Program-made: the position numbers and the translations under genes
IMG/VR virus record: IMGVR_UViG_3300048598_000585
Span: 1-50,742 of that record
Origin: a virus
Taxonomy: Duplodnaviria > Caudoviricetes
Strand: one strand, 5' to 3'
Length of the DNA: 50,742 nt
Notes under the pieces: generated by a model
Seen by the model: the letters and a program-made list of their open reading frames with translations, nothing else
What the model was told of the DNA's origin: nothing
Database searches by the model: none
In this document: one piece after another, positions 1 through 50,742 of the stretch
Numbering within the stretch: position 1 is the stretch's first letter
Layout: the number at the start of each line of letters is the position of its first letter

Positions 1-798
1 CTAGCCCTTGATGATGGTGAGACCACCCTTGATATCGCCGGTCGAGGTGGCGTTGGCGAGCATGAACAGGAACAGACAGGCGCTGGCATCGACCTGCGGG
101 AGCCCCAGCGCGAAGGCGTCGAGCGTATCGCCGGAAACCGGAATTGGGCACAGGATCTCGCCCAGCCGGCGTAGGATCGTGAGTCCGAAGTTGCCCGCCG
201 TCCCGGTCGTGGCCGATAGCTGCACCGACACCACACTGCGGACGCCTGTGTCGCCGACCGCCAGAGGCACCGGAATCATCTGTGCAGCCACCGGCGAGGC
301 GAAGAAGGCAAATGTCGTGGTCGCCGAATCGCCCGCCTGATTCTTGTAGTTGACTGTGATGTTGACCTGCGAAGATCCAGTCGCGGTGTACCAGTCAATC
401 CAAAGTTCGTTGTTGTCGCCATTGCCATCGGGCCGCGTCACGGCGGAACCGGTGAAGGTCTGGAGAGTGGACACGTTGCCCACCAAGCCGGAGTTGTGCC
501 AAAGCCGGTCGGCCAGCACCACAATGCCAGACTGCGCCGAAACCATCCCCTGGAGCCGCGCCAGGTACGCCACATCCGATCCGGAGGGGTTAGTCCACGG
601 GATCGCCCCAGCGGTCGCAGACGTCGGGACATCACCCGCCCCGGTGGACGGGTTAGACCCGCCGCCGGGCTCTCCGGCTGTCTTCCAGAACGACGTCCAG
701 GCGCCGGCTGCCTTCGCCGATTGCGACACCTTGTAGAAGCGCTTCTGCTGTCCGCCAGCCAATGCCGCAACCAACTGATCCATCGTCGAAATCGCCAT
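1..798 (-). CDS. Putative virion/tail-associated protein, paralog of 802..1662
   Basis: 265-aa Gly/Ala/Ser/Thr-rich ORF at the distal end of the tail operon; shares DRLxH, LAVGDTGVxSxVSVQ and DxxACLFL blocks with its neighbour. Confidence 0.6.
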   Translation of the reverse strand: MAISTMDQLVAALAGGQQKRFYKVSQSAKAAGAWTSFWKTAGEPGGGSNPSTGAGDVPTSATAGAIPWTNPSGSDVAYLARLQGMVSAQSGIVVLADRLWHNSGLVGNVSTLQTFTGSAVTRPDGNGDNNELWIDWYTATGSSQVNITVNYKNQAGDSATTTFAFFASPVAAQMIPVPLAVGDTGVRSVVSVQLSATTGTAGNFGLTILRRLGEILCPIPVSGDTLDAFALGLPQVDASACLFLFMLANATSTGDIKGGLTIIKG

Positions 799-801
799 AA
801 G

Positions 802-1662
802 TTAGGCCTCCAAAATGTCGAGCCATCCGCCAATCACTGAAGGGTTGTCAGAGGACGACGTGAGTGCTGCCACCAGGAACAAGCACGCATCCTTGTCGAC
901 CACAGCCAATCCGTGATCGAGTGCATCCTGGGAGGCCGAGGCGTTGCTTTGAGGTGGCCAGGACGAAAACAGATGCGCGATTTCGCGCGCGATGACGACC
1001 GTCTCCACTCTGCCGGCCACGTACTGCAGGCTATTGCACTGGACTGACACGATGCTCTGGACCCCGGTGTCGCCCACCGCGAGCGCGCAGGGCAGCCAGC
1101 GCCCACCGCCCGTATCGCCTTGCCCCATCGGTGCAGTCGTGCTGGTCTGCTTTTGAACACCGTCCTGGTTGATGTAGGTGACACCAATGTTGCCGCCCTG
1201 CGGGTTGCCGGTGACCTCAATCGCGATGCTGTTACCGACGCCCGCGGCCTCGCCGCGCGTCACCGTCGCGCCGTTGATCGCAACCGTGCCATTGGTCACA
1301 CAGGAGAACTGGCAGTGATAGAGACGGTCGTGGAGCCGCAGCGGAGCGCGAAGTGACGGAGTCCCGCCCATCACCGAGGAAGCGCCGCAAAAGAACACAA
1401 ACTTCGACCGAACCAGATAGAGCTTGTTGCCCTCTGGCGGAGCTACCGTCAATCGGAGCGCTCCGGCTGTCGCTGCACTCGGGATTTCGCCCGGTGTGGT
1501 GGGGGCCGAGGCGCCCGGCCCCGGATAGCCGTACGTGCCACCGTAGGGCCACAACGAGAATGCGGAGCCCTGGGTCCACGCCCCTATGCCGTGCCAGTAG
1601 TAGAAATAGAGACGCTGCCGGTGCCGGTGCGCGTTGGCGATGTCGAGCTGACGGGAGATCAT
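802..1662 (-). CDS. Putative virion/tail-associated protein, paralog of 1..798
   Basis: 286 aa; LHDRLYH, LAVGDTGVQSIVSVQ, DKDACLFL blocks; tightly packed in the operon. Confidence 0.6.
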   Translation of the reverse strand: MISRQLDIANAHRHRQRLYFYYWHGIGAWTQGSAFSLWPYGGTYGYPGPGASAPTTPGEIPSAATAGALRLTVAPPEGNKLYLVRSKFVFFCGASSVMGGTPSLRAPLRLHDRLYHCQFSCVTNGTVAINGATVTRGEAAGVGNSIAIEVTGNPQGGNIGVTYINQDGVQKQTSTTAPMGQGDTGGGRWLPCALAVGDTGVQSIVSVQCNSLQYVAGRVETVVIAREIAHLFSSWPPQSNASASQDALDHGLAVVDKDACLFLVAALTSSSDNPSVIGGWLDILEA

Positions 1663-1674
1663 GGTGCCCCCAGC

Positions 1675-2058
1675 TCAGTCCTCCGTGATGGTGATCCCGC
1701 CCGAGGCGAACTTCAGCTGGTCGCCCGAGTTGATGGTCTTCGACGAGGTGAGCGCGCCGTAGTAGAGCATGTTGCCGTTGGTCAGGGCGTCAAACAGCGC
1801 AAAGTAGCTGATCGTGCCCCAGGAGCCGGAGGCCTGATCGAAGACGACATCGGCGTTGTTGGTGATCGTGCCGGCCGACGGTGCGCCGAACGTCACGGCC
1901 TTGCGGGCGTAGTTGTTGCCCGTGACCTCGGTGCCGCCACCGGCCTCGCCCGGAGTCGCGGTGAACAGTCCGACGTAGACGGTTGCGGCCGGCGTATAAG
2001 GTGTGTTCCGCAGAATGTGATTCAACATCGAATCTTCGAGAAAGTCGGTCTTGGACAT
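1675..2058 (-). CDS. Small phage tail-fibre-associated protein (YVGLFTA-P...E-TG--YAR family)
   Basis: 127 aa with the characteristic VYVGLFTATPGEAGGGTEVTGNNYARKAV and WGTISYFALFDA motifs; AGGAG RBS. Confidence 0.75.
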   Translation of the reverse strand: MSKTDFLEDSMLNHILRNTPYTPAATVYVGLFTATPGEAGGGTEVTGNNYARKAVTFGAPSAGTITNNADVVFDQASGSWGTISYFALFDALTNGNMLYYGALTSSKTINSGDQLKFASGGITITED

Positions 2059-2076
2059 GAATATCTCCTGTTGGAA

Positions 2077-2736
2077 TTAGAATGCGAGCCCGTCTGGACT
2101 GGTGACGGTAAAGCCTGCGCCGGAGGCGCGAGTGGCGTCGAGCAGCTTCCGCACCAGATAGGTGCCAATCACGGATTCGGTTACAACCGAGAGGCGCCGA
2201 TATTGCTGTTGGGATGCCTTCCGCATCCACTTGCCCGATGGGAGTTGCAGGGAAGGCACGGCGGTGAGCACCGGCAGGGTGGATGTGACGTCGATCAATG
2301 TGGTCTGGGTGAACTCAGCGGCGAGATTCCCTTTCGCCGCCGGGACACCCGTGCCGACCGTTATCGGAAGTTGCGAGATGCGGTTCAGCCAATCGACGAA
2401 CAACTGCCCGGCAGGGATCAGCCAGGCACCGGAAGCAAGCGAGACTGCGACGAACAGCTGATCCCAGAACAGCAGGTTGCCGGACGGGTCGAACAAACCG
2501 AAGAATCGGGCGACTGGCCAAGGCGCGGTGGCCGTGAACAACACGGGGCGTGTGTTGACGCCGCACAGATTGAGCGTCTCGGCAAACTCCGTGGTGGCCC
2601 TGACGTAGCCGTTACCGATCAATTCAGTGCCCGCATCATTGGCCGCAGGCGGTCGAGTGAACAGGCCGACACTGATGGACGTCGAGATCATGGTGGAGCG
2701 GAATCGGGTCCGTTCCAATTGGTAGCCGACCGGCAT
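2077..2736 (-). CDS. Tail-associated protein; N-terminal half is a diverged copy of 1675..2058
   Basis: VGLFTRPP...GTELIGNGYVR...WPVARFFGLFD aligns by eye with the neighbouring protein. Confidence 0.55.
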   Translation of the reverse strand: MPVGYQLERTRFRSTMISTSISVGLFTRPPAANDAGTELIGNGYVRATTEFAETLNLCGVNTRPVLFTATAPWPVARFFGLFDPSGNLLFWDQLFVAVSLASGAWLIPAGQLFVDWLNRISQLPITVGTGVPAAKGNLAAEFTQTTLIDVTSTLPVLTAVPSLQLPSGKWMRKASQQQYRRLSVVTESVIGTYLVRKLLDATRASGAGFTVTSPDGLAF

Positions 2737-2738
2737 CT

Positions 2739-3560
2739 TCAGGCCACCTTCACCATCAAGCCAGGATCGGTGTTTTCACTCAGGACAAGCCAGGAACCGC
2801 CGTCATAGGCGATCACCGTGCCTCGGGCGACCGCAGAGTTCAGCACCAGCGCGTCCCACATGTAACCTACACAGCGCAGCGTGCCGGACTGCTGGCCGGT
2901 TCCGCTGGTCTGGAAGCTGAGGCAACGAGCCTCATAGAATTCGTTCGAATCATCGAACCAAAGGGGCTTGCTGTAGCTGTTGACGCCATACAGATACCAC
3001 TGACCGCTTCCGGTCCGCCCTTGCCCATTCAGCTGCGAGTACTGGCCCTGGTTGGCAGCGAACATGCCGGCCGGAATGGAGCCCGCAGCGCTGGTCGGTC
3101 CAATGGCGAGCACCGCCTCAGTAACCAGTCCCGACAGAAACGGCGGGACGTACGGAACCGCGAAGAAGAAGCTTTGGCTGGCCGGGCACGGAATGGCTTC
3201 GCGCACCACATAGGCATAGAACGGATTGGCGATGACGCGGAAGTTGTAGCCCGCCCCGACCGTGACCGCAAAGTCTGCCTGCGTTTGCAGGCTGGAGTTG
3301 GGCCCATTGGCCAGGACACTCGAGGCGTTGAGCATCGGCAGCACGGGGCCCGATCCGTATCGCCGGATCCACAGGTCTCCCCGCAAGCTCTGCGGGGTCT
3401 GGGCACTGCGGAGCCGCCAGATTGCATCCTGTGAACCATCCTTGGCGATCGACCAGCCCGCCGAAAGCAGCACGTTCCTGAGTCCCGCAATGAAGCTGTC
3501 GGCGGAACTACCGTCGATCAATGTGTTGACGATAGTCTGACCCGAATAGATGACGCCCAT
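2739..3560 (-). CDS. Hypothetical tail-region protein (~273 aa)
   Basis: ATG at 3560 overlaps the stop of the upstream gene, GGAGG RBS; start trimmed from the longer ORF. Confidence 0.6.
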   Translation of the reverse strand: MGVIYSGQTIVNTLIDGSSADSFIAGLRNVLLSAGWSIAKDGSQDAIWRLRSAQTPQSLRGDLWIRRYGSGPVLPMLNASSVLANGPNSSLQTQADFAVTVGAGYNFRVIANPFYAYVVREAIPCPASQSFFFAVPYVPPFLSGLVTEAVLAIGPTSAAGSIPAGMFAANQGQYSQLNGQGRTGSGQWYLYGVNSYSKPLWFDDSNEFYEARCLSFQTSGTGQQSGTLRCVGYMWDALVLNSAVARGTVIAYDGGSWLVLSENTDPGLMVKVA

Positions 3561-4771
3561 TATTGGACCTCCATTTCCAGTGCGATATTGAAGCCGAGGC
3601 CTGACGAGACGGCTGCGTTGAGCACTATCGGCCGAATGAGATCGCCTGGCAGAATCTCGATGTTGGCGACGGCATCTGTCGTGAGAATGCTCTCGACGTT
3701 GGGAGCGAAGGACAGAGGCTGGCCTGGCGGAAACAGTGAATGCCACGATCCAGCACGCCAGACCTGCAAGTCGATCTCAGTTGCAGTGCCAATCGGAGGT
3801 TGGCGCACCATCGCATAGATCATGGCCGGCGTAGTACGGCGGGTCGCGATATATCTCACCCCGTAGTCAATGCCAGGTTGCGGCTGCTCACTCAGCCCAA
3901 ACAGGATGGTGGCGCGGTCCCAGCCAGGCACCGAATCGCCGTCGAGGCGAATAGAACACATCAGGCCGCTCGCATAGCCAGGCCCATTGCCAGCGCTGAT
4001 GACATCAATCCGCAGCAGATTGCCGGGTGCGAGTTGTGACCCCGCGGTGAATTGTGAAAACGCAACGACGCCGTTGAAGCCCGGAGGGATCACGACAGGG
4101 GTTGCGAGAACCGAGACCCACGTCTCGCCGCTATCGATTGAGCGCAGCACATCGAAGATGAAGTCGCCTGAAGCTTGTGGCGAGGCCAGATGAGCAAAGA
4201 GCGCACCAGGGCGTGACGGGCGAATGACGATGTGACGTGCCCCGAAGTCCGCACCCACCAGAATGGGGCGGCCCATCCCGGCTGAGAAGGTGGCACGATC
4301 CGCCACGCCATAGCCATAGGCGCCGCCACTGCCGCCTCCGCCACCCGAGGCGCTGATCTCCAGTTCGTTGTTACCAAGGACGCGCATCTGGACGTTCTCG
4401 CCCGCAACGAGCGAGACTGTGCCGGACAGCCCATTGACGGACTGGACGACTCCCGATGGGTCGAAGGCGATAGTGATGCGCCGGGTAGCCGCATCCTTGG
4501 TGATTACCAAGCCCTGACCAATCAGCGTGACGTTTCCGTCCAGTCCGTTGAGCGCCGACACGATGGTGGCGGGCAGGTCCATGACGGAGACAGTGAGCTT
4601 GCGCTGGGTCTCGTCCTGCGCAATCCCGACGTGCTGGCCGGGCTTCAAGATGACATCGCCCGTCAGCTTGACGCCGGCGTTCTCAGCGCGCAGGCTCGTC
4701 ACGCCCGCATCACCGGTTGCGGCCAGCGGCAACGTGGCCTGTTTCGGCCCGAGGATGACGGTGCCGCTCAT
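3560..4771 (-). CDS. Tail fibre/receptor-binding-like protein with N-terminal VxSxNGLxGxVxL repeats and two tandem C-terminal beta domains
   Basis: Three repeats (VTSLRA..LTGDVIL, VSALNGLDGNVTL, VQSVNGLSGTVSL), Gly linker, then two DRAT...PGxLxR modules. Confidence 0.6.
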   Translation of the reverse strand: MSGTVILGPKQATLPLAATGDAGVTSLRAENAGVKLTGDVILKPGQHVGIAQDETQRKLTVSVMDLPATIVSALNGLDGNVTLIGQGLVITKDAATRRITIAFDPSGVVQSVNGLSGTVSLVAGENVQMRVLGNNELEISASGGGGGSGGAYGYGVADRATFSAGMGRPILVGADFGARHIVIRPSRPGALFAHLASPQASGDFIFDVLRSIDSGETWVSVLATPVVIPPGFNGVVAFSQFTAGSQLAPGNLLRIDVISAGNGPGYASGLMCSIRLDGDSVPGWDRATILFGLSEQPQPGIDYGVRYIATRRTTPAMIYAMVRQPPIGTATEIDLQVWRAGSWHSLFPPGQPLSFAPNVESILTTDAVANIEILPGDLIRPIVLNAAVSSGLGFNIALEMEVQ

Positions 4772-7700
4772 TCCATCACCACCCTCACGTTTCGCAGGTT
4801 GTGGTCGGTCGAGTCGAGATCCACTTGGATGGTGGCGCCCGCCCCGAGATTTCCCGCGGCCAGTCCGTCAATCAAGTTCGAGCGCGTTTCGCCTGACCCG
4901 GTTCGCAGGTCCAGCCACGGTCGACCGTTTACCTTGACCTGGATGGTGACAGCCCCCTCCGTCTGGTCGCGCACCCCCGAGTAGCGTGGCTTCGATGTGA
5001 GGCTGAACTCTGGAGCTTCGTCGATCGCACTGCTCTCGCCGGCTGGGACGGAGGCGACGCGGTAGAGCCCGCAGGAATCACCGACAACGAAAGCGGCATA
5101 GACGTGAATGGTGTCCACCCACGACAGCGGGCACTCCGGCAAACCCTGGAGTTCGATTCGAACAGCGCTGCCGGTCGCACCGCTGGGCGCTGACAGAGCC
5201 GACGGTGCCGATTCCTGGCCGCTCCCGGCCCACGTAGTGGCGTAGCGGCGGCCGGGCGCACGCACACCCAGTTGGTTTGTGACGTTGAACTCGGTCGCGA
5301 TTTGAACACCAAAACCACTCGGCAAGACGTTATTCGCAGCAGCGACCCCGATGGTGCCGGGATTGCCCAGTGGGTCGATGATCCAGACCCCCGACTGGTT
5401 CCCGTCCATCTCGCAGCGGTAATGCGCTCCGAAGACCGGATCGCTATTCAGCCACTGGCAGATTGCGCGGCCCAAGTCTCCCGCGGTCACCAGCGGAAGA
5501 TGGTCGCCGAAGCGAAAGGGCGCGGCTGTTTCGACGTGCGTGCCAGCTGAGACATCGGAAACCACCACCCCGAACTGGCAGTCCTCGGCCAAGTCCAGCG
5601 GGATGACAGCGTTCTCGTTGTTGGCCACGCCATCGATCCAGGTCGCAGGATCGCCGACCAGGCCGGCCCAAACGCGAAGTAAGGCGGTGCGCTGGTGCGC
5701 GCCCGGCGTGACGGCGGCGACTGAAGGAGGCGTCGGGATGGCCATTACTTCCGCGACAACGTCCGCGGTCGTTGCGGTCAAGCCTCCCGAGCACGACGCC
5801 AGCACGGCGCCGGAGGCGCCACGGATGCTCTGGATGAAGCAGTAGGCCCACTCGGCGGTCGCAAAATACTCGGCAGCAAATTCCGCCTGGGCGTTCAAAT
5901 GAGCGGCCAGTGCACGTGCCGCGTCCGACAGTGTTTCAGCCGCGGGCACGATATTGCCGTACTCAAGGACTGGCATGGGCCCGATTGGTTCAAGCGTCAC
6001 CGTGATGCTGGATTCCGCCTCGAGTGTGCCGTCGAGCAGGATCGATCCGCTGCCGGCCCACGGCAGTGCCTCCGCCCAAATGGCGCTAAACGCTGTGGCC
6101 ACCGGTACCGTTGCGTCTACGAAGGCATCGACCATTCGACCGGAAGGCACTGCTGGGTGAACGAACTCGAACCTCTGATTACCGAGAGTCCGGAGTCGGC
6201 CAGTCGCCTGCTCGAGGTAGGGCGTGAGGTAATTGTGTGAGGCAAGTTGGCCCCGCACCGCCACCAAGCTGCGATTAGGAAGGGCCAGCGTCCGCTCCCA
6301 GGTGGCAGCCTTCCCGGATGTCCAGAAGGAGGCGTCGATTGTGAGTACCTCGGTGGTGATCTCACACCTGTAGAGACGCGGGTCGCTGTAGACTTCATCG
6401 CCCGGTGCGATCTGGTCATATGCCCGCTCGACAGTCAGGCGTGTGCCATCCGCCTCGATTCCCGCAATATAGCGGACATCACCGACGTTGGGATCTTGCG
6501 TGGGCGCGATCAGAGTGTCGCCCAACCTCCAGCCCAAGGCCGCAACCGTCAAGACGGCATCTCGGTCGACCTCAGTGGCGATAGCGGCCAGTCGAGCATG
6601 GACAGCGGCCTGCGAGCCCCCCCGGCCCCGCCTGGCGTAAAACTCCCCCGTATCGAGCCACCCGGCCACTGCACCGGATTCATAACTGGGTACGACGCGG
6701 GTCACTTCGAGGATCTCGCCGCCGCAGTAGAGAAGCTGGCCGACGCGCGGCACAACACCCTGGTAGCCGAACGGCCCTTCGCCTTCGGCATCTGGAATCC
6801 CCCCGATGACGCGTGTGTAGCCGCTGGTCGTTTCGTCAATAGTCAGGATGTCGAAACTGGCCTGCCGCACCCGCGCAGCCCCGCGTTTGCAGATGAGTCG
6901 CCCGATCCGCACAGTGCCGTCGCCAGGCACCACCAGATCGAACGACCATTCGCTCGGCACACCGTTCGGGTCACCCGCGCCCGGAGTGTAGGTGACGGCG
7001 GCCGGACGCGGTCCCGTCATGTACTCGTAGCAGGACTCCGCAACCGTGGAGCCGCTGTAGTCAATGCCCCAATCCTTGCGCAATCGCCAATGCTGCACCC
7101 GGAAGACAGCGCGGCTGTCCGGCAGTTCTTCGTGCGTCAGTGAACAGCACATGCCCGGATCGACGGCGAGGCTGATCACAGTGGAGGCAAACTGGAGCCG
7201 CCTGGCCTTCACCTGCTCGGTCTCGATGACGCCGCCGAGGGTTTCACGCAGCCGGCCGATACAGACCCGTGCGGCCTGCGAGGGAGTCGGGCAGCCCACG
7301 AGGTTCATCTGCGCGGACTTCTTGACCTCGATGTTTCCGGAGCCAAGCCGCCAAGCCTGGTCTTCGTCGTAGAGGTCGACGTTCGACAGCTCCCAGTTGT
7401 TGTCGCAGTTCCCGAAGCGTACGGTCAGGTGGTTGTAGTCGGGATCGATCGGCTCCACCTGGAGCGAATCAGCGACGATGTTTCCTGGGCCGAATGCCTG
7501 GACCGGGGTGGCGTTGGATCGGATACCGATGCGCAGCTTGTTGTTGCGAAACGTGAAGTAGAGCAGGGCTCCCTGGGCGATTTCGGTCAACCAGTCCCGT
7601 AACGGTTTCTCCTCCCCGAGTCTTCCGCAGAAGACAAATTGTGTCTCTGTCGTCTGCTGGCTGCCGCTGTCCCAGTAGCCGTTCCCGCTCGTATCGGTGG

Positions 7701-9417
7701 GCACCCAGATCCGGGGTGTTCGGTCGATGATGCAGGGCACCTCCAGATCGCAAATCGCGGCAGTCGCGTGGCAGGCTGCGAGATCGAATTGGCCCACCTG
7801 CTCGGCAGGATCGATCTCGGCGTAGTGCAATGCCCGCGCCCGCAGCAACACATTGACCATCACCCAGGCCGGATTCGTGAGTGGGGCTGCCCAGCGACGT
7901 GAGTTGGCGTCCAGCGGATCATCCCAGACCCAGCCGCCAACGCCAGCCGTGATCGCCACGGTGATCTGGTGGTCGCCGATCCGGGAGAGTTGGAGGCCCG
8001 AGGCATCCTTCTTCCGGATCTCGACGAAGGCAGTGCCGGCAGCCGTGGTCGAGTTTGGATAAATCCACACATTGCCCGGCCCTGCGTGGGAAAGGCCAAA
8101 CGGCGCCGCCTGAGGGTCGTTGCCGATCACTCCCCGCCAACCGAGATTGCCAGGCCCATGCGGTGGAGCGCCATCGAGATACTGCCTCAACGGCGAGGCG
8201 TAGCCTCCGATCGGCCCCTCGCTCACCACCCCAAGACCAGAAGCGAAATCTCCCTCCTCGCGGAAGCCGGCCAGAATTGCGGGCACTATCATTTCGCGGT
8301 CCGTGTAAACCTCCGGGATTGGCAGGTCATAGATGGTGTCCGCGATGATCGTGGTCGTTGTCATCCTTGGACGGCCCGACTGGCTGTTGTCGCGGGTCGT
8401 CACCGGTTGGGGCTGCAGCATGATCCCGCCGAAGCGGTTCTGATTCGCCAGTCGCGTGCAGGTGGCGAAGGTCTTGTCGCAGGCTTCATCATCACCCTGG
8501 TAGGCGCAGGCGTAAGACTTGAACCGCTTCCAACAGGTATGCGCAGCCCGGCGGCGCGGGTATTTCTGCAGGAGTTCGAAGATCCCGTCCTGGACCGTGA
8601 TCTCGAACGTCGCACCCTTGGCAACCCACCTCGCCAGGCAGCCTCCCCAGATGTCGATTCGCGCGGCAGTCTGGACGTGATAGGCACTGAACTGCACTTG
8701 GGCGTTGTCGAGCGCGACCTGGTCGCTCAGCAGTTTTAGCACGCGGTCGGCATTGGCGAGCACAAACCTGGCCACATCACTGTCGTTCCCAATCGACTGG
8801 CTGATGCCATCCCAGTCGAGGAGGCGCGCTTGATACAACGTCCCGCCGAGAGTGCAGTAGCGATCAGACAAGTGGAGAGCATGGGAGGGCTCCGTTTTCG
8901 ACTCGTGGGTCACGATGTCCAGCAGTGGGACGAGCGTCTGGACCGGCGCCGCGAGATGTTGTTCGAAGGCGCCGTCAGGATATCGATTTATCGTACTGTC
9001 GACAGCGTAGGAGGGCGGAGCCTCCGGCACCTCAATCAGCGTCACACCGACACTCGCAATCAAGTCCGCAACGTGGCTGATCGAAAGCGCGGGCTCAGCG
9101 AATCGGCACACGACGCGGCGAGTGCCTGCGCCGCTGGATATGGGAGCGTCGAAGTAGAACTGCCCATACGCACCCGAGTGATCCTCCCAGAACGCCCTCA
9201 ATGTGTCGATCTGCGACGGCCGCAGGGAGTCAAATCGCAGCACGTAGCGGCGTGCACCGTCACCCAGGTAGAAACGCTGTTCGACCTTGCGATTGCCGGA
9301 TTCAAAGGTGTGGACAGCAACCTGTGGTTCTATGACGTGAGACCAGCCCCAATCCGGCCTGAGTGGGAAGACACCTTCAGTAGTAACTTCCGGCACATCA
9401 ATGGGACCGAGCTTCAT
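4768..9417 (-). CDS. Large tail tip/hub protein (Dit-like N-terminus + hub + host-specificity region)
   Basis: 1549 aa downstream of tape measure/Dit; CWKRFK..C..C Cys cluster and LTNPAW motif typical of tail-tip proteins. Confidence 0.75.
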   Translation of the reverse strand: MKLGPIDVPEVTTEGVFPLRPDWGWSHVIEPQVAVHTFESGNRKVEQRFYLGDGARRYVLRFDSLRPSQIDTLRAFWEDHSGAYGQFYFDAPISSGAGTRRVVCRFAEPALSISHVADLIASVGVTLIEVPEAPPSYAVDSTINRYPDGAFEQHLAAPVQTLVPLLDIVTHESKTEPSHALHLSDRYCTLGGTLYQARLLDWDGISQSIGNDSDVARFVLANADRVLKLLSDQVALDNAQVQFSAYHVQTAARIDIWGGCLARWVAKGATFEITVQDGIFELLQKYPRRRAAHTCWKRFKSYACAYQGDDEACDKTFATCTRLANQNRFGGIMLQPQPVTTRDNSQSGRPRMTTTTIIADTIYDLPIPEVYTDREMIVPAILAGFREEGDFASGLGVVSEGPIGGYASPLRQYLDGAPPHGPGNLGWRGVIGNDPQAAPFGLSHAGPGNVWIYPNSTTAAGTAFVEIRKKDASGLQLSRIGDHQITVAITAGVGGWVWDDPLDANSRRWAAPLTNPAWVMVNVLLRARALHYAEIDPAEQVGQFDLAACHATAAICDLEVPCIIDRTPRIWVPTDTSGNGYWDSGSQQTTETQFVFCGRLGEEKPLRDWLTEIAQGALLYFTFRNNKLRIGIRSNATPVQAFGPGNIVADSLQVEPIDPDYNHLTVRFGNCDNNWELSNVDLYDEDQAWRLGSGNIEVKKSAQMNLVGCPTPSQAARVCIGRLRETLGGVIETEQVKARRLQFASTVISLAVDPGMCCSLTHEELPDSRAVFRVQHWRLRKDWGIDYSGSTVAESCYEYMTGPRPAAVTYTPGAGDPNGVPSEWSFDLVVPGDGTVRIGRLICKRGAARVRQASFDILTIDETTSGYTRVIGGIPDAEGEGPFGYQGVVPRVGQLLYCGGEILEVTRVVPSYESGAVAGWLDTGEFYARRGRGGSQAAVHARLAAIATEVDRDAVLTVAALGWRLGDTLIAPTQDPNVGDVRYIAGIEADGTRLTVERAYDQIAPGDEVYSDPRLYRCEITTEVLTIDASFWTSGKAATWERTLALPNRSLVAVRGQLASHNYLTPYLEQATGRLRTLGNQRFEFVHPAVPSGRMVDAFVDATVPVATAFSAIWAEALPWAGSGSILLDGTLEAESSITVTLEPIGPMPVLEYGNIVPAAETLSDAARALAAHLNAQAEFAAEYFATAEWAYCFIQSIRGASGAVLASCSGGLTATTADVVAEVMAIPTPPSVAAVTPGAHQRTALLRVWAGLVGDPATWIDGVANNENAVIPLDLAEDCQFGVVVSDVSAGTHVETAAPFRFGDHLPLVTAGDLGRAICQWLNSDPVFGAHYRCEMDGNQSGVWIIDPLGNPGTIGVAAANNVLPSGFGVQIATEFNVTNQLGVRAPGRRYATTWAGSGQESAPSALSAPSGATGSAVRIELQGLPECPLSWVDTIHVYAAFVVGDSCGLYRVASVPAGESSAIDEAPEFSLTSKPRYSGVRDQTEGAVTIQVKVNGRPWLDLRTGSGETRSNLIDGLAAGNLGAGATIQVDLDSTDHNLRNVRVVME

Positions 9418-9818
9418 CAGCCAGCTACCTCCACCAATTCGAACGACAGGTCTGATCTGCCGAGCCCGTAGGTCGACTCCAAACGGTTCGCGAAGCGAAC
9501 ACAGTAGCGGCCGATTGTCTCCGCCCCAGTCGGATCATGGCTGAAGCAGGGCGCCGTCTCGGCCGGATCATAGAACCAGAACGTTCGGAGTGGCCCCCCC
9601 AGACTCTCGTAGAAGCTCACAACTGAGTCGACCTGCGGAGGTGTGCAGCGCCGCGATAGGCGCCAACTCCGGCGCGTCTCATCCACCAATGCGCGCCGGA
9701 TCGAGTCACCGGATGGAAACTCATTCGTGAGCACACTGCCGGTTCTGGTCTGCTCGAACAGTTTCGACAAGCCCCACGGCATCACCAACGTGGGGCTCTC
9801 CACGGAAACGTTCGTCAC
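9417..9818 (-). CDS. Distal tail (Dit/gpM-like) protein
   Basis: 133 aa immediately after tape measure; FYESLGG..FWFYDP, VRF, ELVEV pattern. Confidence 0.7.
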   Translation of the reverse strand: MTNVSVESPTLVMPWGLSKLFEQTRTGSVLTNEFPSGDSIRRALVDETRRSWRLSRRCTPPQVDSVVSFYESLGGPLRTFWFYDPAETAPCFSHDPTGAETIGRYCVRFANRLESTYGLGRSDLSFELVEVAG

Positions 9819-12800
9819 GTGTTGGTGACCAATCCCGGATCAGCGAAGCCCGCATAGGTTTCGCGCCGCGAGTAGTTCTGGCCGTAGGCTTCGCCCATCG
9901 CATTGGCGACGGTGCGCGGTTGCTGGCCGATCGCCTGTACGGCTTGACCTTGCAGAAACCGTTCGGTCGCCGGCCCGTCCAGCGACAGCGTTAATTTGAC
10001 AGAAGCCACGGCCGCCGGCGGATTCGGAGTCGCAGCGACCACATTGGTGGCTCCACCGATCCCGGCTCCACTCGACCAGGGCGCCTGAATGCCTCCTGCA
10101 TTGGTCGGGGGCAGGAAGCTGATGCGGTTGCCCTTCTGCAGCATCGAAACGGGCAAGGCTGCCACATTCCGGCCTCGCCACGGCTGGCCGGTGTTGAGCG
10201 AGTAGAGTTCCAGAATCTCGCGCACCTGGGGCGACTGGATTGCGAGATCAAAGTTACCGCCAAAGCCCTGCCTGGCGATGTCCACGATCTGCTTCAACAC
10301 ACCCTTGTCGCTGACATCGATGCCGTACGTGGCCTTGATTTTGGCCCTGACCTTCTCCTCCGCACCCTTGATGAACAGCCGGACAATTCCAGCGGTGGCG
10401 CCGACCGCTGTGCCGATGGCTGCCCCGACCGGTCCGCCGAACTTGAATCCCATCAGGGCGCCGCCCGCGGTGGTTTCAGCCAAACCGGTGATGCCACCAC
10501 GACGCAGCCCATCCATGGCGAGCAATCCGCCACCGAGCAGGGCTGCATTGGACCGGCCCAATGCGGACAGCTTCTGCGCCATCGTGGCGGCCTGCCACGT
10601 TGTCGCCATCCCAGGCGCATACTGCACGCCACCACCACCGAAGCCGAGGAAGTCCTTCAGGTTGCCCAACATGCCGGCCATATTCCCCTTGCCGGCGCCG
10701 CGCAGGCCCAACATGCCCAGCAGTCCGCCCCCGCCGCCTGCACTACCATTGCCAACGCTTCCACCACCGCCGAACACGATTGGTTGCCCGGTGAAGGTGC
10801 CCGTCGTCACCCCGGGAATGCCGCCACCAGGAATCACAATCTGCCCCGGACTACCGGAGCCTCCAAACACTGGAAGGGCGCCGAGCCAGAGCGCGCCACC
10901 GAGTTTGCCGGACATCCCTCCGCCGCCCATGCCACCCTGCTGGAAAGCCACCTTGGTTCCGGTGAACAACTGCATCAGCATGGCAGCCACGCGCGAAGAA
11001 ACGACATCCTTGATGGCGGTCAACAGCGCGTTTTTGAGCGAACTGCCAATCGCCGACCAGATGGACTGTGATTTCGTCAGCAAAGCATCGAAGACACCCT
11101 CGGCCTGACGCTTGAAGGAGTCAAAGAGCTGCCGGTTGTGATCGCGAACCATCGCCGCTGTGCGGTTGGCGGCGTTCTGGCGCGCCGCATCGATGGCTGC
11201 ATCGGTGGCCTCCTGATTCGCCGCGCGAATCTCATCTCTCTGCTGATTGAGTTCCGCGATCCGCGCCTTGATCTCATCGGCCCGATATCCGAGGCGGCTC
11301 ATGTTCGCCTCTTCCTCCAAGACCATCCGGGCGGTCTCGATCTCGAACAGGCGCATCTTGACGTCGTGGACGCGGCCCAGGTAGTCCACCTCGATTTGTG
11401 CCTTTTGCTGTTCAACGGTGATCTTCTGCGCGAGGGTCTGCGCGTCTACCGCCTCCAGAGCTCGAAGCCGCGCGTCCCGGCTGATTCCAGCCCGCTGCTC
11501 CTCAATGCCCAGCATGCGTTCGCTCTGTTCAAGGTTCCGTCGGGCGATCTCCTCGTTGTATTGCAGGCGCCGCTGGAGGACCTCGGCATCAAGATCCATT
11601 CGTCGCCTGGCGGCTTCCTCCTCCCCCTTGAGGTATTCGGCGAGCTGTTCGCGATTGTCCTTCTGGAACTTCTCGCGAAATGCCGACCAGCGGTTCCCCA
11701 ATTCGGTGATGACGCTCTCCCACGCCTGGTGAGTGAGTGAGATGCGCCGCGTAGCACTTCGATCGTCGGTGAACGTCGTCCACTTTTCGATCCGGGCATT
11801 CATCTCCGCCAATTCCCTGGCGAACCCCAGTTGCCCTTTTGCGCCGGCTTCCAGTGCCGCCTGCCGCGATTCGTGCTCCACCTCCAACTGGCGCTTGCGG
11901 ATCTCGACGGCGCGCTTCAAGGATTCGACATCCGGCTCGGAACCTTTTTTGATGGCGATTCGAGACTCGACAGGCCCGAAGCTCTCACCCGGCAGAGCCT
12001 TCCGTCCTGACACCAGCTCCCGGATCTGATCGTCGGTCATGCCCTGCTTCCGGAGCTGATCGAGGCTGGTCTTGCCGTTGAACAGGTCGTCGCGCAGGGC
12101 CTGTCGCTGCTTCTCGTCGACGCCATTGCTCACCTGTGCCTGCGTGTCCTTCCAGTTGCTGTAGACGATGGCGCCGGCCGCGACCACGCCCGTGGCAAGC
12201 AGTGCATAGGGGTTCAGCTTGGCCAGATTGAGCGCAGCGACGGATTTCGCCAGAGCCATGATCTTGTCGGCCAGGGCGTAGGAGGCGAGAATGCCAGAGA
12301 CCCACAGTGCGGCTTGCCCGAACTTGCCGAGCCAGTCGGTGTTTTCCCGAAGCCACCCGACCAGACCACGCAGATTGCCGATCAGCGACTTGAAATCCTC
12401 CTGGAACCGCGCGCCCACCTCTTCCTGCAGATCGTGCACCTCGCGCTTCAGGCCCTTCAGCATGACCTCGGCCTCGCCAGCCGAGGCCGCATGGGCACCC
12501 TGAATCTTGGCTCCCTCGCGCATGACAGCGTTGTATCGGGTCTGGCGTTCTTCGGACTCGGTGAGGGCCCGCCCGAGCTTGAGTTCCTGGATGAGAGTCT
12601 CTTTCTGGAAATCCACGAAGATACCCATGCTGCGCAGGCCGCGGGAGGCTCCCGACTCAATGGCTTGAATGATGCCCTGCAGAGCTTCCCCTGCCGAGAC
12701 GTCCTCAATGGCGGCAGCGTTCTTGGCGAGCTTGGCCAGGCCTTCGGACTTCGAAAGCTCCATATCCGCCACGATCAGGCGGTCGATCGCATGGAGGGCA

Positions 12801-13177
12801 TCCTCGTTTTCGAAGCCGATCCGCTGGATGGCCTCGGAGTACTTCATCGCATCCTCTGCCGCGATGCCGTGAGCCTTGGCCAACTGCTGGGTGACCACCG
12901 TCATGCGGGACACCTGAGAGGCCGCCTCGATGGCGCCCACGGTCCAGTCCTTGGCCCAGGTGAGTGCGGCTTTGATGGCCTCAGCAAAGAGGTTGCCGGC
13001 CGCCGCGCCTTTGGCCATGCTCACAGTCAACCCGTCAATCCCGCGAGAGGCGCCGCGGGCCGCATTGGCCGCGGTTGATTCCATGCTCGACAGGCCGGTG
13101 TTGACGCTCTTGATGGAGGCATTGGCTTTGTTGACGTCGACTTCGACGACGAGTTCGAGCTTGTTGTCAGCAGCCAT
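9815..13177 (-). CDS. Tail tape measure protein
   Basis: 1120 aa, helical/coiled-coil Ala/Gln/Glu-rich with Gly-rich hydrophobic C-terminus; position after tail chaperones. Confidence 0.88.
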   Translation of the reverse strand: MAADNKLELVVEVDVNKANASIKSVNTGLSSMESTAANAARGASRGIDGLTVSMAKGAAAGNLFAEAIKAALTWAKDWTVGAIEAASQVSRMTVVTQQLAKAHGIAAEDAMKYSEAIQRIGFENEDALHAIDRLIVADMELSKSEGLAKLAKNAAAIEDVSAGEALQGIIQAIESGASRGLRSMGIFVDFQKETLIQELKLGRALTESEERQTRYNAVMREGAKIQGAHAASAGEAEVMLKGLKREVHDLQEEVGARFQEDFKSLIGNLRGLVGWLRENTDWLGKFGQAALWVSGILASYALADKIMALAKSVAALNLAKLNPYALLATGVVAAGAIVYSNWKDTQAQVSNGVDEKQRQALRDDLFNGKTSLDQLRKQGMTDDQIRELVSGRKALPGESFGPVESRIAIKKGSEPDVESLKRAVEIRKRQLEVEHESRQAALEAGAKGQLGFARELAEMNARIEKWTTFTDDRSATRRISLTHQAWESVITELGNRWSAFREKFQKDNREQLAEYLKGEEEAARRRMDLDAEVLQRRLQYNEEIARRNLEQSERMLGIEEQRAGISRDARLRALEAVDAQTLAQKITVEQQKAQIEVDYLGRVHDVKMRLFEIETARMVLEEEANMSRLGYRADEIKARIAELNQQRDEIRAANQEATDAAIDAARQNAANRTAAMVRDHNRQLFDSFKRQAEGVFDALLTKSQSIWSAIGSSLKNALLTAIKDVVSSRVAAMLMQLFTGTKVAFQQGGMGGGGMSGKLGGALWLGALPVFGGSGSPGQIVIPGGGIPGVTTGTFTGQPIVFGGGGSVGNGSAGGGGGLLGMLGLRGAGKGNMAGMLGNLKDFLGFGGGGVQYAPGMATTWQAATMAQKLSALGRSNAALLGGGLLAMDGLRRGGITGLAETTAGGALMGFKFGGPVGAAIGTAVGATAGIVRLFIKGAEEKVRAKIKATYGIDVSDKGVLKQIVDIARQGFGGNFDLAIQSPQVREILELYSLNTGQPWRGRNVAALPVSMLQKGNRISFLPPTNAGGIQAPWSSGAGIGGATNVVAATPNPPAAVASVKLTLSLDGPATERFLQGQAVQAIGQQPRTVANAMGEAYGQNYSRRETYAGFADPGLVTNT

Positions 13178-13240
13178 TGAGAGTGCTTCCAGGGAGAATC
13201 AAACGAGAATCAGAATCAGGCGGTAACATGAAGGCCTACC

Positions 13241-13462
13241 GTGAATCCGCAGCGCCCGAGCCACATCACCGACGACGACCTGGAGGCCTACTCGCTCGAG
13301 AAGCCCCAACTTGGAACGAAGCGAGCGGAAATCGAGGAACATCTGCTGGTCTGCGCAATGTGCCGAGCGAGGATGGAAGACATGGATGCCTACGTCGAGA
13401 CCATGAAGGCTTCGCTCCGGCTGCTGGACGCCCGCGATCGCCAACGGAACTCTGAGGAATAG
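13241..13462 (+). CDS. Stand-alone zinc-binding anti-sigma (ZAS/zf-HC2-like) domain protein
   Basis: 73 aa: H..DDDLEAY...EIEEHLLVCAMCRAR carries the Hx3Cx2C motif; fills the gap between two minus-strand genes. Confidence 0.75.
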   Translation: MNPQRPSHITDDDLEAYSLEKPQLGTKRAEIEEHLLVCAMCRARMEDMDAYVETMKASLRLLDARDRQRNSEE

Positions 13463-13465
13463 CGA

Positions 13466-13867
13466 TCACGATTCAACCTCGTACCAAGGCGCCTCTCGTC
13501 CTTGGCGGTAGCACCAACGCGCCGGTGCCTGGCGCACATCCACATGCAGGAAGCCGCGCTCCTCATCCACGCCAAAGCCTCTGAAGACCGCGATCTTGTT
13601 GGCCGAAGCATAGAGTCGGCGTGCGGACATGCTGCTAACCCGCACATCGGCGGCCTTTCCAGACAGGTGCTGCGACCGCGGAGAGCCGCCCACGGCCGCA
13701 TTGTGATTCCAGCAGCGGCAGCCCGACAGCACTTCGACAGGCTTCCCGATCGCATCTCGTAGGAACTGCAGACCATGCACCAGCGACAGACTGATCGCAT
13801 CGAGCCCACAACCGCACCTGCATGCGAATTCGGCACGACGGAAGTTGGGAGTCAGCTGTTCCTGCAT
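13466..13867 (-). CDS. Peptidase M15A family peptidoglycan hydrolase (probable endolysin)
   Basis: NFRRAEFACRCGCG, SGCRC..HN..VGG..SQHLSGKAAD and FLHVDVR motifs. Confidence 0.88.
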   Translation of the reverse strand: MQEQLTPNFRRAEFACRCGCGLDAISLSLVHGLQFLRDAIGKPVEVLSGCRCWNHNAAVGGSPRSQHLSGKAADVRVSSMSARRLYASANKIAVFRGFGVDEERGFLHVDVRQAPARWCYRQGREAPWYEVES

Positions 13868-13879
13868 GTTGAAGTCGGT

Positions 13880-14230
13880 CTAACTGCCTGAAAGTTGTCC
13901 GTTCGTCTGCAGCTTTTCGCGATCCAGTTGCTCCCGCTCCTCTTCGAACACCAACATCGCGCCGAATTCATCGGCGCCGATCTCGTCCAGGCTGATGCGA
14001 ATGCCGAGCTTGAGGCCCGCGCGAAGGTCCAGTGCACGCCGGAGCAACGATCCCGCCTCGGAATTCTGCGCGGCATCCAGCTTTTCCAGTGGGCAGTGGT
14101 CGCACCGACCACCCTCGTCCGGAGCATCCGGGCATAAGCCCGGGTCACACAACTCTTCACGGCGGAGCGTCCAATGGATGAGAAACCGCAGGGAGGGCTG
14201 CTCCGGCCACTCCCCGGAGCTCAGTTTGGG
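13880..14230 (-). CDS. Tail assembly chaperone C-terminal extension (gpT-like), probably reached by -1 frameshift
   Basis: The frame is open from the slippery site C CCA AAC through KLSSGEWPEQPSLRFLIHW...LCDPGLCP to the stop at 13880. Confidence 0.7.
   Translation of the reverse strand, partial: PKLSSGEWPEQPSLRFLIHWTLRREELCDPGLCPDAPDEGGRCDHCPLEKLDAAQNSEAGSLLRRALDLRAGLKLGIRISLDEIGADEFGAMLVFEEEREQLDREKLQTNGQLSGS
14200..14230 (-). other. Programmed -1 ribosomal frameshift signal (CCCAAAC + hairpin)
   Basis: X XXY YYZ heptamer directly before the TGA, followed by a GCTCCGG-N7-CCGGAGC stem. Confidence 0.7.
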
Positions 14231-14856
14231 TCGCCCGTCTCCTGGAAGGCGGCATCGAGGGCATCAATTGCGGCCTTCACCGCCACAGCCTGATGGACGA
14301 TGGGGACATCGCCCGAGTATCCCTCCGCGCCTTGGGACAGCCTCTGATAGAGGTCCCCTGCCGGCGCCAGGTTGATGATTAGTTCCTGGCGGTTGTAGGG
14401 CAGATCGAGCACCCGGGCAAATCCGCGGCGGTATTGGAAGACGTCTTTGGCCGAAGGCATCTTCAGCACATGCGCCACAGCGCCGCCGAGCACACGCAGC
14501 GTCACTCGAAATGCATCGCCCACCTGAACCACGTCATCCACCTCGGCCTGGCTCAGTTGTTCGATGACGCGACTGGCCTCGAAGGCATCCACCTCCGTCG
14601 CGTTGTCTTCGGGCAGACGGATCTTCGCCAGAAGCGCAGCATCAGCATCTTCGAAATTCGGGACGGTCGTCTCAGAGACGCCGCGGCCCAGTTGCTTCAC
14701 GATGACCTTGCGCTTCCGCTGGCGTTCAATCCATTCCTTGTCGCTGGGAAAGCGGACTCGGATTGACTTCACGCCCGCAGGCGTCCGGAGTTGTAGGGTA
14801 ATCGGGCGCGCCGCGTCAAAGACAGCGGGAACTGAATCCACCGGGATGGTTTCCAT
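14221..14856 (-). CDS. Tail assembly chaperone (gpG-like)
   Basis: Follows the tail tube gene; AAAGGA RBS; ends in the slippery site. Confidence 0.7.
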   Translation of the reverse strand: METIPVDSVPAVFDAARPITLQLRTPAGVKSIRVRFPSDKEWIERQRKRKVIVKQLGRGVSETTVPNFEDADAALLAKIRLPEDNATEVDAFEASRVIEQLSQAEVDDVVQVGDAFRVTLRVLGGAVAHVLKMPSAKDVFQYRRGFARVLDLPYNRQELIINLAPAGDLYQRLSQGAEGYSGDVPIVHQAVAVKAAIDALDAAFQETGDPN

Positions 14857-14867
14857 GAAAGTCCTTT

Positions 14868-15908
14868 CTACTGGCAGATGCCGTCCACACCGCACTTCAC
14901 CACCGCAGAGACGATGCCATTTGTGGCCTCGTACATCGGAAGGCACTCGACCGCCACCGTGACGATGCCGTCGGTTTCGCCCACCTCAGCAGTGGCGAAG
15001 GAAACCTTCTCCCAGGTGAGTTCCAGCGAGTTGTTGGCGTCATGGGTGAGCGCGATGACCGCCGTGCCTGTGGTCTGCGCCTTGAGTTTGGTCAACTCGG
15101 TCGAGCCGTTTTCAAATCGGGCAGTGAAGCGGAGCGTCCCCTGCCGCTTGCCAAACTCGAGGCGGCCGCGGATAGCCCCACTGGTGGCATCGCCCGACGT
15201 CTGGAAGCCTGAGCCGGGATAGAAGCCGGCATCCATCAGGATGTTGTTCTTCCAACTGGTCTCCAGCGAGACGATGTTCTTGTTGGAGACATAGTTGACA
15301 CCATTGATGGTGAGCGCAAGCGAGGCGGACGGCAGCAGTTTCTCAAGTGTTGCTGCCGGAACTGTGATCCCAGAGGGTTCGGTGAGCTTGCCGGCGCCCA
15401 CAAACTCGATGTTGATCTTCGAGTTGGCGCGGCCAGGCCCACTGCCGACCGAAATCGTCCAGCCTTCGGCTGCGCAGCCCACTGCCATCCGGTCAATCAC
15501 AACGCCGGCGCCCGGCCGGATCTGCTCAACGAAGGAGAAGTAGGGCAGCTCCGCGGCATCGCCCGTGGCTGGGAATAGAGGCGTGCAGGTGTAGGTGAAA
15601 TTGGGCGCCGAACCGGACTTCACCACTTTGCCCAGCGAGAACGCCATCGCCCATGCGGCGATCTCGGCGCTGAGATACTTCTCCAGCGTGCTACCCGCGT
15701 CCCAGGACGTCTGGAACGACTGCATCGGGAACTCGTGGCCTTTGCCGTACTCATCGGCGTCATTTTCGGTGTTGAGCTTAGGGTTGGCGAGTGCGGCATT
15801 GAGCTTTCGGAGTCGCCACATCTGGCCGGCCGTGTTCGCCGTGGCGATGTCTGTCTGCTTCTCCTTGCCGAAGCAGATCAGGACTTCCTGCAGCCTAGTT
15901 GTCGACAT
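14868..15908 (-). CDS. Major tail (tube) protein
   Basis: 346-aa beta-rich protein between the tail terminator and the chaperones. Confidence 0.7.
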   Translation of the reverse strand: MSTTRLQEVLICFGKEKQTDIATANTAGQMWRLRKLNAALANPKLNTENDADEYGKGHEFPMQSFQTSWDAGSTLEKYLSAEIAAWAMAFSLGKVVKSGSAPNFTYTCTPLFPATGDAAELPYFSFVEQIRPGAGVVIDRMAVGCAAEGWTISVGSGPGRANSKINIEFVGAGKLTEPSGITVPAATLEKLLPSASLALTINGVNYVSNKNIVSLETSWKNNILMDAGFYPGSGFQTSGDATSGAIRGRLEFGKRQGTLRFTARFENGSTELTKLKAQTTGTAVIALTHDANNSLELTWEKVSFATAEVGETDGIVTVAVECLPMYEATNGIVSAVVKCGVDGICQ

Positions 15909-16059
15909 CGGGTTTCACCTCTTCCGTCTTCTCGGGTGGCGGACACTGGCTCCAGCCGGCCACCAACCTGGGCACCAGGATTTCTCGCCTTGCCTCGACC
16001 TCCTCCGGTTCACCCTGTCCATGGGGAGGAGCTAGCCACACTTTGTCAGGCCTACTCAT
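15895..16059 (-). CDS. Small hypothetical protein (~54 aa)
   Basis: Overlaps both neighbours; LVAGWSQCPPP motif. Confidence 0.55.
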   Translation of the reverse strand: MSRPDKVWLAPPHGQGEPEEVEARREILVPRLVAGWSQCPPPEKTEEVKPDVDN

Positions 16060-16525
16060 CGCCAGCCTCTGTGAAGAACATGTTGACCTCGAAGTAGTCC
16101 AGGCCCTCGGCATCGGTCCTCCGTTGGATTGATGGCGTGTCCATCGGGTAGCAGGAGGCGTGAACGGTGGCATTCAGCATCGGCACGCCAATGTTCTCCG
16201 GCACACCCTTGGTGATCAGGCGAAACAGCCGGTAATAAGCCGTAGGCGGATCGGTATCGCGAGTCTCGCGGGACCGGAGGAACAGAGACAACTGGTGTTT
16301 CCAGACGTCGACGCCGCCAAAGATTCCGGGGGCGGTCCCTTGCCAGGCAACCATGATGGACGGCGTGGGCATCTGGTGAATCGCGTATGCCAGGCTGGCC
16401 CGCTTCGGATACTGGTCGTGGTAGGCGTAGATGCGATGCCCGTCGCCATTCATCTCAACGACCAGTTCCGGGATGTCGCGAAGCATCTGGACGAGGTTGT
16501 CGATGAGTTCGTTTGAGGGAACCAC
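16052..16525 (-). CDS. Putative tail terminator/completion protein
   Basis: 157 aa directly upstream of the tail tube region; AAAGGAG RBS. Confidence 0.55.
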   Translation of the reverse strand: MVPSNELIDNLVQMLRDIPELVVEMNGDGHRIYAYHDQYPKRASLAYAIHQMPTPSIMVAWQGTAPGIFGGVDVWKHQLSLFLRSRETRDTDPPTAYYRLFRLITKGVPENIGVPMLNATVHASCYPMDTPSIQRRTDAEGLDYFEVNMFFTEAGDE

Positions 16526-16596
16526 TCAAGCTCCTTTGGCTCAAGGTCCGCGCGCAGTGGCGGGCGAAAAGTCCAGACGGCAGTTGGCGGCCACGA

Positions 16597-17052
16597 TCAC
16601 TGCTGCTTGCCACTGAGCGACTTCTCCACCAGTAGCCGATTTCTCAGCTCAGCCAGAATCCGCCGCGATGACTCCAGGACGGCAGCCCTGTTCTTCGGCG
16701 AAAACACGAGCCATGGCTCGATCTTCTGGTTCGCCCACGCTTTGATCCTGTCCTTGCGGGTGGACAACACCGCCTTGGCCTTGTTCTCGCTCACCGTCCG
16801 GACCAGGAGATTGCGCACCATGTTGCCGGTGAAGCTGAGGTTACGCCGATTACCCTTGCCGAGCCGCGTTTTGCGGATGGCATAGTTCTTGGTCAGCGGC
16901 TTGGCCGGGGCGTCAGACGGGCCTTGCGCCGCCGCCAGCCGATTCTTGACCGCATCCACCCCGACGCTGCCAAGCTTGAACATCTGGGTCTGCTTGAAGT
17001 TCAGCCGGTCGAGCCGCATCTGCTTTTTTTGGTAGATTCTCACCGTTGCCAT
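16597..17052 (-). CDS. Putative neck/tail completion (virion morphogenesis) protein
   Basis: Basic 151-aa protein with PLTKNYAIRK..L.FTGNM pattern; position in the connector block. Confidence 0.6.
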   Translation of the reverse strand: MATVRIYQKKQMRLDRLNFKQTQMFKLGSVGVDAVKNRLAAAQGPSDAPAKPLTKNYAIRKTRLGKGNRRNLSFTGNMVRNLLVRTVSENKAKAVLSTRKDRIKAWANQKIEPWLVFSPKNRAAVLESSRRILAELRNRLLVEKSLSGKQQ

Positions 17053-17059
17053 TGAAGCC

Positions 17060-17368
17060 TCACCCGGCCGCGCGTAGCGAGAGCCATGCGCCGCCTGCCG
17101 TGTCTACTCGCACGTCGAACACCCGGTAGACGGTCCCGTCGATAGTCGCCTCGTCGCACTGCTCCGGAGCCGCTGAAAAATCAGCCAAGTGCACAAACAG
17201 ACGCAGGTAGACGCCGTCTGCCTGCATCTGCTCATCGCTGGTCCTGTCGGCAATCCCCACCACGCTGAACGCGCCGCCGCCCGCTGCGGGCTGGTAGGAG
17301 ATCAATGTCCCGAAAGCCAGCTGAGCGGAATCATTAGCCAGACGCGAGAGTTCAGGCCAGTTGGACAT
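17060..17368 (-). CDS. Head-tail joining protein (gpFII-like)
   Basis: 102 aa, IDGTVYRV..V..D..G motif; follows DUF2190. Confidence 0.65.
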   Translation of the reverse strand: MSNWPELSRLANDSAQLAFGTLISYQPAAGGGAFSVVGIADRTSDEQMQADGVYLRLFVHLADFSAAPEQCDEATIDGTVYRVFDVRVDTAGGAWLSLRAAG

Positions 17369-17409
17369 TGTGGTCGGAAGTGAACTTCGAAGGGCCAGTT
17401 CGTCCGTGA

Positions 17410-17763
17410 TTAGAAAGATCCGTTTAGGCGGACTCGAACCGTGGCATCACCCGTGGCCCCGCCGAGGGCGGACGCTCCACTGGGTTGGATTAGGGCGGCA
17501 ACGCCTATTGCAAGGTTGGTGCCAACCGTTGAGGTGGCCTTCTTCGCTGTGTCATCCCAATAGACAGCCGCGCCATCGGTGAACGTGCTCGTGTCCTTGG
17601 CCAGGTCAAACACGCCTTCGGTTGCCGCCTCAATGATGTCATTGAGGGCAGCGTCGACTGCGGCCACGCCAAACATCACGCCCACCTTCATGCCCCCTCC
17701 ACTCGATACAGCATAGGGAGCTTTCATCGGGAGCGGATCACCCTTCTGGATGTAGTTCGTCAT
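17410..17763 (-). CDS. DUF2190 family capsid cement/decoration protein
   Basis: MTNYIQKG...FGVA..EGVFDLAK...VYWD...VRVRLNG signature. Confidence 0.88.
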   Translation of the reverse strand: MTNYIQKGDPLPMKAPYAVSSGGGMKVGVMFGVAAVDAALNDIIEAATEGVFDLAKDTSTFTDGAAVYWDDTAKKATSTVGTNLAIGVAALIQPSGASALGGATGDATVRVRLNGSF

Positions 17764-17832
17764 TTCCTGCTTCTCCTTTGTTCGGACTTTGCAGGGGCAG
17801 CCAGGCCATCCCTGCCGTGAGCTGACTGGGGG

Positions 17833-19917
17833 TTATGCGGTGTTCTTCTGCAACCCGCGATGGTCGATCGCCGCGGCAGCGAAATCCAGGCGAGCCTTGA
17901 TCTCGACGCCGTCCACCTCGAAGCCCTGCCGGGTCTCGATGTAGACACCCGGCTGCCCCTCGAGATAGCAATACTCGATCGTGTCAATCGCGCTCGGGTC
18001 GGCCGCCGTGTACCAGTTCGTGTCTCCGACGCTGGCCACTGCGTCCAAGCGCGGCTCCACGATCGGCACCATGGCGCGCACGAAGGCCGGCACATCGGCC
18101 GAAGATGCGGTGGCCGACAAGTTGATCGGATTGGTGAGCTGGACCGCAATGCCTTCCAGCGCCGCCGGGATGATGAGGAACTTGGGAATCAGGTTCAGGA
18201 TCGTGCCCTTGGGCGCAGTCTGTTTGCGCATCACTTTGCGCGCCGCCGTGATGTTGGCCACCGCCGCGAGGCCATTGGTAGCCGTCAGGTTCTTGTGCGT
18301 GGCGTGGAACAGAGGTACTCCGTCAGCCATTGCCGCATTCGCCGTGATCACAGCCCAGACGGCGTCGCTTTCGAGCGTGGCGGCCGCGATGCCCAAACCG
18401 GCAGGAATCCGCGTCAACGCCTGGAGGTCGTCGTTGAGGACCACCTTCCTGGTGATCGGCACGATCCCGCCCCAGGTCGTCAGCGCGTAAGACTCCTTGG
18501 AGTCGCTCACATAGATGCGCACGAACTCCCCGTTTTCGTTGGTCTTCTGCAACGCGGCAATGTCGCTCAGCTGAATGCGATTCACCGGCTTGAAGTCGAG
18601 CGCGGTAACCTGCCGGCAAAACGGCACGAACGTGCGGGGCGCCGCGTCATAGGCCTGGCGCAGAGTCTTGTTGGCGACGTTGGCCAGGATGTTGGGAAAG
18701 TCGCTGGTGGTCATGGCGCCGTCGAAATACTCCGACGCCCCATGCCGGCCCTGGAGTGCCACCCGAGCGATCTCGTTGCGGGACAGGCCGCGCGTCTTCA
18801 CGCCGACGGCATTCAGGCATTCCCGCGCCATGTCTACCAGCGTGAGCCCGGCAAAGTCGCGGCCCTTTTCGAACATCTCGCCGGAGGCGCGCGGGCTGCC
18901 TCTCAACAGCAACGCAGCCTCCATCCCTTCCCGCCGCTTGTCCACCTCATCCTTGCCGCCGAACGTGGCGAGCGGGTTGATCGGAAGCGTCGGATGCTTC
19001 TGAAACTCGGCATCGAGCTTCGTCATGATGCGCTCGCGAGCGATGTCGATAGAGACACCCTCGTCAATCAGCGCGGCGAGGAAGCTCTCCTCCACCTGGA
19101 AGGGACCGGTCGCGATCGCGCGAATGGCGCCCGCGCGCAACCGCTCCGCCTTCACCGCCTCGTCGCGCGCCGCGGCGAGGGATACATCGTTCTGCCGGGC
19201 CTCTTCGCCCGAAGCCTGCACTGTCTGTTCCATATCAGGTTTCTCCTTCTGGGCAGTTGCCCGTTGCACTTCAACTTGGGCCGGTTCTGCTGGTGTCGTT
19301 TCCGCCGCCGACATGAAAGTCGTGGCCGAGTCGGCAGGCACCGGCACGAGCGAGATCTCGAACGGCTCCCAATCGGTCGCGGTGAATTCCTTACGCTCCT
19401 GGCCCTTCGGCGTGGTGTCGACCTTCCTGTAAATCCACATGCCGGGGCTGAGGTTCTGAATAATGCCGCCCTTGACGTCGTTCCAGACCGGCGTCACGGC
19501 ATCCCGTTTGCTGAACTGGAGCGTGGCCAGGCCGGTGGACTTCTGGGCCCATGCCTTGCGCACCACTCCGAGTTGACTCTCCACCCCGTAGGCGGAATGC
19601 GAGTCCAGCACGGGACTGCCGTTGTTCAGACGCGCCATGCGGCAGCCTTTCATGTCGAGGATGAGGTCGTATTCCTCGCCGCTGCGCCAGTCAAACCGGG
19701 GTATCTTGGCGCCCGTGTACCAGACCGCGTCGATGGTGCGAGCATCGTCATCGGCCGACGGCGGAGCGAAGGTCGCCACCACAGTGAAGCGTTCGACCTG
19801 GACCTCCGATGGTTCCGGGTGAGGCTCGGGCTGCGCAACGGCGGCAGTGGAAACTACTTCGACGGGAATGAGCTCCGGAGCAGTCTCCGGCGCCGTCCCC
19901 GCGATTTCTTCGGGCAT
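17833..19917 (-). CDS. Prohead protease-major capsid protein fusion
   Basis: N-terminal PVLDSH and WEPFEISLVPVPAD protease motifs; capsid TTSDFPNILANVANK...ARLDFAAAAIDHRG. Confidence 0.92.
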   Translation of the reverse strand: MPEEIAGTAPETAPELIPVEVVSTAAVAQPEPHPEPSEVQVERFTVVATFAPPSADDDARTIDAVWYTGAKIPRFDWRSGEEYDLILDMKGCRMARLNNGSPVLDSHSAYGVESQLGVVRKAWAQKSTGLATLQFSKRDAVTPVWNDVKGGIIQNLSPGMWIYRKVDTTPKGQERKEFTATDWEPFEISLVPVPADSATTFMSAAETTPAEPAQVEVQRATAQKEKPDMEQTVQASGEEARQNDVSLAAARDEAVKAERLRAGAIRAIATGPFQVEESFLAALIDEGVSIDIARERIMTKLDAEFQKHPTLPINPLATFGGKDEVDKRREGMEAALLLRGSPRASGEMFEKGRDFAGLTLVDMARECLNAVGVKTRGLSRNEIARVALQGRHGASEYFDGAMTTSDFPNILANVANKTLRQAYDAAPRTFVPFCRQVTALDFKPVNRIQLSDIAALQKTNENGEFVRIYVSDSKESYALTTWGGIVPITRKVVLNDDLQALTRIPAGLGIAAATLESDAVWAVITANAAMADGVPLFHATHKNLTATNGLAAVANITAARKVMRKQTAPKGTILNLIPKFLIIPAALEGIAVQLTNPINLSATASSADVPAFVRAMVPIVEPRLDAVASVGDTNWYTAADPSAIDTIEYCYLEGQPGVYIETRQGFEVDGVEIKARLDFAAAAIDHRGLQKNTA

Positions 19918-19945
19918 AAAGGGCTCCTTCTTGGCGGCTGTCGAT

Positions 19946-21508
19946 TTACGAGGTGTAGCTTCTCGTCGGTGAATCCCACTGCCGGGCCGAATGTTTCACC
20001 GTGCCGGGCTGCTTGACGGGTGGCGCCGGCGCCGTTTCGCCGTCGACGGTGGGCTGCTCGACGCCCTTGTCATTCACGTGGCGCGGATCGCAGTCCAGGA
20101 TGATGGCGTACGCGTCGAGTACTTCGTTCATCCGCTTGATTTCCTGCAACTGCTTTTCTGGGTCGTAGCCGTTCTGCGCGATCGCCTCTGCCAACGTCAA
20201 CGTGCCGGTGCGGATGCGCTTCAACTCAGCCATCGCATCCTTGAGCGGATCAACAGACTCAAACTTGGGCGCCGTCCACTGCACGCCATAGTTGGCTTCT
20301 GGAATCTTTCCGATGAACACCAGGGTGTCGATGAACCGCCGCCACGTCGGTCGGCAGTACATCGGGATCAGCGTCAACCACCGGAACGCTTCGATGGCAT
20401 TGCGGAAGCCGAGCATCCCCGCGCGATATGAGGAATAGTTGACATTCGACAGATCCCCGGACAGCAGCTCATAGGGCACGTCGATGCCGGCGCCGATCCC
20501 CTGCAACTCAGTCATCAGGTAGTCGCGGTAGCCGCCGGCTGGCGAAGGCGCATTGAACTTGATGTCTTCGCCCGGCTTCAAATACTCGATCATGCCGGGG
20601 TACATCCGCTCCAGCGTGTTACCCGTCTTCGGGTCCGTGGACTTCGTGCCGATGGGCAAGCCACTGGCACCTTCGCTCCGCGTGACGATACCCGCCAGGC
20701 ACGCTTCGGTCTTCTTCCGCAGGCGCTCGGCGTCCCGGTAGTCGTCGAGGTCCCGCAGCGCCAACATCACTGGAGCCAGCCAGGGCACGCCGCGCACCTG
20801 GCCGGGCCGCAGGATGCAGTAGGTATGCATCACCTGGGCTGAAGGCACCGGTTGGCTCGCCAGCCCACCGCGCCAGTTGATGGTGATTCCGCCTCCGGGG
20901 TGGTTGTTGTAGAGCCAGTAATACTCGCGCTGCCCGAACAGGTTGAACTGAACGCCTTGGATGACCTGCCCGCTCGCAAGCCCGGTGGTCTTGGAGATGT
21001 CGAGGAAATCACCCTCCAGTACCTGCAACTGGAGCGGCACGCGAAAGTTGTCCTTCGAGAGCCGGGGCCGGAACCGGACAATCCCGTCGCCGCTTTCAGC
21101 CGTTGTTCGTACAATGAGCGCCTGCATCCCATAGAAGTCCAACTGCCCGCCCGGGTCGCAGTTCTCTGCGAAGTAGAGCCACTCGGCGTCGATGATCTTG
21201 TCGAGCGCAGATGTCCCAGTCTTCGCCTGCGGAACAATTCCGGTTCCCACGGTGTTGCCCACCAGTTCGGCGATGGCCTTGCTGGCGTACGGATTGTTCC
21301 GCAGCAGGTCGCGCGACCGGTTGCGCAGGTTGCTCAGCGAGGCACCAACCTCGGTGTTGGCGTCCCCGCCTGCCGCAATCCAGCCGTCTGTGCGGCGGCC
21401 CAACTTCGCACCGTCATAGGCGAACATCTCGGCCGCGGCGCGGAGCCGCGCACGGCGATAGGCCCGCTCCGGCGAGAAGTAACCGATCATCTTGTCCAGG
21501 GCGTTCAT
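19946..21508 (-). CDS. Phage portal protein, lambda family
   Basis: LRNRSRDLLRNNPY, RPGQVRGVPWLAPV, GDLSNVNYSS and VDPLKD motifs. Confidence 0.95.
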   Translation of the reverse strand: MNALDKMIGYFSPERAYRRARLRAAAEMFAYDGAKLGRRTDGWIAAGGDANTEVGASLSNLRNRSRDLLRNNPYASKAIAELVGNTVGTGIVPQAKTGTSALDKIIDAEWLYFAENCDPGGQLDFYGMQALIVRTTAESGDGIVRFRPRLSKDNFRVPLQLQVLEGDFLDISKTTGLASGQVIQGVQFNLFGQREYYWLYNNHPGGGITINWRGGLASQPVPSAQVMHTYCILRPGQVRGVPWLAPVMLALRDLDDYRDAERLRKKTEACLAGIVTRSEGASGLPIGTKSTDPKTGNTLERMYPGMIEYLKPGEDIKFNAPSPAGGYRDYLMTELQGIGAGIDVPYELLSGDLSNVNYSSYRAGMLGFRNAIEAFRWLTLIPMYCRPTWRRFIDTLVFIGKIPEANYGVQWTAPKFESVDPLKDAMAELKRIRTGTLTLAEAIAQNGYDPEKQLQEIKRMNEVLDAYAIILDCDPRHVNDKGVEQPTVDGETAPAPPVKQPGTVKHSARQWDSPTRSYTS

Positions 21509-21509
21509 G

Positions 21510-21722
21510 CTAATCCCTGCTGTGCGTCGCCAGGCTGAACGCAGAAGGAGCAGCAGTACCTTGCGCGGCAATTTCCGACTCAAGATCCACGATGGCCTTC
21601 CGGATTTCGTCCATGCTTTGGTACTCGACAGCGCGATCGGTGAATTGCACACGTCGCACGCCGGCATACTTGGCGCGCTTCAATGCGTCAAGCATGGATT
21701 GCATCTCGGCAGCAGTGATCAC
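21510..21722 (-). CDS. Head-to-tail adaptor (gpW-like)
   Basis: 70 aa between terL and portal; GVRRVQF.DR.VEY.S..EI pattern. Confidence 0.85.
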   Translation of the reverse strand: MITAAEMQSMLDALKRAKYAGVRRVQFTDRAVEYQSMDEIRKAIVDLESEIAAQGTAAPSAFSLATHSRD

Positions 21723-23656
21723 TTGAACCACCCTTTTCCGCACAGCCAGGCGTTGTCGCACTCGCCCCAGTACTCGTCCGTCCGGTCCTCGCGAGGAACC
21801 TCAGTCAGAGTGTTCCCCTCCAGTTCCGCCCACTCAGCTTCCGTGAACCGATCGATCCCGCAGACGGAGGCGGCTGCCCGGCAGAGCACGGCCAGGTCGA
21901 GCGGTTCGTTCCTTACGGTCGGGTCCTTCACCCACTCGATCTTTCCGCTCTGGGCGCGGACCACCCGCGATTCCGAGCAGAGGCCCTTGTAGAAGTCCGG
22001 ATCGCCATAGGCATAGTGCTGATAGCCAGCCGGGAAGGCCTCATCGGGATCGGTCGGCAACTCCAGCCGCAGCCAGTCGTAGAACTCCTGCTTGGCCCAG
22101 TGCGTCCCAATGCTCCAGATGCGGATTCCCTGACGCCGTCGCGCGGCGTCAGTACCGGACACGGAGGCGATCAACTTGAAGGCGTGGTCGGTACCCTTCG
22201 TTGGGATCACCGTCCGAGGTGCAACGATCTGGTCACCAGCTGGCCCGTGCGCCGGTTGCGGATGGCGCGAGGCAAACTCGTAGACCATCTGTGGCCGGAA
22301 GCCGGAATCAACCGCCATCGCCATGATCGGCAGCGTGCCGCCGGAGGCGCTTCGCCAGTCCCGCGCCAGCAGCGCATCCAGTTCCTGCCAGACCTCGGGA
22401 CTGGACGTCTTGAGAGCCTGCCCAGAGGCGTCCGGTAGGCGGATGACCTGATAGTCCACCGACCAGGATTCTTTGCCGCGCCCGTACGCCTTCACTTCCA
22501 CTTCAAGCCGGTCATCCTGAACATCGACGCCTGCTACAAGGAACAAGCCACCGACCGGCACAATGCCGAGAGGGTACTGCTCGCGTCGCAGGTAGATCTT
22601 CTCCCAATCGGGTGCAATCCCGCGCTCGGCCCAGAGTTCGGCAAGCACTGTATTCATGAACGCCTTCAAGGTCTCGGGGGACTTCTTGGACGCCACAAAC
22701 TCAGTGGCAATGGTTCCCCAAGCGCGCTTCGGCGAAATCATCTGCGACACGCGGAATCCTGGAATCGGCGAATCCGGATTCTGTGCGCGGTAGACGCCAT
22801 GCTCAACCATCCATCCCTTGTGATGGTGCGGGATGAGTTCCTGGCAGTGCTCACACCGGTAAGCGGCCCTTTCCGGATCGCCCTCCGGCCATACCAGCCC
22901 GCCGCCCGTGCCATCTCCGAGCACAAGTACTTGGAAGTGGTTGCACATCGGGCATGGAACGAAGTACTCACGCTGGTCGCTCTCATTCCACGCCAGTTGG
23001 ATTCTGCTTTGGCCGTCGATGGTCGGCGTCGAGCACATGACGATCTTCTTGTTGTGCTCGAACTCGCTGGTACGACGAACAGCCAGGGACACCGGATCGC
23101 CTTCCGATCCAGCGCTGGCCGGATAGCGGTCCACTTCGTCGAGCAGCAGATAGCGGATCGGCCGCATGGCCAGGCCAGATGGCGAAATGGCTCCGGTGAA
23201 GGTGATGTGGCCAGAGCCGTTGGTGAAGACCTTGTGCAGCGTCGTGTTGTTGGCATCGCGCGACTTGACGGCCGCGATCTTCCCACGCAGACAGGGCGTG
23301 TTCCGGAACATCGGCGCCACCCGGTCTTTCGACAGCGCCTTGGCGTCTTCTGACCGCGGCTCGACCACCAGCACCGGGCCCGGGTCAACGTCGGCGACAA
23401 ACCCAAGGAAGTTGACCAACACCGAGGTCTTTAACATTTGGGCACTTGACATCAGAACGACCTGTTTGCAGGGGTGCGATGGGCTCAGAACATCCATCGG
23501 CTCGCGCTGATACGGCCGTGTATGCCATTGCCCGCGCTCGGCCGCGGACGCGCCAGAGAGAACGACGTTTTCATCTGCCCACTCAGAGACAGTAATCTCG
23601 CGCGGCGGCAGCATCGCCTCTGATCCGACTGCGTGCATTGAGAAGGGAGTAGCCAT
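21719..23656 (-). CDS. terL: Terminase large subunit, GpA family
   Basis: PYQREPMD, SAQMLKT (Walker A variant), LLLDEVD, STPT, VPCPMC zinc motif, GVDVQ and RNEPLDL. Confidence 0.95.
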   Translation of the reverse strand: MATPFSMHAVGSEAMLPPREITVSEWADENVVLSGASAAERGQWHTRPYQREPMDVLSPSHPCKQVVLMSSAQMLKTSVLVNFLGFVADVDPGPVLVVEPRSEDAKALSKDRVAPMFRNTPCLRGKIAAVKSRDANNTTLHKVFTNGSGHITFTGAISPSGLAMRPIRYLLLDEVDRYPASAGSEGDPVSLAVRRTSEFEHNKKIVMCSTPTIDGQSRIQLAWNESDQREYFVPCPMCNHFQVLVLGDGTGGGLVWPEGDPERAAYRCEHCQELIPHHHKGWMVEHGVYRAQNPDSPIPGFRVSQMISPKRAWGTIATEFVASKKSPETLKAFMNTVLAELWAERGIAPDWEKIYLRREQYPLGIVPVGGLFLVAGVDVQDDRLEVEVKAYGRGKESWSVDYQVIRLPDASGQALKTSSPEVWQELDALLARDWRSASGGTLPIMAMAVDSGFRPQMVYEFASRHPQPAHGPAGDQIVAPRTVIPTKGTDHAFKLIASVSGTDAARRRQGIRIWSIGTHWAKQEFYDWLRLELPTDPDEAFPAGYQHYAYGDPDFYKGLCSESRVVRAQSGKIEWVKDPTVRNEPLDLAVLCRAAASVCGIDRFTEAEWAELEGNTLTEVPREDRTDEYWGECDNAWLCGKGWFK

Positions 23657-24201
23657 CAGAAACCTGCGTCCGCAATCGCCTTGGCGACCCGGCGTCGCAA
23701 CGCCGCCACTTCACTGGAGAGGATCTTGTGCACTGCGCGCTCATCCGTCGAGGCGGCCAGCAGTGGTGTCAGCCTGTCCGGCCATGCCGACAGAGCGTCA
23801 CCAACGATCGCCGAGAATTGCATCGCGTACTCGCCGGCTTTGATCGCCTGCATCAACTTGCCAGCGCGCTCCTCGTACTCCATCTGCGCGATCTTGGCCT
23901 TGAAGGTTTCGCTGACCGCCCGGGCCCGCAGATAGGCGGCAACAGGGTCGTTTGTGACCTCGGGCGACTGCGGCATGGCTGCAGCGGGCGTTGCGGCTCG
24001 CGGCCGAACCATCGCTGGCCGGGTGGCTTCATGTAGCGTCTTGCCGACAAACGTGTTCTGTGCCCATTGCTGGTTGGCGCGCTCGGCATCGATCGTACCG
24101 TCCTTGTTCGGAGTAATCCGCTTGGACGCGATGGCCTTCCTGACGGCACCCTCCGTGCAGCCGCGCATGCGGGCATAGGCGCGAATGGAGACGCCCATCA
24201 T
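23656..24201 (-). CDS. terS: Terminase small subunit (HTH N-terminus)
   Basis: SIRAYARMRG..EGAVRKAI HTH; coiled C-terminus; translationally coupled to terL. Confidence 0.8.
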   Translation of the reverse strand: MMGVSIRAYARMRGCTEGAVRKAIASKRITPNKDGTIDAERANQQWAQNTFVGKTLHEATRPAMVRPRAATPAAAMPQSPEVTNDPVAAYLRARAVSETFKAKIAQMEYEERAGKLMQAIKAGEYAMQFSAIVGDALSAWPDRLTPLLAASTDERAVHKILSSEVAALRRRVAKAIADAGF

Positions 24202-24344
24202 GCAGTGCCTCGTGAAGTGCTCGCGCCCGCCTTGCCCACTGACTTCGCCCTTCTTTCGGCGCTCATTTGTTTGTCCACCAATAGTTCGCCGGATGAGCAG
24301 ATTTCTCTTGATCGTTCTTCGACCCGGAGTGATGTATGGGTGCG

Positions 24345-24590
24345 ATGGAACGCACCACAAAGACCACCAGACAGACCGCCGCCGCCTGCTACGCCGAACG
24401 CCACGCCGAGTGCCAGGACCTGCTGGAGCGCATCGCGAGCCGACTGGCGCAACACCAAAAGGACCAGGCACGAGAGCCCGGCGACTGGGGCTTCTCCGGC
24501 GACCTCGGCCACATCACCGAGGAGTTGGCCTACGTCCTTGCCAGCCTCGGTGACCGCAGCGCGGTGGACGCCAAAGGACTGGAGTACTAA
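24345..24590 (+). CDS. Small hypothetical protein (WG..GDL motif)
   Basis: Good codon usage; first gene of the antisense three-gene cassette. Confidence 0.7.
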   Translation: MERTTKTTRQTAAACYAERHAECQDLLERIASRLAQHQKDQAREPGDWGFSGDLGHITEELAYVLASLGDRSAVDAKGLEY

Positions 24591-24592
24591 CC

Positions 24593-24823
24593 ATGCAAAA
24601 GCGAAACGTGCGCATCGGCGCGATTTACTACGTCAGAGTCGGCGGAAACATGACCGAAGTGAGAATCACCCGGGAGTCGCCCAACGGCGGCTGGTACGGA
24701 ACCAACCAGGCCACGGGACGCGAGATTCGCATCCGGACTGCCGCCCGCCTCCGCTCCGAGGTACCTGCGAAGGGAATCACGGGTGCCGAGGCACGCCGGA
24801 TCGTCAACGACATCGCATTTTGA
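24593..24823 (+). CDS. Small basic hypothetical protein (SH3-like beta composition)
   Basis: GGAG RBS; GGWYGTNQATGREIRIRTAARLR. Confidence 0.7.
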   Translation: MQKRNVRIGAIYYVRVGGNMTEVRITRESPNGGWYGTNQATGREIRIRTAARLRSEVPAKGITGAEARRIVNDIAF

Positions 24824-24845
24824 ACCAACAACAAGGAGACCCAGC

Positions 24846-25412
24846 ATGACTACATTCACGATCGACAACGAAAACAACATCACGGCGTTCGCCGAACTCG
24901 AAGACGCGCTGAACCACCGCATCGGCTCGACCGAAGGCGCCTTCGCCAGCGAGGAAGAGCTTTCGAGCCTCTCCTCCACTTGGCCCATCGGCCGCTTCGC
25001 CGAAGTCTGGAACGGCTTCGCCGGCGTGGTCCCCTTCGACCAGCTCAAGCCGGTCAAGAAATTCACCGACCGCAAGACGGCAGTCGCCCGGATCTGGAAG
25101 GCGGTCCAAGCCCTGACGCCCTGCCCTGCGCAACACGTGGCCCCTGCCGCGCCCGAGCAGGTCAGTCCGCCTACTGAGGCCAAACCCACTCGGGCGACGC
25201 CCCAGGCGCGCGAGGGCAGCAAGAAAGCGATGATGATCGAGATGCTGAAGCGGGCCGACGGCGCGACACTCTCCGAGATTGTCGCAGCGACGGGCTGGGA
25301 GAAACACAGCGTCCGAGGCTTCATCTCAGGCGGACTCGGCAAGAGGATGGGACTCTCCGTCGAGTCGTTCAAGACACCCGAAGGGGCTCGCGCCTTCCGT
25401 ATCACTCAGTAG
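24846..25412 (+). CDS. DUF3489 domain (winged-HTH) protein
   Basis: REGSKKAMMIEMLKRADGATLSEIVAATGWEKHSVRGFISG; AAGGAG RBS. Confidence 0.88.
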   Translation: MTTFTIDNENNITAFAELEDALNHRIGSTEGAFASEEELSSLSSTWPIGRFAEVWNGFAGVVPFDQLKPVKKFTDRKTAVARIWKAVQALTPCPAQHVAPAAPEQVSPPTEAKPTRATPQAREGSKKAMMIEMLKRADGATLSEIVAATGWEKHSVRGFISGGLGKRMGLSVESFKTPEGARAFRITQ

Positions 25413-25431
25413 CCAACCCCCGCTCCACTGC

Positions 25432-25469
25432 CGCCGCCGGAATCACAACCCGGCGGCGTTTCTGCTTTT
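25432..25469 (+). terminator. Intrinsic terminator after the DUF3489 cassette
   Basis: CGCCGCCGG-N9-CCGGCGGCG followed by TTTCTGCTTTT. Confidence 0.7.
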
Positions 25470-25703
25470 CACTTCGTCGGAAATCGCCGTGAGCTTTTCG
25501 TGGAACAAGGCCTCCCGGAGTTCACATTCGCCCCGACGTATGTACGTGCCATTGATTTTCAAAATTACCCGATTCTCCATTTCCGCCAATTCCCGCCTCA
25601 CCTCAGCCAGCAACGCGCGGTTCTGCAAACTGACGTAAGTTGCAATCAGGCCGGAGATCAATCCGACGACGGGGATCGAAAGTTGAAGAAGTTGGATTTC
25701 CAT
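25443..25703 (-). CDS. Small membrane protein with coiled coil (possible holin/lysis accessory)
   Basis: N-terminal hydrophobic helix LSIPVVGLISGLIATYVSL then a charged helix. Confidence 0.6.
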   Translation of the reverse strand: MEIQLLQLSIPVVGLISGLIATYVSLQNRALLAEVRRELAEMENRVILKINGTYIRRGECELREALFHEKLTAISDEVKSRNAAGL

Positions 25704-25831
25704 GGTAGCGCCTCTAGAATTTGGAGTTCGGCCGACCAGTCTGACAACGCCAGGCACAGCCCCTGGATGTCCGGGTGGCCACTTCGCAGTTCGTTTTCCA
25801 CTGCCGCAATCTCCCGGCGGCAACGTTCGAT

Positions 25832-27091
25832 TCATGCAGCTACCTGCAGGCGCTCCGCCGCCACCTCATCGAATGCCCTGCCGTCGGATTCAAGCGTTGG
25901 GACCTTACCGCTGAAATCCAGGAAGCGACGGCAGATCGTGTCCACGTATTTCGGATCGAGCTCAATCAATCGTGCCTGCCGCCCGGTCTTTTCGCAGGCG
26001 ATCATCGTAGTGCCCGACCCGCCGAATGGATCCAGAACCGTGTCACGTGTCTTGCTGCTGTTGCAGATCGCACGTTCCACCAACTCCACTGGCTTCATCG
26101 TCGGATGGATATCGTTAACGTGCGGCTTCTTGATGAACCACACATCACCCTGATCACGGGCTCCGCACCAGAAGTGATCCGTCCCCTCTTTCCAGCCGTA
26201 GAGGATCGGCTCATACTGCCTCTGATAGTCAGAGCGCCCCAGCGTGAAGGTGTTCTTCGCCCAGATGACAAACGTCGACCAGTGACCGCCTGCTTCTCGG
26301 AAAGCCTTCTCGAGCGTGTGCAGCTCTGAAGACGACATGCAGATATAGATGGCGCCCTTGGTGACAGCCAATATGCCGGAACATGCATCGAGAAGGAACT
26401 GCTCGAATTCCGCGCCAAGATTGTCATTGGCGATTTTGCGATGCTTCTTGCCACCAGCCTTGGCCTTCGTCGTAGCACCGTAGTTGACGTTGAACGGTGG
26501 ATCGGTGAAGACCATGTCTGCCAGGCCGCCCGCCATGACCTTTTCGATGTCGGCGAGCTGCGTCGAGTCTCCGCACAGGAGCCGGTGTTCACCAAGCACC
26601 CAGACATCGCCGGGCACGGTGACGGCCGTCTCCGGCACTTCCGGGACCGCATTTTCAGGCGTCAATCCAACATTGGCCGCATCCGGCTCCACCAGCAGCA
26701 TTTCCAGTTCCTGGTCGGTGAACCCAACCAGGTCGAGGTTGAATCCGTCCGAGCTGAGACTCTGGAGTTCGACCCGCAGCATTGCCTCGTCCCAACCTGC
26801 GTTGAGGGCAAGCCGATTGTCAGCGATCACCAATGCACAGCGCTGCGTTGCGCTCAGGTGATCCAGAACAATGACAGGGACCTCGGACAAGCCTAGTTTG
26901 CGGGCGGCAAGCAGGCGGGCGTGGCCAGCGATGATGATTCCGTCGGCGCCGGCGAGGATCGGATTTGTCCACCCGAATTCGGCAATTGATGCCGCGATCT
27001 GGGCGACCTGTTCGTCACTATGGGTGCGAGCGTTCCGGACAAATGGAATCAGCTTGTCGACAGGCCACGTTACCACCTGCAGGTTCGTCAT
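25832..27091 (-). CDS. ParB-N-fused DNA methyltransferase (N6/N4 family, DPPF)
   Basis: NARTHS..ASIAEFGW..IIAGHAR ParB domain; FTDPPF; HPTMKP; DPFGGSGTT. Confidence 0.93.
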   Translation of the reverse strand: MTNLQVVTWPVDKLIPFVRNARTHSDEQVAQIAASIAEFGWTNPILAGADGIIIAGHARLLAARKLGLSEVPVIVLDHLSATQRCALVIADNRLALNAGWDEAMLRVELQSLSSDGFNLDLVGFTDQELEMLLVEPDAANVGLTPENAVPEVPETAVTVPGDVWVLGEHRLLCGDSTQLADIEKVMAGGLADMVFTDPPFNVNYGATTKAKAGGKKHRKIANDNLGAEFEQFLLDACSGILAVTKGAIYICMSSSELHTLEKAFREAGGHWSTFVIWAKNTFTLGRSDYQRQYEPILYGWKEGTDHFWCGARDQGDVWFIKKPHVNDIHPTMKPVELVERAICNSSKTRDTVLDPFGGSGTTMIACEKTGRQARLIELDPKYVDTICRRFLDFSGKVPTLESDGRAFDEVAAERLQVAA

Positions 27092-27366
27092 GGTTTGCTC
27101 GTGGCCGGAGTCGACTTCTGGAACAGCCCCAGAGCGTTGTGCAGTGCCACGATCTTCTCGATCATCGGCACCACGATGGTGAGCAGCTTCTCAAAGGAGA
27201 AGCTGGCGGTGAGTTCCGTGCTCGCCTCGAAAGCGGACTTCAGGACGTCGAGCACGAGATCGAGTTTCTTTTTGCCTTGGCCAGGCAGCGGGATAGCTTC
27301 TTCGACAGCCTTCACCGCCGCAAGAACCAAGGGAAAAACTCGGAGGATAATCATCAGGTTATTCAT
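27088..27366 (-). CDS. Holin-like small membrane protein
   Basis: 92 aa amphipathic; AVKAVEE..GQGKKK pattern reminiscent of LL-H-type holins; GGAGA RBS. Confidence 0.5.
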   Translation of the reverse strand: MNNLMIILRVFPLVLAAVKAVEEAIPLPGQGKKKLDLVLDVLKSAFEASTELTASFSFEKLLTIVVPMIEKIVALHNALGLFQKSTPATSKP

Positions 27367-27382
27367 CGATTGTGTCTCCATC

Positions 27383-27416
27383 AAAAAGATCGGGGCGGCT
27401 CGCAGGCAACCGCCCC
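27383..27416 (-). terminator. Intrinsic terminator after the 189-aa gene
   Basis: Minus strand GGGGCGGTTGCCTGCGAGCCGCCCC-GATC-TTTTT. Confidence 0.65.
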
Positions 27417-27433
27417 AGTTTGGGAGGAGGAAA

Positions 27434-28003
27434 CTACGCGGTCGTCTTCGGCTGCGCCTGGTTGACGACGTTGCCAATCGCCGTGGTGGCGGTGGCCAGG
27501 GCCTGGACGATCTGCTGCAGCGTGGCCAGCACCGGGGTCACCGTGGCATCCACCTGCTTGGCGACGGCGGCAGCGATGGCCTGCGCATCCACGCCCACGC
27601 CGGCCGCACTCACGTCGGTCGCCCGGTTGGCGGTGACCGCGCCGGCGGCGATGTTGGCGCTGGAGGCGCGCATCACAGGATTCAGTTCGTCGGTCCACAG
27701 TGCGTCGGCCGCGATATCGGCGTGCCGGATCGACTGTTTGCCGACCATGTTGGCGGTCTCAACCGCATTCTGCAGAGCCTGCGACGCGATCTGGTTCAGC
27801 CGCGTCTGCTCGGTCAGAGCCTGACGTGCGGCCTGGATGTCCAGATCCTGGTAGACGTCGTAGGTCCGCTTGATGTTGGCGTACGTCACCCGCTGGTTTT
27901 CGTTGTGGGCGGCGCCGCCGGTGGCATTGGTGGTTTTGAAGGACTCGTCCGTCCCGGTCTCGAACTCGCGTTCGGCCTGGTTCGGCGTGGCTACTTCGGG
28001 CAT
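27434..28003 (-). CDS. Hypothetical Ala/Gln/Thr-rich helical protein (189 aa)
   Basis: Strong AAGGAG RBS, strongly biased codons, own terminator. Confidence 0.8.
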   Translation of the reverse strand: MPEVATPNQAEREFETGTDESFKTTNATGGAAHNENQRVTYANIKRTYDVYQDLDIQAARQALTEQTRLNQIASQALQNAVETANMVGKQSIRHADIAADALWTDELNPVMRASSANIAAGAVTANRATDVSAAGVGVDAQAIAAAVAKQVDATVTPVLATLQQIVQALATATTAIGNVVNQAQPKTTA

Positions 28004-28084
28004 ACGTGTTTCTCCTTGTCGATCGAATGAAGTGCAACTGAAGCTGAGTTGGAAGCCTGATGGCTCCTGTGGATGGGCGCCGGA

Positions 28085-29560
28085 TCACAAAGCTGGATGC
28101 GGCGAGAATCGAGAATCTGTTGGAACGGCGACGTGCTCTACCTGCACGCCGCGCTTGGCGGCAACCTCGGCCATCTGCTCGCCCGTCTTGGCAAGAACCG
28201 GTTCTTCTCCGGTGAGGCTGGCCAGACGACGGAGGATTGTGTCGCAATACCCAGGCGAGATCTCGCAGCCGAAACCCGTCCTACCCAGAACCTGGGCCGC
28301 CGCCAGCGTCGTTCCCGAACCCGTGAATGGATCGAAGACAACATCGCCGGGATCGGAAAACGCCTTCACGAAGAACTCCACCAACGCGCGTGGGAAGGGA
28401 GCCGAGTGCGATCCCTGGCTGCTCTCCGACTTCACCTCGACTACATTGCTGGGCCGAGCGATGCCACTGAAGCGGCCATCCTCGTCACTGGCTCCTGGCT
28501 GTGCCGCAGCGGACCCACGGGCGCCGGTGCCGAGGAGCCCGCTGCCGGACGTCGACTTTGGATTGCTCGGCGAATATTCAAAGCAGTCCTCGGACTTGTG
28601 TCCGACGGCCTGTGGCCGGAACTTGATCTGCTGCTGTTTGCAGAAATGAAAGACCGGCTCGAACGCGTTCTTGAACCTGTTGCCCCATCCACCTGGCACG
28701 CCGTTGTCAGTCTTGCGCCAGCAGAATTCGTCAACAAACCGCCAATTCCACTGCCGCTTGTGGGCCATCACGAGATCCATTACGTACAGACTGCGCTCGC
28801 CCTCTTCGGCGTGCGCCTTGATGTTCAGGAAGTAGGAACCATCCGGCGCCAGCACCGACTCAATCCCTGCCGCCACACTGCGATACCAGTCCACGTAAGC
28901 TTCAGGCGCCACCGGCCGGAAGCCGCTCGTGGGATCGTACTCGCGTTGCGTGGCGTACGGAGGGGAGGTAATCGCCACGTTCACCATCGCGCCGGCCAAC
29001 AGTTCGCGGACAGTCCTCACGTCGCGGCAATCGCCGCAGATGAGCCTGTGCCGCCCAACCATCCAAATGTCACCGGGGCGCGTGACGGGCTCAGCCGGAA
29101 CCTCGGACGGCGCGTCGTCGCTCGGGATTTCGGCAGCCTGAGCCTCACTCGTCTCACCGGTAAGCGCCTCAAGCTCCTGGTCGCTGAAGCCCAGCAACTC
29201 AAGATCGAATTCGGCGACCTGCAAGTCTTTCAATTCGAGGCTCAGCGCCTCGGCATCCCAGCCGCCCAACTCCGTGAGTTTGTTGTCGGCGATGATCAGC
29301 GCACGCCGTTGCAGCGGAGTTAAGTGCGCCAGGACGATTACCGGAACATCCGACATGCCGAGCTTCTGAGCAGCCCGCAGCCGAGCGTGGCCGGCAATCA
29401 CGCCGCCGTCTCCGTCCACCAGGATTGGTGAAGTCCACCCGAACTCCGTGATGCTGGCTGCCACCAGGGCGACTTGAGCTTCGGAGTGGGTGCGGCTGTT
29501 CCAGGCGAAGGGTAGGAGACTCACCACCGGCCGGAGTTCGATATGAGTGGGGAGATTCAT
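28085..29560 (-). CDS. ParB-N-fused DNA methyltransferase (N6/N4 family, SPPY; likely m4C)
   Basis: ParB domain (VIAGHARL), ITSPPY, HSAPFP and DPFTGSGTT. Confidence 0.93.
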   Translation of the reverse strand: MNLPTHIELRPVVSLLPFAWNSRTHSEAQVALVAASITEFGWTSPILVDGDGGVIAGHARLRAAQKLGMSDVPVIVLAHLTPLQRRALIIADNKLTELGGWDAEALSLELKDLQVAEFDLELLGFSDQELEALTGETSEAQAAEIPSDDAPSEVPAEPVTRPGDIWMVGRHRLICGDCRDVRTVRELLAGAMVNVAITSPPYATQREYDPTSGFRPVAPEAYVDWYRSVAAGIESVLAPDGSYFLNIKAHAEEGERSLYVMDLVMAHKRQWNWRFVDEFCWRKTDNGVPGGWGNRFKNAFEPVFHFCKQQQIKFRPQAVGHKSEDCFEYSPSNPKSTSGSGLLGTGARGSAAAQPGASDEDGRFSGIARPSNVVEVKSESSQGSHSAPFPRALVEFFVKAFSDPGDVVFDPFTGSGTTLAAAQVLGRTGFGCEISPGYCDTILRRLASLTGEEPVLAKTGEQMAEVAAKRGVQVEHVAVPTDSRFSPHPAL

Positions 29561-29639
29561 CCGATCAGGAGTGTGCGTACCAGACCGCGCACCAGCCCTG
29601 CGCACCTGAAATAGTCGGACTGACTAGGCTAAATGTGAA

Positions 29640-29678
29640 ATGGGGCCACCCCGGACTGAAAGTCGCCGGGGAGGACCC
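29640..29678 (-). other. Putative cos packaging site (cosQ/cosN-like)
   Basis: Minus strand GGGTCCT-CCCCGGCGACTTTCAGTCCG-GGGTGGCCCCAT resembles lambda GGGTCCT...GGGCGGCGACCT; intergenic; GpA terminase present. Confidence 0.55.
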
Positions 29679-29891
29679 AAGATTCGATTCGGCGGTGCAC
29701 GTTTGTCGCTATCGCCCCCTTTGCCGCCCGGGTGGCCGAGAGCACCCATCGGCGGCGCTGGGCGTCGTCGCAGACCGTCCCACGACGACACCAACTCCCG
29801 TAGCTCACGACGAAACGGCCAACCGCTGCCGGTCGGCTTGAGGCCACGTTCGATGGCAATGTGTCTGCCGCCCTTCCCTTGGTTGCGGGCT

Positions 29892-30215
29892 TCACGACTC
29901 CACCAGGCAGTCAGTCACGACTTGGAGGAAAACAGACCGGAGTTCATCACCGTGCCCGAGCTTCTTCAATGTCCAGGCGACATTTCCGCCCGCCAGATGC
30001 TCCCGGAAGCTGTACTGTGTCCCTGGGCAATCCCTGAGATTGGCACCGCCCCCCTCGTTCTCCCTGCGAAACAGTACGGCGCGATTGATGTGCCCCTTGT
30101 GGTGGCGCACGATCCGGGCGATCAAGCCGAGTTCGTGCAGCCGAGTCAGACGCTGCTCCGTGACCTTGTCTTGGAGTTCGCCATGAGAGTTGTAGAGGGG
30201 AATCAGTTTCGGCAT
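29892..30215 (-). CDS. Hypothetical protein (~107 aa)
   Basis: Plausible globular ORF (MPKLIPLYNSHG...) upstream of the cos-like site. Confidence 0.6.
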   Translation of the reverse strand: MPKLIPLYNSHGELQDKVTEQRLTRLHELGLIARIVRHHKGHINRAVLFRRENEGGGANLRDCPGTQYSFREHLAGGNVAWTLKKLGHGDELRSVFLQVVTDCLVES

Positions 30216-30447
30216 GAGAACACACGGGCATCCCCGGAAGGATGCGAGAAGGAGTTTCAAGAGAGTCTCGACTCTCACAGATTGTTGGGGTGGGGAGCTT
30301 CCGGAGGGTGCGCTTTGCGCTCGCCTGTCGAACCGAACCGTTTCAATAGCTATATACGCTCGCTGGGCGTGAACTGTCCGGCAAGAGTGCGGAATTATTT
30401 CGCGCTGGAGCCGACACCCGACCGTGCGGGAGGGAAACTAGAGCGCC

Positions 30448-32850
30448 TCAGAGTGCAATCGATTCCTGATGGGGATCAGTACCACTGCCCGGCCTAACTT
30501 CAAGATATCCGTGGTAGGCCCGGTTAATCTGATACCGTCGTAGCCCATGGGGGTTCTGTTCTGCCCCGCGACTCGCCATTGCGCTCAACTTGGCCGTGTT
30601 CTCCTCATCGTAGAGGTACTCGAAGCGATTGTGCTCCACCTCCATCCCCAGGAAGGCAAGCTCACATAAAAATTCGACCACATCGCTTGGCCGCTCCTTC
30701 ACGTCTGCGCGCTCGATGCAGGCGAGAAGATCTAATTCGGTTATAATTTCGCTGGACAGGGCAAATTGCGTGAGGAGTTTTTCTAGCTTTTGAATTTGCC
30801 CGGCATTCTCCGCCATAAGGGAATTCAGAGCGAAGTGTGAGTATTCTAGCTCCGCACTTAGTAGGTCCTCTTCCTCGATACGGCTATGAGCACGATTAAT
30901 GGCGAATCGCAAAGCAGTCTTGACGAGATATAGTAAATCACGTGGCCGGGGCAGGACCGTTTCAGTAAGGTATTGTCGTGCTGTCCGATTCCTCACCGTC
31001 GCGCTGAAGAATTGTTGCCAGATTTCATCTGGCGTCTGGAGGTTTAGGCCAGACTTCATGAATCGTTCCTCCAGCACTCTCAAGAGCAGCGACGGATCAT
31101 CCCAAGACATTCGGCGAACAGGCACCTTGTCCCGTTCGTGGGCGAACCTGATGATTGCCGCATAGATATCACTTCGGAGAAAGAGAATCAATGAGAACGC
31201 GACTTTATCTCGGAAGGTTGCATCCCGCTGGAAATCGGTTGCGATCCTGCCGCTCACATTGAGCAGTCCGAAAAGCAGATCACTGACGCGTGATAGATCT
31301 TGGCTTTGATCCCAAGCTTTGTCCAGGTTGTCAACGAGAATGACAATGCGGTTCTTTCCCGAAATCAAGTTGCCCGTCACCACCTTCAGGCGCGGCAACA
31401 TGTCACCATGTAGCTTCTCGCTTATGTTCTTCCTTCGGATCTCCACCGTGCCGGTAGCCGGCAATGCCATCAGTTTAGTCACCGCAGACTCGAGGCGGAT
31501 CGAGAACTCCGGCATTATCCAGGATGTGTTCTGATCGACAAACTCAATTAATTCCCTTTCATTCACGTTTCGACCCCAGGACACCGGTCTGGAGTTGATT
31601 TGAGTGTAGAGGCTCTTCGCAAGTTCAGTATTGATGAGGAATTTCCATAGGCTTTCAACAAGATACCCGCTGTCAGCAATCGTCAAGGTCTGGCTTAAGA
31701 GCTCCAGCACCCCTTCGAGCTCGTACGCAACGGGCTTTATGATGCAAACGTGGTTTCGTGGATCCCTGGCCAGCTCATTCTGCAGCTTATAGAAGGTCGC
31801 ACTTTTCCCGGTTCCCTTCCTGCCCACGAAAATCGAATGGTTTGCACGAAGAGCCTCGTTGTAGGAAGCCGTGGGAATAAAGTACTCGGCCAGATCCTCG
31901 CATTCGTTCTCAGCGATCCATTCGCCCAGATTTATCTGCTCCAACGTGGTTCGCGCGAGTGCTTGGTTCTTGTAGTGCTCAACATTGGATTCCTGTTTGC
32001 GAACCGACTCCACGAGTGGCGCGAACCACTCGTCGAAAAGGCTCTCGGCTTGCACGGCCGTTTCGTGAGTACGCAGCAAATCCCGGTAGTCCAGAGGCGA
32101 CGAGTATGGCGACTGCGCAAGCATCAGCAGAGGAGTGCCCAACCCATGGGCCATTCCGGCCACAAATGCTTGCTTGGCATTACCCAACTGCCAGTTGATG
32201 TGAGCGGATGAAAGCAAATGGCACACTACGGCGGATGCGGAAGCTATGCGGTTCACGTACCAACTTAGCGGCTGATTCGCCCCTTCAGAGGGATCATCGA
32301 TGATTGACGCGATCGCCCCTCCCATGACTCTTCGCGTCAATCGGTTTGAGGCCTCTGTCGCTGTCTGCGCCTTAAGGTAAACGAGCGTCGGCCGCATAGG
32401 CTTCATCGCCCGATCCAGAAGATCATCAAACAAGCAAGTCTGGTCAGCGTATGGCTGATCCGCGAAGAACCCTTCAACGATCTTCTCGCTGTTGCTCGAA
32501 CCCTGGTAGCCCACTGTCGTGAAGAGCTGAAACCGGTCGAATTCCAATTTCGCCTTCTCGATGGCCGAGTCTAGCAATATCCAGACTCTCTTCCGGTGCG
32601 CCACCGCATAGCCCAGCTCAAATAGGACGTTTGGATTCAAGCCCGTGAAGTCCGCGAGAAAACAGTCGCACTCCCGAATTTCTTCAAAAATTCGATTGAT
32701 GATCGGACGCCCGCAAGGAAAGAGACTCTTCCATCCCTTGATTTGAACCACGCCGCTACCAGAAATAGTGGCGATGGCTTGCTCAATAGTCTCCGCCCGT
32801 GCGGCTGGAGCCGACGGATATGCTACGAAACACAGGGGCAGCGGGTCCAT
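30448..32850 (-). CDS. Tandem TIR/nucleoside-deoxyribosyltransferase-like domains fused to a P-loop ATPase (Sll1717-like); candidate defence moron
   Basis: ADFTGLNPNVLFELGYA motif; Walker A GRKGTGKS; Walker B ILVDNLD; PRPRDL; visibly more AT-rich than its flanks. Confidence 0.8.
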   Translation of the reverse strand: MDPLPLCFVAYPSAPAARAETIEQAIATISGSGVVQIKGWKSLFPCGRPIINRIFEEIRECDCFLADFTGLNPNVLFELGYAVAHRKRVWILLDSAIEKAKLEFDRFQLFTTVGYQGSSNSEKIVEGFFADQPYADQTCLFDDLLDRAMKPMRPTLVYLKAQTATEASNRLTRRVMGGAIASIIDDPSEGANQPLSWYVNRIASASAVVCHLLSSAHINWQLGNAKQAFVAGMAHGLGTPLLMLAQSPYSSPLDYRDLLRTHETAVQAESLFDEWFAPLVESVRKQESNVEHYKNQALARTTLEQINLGEWIAENECEDLAEYFIPTASYNEALRANHSIFVGRKGTGKSATFYKLQNELARDPRNHVCIIKPVAYELEGVLELLSQTLTIADSGYLVESLWKFLINTELAKSLYTQINSRPVSWGRNVNERELIEFVDQNTSWIMPEFSIRLESAVTKLMALPATGTVEIRRKNISEKLHGDMLPRLKVVTGNLISGKNRIVILVDNLDKAWDQSQDLSRVSDLLFGLLNVSGRIATDFQRDATFRDKVAFSLILFLRSDIYAAIIRFAHERDKVPVRRMSWDDPSLLLRVLEERFMKSGLNLQTPDEIWQQFFSATVRNRTARQYLTETVLPRPRDLLYLVKTALRFAINRAHSRIEEEDLLSAELEYSHFALNSLMAENAGQIQKLEKLLTQFALSSEIITELDLLACIERADVKERPSDVVEFLCELAFLGMEVEHNRFEYLYDEENTAKLSAMASRGAEQNPHGLRRYQINRAYHGYLEVRPGSGTDPHQESIAL

Positions 32851-33340
32851 TAGAAAGAAGTCTACTCTCTTTTACCGCTCCATATCGAAGGAGTTGGGAC
32901 GCGGACGCCTCGTTATCGCATCCATCGCGACTAGCGGTCGCTTCATGTTGTCGCGTGCGGCTGTTGGCATCCACTCGCCGGTGTCAGGCGCGAGCCGCAG
33001 ATCTGACTGATTACCTGTGACTGATTACCTGGAGGAGGACGGCCTTCACGCTGGAGGAGCAAAATGAACAGGGAGGTTGCCAGCAGTGCGGCGCAGCTTT
33101 CTCACCATGGGGACTGACGAGTTCCATGCTTGCCACCGCTCTTGCGGTGGTCTCCGTTGTGCCCGCTTCCCGCATCCCATCGCATCGCGCCGACGACGAT
33201 TCACCGCAGCCAACGCCGTCTGCGCCTGCGCCGATCATCCGTTCATTCGCCGTCCAGTTCGTCCCCATTCCTTCGACCTCCTTTCGTTCAATTTCTCTTC
33301 CTTCCGCCTCGCCTGCCGCAACTTCTCCAGCCGTTCCGCC

Positions 33341-33814
33341 TCACACTGCCGGCGATACGCTTCGCGGTCTTCTTCGGTCCAGGCCCGCTTGGCGGCCGCA
33401 CCACTCATCCCAGCTGATCCAGCGTCGTCCCTCGTCCTCCGGCATTGGCGGCCGATATTCTCCCGGCCGCAGCGTCCGCACCGCGGGGAGCAGTTCCTCC
33501 TCGCCATACCTCTCGATTGCCCAAACATGTATGGCATTGAACCGAACCCGCAGGACTTCAAACGCGGTGGCATCGAGTTGGCCACAACCTGCGGCCTTCT
33601 GGACTACCGCCATCCGGGATCGAAGCCAGGCGTAATACTCGGGATCGAGCCGCCGGTACACCGTGTCGTTGAGCTGGATGTCGCGGGCGAACTGCTCTGG
33701 GCGCCGAGTGGTCCACGTTTTGAGGGAGGTGGACACGAAGAGGCTCGTCGGAGTGTTTGTGTCGGCAGCGGGTGCCGTCGATTCTTTTCGCTCTTCCTGC
33801 AACTCCACACTCAT
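33341..33814 (-). CDS. Hypothetical protein downstream of the primase
   Basis: Globular-looking core YRRLDPEYYAWLRSRM; start uncertain. Confidence 0.6.
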   Translation of the reverse strand: MSVELQEERKESTAPAADTNTPTSLFVSTSLKTWTTRRPEQFARDIQLNDTVYRRLDPEYYAWLRSRMAVVQKAAGCGQLDATAFEVLRVRFNAIHVWAIERYGEEELLPAVRTLRPGEYRPPMPEDEGRRWISWDEWCGRQAGLDRRRPRSVSPAV

Positions 33815-33950
33815 CACGGGTCTCCGATCTGGATGGGACATTGGGCTGATCAACCTCTCGGGTTCGCGGCGCCCGGTCGCCGGGAGTGGGCGGCGCGATG
33901 GCTGGACGCGACGGTCTTTTTCGCAGTAGCGGTCACTCCGGGCACCGTTG

Positions 33951-34285
33951 GGAAACTTGGGGAGACATCGGGGATACTTGGTGGAGACTTCCGCCACCCA
34001 TAGTCTCCACCGTTAAGTGACTCATTTTGTATTACTTGCAACCACGGTGGAGACTTGGGAGACTTCAACGCCGATTCCCGGCCTTCTCTCACATCGTGAA
34101 AACGCGTGTATCTATGTCTATACACACCGATACATGCGTTTCTTTTCGTGCGAGGCCTCTTGGAATAGTCTCCCAAGTCTCCCAAGTCTCCACCGTCCTC
34201 GTAAGTAATTGATTTTATATGCATAACATGGTGGAGACTATGTGGGGTCATAGTCTCCCAAGTCTCCACCGAAGTCTCCACCGCG
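33951..34285. repeat. GGAGAC/GTCTCC direct and inverted repeat cluster with AT-rich spacers; candidate replication origin
   Basis: About a dozen copies of (GGT/TG)GGAGACT in both orientations, including a 22-bp perfect inverted pair at 34044-34065/34175-34196. Confidence 0.75.
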
Positions 34286-37200
34286 AAAGTCCAGGAGGTC
34301 GGTACTGCGGGAGTCTGCAACCGCGCTGCCGGCGGCCGTGCTGCCCGAAGCGCTGCCGCCGTCGGCTGATGCAAGACCATACAGCACCCCAGTCCTGTGA
34401 TTGGTCGGGCCAATTTGCTTGACCGTGAGCCCGTTGAATACTCGATCCCTTTTCGCTGTCAGCGCTCTACCCAAACGTGACTGTTGCGAGCGTTCCGACC
34501 CGTCACCGCGCAGGTTTGCCATCAAGTCGCGCTCCTCACAAAATCGATTCAGTTCGCTGACTCTCATCGGCGCGTCGCGGGATGCCGCCCACCAGGCACT
34601 GGTGAACTCGCGCCACATCTGGCCGTCGGTGTCGGCCGCTTGGTAGAGCTCATTCAGGTTGCCAAGGAAGCCGGGAATCCCGGCCACATCCAAGACGCCG
34701 CCCATTGTCCCGGACCAACTTTCGAACGACCCCAATCGCGTCGCATGCAGTGGTTTCCCGGCAGCGATCCACGCTTGCGCCAGCGTGAGTGCCGCGTGGA
34801 CCAGTGACGAACGATTCTCTTTGGCCCAGTCGGCGATCAGCGGGTGCTTGAATCCCTCCCTCAGCCAGGGCATGTCGATCCTCGGGTCTATACGCAGCCG
34901 AATACACCGCCGGCTCATCTCACCGGACAGTCGCGGGTTGTTGCCGGTCATCAGCCAGAGGGCATTGTTGCGGAGGCGGAGCATCGTGGATTCGCCCAGT
35001 AGCCGATCCGTCCACCACTCCTGGGTCACGACCGAAGCCAGTGCAGCTGAATCCAGTTTTCGCTTTTCGCTGAGGTTGTCGATGAAGATGATCTGCCGGC
35101 CTGTCATCAGTTCCGCGGTGATCATCTTTCTGACTTCGTCTTCGCCTTCCGGCAGAGTCCGCCCTGGGGACGTCGCACCAGTGGAAACCACGCTGATCAA
35201 GCTGGCGAGCAGTCCTTTCCCGGAGCCTTGCGTGGGCGCTTCGATCAGGTGGATTGGAGCAAGCCCGCCAACGACGCGCTGCAGAAAAGGAAGAAGGATT
35301 GAGGCGACAGCGTGCGCGCGGTCCGAATCCTTCACAAAAGGGAAATCCACAAGCAGTTCGTCCACCAGGCGCCCTCTGGCGTACGCGATTTGCTCCCGTG
35401 TGGGATTCGCTGGGACCTCCGGGATTTCCAATGAATCGTCGGAGAACATCCAGAGAGCGTCAGCGCGGTGGTAGCCGGCGGAGGTGATCAGTGAGAAGTC
35501 GCGCCCGAATGTCGGGGTACGAATCACCGATTCCAGTGGCGGGAGCGTCGGATCTGGATTCACCAGCATGTCGCGGGCAGTGTCCTTCGATGGCGGGACA
35601 GCGAACACCGCGTGCTCTGTCAGCTTGAGCCAATTGGCGCTGCGAGCCAGCATGCCGTAGATTGCCGTTTCGCCGAGCACATCAATCCTCGCCTGGGCGC
35701 CAGTGCCGGCGATGCGCACAAGCGCGCCTCCCTTCTGAAACAGGAGTGGCCTGTCGGGGACGTCTGCACCTGCCAGCTCGTTCATAGCGTGAATGGCCAT
35801 CCAGGAATCGGCGATCACGTCACGTAGCTGCCGGTTGTTGACCTGGATGGCGGGCAGGGGTTGTGTTTCTGGATCGACCTCCGGTGCCGTCGCGGCCAGC
35901 GCACTCGGACGCCCTCCTCCAAACACGCCGCCTCGGGCAGCGCGTCGCGGACGGGCAATTTCCACAACCTTCATCTGCTTGCGAAGCGTGGTGACGGGAA
36001 GCCGGATCTTGCCGCAGCGCGCCTGAATCAGGCGGAGGTATCGGTCCTGCTCGATGGGATCGAATCGACCGGCCTCCGACAGGATCGGAGCGATGAGTCG
36101 GCTGAGGTCGGCATCCGGAACGTCAGTACTGAGCTTCGAAATGGCCAATTCCAGCGGTGTCATTGCAGCGGCGAGGATGGCTTCGAAGTCGGTCGCCGTC
36201 TTCCCAGAAGCGAAATACTCGTTGACGTCGATCTTGGAGTCGGCAAGCAGGCCTTCGGCTTCCTGCGGCAGGTTCTTGGCAGGGGAAGCGATATCGCCGC
36301 CGAAACACTCGCGGAGTTTGCGCCGCGCGACTTGCTGCTTTTCTCCGAGTGGGAGCACCGCGACTCGCGTAAGGATGCCGTGGGCGCCCAAAATGCGCGC
36401 CGTCTTCAGCGCACCTTGCGTCCCAGCCTCTGAAATCTCGTTGTCCTGGCAGATGAAGACGGTCTTCACGCCTGTCAGCTTCGGCAGCAGACGCTCCCAG
36501 TCGGCCTCACGGATCTGGATGGTGACCGGCGACACGACCGGGAATCCGTGTTCCATCAGGGAAATGCAATCGGTGACGCCCTCTGTGATGATCACGCGCT
36601 CGGGATGGGTGAGCAGCACGTCTTCGTTGTAGAGGACATCGTTTCGGATGCTCGATGCGACGTGGGCATTGTTGCGATCGTTGCGGAGGGCCAGCTTCTT
36701 GTACTTCGGCTTCTCCCAATCGTGATCAGGGGTCCACGGCGTGTGCCGCCCGATCATGAACACGACGTGGCCGCGGCTCCAATACGGAAAGACGAGGCGG
36801 CGGTCAAAGCATGGAACGAGCCCGTCCTGCGCTGTCGGTCGGAACGCCGAGGTGGCCGCCAGCTCGCGTAGCGTGAAGGCCCCTGGCCCATCGGACAATG
36901 TACGGATAACGCTGGGCCCGTCGTTGTCGGCCCAGCCAATCTTCAATCGCCTGGTCGTTTCTTCACCAATTCCGTACTTCGCTTTGAACCAGGTGAGAAC
37001 TTCGGCGTTGCCTGCCAACCGCTGGTGATATACGTCCGCCAGCGCGGTCAGCGCATCTCTAACTCTGACCGAGCGGCGGTGCTGCTCTTCCGCCTCGGCG
37101 ATCTCCTGCACGGAACGGCCAAGCTGCGACAGCGGCGGCGCCCCCACGCGCGTGGCCAAGAAGTCGCGTGCCTGGCGATGCGATTCCGGCATGGAACCGG

Positions 37201-37474
37201 ATTGCCCACGGGTCACAACGCCATGGCGGACAAACTCGACGAGTTGCAGGACATCGCCGCCGACACCGCAGGCATGGCAGAACCAACCCTGCTTGTCGAG
37301 CCAGACGTGGAGTGAGCGGTGCGACTGGCTCCGGTGATTCGGGCAATCGCAGAACAGGGTTTGCCGCGACTCTTGTGTGATGCGACCGGCGAGGAGTTCA
37401 CGGGCCAGATCACCGATATCCACATCGGTGATCTTCCTGTAATACACATGGACGTCAATCGGATGTGGGGTCAC
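34238..37474 (-). CDS. Primase-helicase (CHC2 zinc finger + TOPRIM + C-terminal P-loop helicase)
   Basis: CDCPNH..WFCHACGVGGD; ITEGVTD..CQDN; QGSGKG Walker A; FIDN; MTGNN. Confidence 0.9.
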   Translation of the reverse strand: MTPHPIDVHVYYRKITDVDIGDLARELLAGRITQESRQTLFCDCPNHRSQSHRSLHVWLDKQGWFCHACGVGGDVLQLVEFVRHGVVTRGQSGSMPESHRQARDFLATRVGAPPLSQLGRSVQEIAEAEEQHRRSVRVRDALTALADVYHQRLAGNAEVLTWFKAKYGIGEETTRRLKIGWADNDGPSVIRTLSDGPGAFTLRELAATSAFRPTAQDGLVPCFDRRLVFPYWSRGHVVFMIGRHTPWTPDHDWEKPKYKKLALRNDRNNAHVASSIRNDVLYNEDVLLTHPERVIITEGVTDCISLMEHGFPVVSPVTIQIREADWERLLPKLTGVKTVFICQDNEISEAGTQGALKTARILGAHGILTRVAVLPLGEKQQVARRKLRECFGGDIASPAKNLPQEAEGLLADSKIDVNEYFASGKTATDFEAILAAAMTPLELAISKLSTDVPDADLSRLIAPILSEAGRFDPIEQDRYLRLIQARCGKIRLPVTTLRKQMKVVEIARPRRAARGGVFGGGRPSALAATAPEVDPETQPLPAIQVNNRQLRDVIADSWMAIHAMNELAGADVPDRPLLFQKGGALVRIAGTGAQARIDVLGETAIYGMLARSANWLKLTEHAVFAVPPSKDTARDMLVNPDPTLPPLESVIRTPTFGRDFSLITSAGYHRADALWMFSDDSLEIPEVPANPTREQIAYARGRLVDELLVDFPFVKDSDRAHAVASILLPFLQRVVGGLAPIHLIEAPTQGSGKGLLASLISVVSTGATSPGRTLPEGEDEVRKMITAELMTGRQIIFIDNLSEKRKLDSAALASVVTQEWWTDRLLGESTMLRLRNNALWLMTGNNPRLSGEMSRRCIRLRIDPRIDMPWLREGFKHPLIADWAKENRSSLVHAALTLAQAWIAAGKPLHATRLGSFESWSGTMGGVLDVAGIPGFLGNLNELYQAADTDGQMWREFTSAWWAASRDAPMRVSELNRFCEERDLMANLRGDGSERSQQSRLGRALTAKRDRVFNGLTVKQIGPTNHRTGVLYGLASADGGSASGSTAAGSAVADSRSTDLLDFRGGDFGGDLGDYDPT

Positions 37475-39669
37475 ACGCGATCCTCCGGATGGAGCAGGAA
37501 GGAGAGAAAGGTGTTTCGACGGTCGACCTGGCGCTTGGCGGCGCAGTTGTCAATGCCCCAGCGGTCGCCGAGGATGATTACCGAGTCCTTGGCGCGCGTG
37601 ACCGCCGTGTATAGAAGATTGCGGTGGTGCATGAACGAGTGCGACTTATGGGCGATCACGAGCGCACAAGGGAATTCCGATCCCTGCACCTTGTGAATTG
37701 AGGTCGCATAGGCCAGCTGAATATTGCCGAGAGCATCGCTGCCGCTCTTGATCTCCACAGGCCGGCCATCGAAGTCGATCTCGAGGCTGCCGTCCGACTT
37801 CGCCGCCAGGACGACACCCATGGCTCCGTTCATCACGCCCAACTCATAGTCGTTCTTGGTCTGGATCACCTTGTCGCCCGGATACGGCCTTGCGCGGTGG
37901 CCGGCTTCGACGGTCAGCACATTGACGCCGAACAACTTCTTTTGCAGGAGGCGCTGCAGTTCGATGTTCAATTCCACTGTGCCGAGTGGGCCTTTGTGCG
38001 TCGGCGTGAGCACCTGGACGTCGCGAATCAGGTCGTAGCCGAGCCGTTCATGAAGAACTTCGTCGAAGAGAAGCAGCAGCATTCGACGAACATCCTCGCG
38101 GTCGGAGAACTTATCGATGACGTACCAGGGCCGACGCGGGCCCACGAACGAATCCGACGTAGGCCGCACTTCGCCGTTGAGGATGGCGGTGGAATTCTCC
38201 TTCAGGACTCCGGCCTGGCGAATGATCCTTGTCAGTACCGTGGTGGGAATCGCACGGGACCGCACAAGGTCTCGCAGCAGGTTCCCCGGACCCACCGGCG
38301 GCAACTGGTTGTGATCCCCGACAAGAACCACGGCAGTGCGTGCGCGATCCACAGCCTGGAACAGCCGCCAGGCGAGTGGAACGTCCGTCATCGAAACTTC
38401 ATCCACCACGAGGATGTCGGCTTCAATCGGATTCAGAGCGTCCCGCGCATAGGTGTGGCCATTGAAACCCAGCAGCCGATGAATAGTGCTTGCCTCGTGC
38501 CCAACTACCTCTTCAATGCGTTTGGCTGCTTTGCCGGTCGGCGCGGCCAGAACGAGCTTCACTTCCAGTCGTTCGGCAATACTGGCAATGGTCGAAACGG
38601 CATAAGTCTTCCCGCTGCCAGCGCCGCCCGTCATCAGGGAGATGGAGCACGACATGGCGTTCTTCACCGCATCCCTCTGCTCGGAATTCAATTCGCCGCC
38701 CTCGGCGTCGAGTAATCCCTGTATATCGGTGACGGCGTGCGGACTGCGCCGACCGGCGGTCTTCATGACTTCGGCGAGTTCCGTCTCCATCCGGTGAATC
38801 TCGGGATCGGCAACCACAAGCCGTTCGAACGGCTGGGACACAAGTCGCCCCTCGCCGATCAGGGCTTCCAGGTGCCCCTCAATCACCTCGCGGCTATCGA
38901 GCGTGTCCATCACGAGCAGCGTGTTGGCGCGGTTAAGCAGATCTTCGTATTCGACCCAGCAATCTCCGTCATCGAGTGCGGTGAGGATACAGAAGTGGAG
39001 CCCTGCCCGAATTCGTGACGGCAGATCCTTCGGCGTCCCCATCTTGCGCGCGATCTTGTCGACTCGCTTGAAGCCGAAGCCGACGATCTCCCGGACGAGC
39101 ACGTAGGGATCTTTCTCGAGAATCGGAACGACCATGCTGCCGAACTTCTCCACCAGCGTGGTCACCTGATGGTGGGTGAGCTCAAAGCTGGCCAAGTAAG
39201 TCATCGCGCCGTTGAAGTCGCTGTTGGCGATCCAGATGCGCTGGAGGTCGAGAATCGCTTCCAACGCCACCTTTGCGGTCGCAGCTACGGCCTCGGGCTG
39301 GTTCCGGATCGCCACGTCGAAGCGCGCGCCGAACTCATCGGCAATCAACCGCGCCTTCACAGGCCCGATGCCTTTGACGTCAGGGTGGTTCGCCAGGAAG
39401 TTCGCCAGGCCATCCGGGTCCATCTCCTGATCGAAACCCATGCAGTCGGCCGCGAATTGCCGACCGTACTTCGGATGGTGAGTCCACTGGCCTTCCAGCC
39501 GAACGGCGTCATTCTCCCTGGCAAATACCTTCCCCGCGAAGTTGATGAGATTGCCCTCTGTCGTGCGGAGGCGCCCGGCGCTGAACGCCGGGCCCGAGTA
39601 GAAAACCGTCTCCACGATTCCGCGCAGGGAAGAAAGCACTCCCGCGGCACTCGACTTGGCCTTCGTCAT
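37471..39669 (-). CDS. recD2: RecD2-like SF1 helicase
   Basis: HPKYGRQF, HhH KGIGPVKA, GGAGSGKT, APTGKAA, VDEVSM, VGDHNQLPPVGPG, HKVQGSEF, LYTAVTRAK. Confidence 0.93.
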   Translation of the reverse strand: MTKAKSSAAGVLSSLRGIVETVFYSGPAFSAGRLRTTEGNLINFAGKVFARENDAVRLEGQWTHHPKYGRQFAADCMGFDQEMDPDGLANFLANHPDVKGIGPVKARLIADEFGARFDVAIRNQPEAVAATAKVALEAILDLQRIWIANSDFNGAMTYLASFELTHHQVTTLVEKFGSMVVPILEKDPYVLVREIVGFGFKRVDKIARKMGTPKDLPSRIRAGLHFCILTALDDGDCWVEYEDLLNRANTLLVMDTLDSREVIEGHLEALIGEGRLVSQPFERLVVADPEIHRMETELAEVMKTAGRRSPHAVTDIQGLLDAEGGELNSEQRDAVKNAMSCSISLMTGGAGSGKTYAVSTIASIAERLEVKLVLAAPTGKAAKRIEEVVGHEASTIHRLLGFNGHTYARDALNPIEADILVVDEVSMTDVPLAWRLFQAVDRARTAVVLVGDHNQLPPVGPGNLLRDLVRSRAIPTTVLTRIIRQAGVLKENSTAILNGEVRPTSDSFVGPRRPWYVIDKFSDREDVRRMLLLLFDEVLHERLGYDLIRDVQVLTPTHKGPLGTVELNIELQRLLQKKLFGVNVLTVEAGHRARPYPGDKVIQTKNDYELGVMNGAMGVVLAAKSDGSLEIDFDGRPVEIKSGSDALGNIQLAYATSIHKVQGSEFPCALVIAHKSHSFMHHRNLLYTAVTRAKDSVIILGDRWGIDNCAAKRQVDRRNTFLSFLLHPEDRV

Positions 39670-40124
39670 GGTTGCCACCTTGCGTGAGCGCCGAGCAGGT
39701 AAGCCTGGACAAACTGACAGGCCGCCTGACGGTTGGAACAAAAGAACACGGGGACGCGGAAGTCGAGGGTGATGGACAGGCTGCTGCCGAGCACAGCGTT
39801 GGGATGAGCACCGCCTCGGTAGCGCCCTTGCAGCACTTCCAGCAAGCTGGCCTCGACGACCACGCAAGCAGCGCGGTAGCCAGCCAGTTTCGAGAGTTCG
39901 CGCCGAAAGCGGGCTCGCTGGTGAATCAACGTGGAGACGAAATCGTCGAGCGTTTTGCGTTCAACGGCAACCACATCCTCCAGGCCCGCGACCGAGTAAT
40001 CCCCGGCTGGCAGGGCGCGGCGTTCCACCGCCACCAGCCGGGAATCGAACGAAAACGGCTCCTGCTCCCTCGTGTCGGCGATAAGGGTGACCAGCGGCGG
40101 GCTAGAACGGGACAAGAGCGTCAC
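39666..40124 (-). CDS. ERCC4 (XPF/Mus81-type) domain nuclease
   Basis: ADTREQ, GDYS and VERKTLDDF motifs. Confidence 0.9.
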   Translation of the reverse strand: MTLLSRSSPPLVTLIADTREQEPFSFDSRLVAVERRALPAGDYSVAGLEDVVAVERKTLDDFVSTLIHQRARFRRELSKLAGYRAACVVVEASLLEVLQGRYRGGAHPNAVLGSSLSITLDFRVPVFFCSNRQAACQFVQAYLLGAHARWQP

Positions 40125-40557
40125 CGGCCTCCTGCCGGAATTTGCTCGGAGTCCGGTCGTTGACGATGCGGCTGTTGAAGTAGATGTTCTCGTTGTCGCC
40201 CTTGGTCTTCTTGGTGACCTCCAGCTTCACGTCGAGCAGTTTGCTGAGATGTCTGGGCAGGTCGGAGAGTTTGTCCAGGTCCAGACCGCAAATGTGCAGA
40301 TCGGTCTTCACGAACTTCAGCGTGTTGGCGGTGAAGACGCTATTGCGCCACATCAGGCGGTTAACGTAGCGCGGTGCGAGGATACGCAGCGTCCACTTCA
40401 GCATCGGGTTTCCGGTGGTATGCGCTTCGGTGATTTCCACCTTTTCGACTGCAACCTGATACTTGCCGTCGGGAACGCTGTCCATGTCGGACTGCTCGGC
40501 CGGAGTTTCACTCCGAAAGTCCTCGTCAAACTGCGACAAATCAATGGTCTTGCTCAT
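40102..40557 (-). CDS. DUF669 family protein (probable ssDNA-binding protein)
   Basis: VPDGKYQVAVEKVE..GNPMLKW; C-terminal VPF tail. Confidence 0.8.
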   Translation of the reverse strand: MSKTIDLSQFDEDFRSETPAEQSDMDSVPDGKYQVAVEKVEITEAHTTGNPMLKWTLRILAPRYVNRLMWRNSVFTANTLKFVKTDLHICGLDLDKLSDLPRHLSKLLDVKLEVTKKTKGDNENIYFNSRIVNDRTPSKFRQEAGDALVPF

Positions 40558-40580
40558 AATCGGATCTCCTTGGGACTGAT

Positions 40581-41336
40581 CTACTTCGCGGTCGTGGTCG
40601 CCGGCCTGCTGGTTGCTGCCGTTTTGGCCGCTGTTGATGGGGCATTGAATGCGGTCAGGAATGCCTTGAAATCGAGATCGAGGGTCTCCGGCAACCGGCC
40701 CGTGCGGTCGCCAGCCTCGTAGTAGAGGCTCGGCTTGGTGCGGATCACGCGGCGCGGCCGCTGCTCGCTGTCTTCGCCAGTCGACTTCTCAAGGTCGCAG
40801 TACAGCACCATGTCGACCATGCCGAGCACGATCTTGCGGGCCTTGTCCGGCAGTGTCGGCACGACGCGCGTGAGTTTCCCAGTGCGGGTCTCCACCTCGA
40901 TCTCCTTGGCGTGCGAGATAAGGAACAGGCCGTAGGGCTGGAAGGCAAGCTTAGTGAGTACCCGCTGGAATTCGTTGTTGATCAGGGCGTATCCCTTGCC
41001 ATAGCCGAGGTCCGACTCATGCTCGACTTTGAACTTCTTGAGGATGTAGTCGGCGCAGAACTTGTAAGCGTTGTCGACGGTGTCGATGATCACGGTCTTG
41101 AACGAGTGTTGGCCGGCGACGATCTCCGCGCACGCCTCGAGTAGGTCGTCCCAGGACTGGATCGGCACCTGGTAGACGTCGAGCGCATTCAAGCCGGGCT
41201 CGGTCGCCAAGAACAGGGCGTTCTCGGCATGCGAACAGAAATCGCTCTTCCCGATTTTTGTCTGGCCGTAAGCGAGCACGGTGAGGTCCGCCAAGTACGG
41301 CTTGGGTGCGGTCTTCGCGCTGGGTAGTATTACCAT
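40581..41336 (-). CDS. AAA_24/Sak4-like ATPase (single-strand annealing recombinase)
   Basis: YGQTKIGKS, TVIIDT, GYGKGY, LISH and EAGDR motifs. Confidence 0.85.
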   Translation of the reverse strand: MVILPSAKTAPKPYLADLTVLAYGQTKIGKSDFCSHAENALFLATEPGLNALDVYQVPIQSWDDLLEACAEIVAGQHSFKTVIIDTVDNAYKFCADYILKKFKVEHESDLGYGKGYALINNEFQRVLTKLAFQPYGLFLISHAKEIEVETRTGKLTRVVPTLPDKARKIVLGMVDMVLYCDLEKSTGEDSEQRPRRVIRTKPSLYYEAGDRTGRLPETLDLDFKAFLTAFNAPSTAAKTAATSRPATTTAK

Positions 41337-41351
41337 TTCAATCGGTCTCCT

Positions 41352-42371
41352 TTAGAAGGCTGGTTCGGTCGTTTCGTTCGGCAGCACGCGCAATTCTTCG
41401 TTGGGCGCCACGCGCTGATAGAAGTTCTCGATGAGGTTGGGGTTGCCGTTTGAGCGGCAGAGCGCAAAGTACGCGCAGGGCCGGTGATAGTTGAAGCAGA
41501 AACTGGTGTTTTGGTAGAAGACGCCGCGGCGGCGAGCGTCCAGGAATGCCTGGGTCAGTTCCCATAGTTCGCTGCGCAGAATGTTAGAGCGGTCGCGCGA
41601 GAGGTACAGCATTTCCCGATGCAGCATCTCCGGATCGGTGTACTTCCCCGCGAGGCGATCCTGGAACTCCTCATCCGTCTCCGGCAGCTTCCGCTTCGCG
41701 GTAGTCTTGCTCGTCTTCGACTTCGCCAGCAATTCCGCGCGGCGGACTTCGTACTCCTCCTGCGACTCACCCTTGCTCTGCTGGAGCTTCGCTTTGACGA
41801 GGATGTTGTAGAGGATGCCTGTGATGGGGATGCCCATCGTCTGCTCCACGTAGTAGGCATAGATGGTGATCTGGAAGTCGGTCCAGAGTCGTTCCAAATA
41901 GTCGGCGTCGATCTGGGCGGCGGTCTTGTTCTCCAGGAGGAAGTATTCGTTCCCGATGCGGACGATTCCATCCACCTTGCCGGCGAGCACAAAAGTGCGT
42001 GAGGCTGCGCTGGTGGCTGGATTGATGATTGGCCCCTCGAAGGTCTTCTCCAGAGCCACCACTTCGAATTCTTCCGACGCGTAGCGGACCGCGTAGGCCT
42101 TCATCATCGCGGTGGCGAGATGCCAATCCCGTTGCTGGTTGTCATCTTGCGTTCGGTTGGGGCACAGCTTGTCGATGAGCGCCAGCACCTCGACAAGGTC
42201 CCGCCGCTGATGCCACGCCTCGAGGCATTCATGGATGAGCGAGCCGAAGTGCAGGTTCCTGTCGCGTTCGAGTGGAACCAGTTGCTGGAGGTAGCGCCAT
42301 TCCACCGCCTTCCGGCAGTTCCGGAAGAGTGACCACATGCTGTAGGTCGAGGTCATCTGCGGGACGCTCAC
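41352..42371 (-). CDS. PD-(D/E)XK exonuclease (RecB/Cas4-like)
   Basis: FGSLIHE, LAGKVDG..LLENKT, QITIY and C-terminal Cys cluster. Confidence 0.85.
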   Translation of the reverse strand: MSVPQMTSTYSMWSLFRNCRKAVEWRYLQQLVPLERDRNLHFGSLIHECLEAWHQRRDLVEVLALIDKLCPNRTQDDNQQRDWHLATAMMKAYAVRYASEEFEVVALEKTFEGPIINPATSAASRTFVLAGKVDGIVRIGNEYFLLENKTAAQIDADYLERLWTDFQITIYAYYVEQTMGIPITGILYNILVKAKLQQSKGESQEEYEVRRAELLAKSKTSKTTAKRKLPETDEEFQDRLAGKYTDPEMLHREMLYLSRDRSNILRSELWELTQAFLDARRRGVFYQNTSFCFNYHRPCAYFALCRSNGNPNLIENFYQRVAPNEELRVLPNETTEPAF

Positions 42372-42661
42372 CGGACACCTCCAAGACGGTTTACTCGGGC
42401 AGGGGCAGTCGTATGGTGCCCGTCAGAGGTTGCCTTGAGAGCTTCGAACTTCAGGTCGCGGTCATGGGAGTGCGGGCTTCTGTCGGCTGTCTTCGAGCGA
42501 CGGTACTTCGCCAAGCCGACGCCGATTCCGGCGGCGAGTGCCAGCATCTGAACACGCACGATTCGGAGCATGCCGGCAAGGCCGTGACGGCAGAGCATCA
42601 GCGCCGCCCACAGCAGCGCTGCCAGGGATAGAAAGGTGGTGATCGCGGGTACTATTTCCAT
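42368..42661 (-). CDS. Small membrane protein
   Basis: Two hydrophobic segments; AGGAG RBS. Confidence 0.5.
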   Translation of the reverse strand: MEIVPAITTFLSLAALLWAALMLCRHGLAGMLRIVRVQMLALAAGIGVGLAKYRRSKTADRSPHSHDRDLKFEALKATSDGHHTTAPARVNRLGGVR

Positions 42662-42783
42662 TGATTGCTCCTGATTGAGTTGTTGTAGTTGCGTGTGAGA
42701 GCTGCGCCGAGCAGCCCGGCTACGCCAAGCATCGAGCTGGGCCGCGTCGTGGTGCGCCTCATCGATGGGCATACCGCGGGCGT

Positions 42784-43296
42784 TCATTGCCAGCCTCGAT
42801 TAGGCCTAAAGCCAGCGGCGACAAACTTCCGGCGTAACCGGAGAATGCGGTCGTGGACGGTGGATCGAGGCAGGCCCAAGATCCGGCCCGCCTCCGCCGG
42901 CGAGTGTTCCATAAGCAGGCGAACCAGCTGCTGGTCGTAGTGATCAAACGCTGATGAGAGCCTCTCGACATCAGCTTGGAACTCGCCGGCCTCCGCCTCG
43001 GATTCGATCGGCTGCAGCCCTGCTGAACTCAGAGAAACGTTCGGAGGCAATCGCCGGGCCGTCCGCACGAGAGTTGCGATGCGGCTGGCGATGACTCGCT
43101 CGATGTATGTCCGGAGGGACGCCCGCGCTGGGTCGAATTGTGGGAGGGCACGCCAGCAGGCTGTCAGCCCCTCCTGCTCGAAATCAGCCAGGTCCGCGAC
43201 CCGGATGGCGCCACTCACAACCGCCGCCGTGGCGCGAGCCCTCGCCGCACGCACTGCCATCGGATAGGCCTGCTCGAAGGTCGCCGCCTCAACCAT
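42784..43296 (-). CDS. ECF-like sigma-70 family factor
   Basis: DFEQEG..W....FDPARASLRTY (region 2) and C-terminal HTH SPAEAGRILGLPRSTVHDRI (region 4). Confidence 0.75.
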   Translation of the reverse strand: MVEAATFEQAYPMAVRAARARATAAVVSGAIRVADLADFEQEGLTACWRALPQFDPARASLRTYIERVIASRIATLVRTARRLPPNVSLSSAGLQPIESEAEAGEFQADVERLSSAFDHYDQQLVRLLMEHSPAEAGRILGLPRSTVHDRILRLRRKFVAAGFRPNRGWQ

Positions 43297-43636
43297 TGCG
43301 GAGCCTCCCGGCCATTTCGACTTCCATCGAGAACGGCAGCCCATGCTTAACTTCGAGCGTCCGGATTTCCCCGATGTCGACGGCACGAACGTACTCGAAC
43401 AGTTCGGCTACCTGCGGTTTGAGTTCGAACTCGGCAGCTGGGACCTTCGACGCGCCCGGCTCCTGGGAGCCGAACTTCACTTCGCGCACGGAAGTAGGCC
43501 ATGGGGTGAGCACGATCTCGCCGCGCTCAATGCGGAGATACTCGAACCGCCCGAATCTGAGCGTCCGAATTGCGGCGATCAAGCGGCGCTCGGAAAGGCG
43601 CAGATCTTTGGTGGTGGATGGACGGCGGCTGGTCAC
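43289..43636 (-). CDS. Hypothetical protein (115 aa)
   Basis: Coupled ORF; FGRFEYLRIERGE...LEVKHGLPF. Confidence 0.7.
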   Translation of the reverse strand: MTSRRPSTTKDLRLSERRLIAAIRTLRFGRFEYLRIERGEIVLTPWPTSVREVKFGSQEPGASKVPAAEFELKPQVAELFEYVRAVDIGEIRTLEVKHGLPFSMEVEMAGRLRNG

Positions 43637-43914
43637 TTCACCACCTCGGCGGCGGTTCCGGCGTCACTGAAGAGGTTGCCTAACCTGTTCTGCGCGTGTT
43701 CCTGCTGGTATCGAGGCGACGCGCCGATTGTGGTGAACCGTTGGCCTTTCTTCCCAGATCGGTATTCAGAGAATCCGCACGGGAGGGGAAGTCTGCGCGT
43801 GATCGCCAGGCTGGGACCCAGAATGACGGCGGCTTCACCTTCACCCAATCGCCGCTCAACGCGCGGCACCCCATCGGCGCTGCATTGAATCTGTTCTTGA
43901 ATTGCAGTCACCAC
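43633..43914 (-). CDS. Hypothetical protein
   Basis: Fills the gap at the head of the early operon; overlaps the next start. Confidence 0.35.
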   Translation of the reverse strand: MVTAIQEQIQCSADGVPRVERRLGEGEAAVILGPSLAITRRLPLPCGFSEYRSGKKGQRFTTIGASPRYQQEHAQNRLGNLFSDAGTAAEVVK

Positions 43915-43956
43915 ATGAGCTTGCGGCTCAGTGCGGGAAGGAGGTCAAGGGGAGGA

Positions 43957-44068
43957 GGGGGGAGTAAAATGTCGATAGAAAGTGGCACCCAGGGGGAGTA
44001 AACAGGGGGAGTAAGGGGAGAGTGAAGAGGGGGAGTAAGGGGGGAGTAAAGGGGGAGTGAGAAGGGGG
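43957..44068. repeat. Array of about 7 GGGG(G/A)GAGT(A/G)A direct repeats
   Basis: Copies at about 43958, 43992, 44005, 44015, 44029, 44040 and 44051; intergenic. Confidence 0.85.
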
Positions 44069-44078
44069 CGTCGCACGA

Positions 44079-44903
44079 CTATTCCCGTTCCCGCGCCGAC
44101 GAGGGTAATCGCGTGATTCCCGACAGCACGTTCTCAATTCGCTTCGCCATGACCGAATCCTGGCTAAGCTTTCCGTGCCGCCAGCGCTTCATGTCCGTCT
44201 TATAGACATTGGCTGCCCGACAAATGGCGGCAATGCTCACTCCGTGTTGTTGTCGGAATTTCTGGAGCCTCGCCTCGCGCTCTAGCGCCAACCCGGCCGC
44301 CGTGGGCTCGGTTGCTTCCCGCGGTCGCACGGACCGCGTGCTTCCCACCATGTCCGATGTCATGATGCCGTCGCCGGGCCTTTGTGATGACGAGCCAATT
44401 GCATGCAGACCACAACTCCGGCGTTTCCAGGACTCCAGCTTCAGTCGAGCAATGTCCTTGGCCGCAGCCGAATAGACGAGCCGCTGAAAGTGAGCTAAGG
44501 TTTCTGGCATTTCTTTTGCCGACACGAGGTCGTAGGGGTGTAGTTTCTGCTGGTAAGTTGTGCCCGCCACGTCGGCAACGCAATGCTGAGTGAATGACTC
44601 GAAGCGCGCCGGCTCGTCCGTCTCTTCGTCCGCCACAACAAGAATCGCGAGGATCACCGTGCGGGCGTAGTCGATAGCCGCTTTCCAATGCGGCGGGATG
44701 GACGATTGAGAACTGCGGCCGATGAGCTTCGGGTTCTGAACTGTGGATTCAGCCCAATCAGCTGCGGATGCCTCTGAATGAAAGACGATTTCTGCGGCCG
44801 CCGAAGCTCCCCGCACAGGCAGCGTGCTTGCGAGAGATCGCATCCATTCCTCGGCCTCTCCATCCGGAGTCCGAGGAGGGTCGCCGCCTTTCTTCGTGCT
44901 CAC
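44079..44903 (-). CDS. Putative transcriptional regulator with C-terminal Xre-like HTH
   Basis: QQHGVSIAAICRAANVYKTDMKRWRHG..MAKRIENVL; GAGG RBS. Confidence 0.6.
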   Translation of the reverse strand: MSTKKGGDPPRTPDGEAEEWMRSLASTLPVRGASAAAEIVFHSEASAADWAESTVQNPKLIGRSSQSSIPPHWKAAIDYARTVILAILVVADEETDEPARFESFTQHCVADVAGTTYQQKLHPYDLVSAKEMPETLAHFQRLVYSAAAKDIARLKLESWKRRSCGLHAIGSSSQRPGDGIMTSDMVGSTRSVRPREATEPTAAGLALEREARLQKFRQQHGVSIAAICRAANVYKTDMKRWRHGKLSQDSVMAKRIENVLSGITRLPSSARERE

Positions 44904-45260
44904 CTCGCCTGCACCCCACTTTGTGCGGAAAAGAGATGCGGAGGCCAGGCCAGGATCTTCCTGCTCGTGGAGGAGAATATGGCGGCGCGCCGAACCTCAT
45001 CAATTTGCTCTTAAGTCGCTGGTCTGATGTGAGTCCTCCTTTGCTCAAGAACCTAGTGCAGCAAAGACCGCCTTCTAAGAATTGGCCGCCGAGTCGACAC
45101 GCGTACCCGGCTCGATAAAACCGAGTGCATCGTCTGTCAGAAGTGCAGGCGCCACCAGCAGCGCACGATGCCGAAGACTGCAGCGCCCGTCAGTGGTGGC
45201 CCGAATACCACAGGCCTGTCGTGCAGTCGGATTTCGTACGAGGATAGACCTCGCTCCGAC

Positions 45261-46457
45261 TCACCCCACGATGTGCTTGTCATTCAGCCCGGAGCAATTT
45301 GCGGTTACGACCTGCGCGAGGAAATGAGCAGTTCTTCTGACTTCGTGGGCCGACCATGGATTCACGATGATGGACTCACCGACGGTCAGAGTATATTCAA
45401 CGCCGGCGACCTCGATGCTCATTTCGCCTTCGAGTACGGTGTAAACCTCCGTGGCCCGACGGTGATAGTGACGGGATTGTTTGGCTCTCTCGTCGAACAG
45501 TGCGAATTCTACGCCGGCCGTGACGGCATAGTGGCGTTTCCCATTCTGAGCCAGTGCTGTCCAAACTACATCGCTGAGGCTTTCGGCGCCGGAGTACCTG
45601 TAGGTTATGGCGACTTTCTGATCGCCACGGTTGCCGAGGTGCGCTTTCGGGTTCCGCCGCGCCGCCTCAATCTCACCTGAGCGAAGAAGCACCGCGGGCA
45701 ACGGGAATCGCCAGAAATGGTCCATGGTTGTGAAAGCGTACAACGAGATGCTGCCGAACTCGATGGTGCGGCCAACGGTACAAATGGCGGCGGTCTCTGA
45801 CCATCGCTCAACATGCGCCGCAGCTTCCAGCGCCAGTTCTGGGTTGGCGAAATATCCAAGTGTGATGTGCGGAACCCACTCGGGGTTCTGTGGCTTCCCA
45901 AAGGCTGCAAACTGCTCATCTAGCTCACGCCGCCGTTGCTCAATTTGCGTCATGGTACGCTCGGATTCCTCATCCACCGGGGCTAAGCGTGCGATGAGCG
46001 CGGTTTGGCTAGGCAACACCGCGATTTCCGACAACCGGAATCGAATCTTCCACCTGCCGGGGAGTGGCAGCGTCGTTGGAGGGAACTGCGTCGGTAACGG
46101 GGCGACGATAGCCGCGGGGAGGCGGACAAGAACACCTTCGAAGACTTCGCGCTCGGGTTGACGGATCAGGTGGATGTTCGCACAGTGAACAAGGTCCTGG
46201 ACCGTAACGTGATAGGACGAAGACGGCGTCAGGCACACACCGTGGCTGCCTGCCAGTTGCTCCTTGCCGATCTTATCGATGGCCTGTGCCAAACCCCGGT
46301 ATAAGGAAAGATCGATACCTTCCATTTCTGATCGGATGACAGGCAATCCGTCTTCCTCGAAGGCAGGGCCCGGATTGTCGCAGATGTAGCTGAAACCGCG
46401 ACAATTGGCGAAAGCCGGAGGATCCACGGATTGGACCTTCGGGTTGGTGATTTCCAT
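45261..46457 (-). CDS. 2H phosphoesterase (DUF1868-like) fused to a C-terminal cupin
   Basis: Two HxT motifs (SYHVTV, VPHITL); cupin HYH...EVYTVLEG...PWSAH; AAAGGAG RBS before ATG 46457. Confidence 0.85.
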   Translation of the reverse strand: MEITNPKVQSVDPPAFANCRGFSYICDNPGPAFEEDGLPVIRSEMEGIDLSLYRGLAQAIDKIGKEQLAGSHGVCLTPSSSYHVTVQDLVHCANIHLIRQPEREVFEGVLVRLPAAIVAPLPTQFPPTTLPLPGRWKIRFRLSEIAVLPSQTALIARLAPVDEESERTMTQIEQRRRELDEQFAAFGKPQNPEWVPHITLGYFANPELALEAAAHVERWSETAAICTVGRTIEFGSISLYAFTTMDHFWRFPLPAVLLRSGEIEAARRNPKAHLGNRGDQKVAITYRYSGAESLSDVVWTALAQNGKRHYAVTAGVEFALFDERAKQSRHYHRRATEVYTVLEGEMSIEVAGVEYTLTVGESIIVNPWSAHEVRRTAHFLAQVVTANCSGLNDKHIVG

Positions 46458-46911
46458 AGTCTCTCCTTTGTGGCTGAACCAGACGTGGGTTGACAAGCGT
46501 TGGAGGCGGGCATGAGTGTAGTGGATCTACACGGGCACCGCGCAACGGCTGCCAGCTGTAAGAAGACGAGGATGCTGCTTCGGACCGAGAGAGGCCCGAT
46601 ATGGGAAGACAATGCTGGCCTGACGCGGCTGCTGTGGAAATGGCGGGGACACGGCTCAGGAGATCCGTGCCCCGAACCCCCGCCAGCGGGTTGTTTCAAA
46701 TTCAATGGCGTCACCACCTTTGCGAACCTGAACTTCAGACGCGCCGCATTGCTCTCGCGTCTATCTATGCAAGGGGATGGCCAACCTCGATTTCGGGCTG
46801 CGTCTCTGCGTCCTTCGCACGATGCCGACAGCGTGCTCGTGCGTTGTCAGAAAGTTGCGGCGGTGTTCATTCGTGCCTGTAGCTGTCCGATGATTTGCAC
46901 CTTGGGCTCAT

Positions 46912-46937
46912 GATACGAAATCTTCGTATCGATACGA
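46912..46937. promoter_or_regulatory. Overlapping palindromes (candidate operator/enhancer)
   Basis: GATACGAA-ATC-TTCGTATC and TCGTATCGATACGA. Confidence 0.55.
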
Positions 46938-46970
46938 CAACCGTGATAATCTGCCGGCAGAGGTGCTGTT

Positions 46971-48128
46971 GTGCGGAGCAAGAAGAGCATCCCGGTGGGC
47001 CTGCCTGTTGCCAGGGAGGAGCGGAGCGGAGTCCAAATCGTTGAGAGGGATGGGTATTGGAAAACCGAGCTCGGCGGCCACTTCCCACGCGGCGCACCAA
47101 CCTGCACTTTGGTCGGCACCCGCGAAGGCCTTGAAGAAGTACTTCGCCCTCTTCGCCTGGTGGGTCCGTGCGACGCCCGAGTGTTGATCACCGGCGAGAC
47201 AGGCACGGGCAAGAACACCGTCGCAGAGCTCATCCACCATATGCACCAAGAGCGGCGTCATCATCAATTTCGGCGAACAAATCTGGGCGCGCTGGTCCCG
47301 GAACTTGCGGCGTCGCAGCTATTTGGACACGTTAAGGGCGCGTTCACTGGCGCGGTGAAAGACTCGCCGGGAATTGTGGTTGAGTCAAATCACGGAACTT
47401 TGTTCCTGGACCAGCTCTCTGATGCGTCCGCAGCCGTCCAGACTATGCTGCTGACTTTGTTGGAGGTGAAGAAGGTGAACCCGGTCGGAGCCCATGGTGT
47501 GCCCGGAAAGAACGTCGACTTCCGGGTGATTGCCGGGACGATCGAATCTCCGGAAGAACTGCGCGACGCGCGCAAGGTCCGGGAGGACCTCTTCTACCGG
47601 ATCAACGAGTACCATATCGAGTTGAAGCCGCTGCGGTTTCGCCGCTCCGAGATTCTGCCGATGGCGAGGTTCTTCCTGGAGCGAGCACGCGAACTGCGGA
47701 AAGATATCTCGGTTTTGACTGATATCGCTCCTGATGCTCAGCGGGCGCTTGATGCCTACCCATGGCCGGGGAATGTGCGGGAGCTTGATCACACGATTCG
47801 TGGGGCCGTGGTTGAGTCGCGGGCGGACCCGACCGCGACCGTCCTGGAGGCGCAGTGGCTTCGCATGGCGCCGCAGCGATCCTATCGGGCGTCCTCGGTC
47901 GACTACGAAACGGCGCTCCACCGATTCAGGCACGAGTGGGCACATCGGCTCTTAGCGAACGGACTCAATAACAAGAGAGCTGCGGCAGCTATGGGGATCT
48001 CCCAGGACTCGTTCCGCAAGTATCGCGACTGGAATGAGCCAGGCACGGGCGAATGGCCGAGCGGCAATACCCTTCCGGATGGCTCGCCGCAGGTACTCAG
48101 ATCAAAGGGCGCTGCGCATGGGCAGTGA
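46971..48128 (+). CDS. Sigma54-interacting AAA+ enhancer-binding-like protein without a sensor domain
   Basis: GETGTGK, LFGHVKGAFTGA, LFLDQ, REDLFYRI, WPGNVREL and Fis-like HTH. Confidence 0.9.
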   Translation: MRSKKSIPVGLPVAREERSGVQIVERDGYWKTELGGHFPRGAPTCTLVGTREGLEEVLRPLRLVGPCDARVLITGETGTGKNTVAELIHHMHQERRHHQFRRTNLGALVPELAASQLFGHVKGAFTGAVKDSPGIVVESNHGTLFLDQLSDASAAVQTMLLTLLEVKKVNPVGAHGVPGKNVDFRVIAGTIESPEELRDARKVREDLFYRINEYHIELKPLRFRRSEILPMARFFLERARELRKDISVLTDIAPDAQRALDAYPWPGNVRELDHTIRGAVVESRADPTATVLEAQWLRMAPQRSYRASSVDYETALHRFRHEWAHRLLANGLNNKRAAAAMGISQDSFRKYRDWNEPGTGEWPSGNTLPDGSPQVLRSKGAAHGQ

Positions 48129-48530
48129 CTTGGCTGCAATGGCGGATTCGGCGCGCAGATCGGCGAACTCGCATTGCTGGTCCTCCCACAGAACCATCTG
48201 CGCCACCGCTCGGAGGGTCCTTTCCGGAATCGAGGCGTGCGTTGGCTGTATTTCCGACAAAAGCACTTCCTGAATGGTGGGTGCAAGGAGTGAAAGGTTC
48301 ATGATCTGAGTTAGACGGGCTCGCGTGACGTAGCCGAGCCTGGCCAAGTCGGCGTAGTCGCGGACCTCGCCGCGGTCCACCATCTCCTGGAGCTTGATGG
48401 CGAGTGCCATTAAACGTGTGATCCGTGGAATGCGCGGCGCCGTCGGTTCCGGTGCCGGTTTCCGCTTCGCAAGCCGCCCGGCCCGCCTAGCCCAATTTAG
48501 TGGGATCTCCCGTTCGTGGGTTTCTTTCAC
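48102..48530 (-). CDS. Recombinase-cassette accessory protein (HTH-like)
   Basis: DYADLARLGYVTRARLTQIMNLSLLAPTIQE; overlaps the recombinase stop. Confidence 0.75.
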   Translation of the reverse strand: MKETHEREIPLNWARRAGRLAKRKPAPEPTAPRIPRITRLMALAIKLQEMVDRGEVRDYADLARLGYVTRARLTQIMNLSLLAPTIQEVLLSEIQPTHASIPERTLRAVAQMVLWEDQQCEFADLRAESAIAAKSLPMRSAL

Positions 48531-50065
48531 TTCGGCACTCCCTGTTGGCAGAATTCGCTAATCCCGTTTGAGTTGTAGGTGACCCTTACTTTGTCGCCGC
48601 GGGCGTCGTAGCCGACACGCTGGACCAGTTGGCGCACCAGACGGCACTGCTGTTCGATCGTCAGCGTCTTCCAGACTTCGTCGAAGTTGCCCAGCTCCCG
48701 GCGCACCAGCGAGTCGTCAATCCGGAGCCGATCGCCGCGAGCTACGGACTTGCTCAGTTGCTCGGCTTTCGCCTGACCCGCCTCGATCGATTCACGGAGT
48801 GTCGCTTCCCGTTCGGCGTCCATCGCCATCGCGCGTGCGAGTTGCGACTTTGAGTTGCGGGTTTGCACGTTTACGGCCTTCAGCTCCTCGCGACGTCGGT
48901 TTAGTTCTTCTCCCAGACGCTGACGTGCGGCGCGAACTGCTTCCTCCACCACTTTCGGTGCCAGCACGAAGTGCCGGATGCTTTCAATCACCGCCTCCTC
49001 GACCACCGGCGCGGAAACCGCCCGCGTCGTACATCCATCGCCGCTCCGTTGGCTTGCCCGAAGGCAAACGTAGTAGCGATACCGACGTTGCTTGCTGGAC
49101 GAGTACGTGGGCGACATCGCCGACCCGCAGCACGTGCAGTAAAGCAGGCCACGGAGCAGAGACTCCAGCCTCGGCCGATGCTGGGTTCCCGGATTGCGGG
49201 TGTTCTCCTTCAACTTCTCTTGGACCAGGTCAAAGGTCCGGTCGTCGACTGTCTGGGCGTGGTTGGCTGCGACAACCTCATCGTCCGCGCGGATGCGTGC
49301 TGCATAGAGCGGGTTCGCCAATATATTGTAGACGTGGCACTTCCGCATGGGGTGGCCACCGTACAACTTGCCATCCTTGGTCGTCCACTGCTTGTTATGC
49401 CAACCCAGATCGGCGCACTTCGCCACGATGCCATAGACCGTATGGCCTTCCAAGTACCACTCGAAGATTTGCCGTACGCGGTCGGCTTCCTCTGAGTTGA
49501 CCACGAGGCAATTGGCGTCCAGGTCGTAGCCCAGCGGAAGGTGGCCGCCGGTCCACTTGCCCCGCTTCCGCGCCAGGACTTGTTTGTCGCGTGTGCGCTC
49601 GGAGATGATCTCTCGTTCGAATTGGGCGAACGACAGCAGGATATTCAGCGTGAGGCGGCCGAGGGATGTCGTGGTGTTGAACTGCTGCGTGACAGAGACA
49701 AACGTCGCGCCTTGCGCGTCCAAAATCTCCATGATCTTGGCGAAGTCGCGGATGGAGCGACTCAGCCTGTCCACCTTGTACACAACCACGCAGTCGACCT
49801 TCTTGGCCTGGACATCGGCCAGCAGCCGGCGCATGGCGGGACGCTCCATGTTGGCGCCGGTGTACCCGCCGTCGTCATATTGGACTGGCAGGAGAGTCCA
49901 TCCCTCGCCTGCCTGACTGCGGATGAATGCCTCGCCGGAATCACGCTGGGCGTCGAGCGAGTTGAAGTCCTGGCCCAAGCCTTCCTCCGTCGATTTTCTC
50001 GTGTAGATGGCACAGCGCACCGTTGGGCGCTCCTTCGTTCCGTTGCCGTTATTTTTGTTCGCCAC
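48527..50065 (-). CDS. Large serine recombinase (integrase)
   Basis: CAIYTRKST, VYKVDRLSRS, FAQFERE, recombinase domain, LYCTCCG zinc ribbon and coiled coil. Confidence 0.96.
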   Translation of the reverse strand: MANKNNGNGTKERPTVRCAIYTRKSTEEGLGQDFNSLDAQRDSGEAFIRSQAGEGWTLLPVQYDDGGYTGANMERPAMRRLLADVQAKKVDCVVVYKVDRLSRSIRDFAKIMEILDAQGATFVSVTQQFNTTTSLGRLTLNILLSFAQFEREIISERTRDKQVLARKRGKWTGGHLPLGYDLDANCLVVNSEEADRVRQIFEWYLEGHTVYGIVAKCADLGWHNKQWTTKDGKLYGGHPMRKCHVYNILANPLYAARIRADDEVVAANHAQTVDDRTFDLVQEKLKENTRNPGTQHRPRLESLLRGLLYCTCCGSAMSPTYSSSKQRRYRYYVCLRASQRSGDGCTTRAVSAPVVEEAVIESIRHFVLAPKVVEEAVRAARQRLGEELNRRREELKAVNVQTRNSKSQLARAMAMDAEREATLRESIEAGQAKAEQLSKSVARGDRLRIDDSLVRRELGNFDEVWKTLTIEQQCRLVRQLVQRVGYDARGDKVRVTYNSNGISEFCQQGVPK

Positions 50066-50588
50066 GCGTCACTCCTGGCCGGTGTCCCAGTCCATAGAAG
50101 GCGAAGCCGTTCCATCGCGTGCCCGTGGCTTCGGTCACGGCTTTGCTCAACGACCTGTAGATCCTGCCATTCCACTCAAAGCCGCCGTCTGCCCGGACAT
50201 GGACGATGATGTCCTTCCCCTGATAGCGGCGGATTAGGGGTGTGCCCGGCAATGGCAGTCGCGGGTCGAGTCCTGGCCTTAGCCGCGCCTCCGCCGTTCT
50301 GGTCTCGTCGATGGCCTGCCTCAGTAAGTTCTTCGGCGCGCGGATGCGCAAGTCGGCGTCGTCCGCGATCTCGAGCGCGCGGCTCCGCGCACGCTCCGAG
50401 AGCCCGCCCCACGCGTTCGCCTGAATGCGCCAGGCAATGCGGCGGAACAGGAACTGCTTGTGATTGGATCGGGAGGCCTCACTGAAGACCTCACGATACT
50501 TATCCTTAAGCTGCGCGGTGGTCAGGTGGCGCAGGCTCTCGATCTCTTCTCTGATCCGGGTTGGCTCGATTGCTGTTTCGTTTCTCAT
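50049..50588 (-). CDS. DUF2924 domain protein
   Basis: RRIAWRIQ..GGLS, PGT.LIRRYQG and YRSLS.....TGTRWNG..F motifs. Confidence 0.92.
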   Translation of the reverse strand: MRNETAIEPTRIREEIESLRHLTTAQLKDKYREVFSEASRSNHKQFLFRRIAWRIQANAWGGLSERARSRALEIADDADLRIRAPKNLLRQAIDETRTAEARLRPGLDPRLPLPGTPLIRRYQGKDIIVHVRADGGFEWNGRIYRSLSKAVTEATGTRWNGFAFYGLGHRPGVTRGEQK

Positions 50589-50592
50589 GGTG

Positions 50593-50742
50593 TTAACCAG
50601 CAGTCACATGAGGGCTCTCTGTCTCCGGCAAGTCAACTTGCGGGCTGGCCGGATCCGGGAAGAGCAGTCGAACGAGTGCATCGCCGAGGATGGCGGCGAC
50701 TTCGTGGATGGCGCTGTCGAGGGCGGCGTCGTGATCGCGCAT
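50593..50742 (-). CDS. Small ORF preceding DUF2924 (49 aa; not in the ORF track)
   Basis: MRDHDAALDSAIHEVAAILGDALVRLLFPDPASPQVDLPETESPHVTAG*, translated by hand. Confidence 0.5.
   Translation of the reverse strand: MRDHDAALDSAIHEVAAILGDALVRLLFPDPASPQVDLPETESPHVTAG

Follow-up and report, generated by a model that had tools for sequence, protein, structure and literature searches.

We describe a prophage gene whose product, P0001, joins a 2H phosphoesterase domain in frame to a metal-site cupin, and whose predicted structure places the 2H domain in the uncharacterised DUF1868/Atu0111 branch, not with Acb1 or LigT, an assignment which is new. The 2H phosphoesterases have central roles in RNA repair, in the turnover of ADP-ribose cyclic phosphate and in the destruction of immune nucleotide signals by phages, and a structure from the DUF1868/Atu0111 branch has been available since 2006, with no substrate known to date. 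The 2H domain and the metal cupin are conserved partners, either fused to each other or carried in turn by one and the same membrane anchor, and this provides a handle on that substrate, while the prophage copy and the adjacent phage-encoded sigma-54 activator form a compact two-gene test system for function and regulation. Should the substrate be an immune messenger, the fusion would represent a new counter-defence class, and should it be a sugar cyclic phosphate, a function would be assigned to an orphan enzyme branch. Our leading, still tentative, interpretation is that of a host-derived accessory enzyme with a ribose or sugar (cyclic) phosphate as its substrate.

Domain organisation of the fusion protein

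The fusion is encoded by a single, uninterrupted open reading frame (45261-46496, minus strand) of the window, i.e. the complete stretch of 50,742 nucleotides that was analysed, and starts at the ATG at position 46457 (Table 1); the start region was conserved in all five related loci. Pfam models for both domains were passed: 2_5_RNA_ligase2 (PF13563), a 2H family model, at residues 138-223 (31.6 bits, cut-off 27) and Cupin_2 (PF07883) at residues 325-376 (43.5 bits, cut-off 27.2). The catalytic His and Thr residues of the 2H domain were conserved throughout an alignment of 33 sequences which includes all fused ones, with position 199 being an alanine only in P0008, and this invariance argues for a working 2H active site. 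The cupin motif reads H330-x-H332-x4-E337 plus H371, and at these metal columns the three His residues were invariant and the Glu at least 90% conserved in 23 stand-alone relatives, with at least 80% conservation of the columns over 42 aligned modules. Conserved elements beyond the metal site are Q-x-R ahead of the first His, a G..K..VT lead-in and a C-terminal DK, and modules of this kind, about 145 aa long, make up a family of their own.

In the AlphaFold2 model, based on a 74-row alignment, both domains are folded (mean pLDDT 94.8, pTM 0.87); this run superseded an earlier one with a shallow alignment, which had left the cupin at a pLDDT below 50. A pTM of this size suggests that the modelled 2H and cupin domains are fixed relative to each other, and was counted toward a functional link between the two. 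Pfam, the motif columns and AlphaFold agree with the preliminary description, which had read the gene as an in-frame fusion of a complete 2H fold, defined by two HxT motifs, with a metal-site cupin. No obvious hydrophobic segment was seen in the protein by eye.

Table 1. Features of the fusion gene and its upstream region (positions in the window).
Feature	Position	Strand	Details
Whole ORF, 2H phosphoesterase-cupin fusion P0001	45261..46457	-	398 aa + stop; ORF call, Pfam, AlphaFold model
Shine-Dalgarno AAGGAG	46463..46468	-	5 nt before fusion ATG; kept in 5/5 related loci
2H phosphoesterase domain, DUF1868/Atu0111-like branch (predicted)	45696..46457	-	residues 1-254; includes N-terminal beta extension common to 2FSQ
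First HxT motif, H83-V-T85	46203..46211	-	H83 and T85 invariant in 33-sequence alignment
Second HxT motif, H197-I-T199	45861..45869	-	H197 invariant; position 199 S/T in 32/33
Cupin module	45264..45692	-	residues 256-398 (143 aa): short helical/strand lead-in plus Cupin_2 barrel
Cupin metal-site motifs, H330, H332, E337 ... H371	45345..45470	-	conserved alignment columns
Sigma-54-dependent activator, divergent from fusion	46971..48128	+	AAA+ with GAFTGA, lid, C-terminal HTH-like tail
Candidate sigma-54 -24/-12 element TGGCCATCCCCTTGCA	46768..46783	-	putative; faces fusion ORF, about 310 nt upstream of ATG
Three CGTATC/GATACG half-sites, TCGTATCGATACGA then TTCGTATC	46911..46937		candidate activator/operator site, putative; by eye

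Relationships of the two domains

The preliminary description had proposed that the predicted structure be compared by Foldseek with Acb1, LigT/ThpR and DUF1868, and of these DUF1868/Atu0111 proved to be the closest. For model residues 1-252, 2H structures headed the lists of both VIA and Foldseek, and 2FSQ was the best match in each (VIA Z 14.4 with an rmsd of 3.6 over 204 residues; Foldseek E 3.6e-8), while the other 2H folds (LigT, CPDase, AKAP18, Usb1) had VIA Z scores of 9.5-11.2. The best match in BFVD was also a DUF1868 protein (E 1.5e-8), and PF08975 (DUF1868) was matched by 8 of the 33 family members at E<=0.01, with the fusion itself scoring 12.5 bits (E 0.15), below the cut-off of 21. 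A search of the PDB with the family profile found no sequence-level match for the 2H domain.

With regard to the cupin, the archaeal cupin-type phosphomannose isomerases (7ZVM, 7ZVY) and the Bacillus subtilis quercetinase YxaG (1Y3T) resemble the fusion in having an HxH...E...H metal site within a Cupin_2 barrel, and Foldseek related the module to these solved cupins with E about 5e-7 at 21-25% identity; cupin structures scored Z 9-11 against the model in VIA. When the cupin profile was compared with the PDB, the best match was the YxaG quercetinase (E 7e-14), with the cupin phosphomannose isomerase at E 3e-9. With regard to the phosphomannose isomerase family models (PF01050, PF21621), MPI_cupin_dom was not reached (14.3 bits, cut-off 27) and PF01050 was not among the matches, and no functional subfamily model reached its cut-off for the module. 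The likeness to phosphomannose isomerases is at the fold level only, and an isomerase role is a guess, because the PDB entries closest to the module in sequence are not of one kind (YxaG and phosphomannose isomerase). PHROGs gave only a weak cupin match for the fusion, and PADLOC gave no match for the fusion or for 10 of its relatives.

Recurrence of the 2H-cupin pairing

Close relatives of the fusion were found in 12 further clusters with 82-85% identity, all of which keep the two-domain form; ten are 397-398 aa long, and the two shorter ones are P0012 (388 aa) and P0013 (342 aa). Distant relatives were sought exhaustively in 1.84 billion representatives, of which the best 150 matches were taken and their domains parsed locally. 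Among these best 150, P0112-P0115 have a 2H-cupin-cupin and P0116, P0117 and P0119 a 2H-cupin organisation (34-46% identity). In P0123, P0169, P0180 and P0238 the fused cupin is more divergent. In a FastTree phylogeny of 85 sequences, nine of the ten cupin-fused ones fell into one clade of 14 with 98% support. Judged from the two-domain form kept in the close clusters and from the distant fused forms, the in-frame joint is real, and these comparisons also indicate, as a new finding, that the fusion is not a one-off and that 2H-cupin and 2H-bicupin forms mostly belong to one 2H subclade. The preliminary description had proposed a domain-architecture search and had not recognised the fusion as a characterised architecture; the search recovered recurrent fused forms in distant proteins, and the literature records available to us held no treatment of DUF1868, nothing linking '2H phosphoesterase' with 'cupin', and under 'BCSR5' nothing about the phosphodiesterase.

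The cupin module also occurs without a 2H domain, either alone or on transmembrane anchors (33 of the 251 proteins parsed are cupin-only), and the same N-terminal multi-TM module is found on the 2H domain in P0154 and on the cupin module in P0167 and P0217 (BLASTP E 1e-4 and 4e-3), which was counted toward a functional link between both modules. A scan of genome contigs with P0001 returned 14 short cupin-only matches covering query residues 330-393, and a plasmid search returned two matches, both 2H-only. No relative of either domain was found in IMG/VR with P0001, the family alignment or the cupin alignment as query, nor by tblastn in 50,697 phage genomes, and in these two collections no viral relative was seen outside the prophage lineage of the fusion itself.

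Prophage setting and genomic context

The window is listed in IMG/VR as an integrated provirus, with a CheckV completeness of 92%, and contains genes for terminase, portal, protease-capsid, Sak4, exonuclease and a serine integrase, so that the structural, replication and integrase genes together with the provirus record uphold the earlier reading of the fusion as prophage cargo. The gene has the early/regulatory genes on one side and the serine integrase gene on the other, with flanking gaps of 357 and 513 nt, and resembles prophage accessory (moron-type) genes in being inside an integrated phage, outside its structural and replication modules, and its own transcription unit. Synteny around it is kept in the related loci L016-L019 and L090, and the fusion protein is encoded on a contig of 223,042 bp. 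Among the neighbours of the fusion PADLOC likewise gave no match.

The neighbours of stand-alone relatives were clustered, without annotation, for 46 of the 75 loci, picked by length of contig. No neighbour family recurred in these 46 loci beyond clade-level synteny, the best true neighbour cluster being present in 9/46 loci which all belong to one group, and therefore a recurrent RNA ligase, kinase or cyclase partner is not possible there. A cluster covering 13 loci was dismissed as an antisense ORF over the gene itself. In these 46 loci the stand-alone relatives are scattered single genes without a conserved partner. One of the two plasmid copies adjoins two NUDIX hydrolases, and the other (Leisingera) lies amid the capsule genes Stealth, sulfotransferase and GT2. 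The NUDIX and capsule neighbourhoods are single cases each.

A divergent activator and a candidate promoter

The gene divergent from the fusion encodes a sigma-54-dependent activator (Sigma54_activat, PF00158, E 6e-46) with the GAFTGA motif read in its translation and only about 45 aa ahead of the AAA+ domain, and the divergent arrangement is also present in L016, L017, L018 and L090. The activator had an E value of 2.6e-65 with the PADLOC model RtcR_PspF2 and scored 199.9 bits with the NCBIfam RtcR model (cut-off 650) and 198.8 bits with NorR, with the RtcR match confined to the AAA+/HTH part. An RtcR-like identity was rejected on the grounds of this tie with NorR, a score far under the cut-off and the absence of a CARF domain.

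The sequence TGGC-N7-TTGCW occurs twice in the window versus 0.99 times expected by chance, and one of these matches, in the intergenic region that the fusion and the activator share, is the candidate -24/-12 element TGGCCATCCCCTTGCA, which departs from the consensus at 3 of 12 positions; among five related loci the exact pattern is present in two, GG/GC is kept with one change in two, and the spacing is altered in one. A looser scan allowing two mismatches gave 72 matches versus 58 expected and is thus uninformative. A perfect sigma-54 consensus at 17509-17524 was set aside as it lies inside a coding ORF. The three half-sites TCGTATCGATACGA and TTCGTATC, some 140-165 bp upstream of this candidate element, are largely conserved in the related loci; the repeat search did not report these short palindromes. 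The region 44800-47100 gave neither a sigma-70-like promoter nor an intrinsic terminator, and the leader of about 310 nt that the candidate promoter would leave had no significant predicted structure (z -1.07).

Proposed function and alternative explanations

Enzymes of the 2H superfamily use metal-independent acid-base catalysis to cleave a phosphodiester beside a free hydroxyl. With its intact His-x-Thr / His-x-Thr(Ser) tetrad the 2H domain of the fusion would follow this chemistry, and its likeliest reaction would be the opening of a cyclic phosphate on the ribose or another sugar of a small molecule derived from a nucleotide or an NDP-sugar. The cupin, with its 3-His/1-Glu metal site, may bind this substrate by its sugar or nucleoside moiety or perform a second step on it, such as an isomerisation. 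The fusion would be a soluble two-domain enzyme, encoded by an accessory gene of a temperate phage and neither structural nor replicative. The pairing is probably old and cellular, with the phage lineage having acquired its gene from a 2H-cupin subfamily that existed already. The gene is its own transcription unit by the integrase end, and the phage-encoded activator next to it probably turns it on from a sigma-54-type promoter. We lean towards a small-molecule substrate because of the NUDIX and capsule neighbours, the lack of a recurrent RNA ligase or kinase partner and the PMI-like cupin. A gene retained within a phage lineage at 82-85% identity may still serve the phage against host defences.

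Several other explanations were weighed against this host-derived accessory enzyme. Processing of RNA ends by a ThpR/LigT-like 2',3'-cyclic phosphodiesterase, acting on damaged tRNA or mRNA ends under sigma-54 control as in rtcR-rtcBA, is consistent with the 2_5_RNA_ligase2 match above its cut-off, with the Z scores of 10.8-11.0 for LigT-like structures and with the highest, if narrowly so, scores of the divergent activator on RtcR models; we nevertheless regard it as rather unlikely, since the RNA 2',3'-cyclic phosphodiesterase model TIGR02258 scored 13.4 bits against a cut-off of 65.7, the RtcR match of the activator covers only AAA+/HTH, ties with NorR and comes without CARF, no ligase, kinase or cyclase partner recurs in the 46 loci with their unannotated neighbours, and a small-molecule-type cupin would be an odd partner. 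Rather unlikely, too, is a glycan or sugar-nucleotide enzyme for lysogenic conversion or sugar-phosphate salvage, in which sugar phosphodiesters or the 1,2-cyclic phosphates of hexose or ribose would be opened by the 2H domain and the resulting sugar phosphate isomerised by the cupin. Lysogenic-conversion genes classically adjoin int, and this was counted for such an enzyme together with the position of the Leisingera plasmid copy between Stealth, sulfotransferase and GT2 capsule genes, the resemblance of the cupin to cupin-type phosphomannose isomerases, and the N-terminal ~300 aa of P0114, which are like GT-A/GT2 (ESM Atlas feature score 0.92, TM 0.56-0.67 to GT2 clusters; a lead only) and to which the N-domains of P0145, P0126 and P0238 are linked by BLASTP. 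Pfam, however, gave no match to the additional N-terminal domains of the relatives even at E 5, the glycan locus is present in one of two plasmid contexts with no conserved glycan neighbours in the 46 loci, MPI_cupin_dom stayed below its cut-off, and the fusion has no obvious hydrophobic segment by eye. That the cupin is the main catalyst, e.g. a metal-dependent dioxygenase or lyase, with the 2H domain only binding a nucleotide-like ligand in a regulatory or targeting role, would fit quercetin dioxygenase YxaG as the best PDB sequence match of the cupin profile and the cupin modules found alone or on TM anchors without a 2H domain; the invariance of the 2H catalytic His/Thr across the 33 sequences, including all fused ones, makes this very unlikely.

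The preliminary description had proposed degradation of immune signals or repair of RNA ends, and an anti-defence function was not borne out by anything specific: the closest fold is DUF1868, there are no relatives in IMG/VR or the 50,697 phage genomes, and there was no PADLOC match. An Acb1-like breakdown of cyclic oligonucleotide or ADPR-derived signals (CBASS, type III CRISPR, Thoeris), with the cupin binding or converting the product, would be in keeping with the superfamily and catalytic tetrad that the fusion has in common with Acb1 (PMC9117128), with a phage-borne gene conserved within one prophage lineage, with Acb1 models among the BFVD matches (rank 17, E 1.4e-5) and with the phage phosphodiesterase 9Q2G at PDB rank 5 (E 4.5e-4). 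The lack of relatives in both viral collections contrasts with the phage origin of ~97% of Acb1 relatives given in PMC9117128, the relatives of the fusion are overwhelmingly lone non-viral genes, the 2H domain is long with a DUF1868-type N-terminal extension instead of the compact lidded form, the Z score of 2FSQ is well above that of other 2H folds, and the gene is at the integrase/regulatory end and not among early lytic genes, all of which make this explanation unlikely. Quite improbable in our estimation is a more elaborate two-step counter-defence or signal-editing family, in which the DUF1868-type 2H domain would open a ribose-linked cyclic or glycocyclic messenger (e.g. gcADPR or cyclic-phosphate-ended cOA products) and the metal cupin would convert the product irreversibly, with the prophage deploying the enzyme via its own sigma-54 activator and the relatives with either module on a shared membrane anchor being the cellular side. 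Of the observations that the preliminary description named as counting against its proposal, that of homologs being chromosomal metabolic genes in sugar or phosphonate operons was half borne out: the homologs are non-viral, mostly lone, and one of the two plasmid copies is in a capsule sugar locus, but no conserved sugar or phosphonate operon was present in the 46 loci.

Comparison with known systems

The arrangement of a sigma-54 activator divergent from a gene for phosphoester chemistry is common to rtcR-rtcBA and the fusion locus, whereas the activator described here is without a CARF sensor, and RtcB and RtcA are absent. LigT/ThpR proteins (PF02834, PF13563, TIGR02258) have the 2H fold and two HxT motifs in common with the fusion (VIA Z 11.0 for 4QAK and 10.8 for 1VGJ), but the TIGR02258 model was not reached, the 2H domain of the fusion is ~70 residues longer and followed by a cupin, and no RNA-repair neighbours were seen. 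Acb1 of T4 and FBB1 (7T26, 7T27) is, like the fusion, a phage-borne 2H fold with an HxT/HxT tetrad, although the match is at the superfamily level only (PDB rank 38, E 0.02; BFVD rank 17). Acb1 is a protein of ~150 aa with a C-terminal lid (PMC9117128), compared with about 254 aa and an N-terminal extension for the 2H domain of the fusion, and unlike the mainly phage-derived relatives of Acb1, those of the fusion are metagenomic or bacterial lone genes. Finally, Atu0111 of Agrobacterium tumefaciens (2FSQ; PF08975, '2H-phosphodiest') has only 14-15% identity with the fusion, is without a cupin and is itself of unknown function, while some relatives of the fusion carry the DUF1868 label from their sources and the structural likeness to Atu0111 extends over the 2H domain in full, its N-terminal extension included.

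Gene, domains and prophage setting

The 398-aa product of the fused gene is read from a single open frame, with an AAGGAG motif before the ATG, and five related metagenome loci match it exactly or almost exactly around the start. Besides the two Pfam domains (see table), there were weak additional Pfam matches to LigT_PEase and DUF1868 (12.5 bits vs a cut-off of 21), and no NCBIfam model came close to its cut-off, the top match being to PuuR, through its cupin sensor part. The HxT motifs are H83-V-T85 and H197-I-T199; a 33-sequence alignment has H83, T85 and H197 without exception and S or T at position 199 in 32 rows. The cupin carries H330-x-H332-x4-E337 and H371. The preliminary description of two HxT motifs joined in frame to a cupin with metal-ligand His/Glu residues thus stands as written.

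The prophage location proposed for the fusion is borne out by the terminase, portal, capsid and integrase genes, named by PHROGs and Pfam, and by the window being a complete IMG/VR provirus record (CheckV completeness 92%); since the protein is also present on a 223,042-bp contig, the element is integrated. The same searches identified a minor tail protein, a helicase/exonuclease V-like protein, an ERCC4 nuclease, a DUF669 single-strand-binding protein, a Sak4-like annealase, a PD-(D/E)XK exonuclease and a sigma-70-like factor. The window has no tRNA gene. The fused gene lies between regulatory genes and the integrase block, with non-coding stretches of 357 and 513 nt on either side, and G+C content at this place is slightly below that nearby (0.578-0.580 vs about 0.60-0.63).

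Features of the fused protein and of the window (window positions unless marked as residues)
Feature	Position	Strand	Evidence or remarks
Open frame of fused gene	45261-46496	-	ATG at 46457
AAGGAG	46463-46468		
2_5_RNA_ligase2	residues 138-223		Pfam 31.6 bits, cut-off 27
Cupin_2	residues 325-376		Pfam 43.5 bits, cut-off 27.2
274-aa neighbour	44079-44903	-	
Small ORF downstream of 274-aa gene	43633-43914	-	
Sigma-54-dependent activator	46971-48128	+	divergent from fused gene; Sigma54_activat E 6e-46, GAFTGA
Candidate sigma-54 site TGGCCATCCCCTTGCA	46768-46783	-	513-nt gap; fits TGGC-N7-TTGCW
Three CGTATC/GATACG half-sites	46911-46937		about 140-165 bp upstream of TGGCCATCCCCTTGCA; read by eye
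Perfect sigma-54 consensus TGGCACCAACCTTGCA	17509-17524	-	within small ORF (about 17409-17763, minus strand)
Protease-major-capsid fusion	17833-19917		PHROGs/Pfam
Portal	19946-21667		PHROGs/Pfam
Large terminase	21719-23656		PHROGs/Pfam
ParB-like nuclease domain-DNA methyltransferase fusion	25832-27091	-	phrog_498, E 4e-154; a known phage arrangement
Integrase block, three genes	48102-50588	-	phrog_14161 'recombinase' small protein, large serine recombinase, DUF2924 protein
Large serine recombinase	48527-50065		right end; PHROGs/Pfam
Very large tail-region ORF, 1549 aa	4768-9417	-	
Very large tail-region ORF, 1120 aa	9815-13177	-	no PHROG match at E<=1e-5

Recurrence of the fusion

A word-indexed search gave 110 proteins, of which 13 (query included) have the two-domain form at 82-100% identity, two are partial copies and 95 match the 2H part alone at 27-37% identity. 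Ten of the 12 two-domain relatives are 397-398 aa long (the others 388 and 342 aa), and 94 of the 2H-only proteins stand alone at 225-276 aa, the remaining one having 336 aa; a few carry source names, either 'DUF1868 domain-containing' (Paenibacillus) or hypothetical (Capsulimonas, Kiritimatiellia, a cyanobacterium). Of 80 loci from a metagenome scan, five have the fused form, and in four of these (L016, L017, L018 and L090) a divergent activator homologue lies upstream, the fifth (L019) beginning at the gene. L019 is split across several frames, and L090 contains small indels. Just two of the loci, L017 and L019, reach far enough past the fusion, and both have the 274-aa neighbour there. It had no match in Pfam, PHROG, NCBIfam, PADLOC or PDB, and by eye its C-terminal portion resembles an HTH. 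The small ORF beyond it resembles L017 3275-3526 (+), by eye a small DNA-binding protein, over ~40 residues and then diverges, pointing to a frameshift or indel in either copy.

Of 1.84 billion representatives searched exhaustively with HMMER, 474 matched at E<=1e-3 and the best 150 were listed; a local domain parse over 251 collected proteins classed 196 as 2H-only, 33 as cupin-only, 15 as 2H-cupin (the 13 of the close clade plus P0116 and P0119; P0117 likewise has this form) and four, P0112-P0115, as 2H-cupin-cupin. The fusion thus recurs in distant proteins, at 34-46% identity to the target among the matches listed, and Pfam upheld Cupin_2 in P0112-P0115 and P0119. The C-terminus of P0112 bears a second, canonical 2H domain, and a more divergent cupin-like domain is found in P0123, P0169, P0180 (Cupin_2 at 26.3 bits, slightly under the cut-off) and P0238. 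In a FastTree of 85 2H domains, made up of all 25 multidomain rows and every third of 178 solo rows (leaving out 11 near-duplicate or partial close-clade rows and 118 solo rows), one clade of 14 holds nine of the ten cupin-fused rows with 98% local support; P0119 lies outside it on a long branch. The prophage gene was therefore captured from a 2H-cupin subfamily that already existed, and the fusion is an old and recurrent architecture. While both superfamilies are already known, literature searches on DUF1868 and on 2H phosphoesterases with cupins, in main texts, yielded no description of the architecture, of the cupin module family or of the membrane anchor described below, in keeping with the initial view that the fusion was uncharacterised.

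The cupin module and a shared membrane anchor

Stand-alone relatives of residues 256-398 are about 146-154 aa long, with 39-47% identity among the matches listed. Over 42 cupin modules the blocks G..K..VT, Q.RH.H...TE.Y, GD...V.P...H.V and a C-terminal DK are kept at >=80%. Among stand-alone members, 23 in number, none departs from the three His, and conservation of the Glu is >=90%. The module is a family of its own. Multi-pass membrane N-termini precede the module in P0167, P0217, P0206, P0209, P0168 and P0157, and the membrane module ahead of the 2H domain of P0154 is homologous to those of P0167 and P0217 (BLASTP E 1e-4 and 4e-3). This module, without a Pfam or PADLOC family in these three proteins, opens with an EE[WY]xxLRxE motif. 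Besides being fusion partners, the 2H domain and cupin module thus appear as alternative cargos of one anchor, which argues that they act on the same thing.

Predicted sigma-54 control

The activator has about 45 aa ahead of its AAA+ domain, no N-terminal sensor domain and a C-terminal HTH-like tail, a layout similar to that of PspF. It belongs to phrog_7998, a family of unknown function (E 1e-33); its top family scores are generic (RtcR 199.9 bits, NorR 198.8, both far under cut-offs), and the PADLOC RtcR models cover just the AAA+/HTH part. Counting both strands, the window contains only two TGGC-N7-TTGCW sites, vs 0.99 expected by chance. The TGGCCATCCCCTTGCA site and the half-sites are largely but imperfectly conserved in related loci, a search around the fused gene (44800-47100) gave neither a sigma-70-type promoter nor a terminator, and its leader of roughly 310 nt has no unusual structure. 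Given these sites and the lack of a sigma-70-type promoter, control of the fusion by the adjacent activator through sigma-54 is a reasonable inference. The TGGCACCAACCTTGCA site lies just downstream of the protease-capsid gene, about 130 nt ahead of the next ORF's ATG, and given the phage-encoded activator could be an internal head-tail gene promoter, or chance.

Fold and proposed function

While the cupin was disordered in a first structure model, AlphaFold2 with a 74-row alignment mixing fused, 2H-only and cupin-only rows gave a mean pLDDT of 94.8 and pTM of 0.87. In VIA searches of residues 1-252 against 48,161 chains, the top match was 2FSQ, the structure of the DUF1868 protein Atu0111 (Z 14.4, 204 residues aligned, rmsd 3.6), followed by a trypanosome mitoribosomal 2H-like protein (11.2), 4QAK (11.0), 1VGJ (10.8), drCPDase (10.2), AKAP18 (9.8) and Usb1 (9.5). 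Foldseek agreed in placing 2FSQ closest (E 3.6e-8 and 7.9e-8); Acb1 (7T27), the phage anti-CBASS nuclease raised in the preliminary description, ranked only 38 in the PDB (E 0.02), and in BFVD a giant-virus DUF1868 protein came top (E 1.5e-8), with Acb1 models from rank 17 (E 1.4e-5). The 2H family profile had no match in the PDB at the sequence level.

As the best-supported account, we tentatively propose that the protein is a host-derived accessory enzyme with predicted DUF1868-type 2H phosphate chemistry on ribose or sugar, coupled to a metal cupin. The 2H domain would open a cyclic phosphate, or cut a phosphodiester beside a hydroxyl, and the cupin would bind or further convert the same small molecule. 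RNA-end processing, also suggested at the outset, is unlikely; the 2_5_RNA_ligase2 domain passes its Pfam cut-off, and the NCBIfam model for RNA 2',3'-cyclic phosphodiesterase reaches 13.4 bits (cut-off 65.7). Chemistry on glycans or sugar nucleotides, serving lysogenic conversion or salvage, is similarly doubtful. A Leisingera thetidis plasmid copy lies within a capsule locus with Stealth, sulfotransferase and GT2 genes, and a Priestia megaterium plasmid copy is flanked by GNAT acetyltransferases and two NUDIX hydrolases; across 46 of the 75 stand-alone loci, picked for length, the 2H genes are lone and in varied surroundings, with no neighbouring family recurring past clade-level synteny. 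The ~300-aa N-terminal domain of P0114, joined by BLASTP to those of P0145, P0126 and P0238, is GT-A-like in the ESM Atlas, which is a lead only, because Pfam found nothing in this group.

Degradation of immune signals by the 2H domain, the anti-defence role first envisaged, is quite improbable, and we found no specific support for it: the modelled 2H domain is nearer DUF1868 than Acb1, PADLOC had no match for the protein, its neighbours or ten relatives, and searches of 50,697 phage genomes, and of IMG/VR with the whole protein, the 2H family and the cupin module, gave no relative. A reaction led by the cupin, with the 2H domain non-catalytic, weighed against the invariant HxT histidines, is very improbable. 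The fusion itself is real and conserved, and it offers a way into DUF1868, an enzyme branch that is still an orphan.

Among known systems, Acb1 is described as having a compact 2H fold closed by a C-terminal lid, with phages the source of about 97% of its relatives (PMC9117128); the present protein is unlike it in both respects. The cupin module resembles many small cupins (Z 9-11), the nearest being archaeal cupin-type phosphomannose isomerases by Foldseek (E about 5e-7; profile E 3e-9) and YxaG quercetinase by profile sequence search (E 7e-14).

What the first reader, a model, noticed from the sequence alone, without database searches (positions are those of the whole stretch)
46971..48128. 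Prophage-borne, sensor-less sigma54 activator with a natural Walker-B E->Q change and intact GAFTGA
Seen: Walker B reads LFLDQ (codons GAC CAG near 47409) instead of the near-invariant LFLDE, and ESELFG reads ASQLFG. Walker A, the GAFTGA sigma54-contact loop, the R-finger region, sensor II and the HTH are all retained, and there is no receiver/GAF/PAS/CARF domain. Established: Walker-B Glu substitutions in AAA+ proteins usually allow ATP binding but impair hydrolysis, and in bEBPs the ATP-bound state engages sigma54. Inference: the phage may encode a sigma54 trap, a dominant-negative poison of host bEBP hexamers, or a repurposed repressor, rather than an activator.
Basis: partly seen in the sequence, partly recalled or inferred. 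Interest (0 to 1): 0.8.

Follow-up and report, generated by a model that had tools for sequence, protein, structure and literature searches.

The report
Phage sigma-54 activator with crippled ATPase
A provirus carries a stripped-down sigma-54-type gene activator whose catalytic glutamate is naturally replaced by glutamine in a whole small clade, so nature has kept a variant that laboratory work suggested would bind ATP tightly but hardly burn it.

Summary
ORF 46971-48128 (+) encodes a 385-aa sigma-54 activator (bEBP) with Walker A, GAFTGA, arginine fingers, sensor II and a C-terminal three-helix domain. It has no sensor domain, and its Walker B reads LFLDQ.

Q is not a sequencing error. All 17 clade sequences that cover the motif have DQ, down to 50% identity, and they form one well-supported branch inside a sensor-less, RtcR/PspF2-like subfamily. 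The other 26 aligned subfamily members have DE. So do 214 of 214 GAFTGA-to-Walker-B segments in the loci I fetched.

The gene lies in a provirus, between the serine recombinase and the early genes. It is transcribed divergently from a 2H-phosphoesterase-cupin gene. A DE-bearing orthologue in a Bryobacteraceae genome has the same divergent partner, and both intergenic regions hold a palindrome and a -24/-12-like element facing the partner.

I therefore read it as the local regulator of a mobile two-gene cassette, not a global sigma-54 poison. Published PspF E108Q data show tight ATP binding, constitutive hexamers, under 1% ATPase and activation only at low ATP. That makes a slow or low-ATP-tuned activator most likely; a promoter-locking repressor remains open.

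The scan had not noted this clade on other DNA.

The parts
46971..48128 (+). Sensor-less bEBP-like gene (385 aa): AAA+ sigma-54 interaction domain, lid and C-terminal three-helix domain.
   Evidence: ORF. Pfam PF00158 6e-46 and PF25601. AF2 mean pLDDT 86.3. Foldseek finds FleQ, NtrC1 and PspF with TMt 0.85-0.89. PADLOC RtcR_PspF2 matches on the AAA-HTH part only.
47193..47216 (+). Walker A, GETGTGKN (residues 75-82).
   Evidence: G75, G78, G80 and K81 are invariant in 31 sequences.
47307..47354 (+). AASQLFGH (in place of ESELFGH), then VK, then an intact GAFTGA loop (residues 113-128).
   Evidence: AASQLFGH-type motifs are a feature of the whole subfamily, including its DE members. GAFTGA is invariant in the DQ clade.
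47400..47414 (+). Walker B, LFLDQ. Q148 (CAG, 47412-47414) replaces the catalytic Glu.
   Evidence: DQ is in 17 of 17 clade sequences that cover the motif. The rest of the subfamily has E in 26 of 26.
47577..47600 (+). Arginine-finger region VREDLFYR (R204, R210).
   Evidence: Both are invariant in the 31-sequence alignment and in the DQ clade.
47769..47783 (+). Sensor II region GNVRE (R270).
47901..48032 (+). C-terminal three-helix (Fis/HTH-like) putative DNA-binding domain.
   Evidence: AF2 helices at 312-329, 334-341 and 345-352 with block pLDDT about 95. Weak Pfam HTH_23, E 0.011. The PADLOC profile matches through to its position 473 of 481.
46912..46937 (.). Candidate operator or enhancer: GATACGAA-N3-TTCGTATC overlapping the perfect 14-bp palindrome TCGTATCGATACGA, 34 bp upstream of the bEBP start.
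   Evidence: It is the only exact copy in the 50.7-kb window. A 30-bp palindrome sits at the equivalent place in L161.
46769..46783 (-). -24/-12-like element TGGCCATCCCCTTGC(A) (GG-N10-GC), facing the 2H-cupin gene.
   Evidence: It has 2 mismatches to TGGCAC-N5-TTGC. The chance of one such site in this spacer on this strand is 0.147. L161 has one at the equivalent place, with chance 0.030.
45261..46457 (-). Divergently transcribed partner gene: a 2H-phosphoesterase (two HxT motifs) fused to a cupin, 398 aa.
   Evidence: Pfam 2_5_RNA_ligase2 and Cupin_2. The orthologue in L161 is 39% identical, E 5e-80. H83, T85 and H197 are invariant.
48102..50588 (-). Integration module next to the cassette: a 142-aa recombinase-associated gene, a large serine recombinase and DUF2924. 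Its 3' end overlaps the bEBP 3' end by 27 nt.

Best explanation
The gene is the regulator half of a mobile two-gene cassette.

What the protein is. It is a CARF-less, RtcR/PspF2-like bacterial enhancer-binding protein. I infer that it binds the palindrome next to its own start codon. From there it would contact sigma-54 RNA polymerase, through its intact GAFTGA loop, at a -24/-12-like promoter that drives the divergent 2H-phosphoesterase-cupin gene.

What changed. In one branch of this sensor-less subfamily the Walker-B glutamate was replaced once by glutamine, and the change has been kept since.

Expected behaviour, by analogy with the engineered PspF E108Q. The protein should bind ATP very tightly and sit as a ready-made hexamer. 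It should engage sigma-54 holoenzyme in a long-lived ATP-bound state and hydrolyse ATP very slowly. The most likely outcome is a low-output or poised activator. Its activity would depend on ATP occupancy, and probably on low ATP, rather than on a sensor domain.

Shown: the anatomy, the conservation of Q, the single origin, the provirus context and the conserved divergent pairing.

Inferred: DNA binding at the palindrome, use of the -24/-12-like site, and all kinetic behaviour.
For: 1. Domain and motif anatomy and the bEBP fold.
2. DQ is present in 17 of 17 clade sequences that cover the motif, out of 20 examined; the other 3 are fragments without it.
3. In the 6-sequence clade alignment spanning 50-86% identity, Q148 is invariant. 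So are Walker A, N104, GAFTGA, D147, R204, R210 and R270.
4. The 8 DQ rows are one side of a branch with SH-aLRT 99. They are nested in a 34-row sensor-less group with support 100. This is from the 47-row quick tree; the careful search did not finish.
5. Branch lengths inside the DQ clade (0.5-0.9) are similar to those of the DE sister lineages.
6. Three of the 12 residues that define the clade lie at Walker B: Q148, L149 and D151.
7. The cassette:
- The DE orthologue in L161 is 47% identical. It is also divergent from a protein with 2H and cupin domains that is 39% identical to the window's partner, E 5e-80.
- That copy sits in a conjugative-element-like setting with TraG/VirD4, a DNA ligase, SSB and RelA_SpoT.
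- Among 401 genomes of that phylum, the 2H-cupin protein and a subfamily-level bEBP were each found in only one genome, the same one.
8. Both intergenic regions carry a palindrome beside the bEBP start. Both carry a GG-N10-GC element on the partner's strand, with chance 0.147 and 0.030.
9. The genome that holds the L161 cassette encodes sigma-54.
10. PspF E108Q has under 1% ATPase, about 30-fold tighter ATP binding and constitutive hexamers. It forms an ATP-dependent intermediate, needs GAFTGA, and is most active near 0.02 mM ATP (PMC4132715: abstract, first part of Results and Discussion read).
Against: 1. The cassette rests on only two DNA contexts, the window and L161. No 2H-cupin partner of intermediate identity turned up in the protein searches.
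2. The window's -24/-12-like site has two mismatches and lies 312 nt from the partner's ATG. Alone it is not significant (P 0.147).
3. The PspF paper itself concludes that at 2-3 mM cellular ATP E108Q is unlikely to support transcription. That favours the repressor or trap rivals unless this protein behaves differently.
4. The host of this provirus is unknown, so the presence of sigma-54 there is not shown. The record itself has no Sigma54_DBD match.
5. No DNA of other clade members was available, so no dN/dS could be computed. The constraint is shown only at the protein level.
Confidence: 0.5

Rival explanations
1. Promoter-locking repressor, or sigma-54 trap. The ATP-bound Q148 hexamer would hold sigma-54 holoenzyme in a dead-end intermediate. 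That would silence the 2H-cupin promoter, or would titrate sigma-54 or poison host bEBP rings across the cell.
For: PspF E108Q forms stable ATP-dependent intermediates and competitor-resistant complexes. It is defective on duplex DNA at millimolar ATP, and its authors consider it unlikely to support transcription at cellular ATP levels. GAFTGA and the whole ATP site are invariant in the clade, as a trap would require. The gene lies in the lysogeny-side orientation next to the recombinase.
Against: The same variant does activate transcription at low ATP. The protein keeps a DNA-binding domain, and its unique operator-like palindrome lies beside a divergent partner gene that a DE orthologue shares. 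This suggests the same local job, not a global one. A purely global trap would not need the HTH domain or the conserved partner. Mixed rings with host bEBPs were not testable.
Confidence: 0.22
2. Sigma-54-independent DNA-binding regulator. On this view ATP binding only drives oligomerisation on the palindrome, giving autoregulation or sigma-70-type control as in atypical EBP homologues.
For: The palindrome lies 34 bp from the bEBP start, where it could autoregulate. The -24/-12-like site is weak on its own. Sigma-54 is not shown for the unknown host.
Against: GAFTGA is strictly conserved in all 6 aligned clade members and across the subfamily. As I recall, sigma-54-independent relatives have lost or altered it. 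The arginine fingers and sensor II are also invariant.
Confidence: 0.1
3. Ordinary activator. Q148 would be functionally tolerated because a nearby acidic residue (for example the clade-specific D151), or stimulation by the closed complex, restores adequate hydrolysis.
For: D151 and L149 changed together with Q148 and are invariant in the clade. The ATPase of PspF E108Q is stimulated 4-fold by the closed complex.
Against: Six of the 10 canonical outgroup sequences that have DE also carry D or E at the position of D151, so it is not a new catalytic residue. E is otherwise invariant in 214 of 214 segments.
Confidence: 0.13
4. Sequencing error or a decaying gene.
For: None was found. CAG differs from GAG by one base.
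Against: Besides the window's own gene call, 16 sequences from other metagenome assemblies have Q. The ORF is intact and the clade is conserved (mean column identity 67%), with no excess branch length.
Confidence: 0.02

Closest known systems
PspF E108Q, the engineered Walker-B variant of the E. coli phage-shock activator (PDB 4QNM, 4QNR, 4QOS; PMC4132715)
   Same: Both are sensor-less bEBP AAA+ domains with an intact GAFTGA and the same E->Q change at the Walker-B glutamate. 4QNM is among the Foldseek matches (TMt 0.86). Wild-type PspF is also transcribed divergently from its target operon (recalled).
   Different: PspF E108Q is a laboratory mutant. This is a natural, fixed, clade-wide state. 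Sequence identity to PspF is only about 32%. The target here is a 2H-cupin gene, not psp. No PspA-like partner is known.
RtcR, the CARF-AAA+-HTH activator of the rtcBA RNA-repair operon, and the PADLOC 'RtcR_PspF2--CARF_AAA_HTH' profile
   Same: These are the best profile matches: PADLOC 219 bits over profile positions 168-473 of 481, and NCBIfam RtcR 199.9 bits. As in rtcR-rtcBA, the regulator is divergent from a gene for an enzyme of the cyclic-phosphate chemistry class (2H phosphoesterase). The RtcR operon layout and signal come from search-listing abstracts (PMC7790460, PMC9650030) and from recall.
   Different: The CARF domain is absent. The score is far below the RtcR equivalog cut-off (199.9 against 650), and NorR scores almost the same (198.8). 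The partner is not RtcA or RtcB. Walker B is DQ.
Htm (Gp204 of Mosigvirus AV110), a phage-encoded bEBP-like AAA+ protein (bioRxiv 10.64898/2026.10.06.757011; abstract and passages read)
   Same: It is phage-encoded, has a bEBP-like AAA+ fold, and its Walker-B glutamate is replaced, so reduced ATPase is expected.
   Different: Htm has DD rather than DQ. It lacks the GAFTGA loop and the C-terminal HTH, has an extra N-terminal domain, binds ssDNA, and comes from a lytic T4-like phage. It is not a sequence relative found in my searches.
DE-bearing members of the same sensor-less subfamily (for example the L161 Bryobacteraceae protein, P0018)
   Same: 43-52% identical. They share the FRRTNxGALVPELAASQLFGH signature, the length and the lack of a sensor. 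In L161 the divergent 2H-cupin partner, the palindrome and the -24/-12-like site are also shared.
   Different: They keep the catalytic Glu, 26 of 26. The L161 copy lies in a conjugative-element-like region, not a provirus.

Membership tests
Bacterial enhancer-binding proteins (sigma-54 activators, Pfam PF00158) | AAA+ sigma-54 interaction domain with Walker A | tested here: met
   PF00158 scores 156.6 bits against a cut-off of 20.2, over residues 48-217. GETGTGKN is present. The fold matches FleQ, NtrC1 and PspF.
Bacterial enhancer-binding proteins (sigma-54 activators, Pfam PF00158) | GAFTGA sigma-54 contact loop | tested here: met
   GAFTGA lies at residues 123-128 and is invariant in the clade.
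Bacterial enhancer-binding proteins (sigma-54 activators, Pfam PF00158) | Walker B hhhhDE with the catalytic glutamate | tested here: not met
   The motif is LFLDQ. Q148 aligns with the E of FleQ and ZraR. E is present in 214 of 214 background segments.
Bacterial enhancer-binding proteins (sigma-54 activators, Pfam PF00158) | Arginine fingers and sensor II arginine | tested here: met
   R204 and R210 are invariant, and R270 nearly so, in the 31-sequence alignment. All three are invariant in the clade. Their assignment as fingers and sensor II is by position in the family alignment.
Bacterial enhancer-binding proteins (sigma-54 activators, Pfam PF00158) | C-terminal HTH that binds an upstream enhancer | tested here: inconclusive
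   A confident three-helix domain is modelled, but only a sub-threshold Pfam HTH is found. A unique palindrome lies nearby. Binding was not tested.
Bacterial enhancer-binding proteins (sigma-54 activators, Pfam PF00158) | Acts at a -24/-12 sigma-54 promoter using ATP hydrolysis | tested here: inconclusive
   Candidate GG-N10-GC sites face the partner gene in the window and in L161 (P 0.147 and 0.030). Hydrolysis and activation cannot be tested here.
RtcR-type CARF-AAA+-HTH regulators | N-terminal CARF sensor domain | tested here: not met
   The PADLOC profile matches only from its position 168 onward. There is no Pfam domain in residues 1-47 and no split ORF upstream.
RtcR-type CARF-AAA+-HTH regulators | AAA+-HTH core specifically similar to RtcR/PspF2 profiles | tested here: met
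   PDLC01995 scores 2.6e-65. The same holds for P0004, P0121, P0008 and the L161 protein.
RtcR-type CARF-AAA+-HTH regulators | Controls a divergent rtcBA RNA-repair operon | tested here: not met
   The divergent gene encodes a 2H-phosphoesterase-cupin fusion, not RtcA or RtcB.
PspF-type sensor-less bEBPs controlled in trans | No regulatory domain; target transcribed divergently | tested here: met
PspF-type sensor-less bEBPs controlled in trans | A partner protein that binds and inhibits the AAA+ domain (PspA-like) | not testable with these tools
   No PspA homologue was noted in the ORFs I scanned. Whether any neighbour binds the protein is open.
Sigma-54-independent EBP homologues (TyrR, VpsR and R. 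capsulatus NtrC type; recalled) | GAFTGA lost or altered | tested here: not met
   GAFTGA is intact and invariant, so I do not file the protein here.

The most novel reading that the evidence does not exclude
The ATP site itself is the sensor. On this reading the DQ clade consists of natural 'E108Q-type' activators that are locked or inhibited at normal millimolar ATP. They would fire only when cellular ATP collapses to tens of micromolar, as in deep starvation or in nucleotide depletion during phage attack or abortive-infection defence. Firing would switch on the 2H-phosphoesterase-cupin enzyme carried by the same mobile cassette. This would be a bEBP that reads energy charge directly, with no sensory domain and no partner.
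Probability: 0.15. Interest if true: 0.85.

Novelty: new variant of a known kind. Interest (0 to 1): 0.62.

Why it matters
The Walker-B glutamate is the textbook catalytic residue of AAA+ motors, and E->Q is the standard laboratory 'trap' mutation. For sigma-54 activators, the one detailed study of this mutant (PspF E108Q) concluded that it would be unlikely to support transcription at cellular ATP levels.

A natural clade has kept Q through divergence down to about 50% identity while preserving every other ATP-site residue and the sigma-54 contact loop. That state must therefore be useful in vivo, whether as a slow or poised activator, a low-ATP switch or a promoter lock. The clade gives bEBP mechanists a natural system, with DE-bearing sister proteins as built-in controls, for asking how much hydrolysis sigma-54 activation really needs.

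It also defines a small mobile cassette of a CARF-less RtcR-like regulator and a 2H-cupin enzyme, found in one provirus and one conjugative-element-like region. Its biology is unknown; RNA-end or cyclic-nucleotide processing, defence and counter-defence are all possible.

Tried and rejected
As a result P0001, P0004 and P0121 and the longer contigs of cluster 1 could not be inspected, and no dN/dS was possible.

2. Further DNA relatives.
- The viral-contig scan with the single protein gave none.
- With alignment A1 it gave 103 relatives, of which 80 were kept. All are at most 43% identical and all have DE.
- A back-translated GTLFLDQLxDA pattern gave 0 matches.
- The metagenome scan used generic patterns and returned only relatives 33-44% identical.
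- The genome-contig scan returned one subfamily member, L161.
- Deposited phages (65 records) and plasmids (2592 records) hold only relatives below 60% identity, at most about 40% among the 12 rows listed for each.

3. The 2H-cupin query found nothing in deposited phages or in viral contigs. It hit two plasmid-borne stand-alone 2H proteins with no bEBP nearby. The 'longer' protein search gave nothing, which is weak evidence.

4. Complex prediction with the bEBP AAA+ domain (residues 40-300) and the 2H-cupin protein gave no verdict. This is no evidence either way.

5. Sequencing runs. No RNA holder was listed, and all DNA holders had small shares. The laid contigs mostly matched the Walker A and GAFTGA regions of unrelated bEBPs. 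They gave next to no cover of 47373-47468, so they say nothing about codon 148 or about expression.

6. Other negatives:
- Rfam and tRNA scans of the window found nothing.
- The E. coli-type sigma-70 promoter scan of 46300-48400 found none.
- The 300-nt leader of the 2H-cupin gene does not fold unusually well (z -1.24).

7. A split sensor domain was rejected, because the ORFs in the upstream spacer have no Pfam hit.

8. A role as master regulator of the phage was rejected, because the palindrome occurs nowhere else in the window.

9. The careful tree search did not finish, so the quick tree is reported. Rows left out of the tree:
- P0002, the window's own shorter gene call
- P0029, a 212-aa fragment
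- most near-identical cluster-1 members
- all other listed hits beyond those named in the script

10. Supplementary files of the papers were not opened. Supplementary Figures S1-S4 of PMC4132715 may bear on the ATP-dependence claims.
Full report
**1. The observation**

The ORF listing gives a 385-aa ORF at 46971..48128 (+) with a GTG start. Its sequence reads GETGTGKN (residues 75-82), FRRTN (N104), AASQLFGH (113-120), GAFTGA (123-128), LFLDQ (144-148; GAC CAG at 47409-47414), VREDLFYR (203-210) and GNVRE (267-271).

Pfam finds Sigma54_activat (6.2e-46), AAA_lid_14 and only a sub-threshold HTH. It finds no receiver, GAF, PAS or CARF domain. In HMMER alignments to solved FleQ and ZraR domains, the query's 'gtlfldql' is paired with 'gtlfldei' and 'aasqlfgh' with 'lleselfgh'.

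An AlphaFold2 model built on a 31-row alignment has mean pLDDT 86.3. It shows a small N-terminal beta-meander, the AAA+ core and lid, and three C-terminal helices at 312-352. Foldseek places it with the FleQ, NtrC1, FlrC, LuxO and PspF AAA+ domains (TMt 0.85-0.89). The matches include the Walker-B mutant structures 3M0E and 4QNM.

The source's own gene call (P0002, 315 aa) starts at V71 and would cut into the AAA+ domain. The 368-aa relatives start at the position homologous to 46971, so I use the long form.

**2. Is Q more than chance or error?**

The word-indexed search listed 120 of 7985 hits. The exhaustive representative search listed 150 of 141,542. A motif scan of all 266 proteins then held found DQ only in P0001-P0005 and P0121.

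Reading the clusters added 14 members of P0001's 54-member cluster. Of the 20 sequences then examined, 3 are fragments without the motif. The other 17 all read GTLFLDQL(S/A)DA.

In the 6-row clade alignment (50-86% identity to the window, mean column identity 67%), Q148 is invariant. So are Walker A, N104, GAFTGA, D147, R204, R210 and R270.

A 47-row tree puts the 8 DQ rows on one side of a branch with SH-aLRT 99. This is the quick IQ-TREE search; the careful search did not finish. The DQ rows lie inside a 34-row sensor-less group (support 100) whose other members have DE. Branch lengths inside the DQ clade are like those of its DE sisters.

In a 47-row re-alignment, 26 of 26 other subfamily members and 10 of 10 canonical outgroups have E. 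Three of the 12 clade-defining residues (Q148, L149, D151) lie at Walker B.

As background, 77 of 77 recognisable Walker-B motifs in 80 viral bEBP ORFs have DE. So do 214 of 214 distinct GAFTGA-to-Walker-B segments in loci L001-L240.

The change is therefore real, arose once, and has been retained. I could not compute dN/dS because no DNA of other clade members was obtainable.

**3. Surroundings**

The record is an IMG/VR provirus, 92% complete by CheckV.

On the minus strand lie these genes:
- capsid (17833-19917)
- lambda-type portal (19946-21667)
- TerL gpA (21719-23656)
- two ParB-N-terminal/N6_N4 methyltransferases
- a primase-like protein (34238-37474)
- RecD2 (37471-39867)
- AAA_24 and PD-(D/E)XK proteins
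- a sigma-70 region-2 protein (42784-43386)
- a large serine recombinase (48527-50065), followed by DUF2924

The bEBP is the one clearly coding gene on the plus strand in this end of the element. It converges on the recombinase module, with a 27-nt overlap. It diverges from a 398-aa gene (45261-46457) that has 2_5_RNA_ligase2 (2H) and Cupin_2 domains.

**4. A conserved cassette**

The only subfamily member with DNA in reach is L161, from a Bryobacteraceae MAG. Its protein is 343 aa, 47% identical, and has DE.

It is also divergent from a protein with 2H and cupin domains (815 aa). That protein is 39% identical to the window's partner over residues 19-395, E 5e-80. Around it lie TraG/VirD4, an ATP-dependent DNA ligase, SSB and a RelA_SpoT-domain gene, so it sits in a different kind of mobile element.

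In 401 genomes sampled from that phylum, the 2H-cupin protein (E at most 1e-10) and a subfamily-level bEBP (E at most 1e-55) were each found in one genome only, the same one. Only 4 candidates per genome were scored, so sensitivity is limited.

The protein lists also show bEBP and 2H proteins whose longest contigs have identical lengths: 223,042 (the window's host contig), 24,871 (P0269/P0288) and 85,998 (P0008/P0350). The 82-85%-identical 2H-cupin group parallels the 85-87%-identical bEBP group.

No partner of intermediate identity for P0004, P0005 or P0121 was seen. This counts against universality, or reflects the length limits of the search.

**5. Regulatory DNA**

In the window's 474-bp spacer, GATACGAA-N3-TTCGTATC overlaps a perfect 14-bp palindrome at 46912-46937, 34 bp from the bEBP start. 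No other copy exists in the window.

About 130 bp away, on the partner's strand, lies TGGCCATCCCCTTGC(A), which has the GG-N10-GC spacing.

L161's 143-bp spacer has a 30-bp palindrome next to the bEBP start. It has CGGCACCGGAGGTGC(A) 43 nt before the partner's ATG.

The chance of such a site on that strand is 0.147 in the window and 0.030 in L161. If the two are independent, the joint chance is about 0.005. This is suggestive, not proof. The L161 genome encodes sigma-54. The window's host is unknown.

**6. Family placement**

The best PADLOC profile is 'RtcR_PspF2--CARF_AAA_HTH' (2.6e-65), matched only over profile positions 168-473 of 481, which is the AAA+-HTH part. The same is true of P0004, P0121, P0008 and the L161 protein. 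NCBIfam ranks RtcR first (199.9 bits against a cut-off of 650), with NorR almost equal at 198.8.

The subfamily is thus a CARF-less branch related to RtcR/PspF2-type activators. AASQLFGH in place of ESELFGH is a trait of the whole subfamily, DE members included. It is not linked to Q148.

**7. Mechanism**

I read the abstract, the first third of the Results and the Discussion of Darbari et al. 2014 (PMC4132715). They report the following for PspF E108Q:
- It has under 1% of wild-type ATPase and about 30-fold higher ATP affinity.
- It is hexameric without nucleotide.
- It forms an intermediate complex with holoenzyme in ATP.
- It depends on GAFTGA.
- Its ATPase is stimulated 4-fold by the closed complex.
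- It activates transcription best near 0.02 mM ATP. It is defective on duplex DNA at the ATP levels that are optimal for wild type.
- The authors judge it unlikely to support transcription at 2-3 mM cellular ATP.

Transferred to this natural protein, that gives three options: a slow or poised, low-ATP-favoured activator of the partner gene; a complex that locks the promoter; or residual ordinary activity.

The conserved cassette shared with a DE orthologue, the unique local operator and the retained HTH argue for a local regulator rather than a global sigma-54 trap. The strict retention of GAFTGA, the arginine fingers and sensor II argues against a sigma-54-independent role.

I put 0.5 on the slow or low-ATP-tuned activator, 0.22 on lock or trap, 0.13 on ordinary activity, 0.10 on a sigma-54-independent regulator and 0.02 on error or decay.

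**8. Comparison and novelty**

They found the engineered E108Q work and a 2026 preprint on the phage protein Htm. Htm has DD in Walker B but lacks GAFTGA and the HTH. None of the papers these searches listed reports a natural DQ bEBP. The phrase 'degenerate Walker B' combined with 'bEBP' gave 0 papers. These searches cover open-access text only.

The scan's own notes hold other degenerate EBP-like proteins on other genomes, but not this clade.

I rate the finding a new variant of a known kind.

Noticed in passing
window 17510-17524 (-): This is the only exact match in the window to TGGCAC-N5-TTGC, and with flanks it reads TTGGCACCAACCTTGCAAT. It lies inside a 117-aa ORF (17410-17763) just after the capsid gene and about 140 nt upstream of the next minus-strand ORF (17060-17368). 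No palindrome of the 46912 type is nearby. About 0.1 exact matches would be expected by chance for 10 specified bases.
   Followed up: partly
window 46971-47180: The source's gene call for this protein (P0002, 315 aa) starts at V71 inside the AAA+ domain. Residues 1-70 are conserved with the 368-aa relatives, so the gene is under-called in the record.
   Followed up: yes
L001-L029 and other viral loci (IMG/VR): Many viral contigs encode bEBPs of about 435-460 aa that match the PADLOC RtcR_PspF2 profile over AAA+-HTH. They have an unmatched N-terminal region of about 125-160 aa and ESELFGH-region motifs such as AASLLFGH or APSAFFGH. All have DE. Phage-borne RtcR-like activators therefore seem common, though some may lie in host flanks.
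   Followed up: partly
L161 2869-17576: The DE-type cassette lies among TraG/VirD4, a CN_hydrolase-domain protein, an ATP-dependent DNA ligase, SSB and a RelA_SpoT-domain protein. This is an integrative-conjugative-element-like island in a Bryobacteraceae MAG.
   Followed up: partly
window 30448-32850 (-): An 800-aa protein with a nucleoside 2-deoxyribosyltransferase-like N-terminus and an ORC/CDC6-like ATPase. It gives a weak PADLOC hit to a TIR 'Effector' profile (5e-05), so it may be a defence-type gene inside the provirus.
   Followed up: no
window 25832-27091 and 28085-29605 (-): Two separate ParB-N-terminal plus N6/N4 DNA methyltransferase fusions lie in one provirus.
   Followed up: no
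protein P0256 (463 aa): A receiver-length bEBP with an intact GAFTGA whose Walker B reads GTVFLDAI (E->A). It is another natural departure from DE and is unrelated to this clade.
   Followed up: no
proteins P0004, P0005, P0121: The three deeper DQ-clade members carry RW four residues before the FRRTN motif (for example ETRWEHLF), where the window has RR. As I recall, this is the position of PspF W56, the contact for its inhibitor PspA. I did not check this by an alignment to PspF.
   Followed up: no
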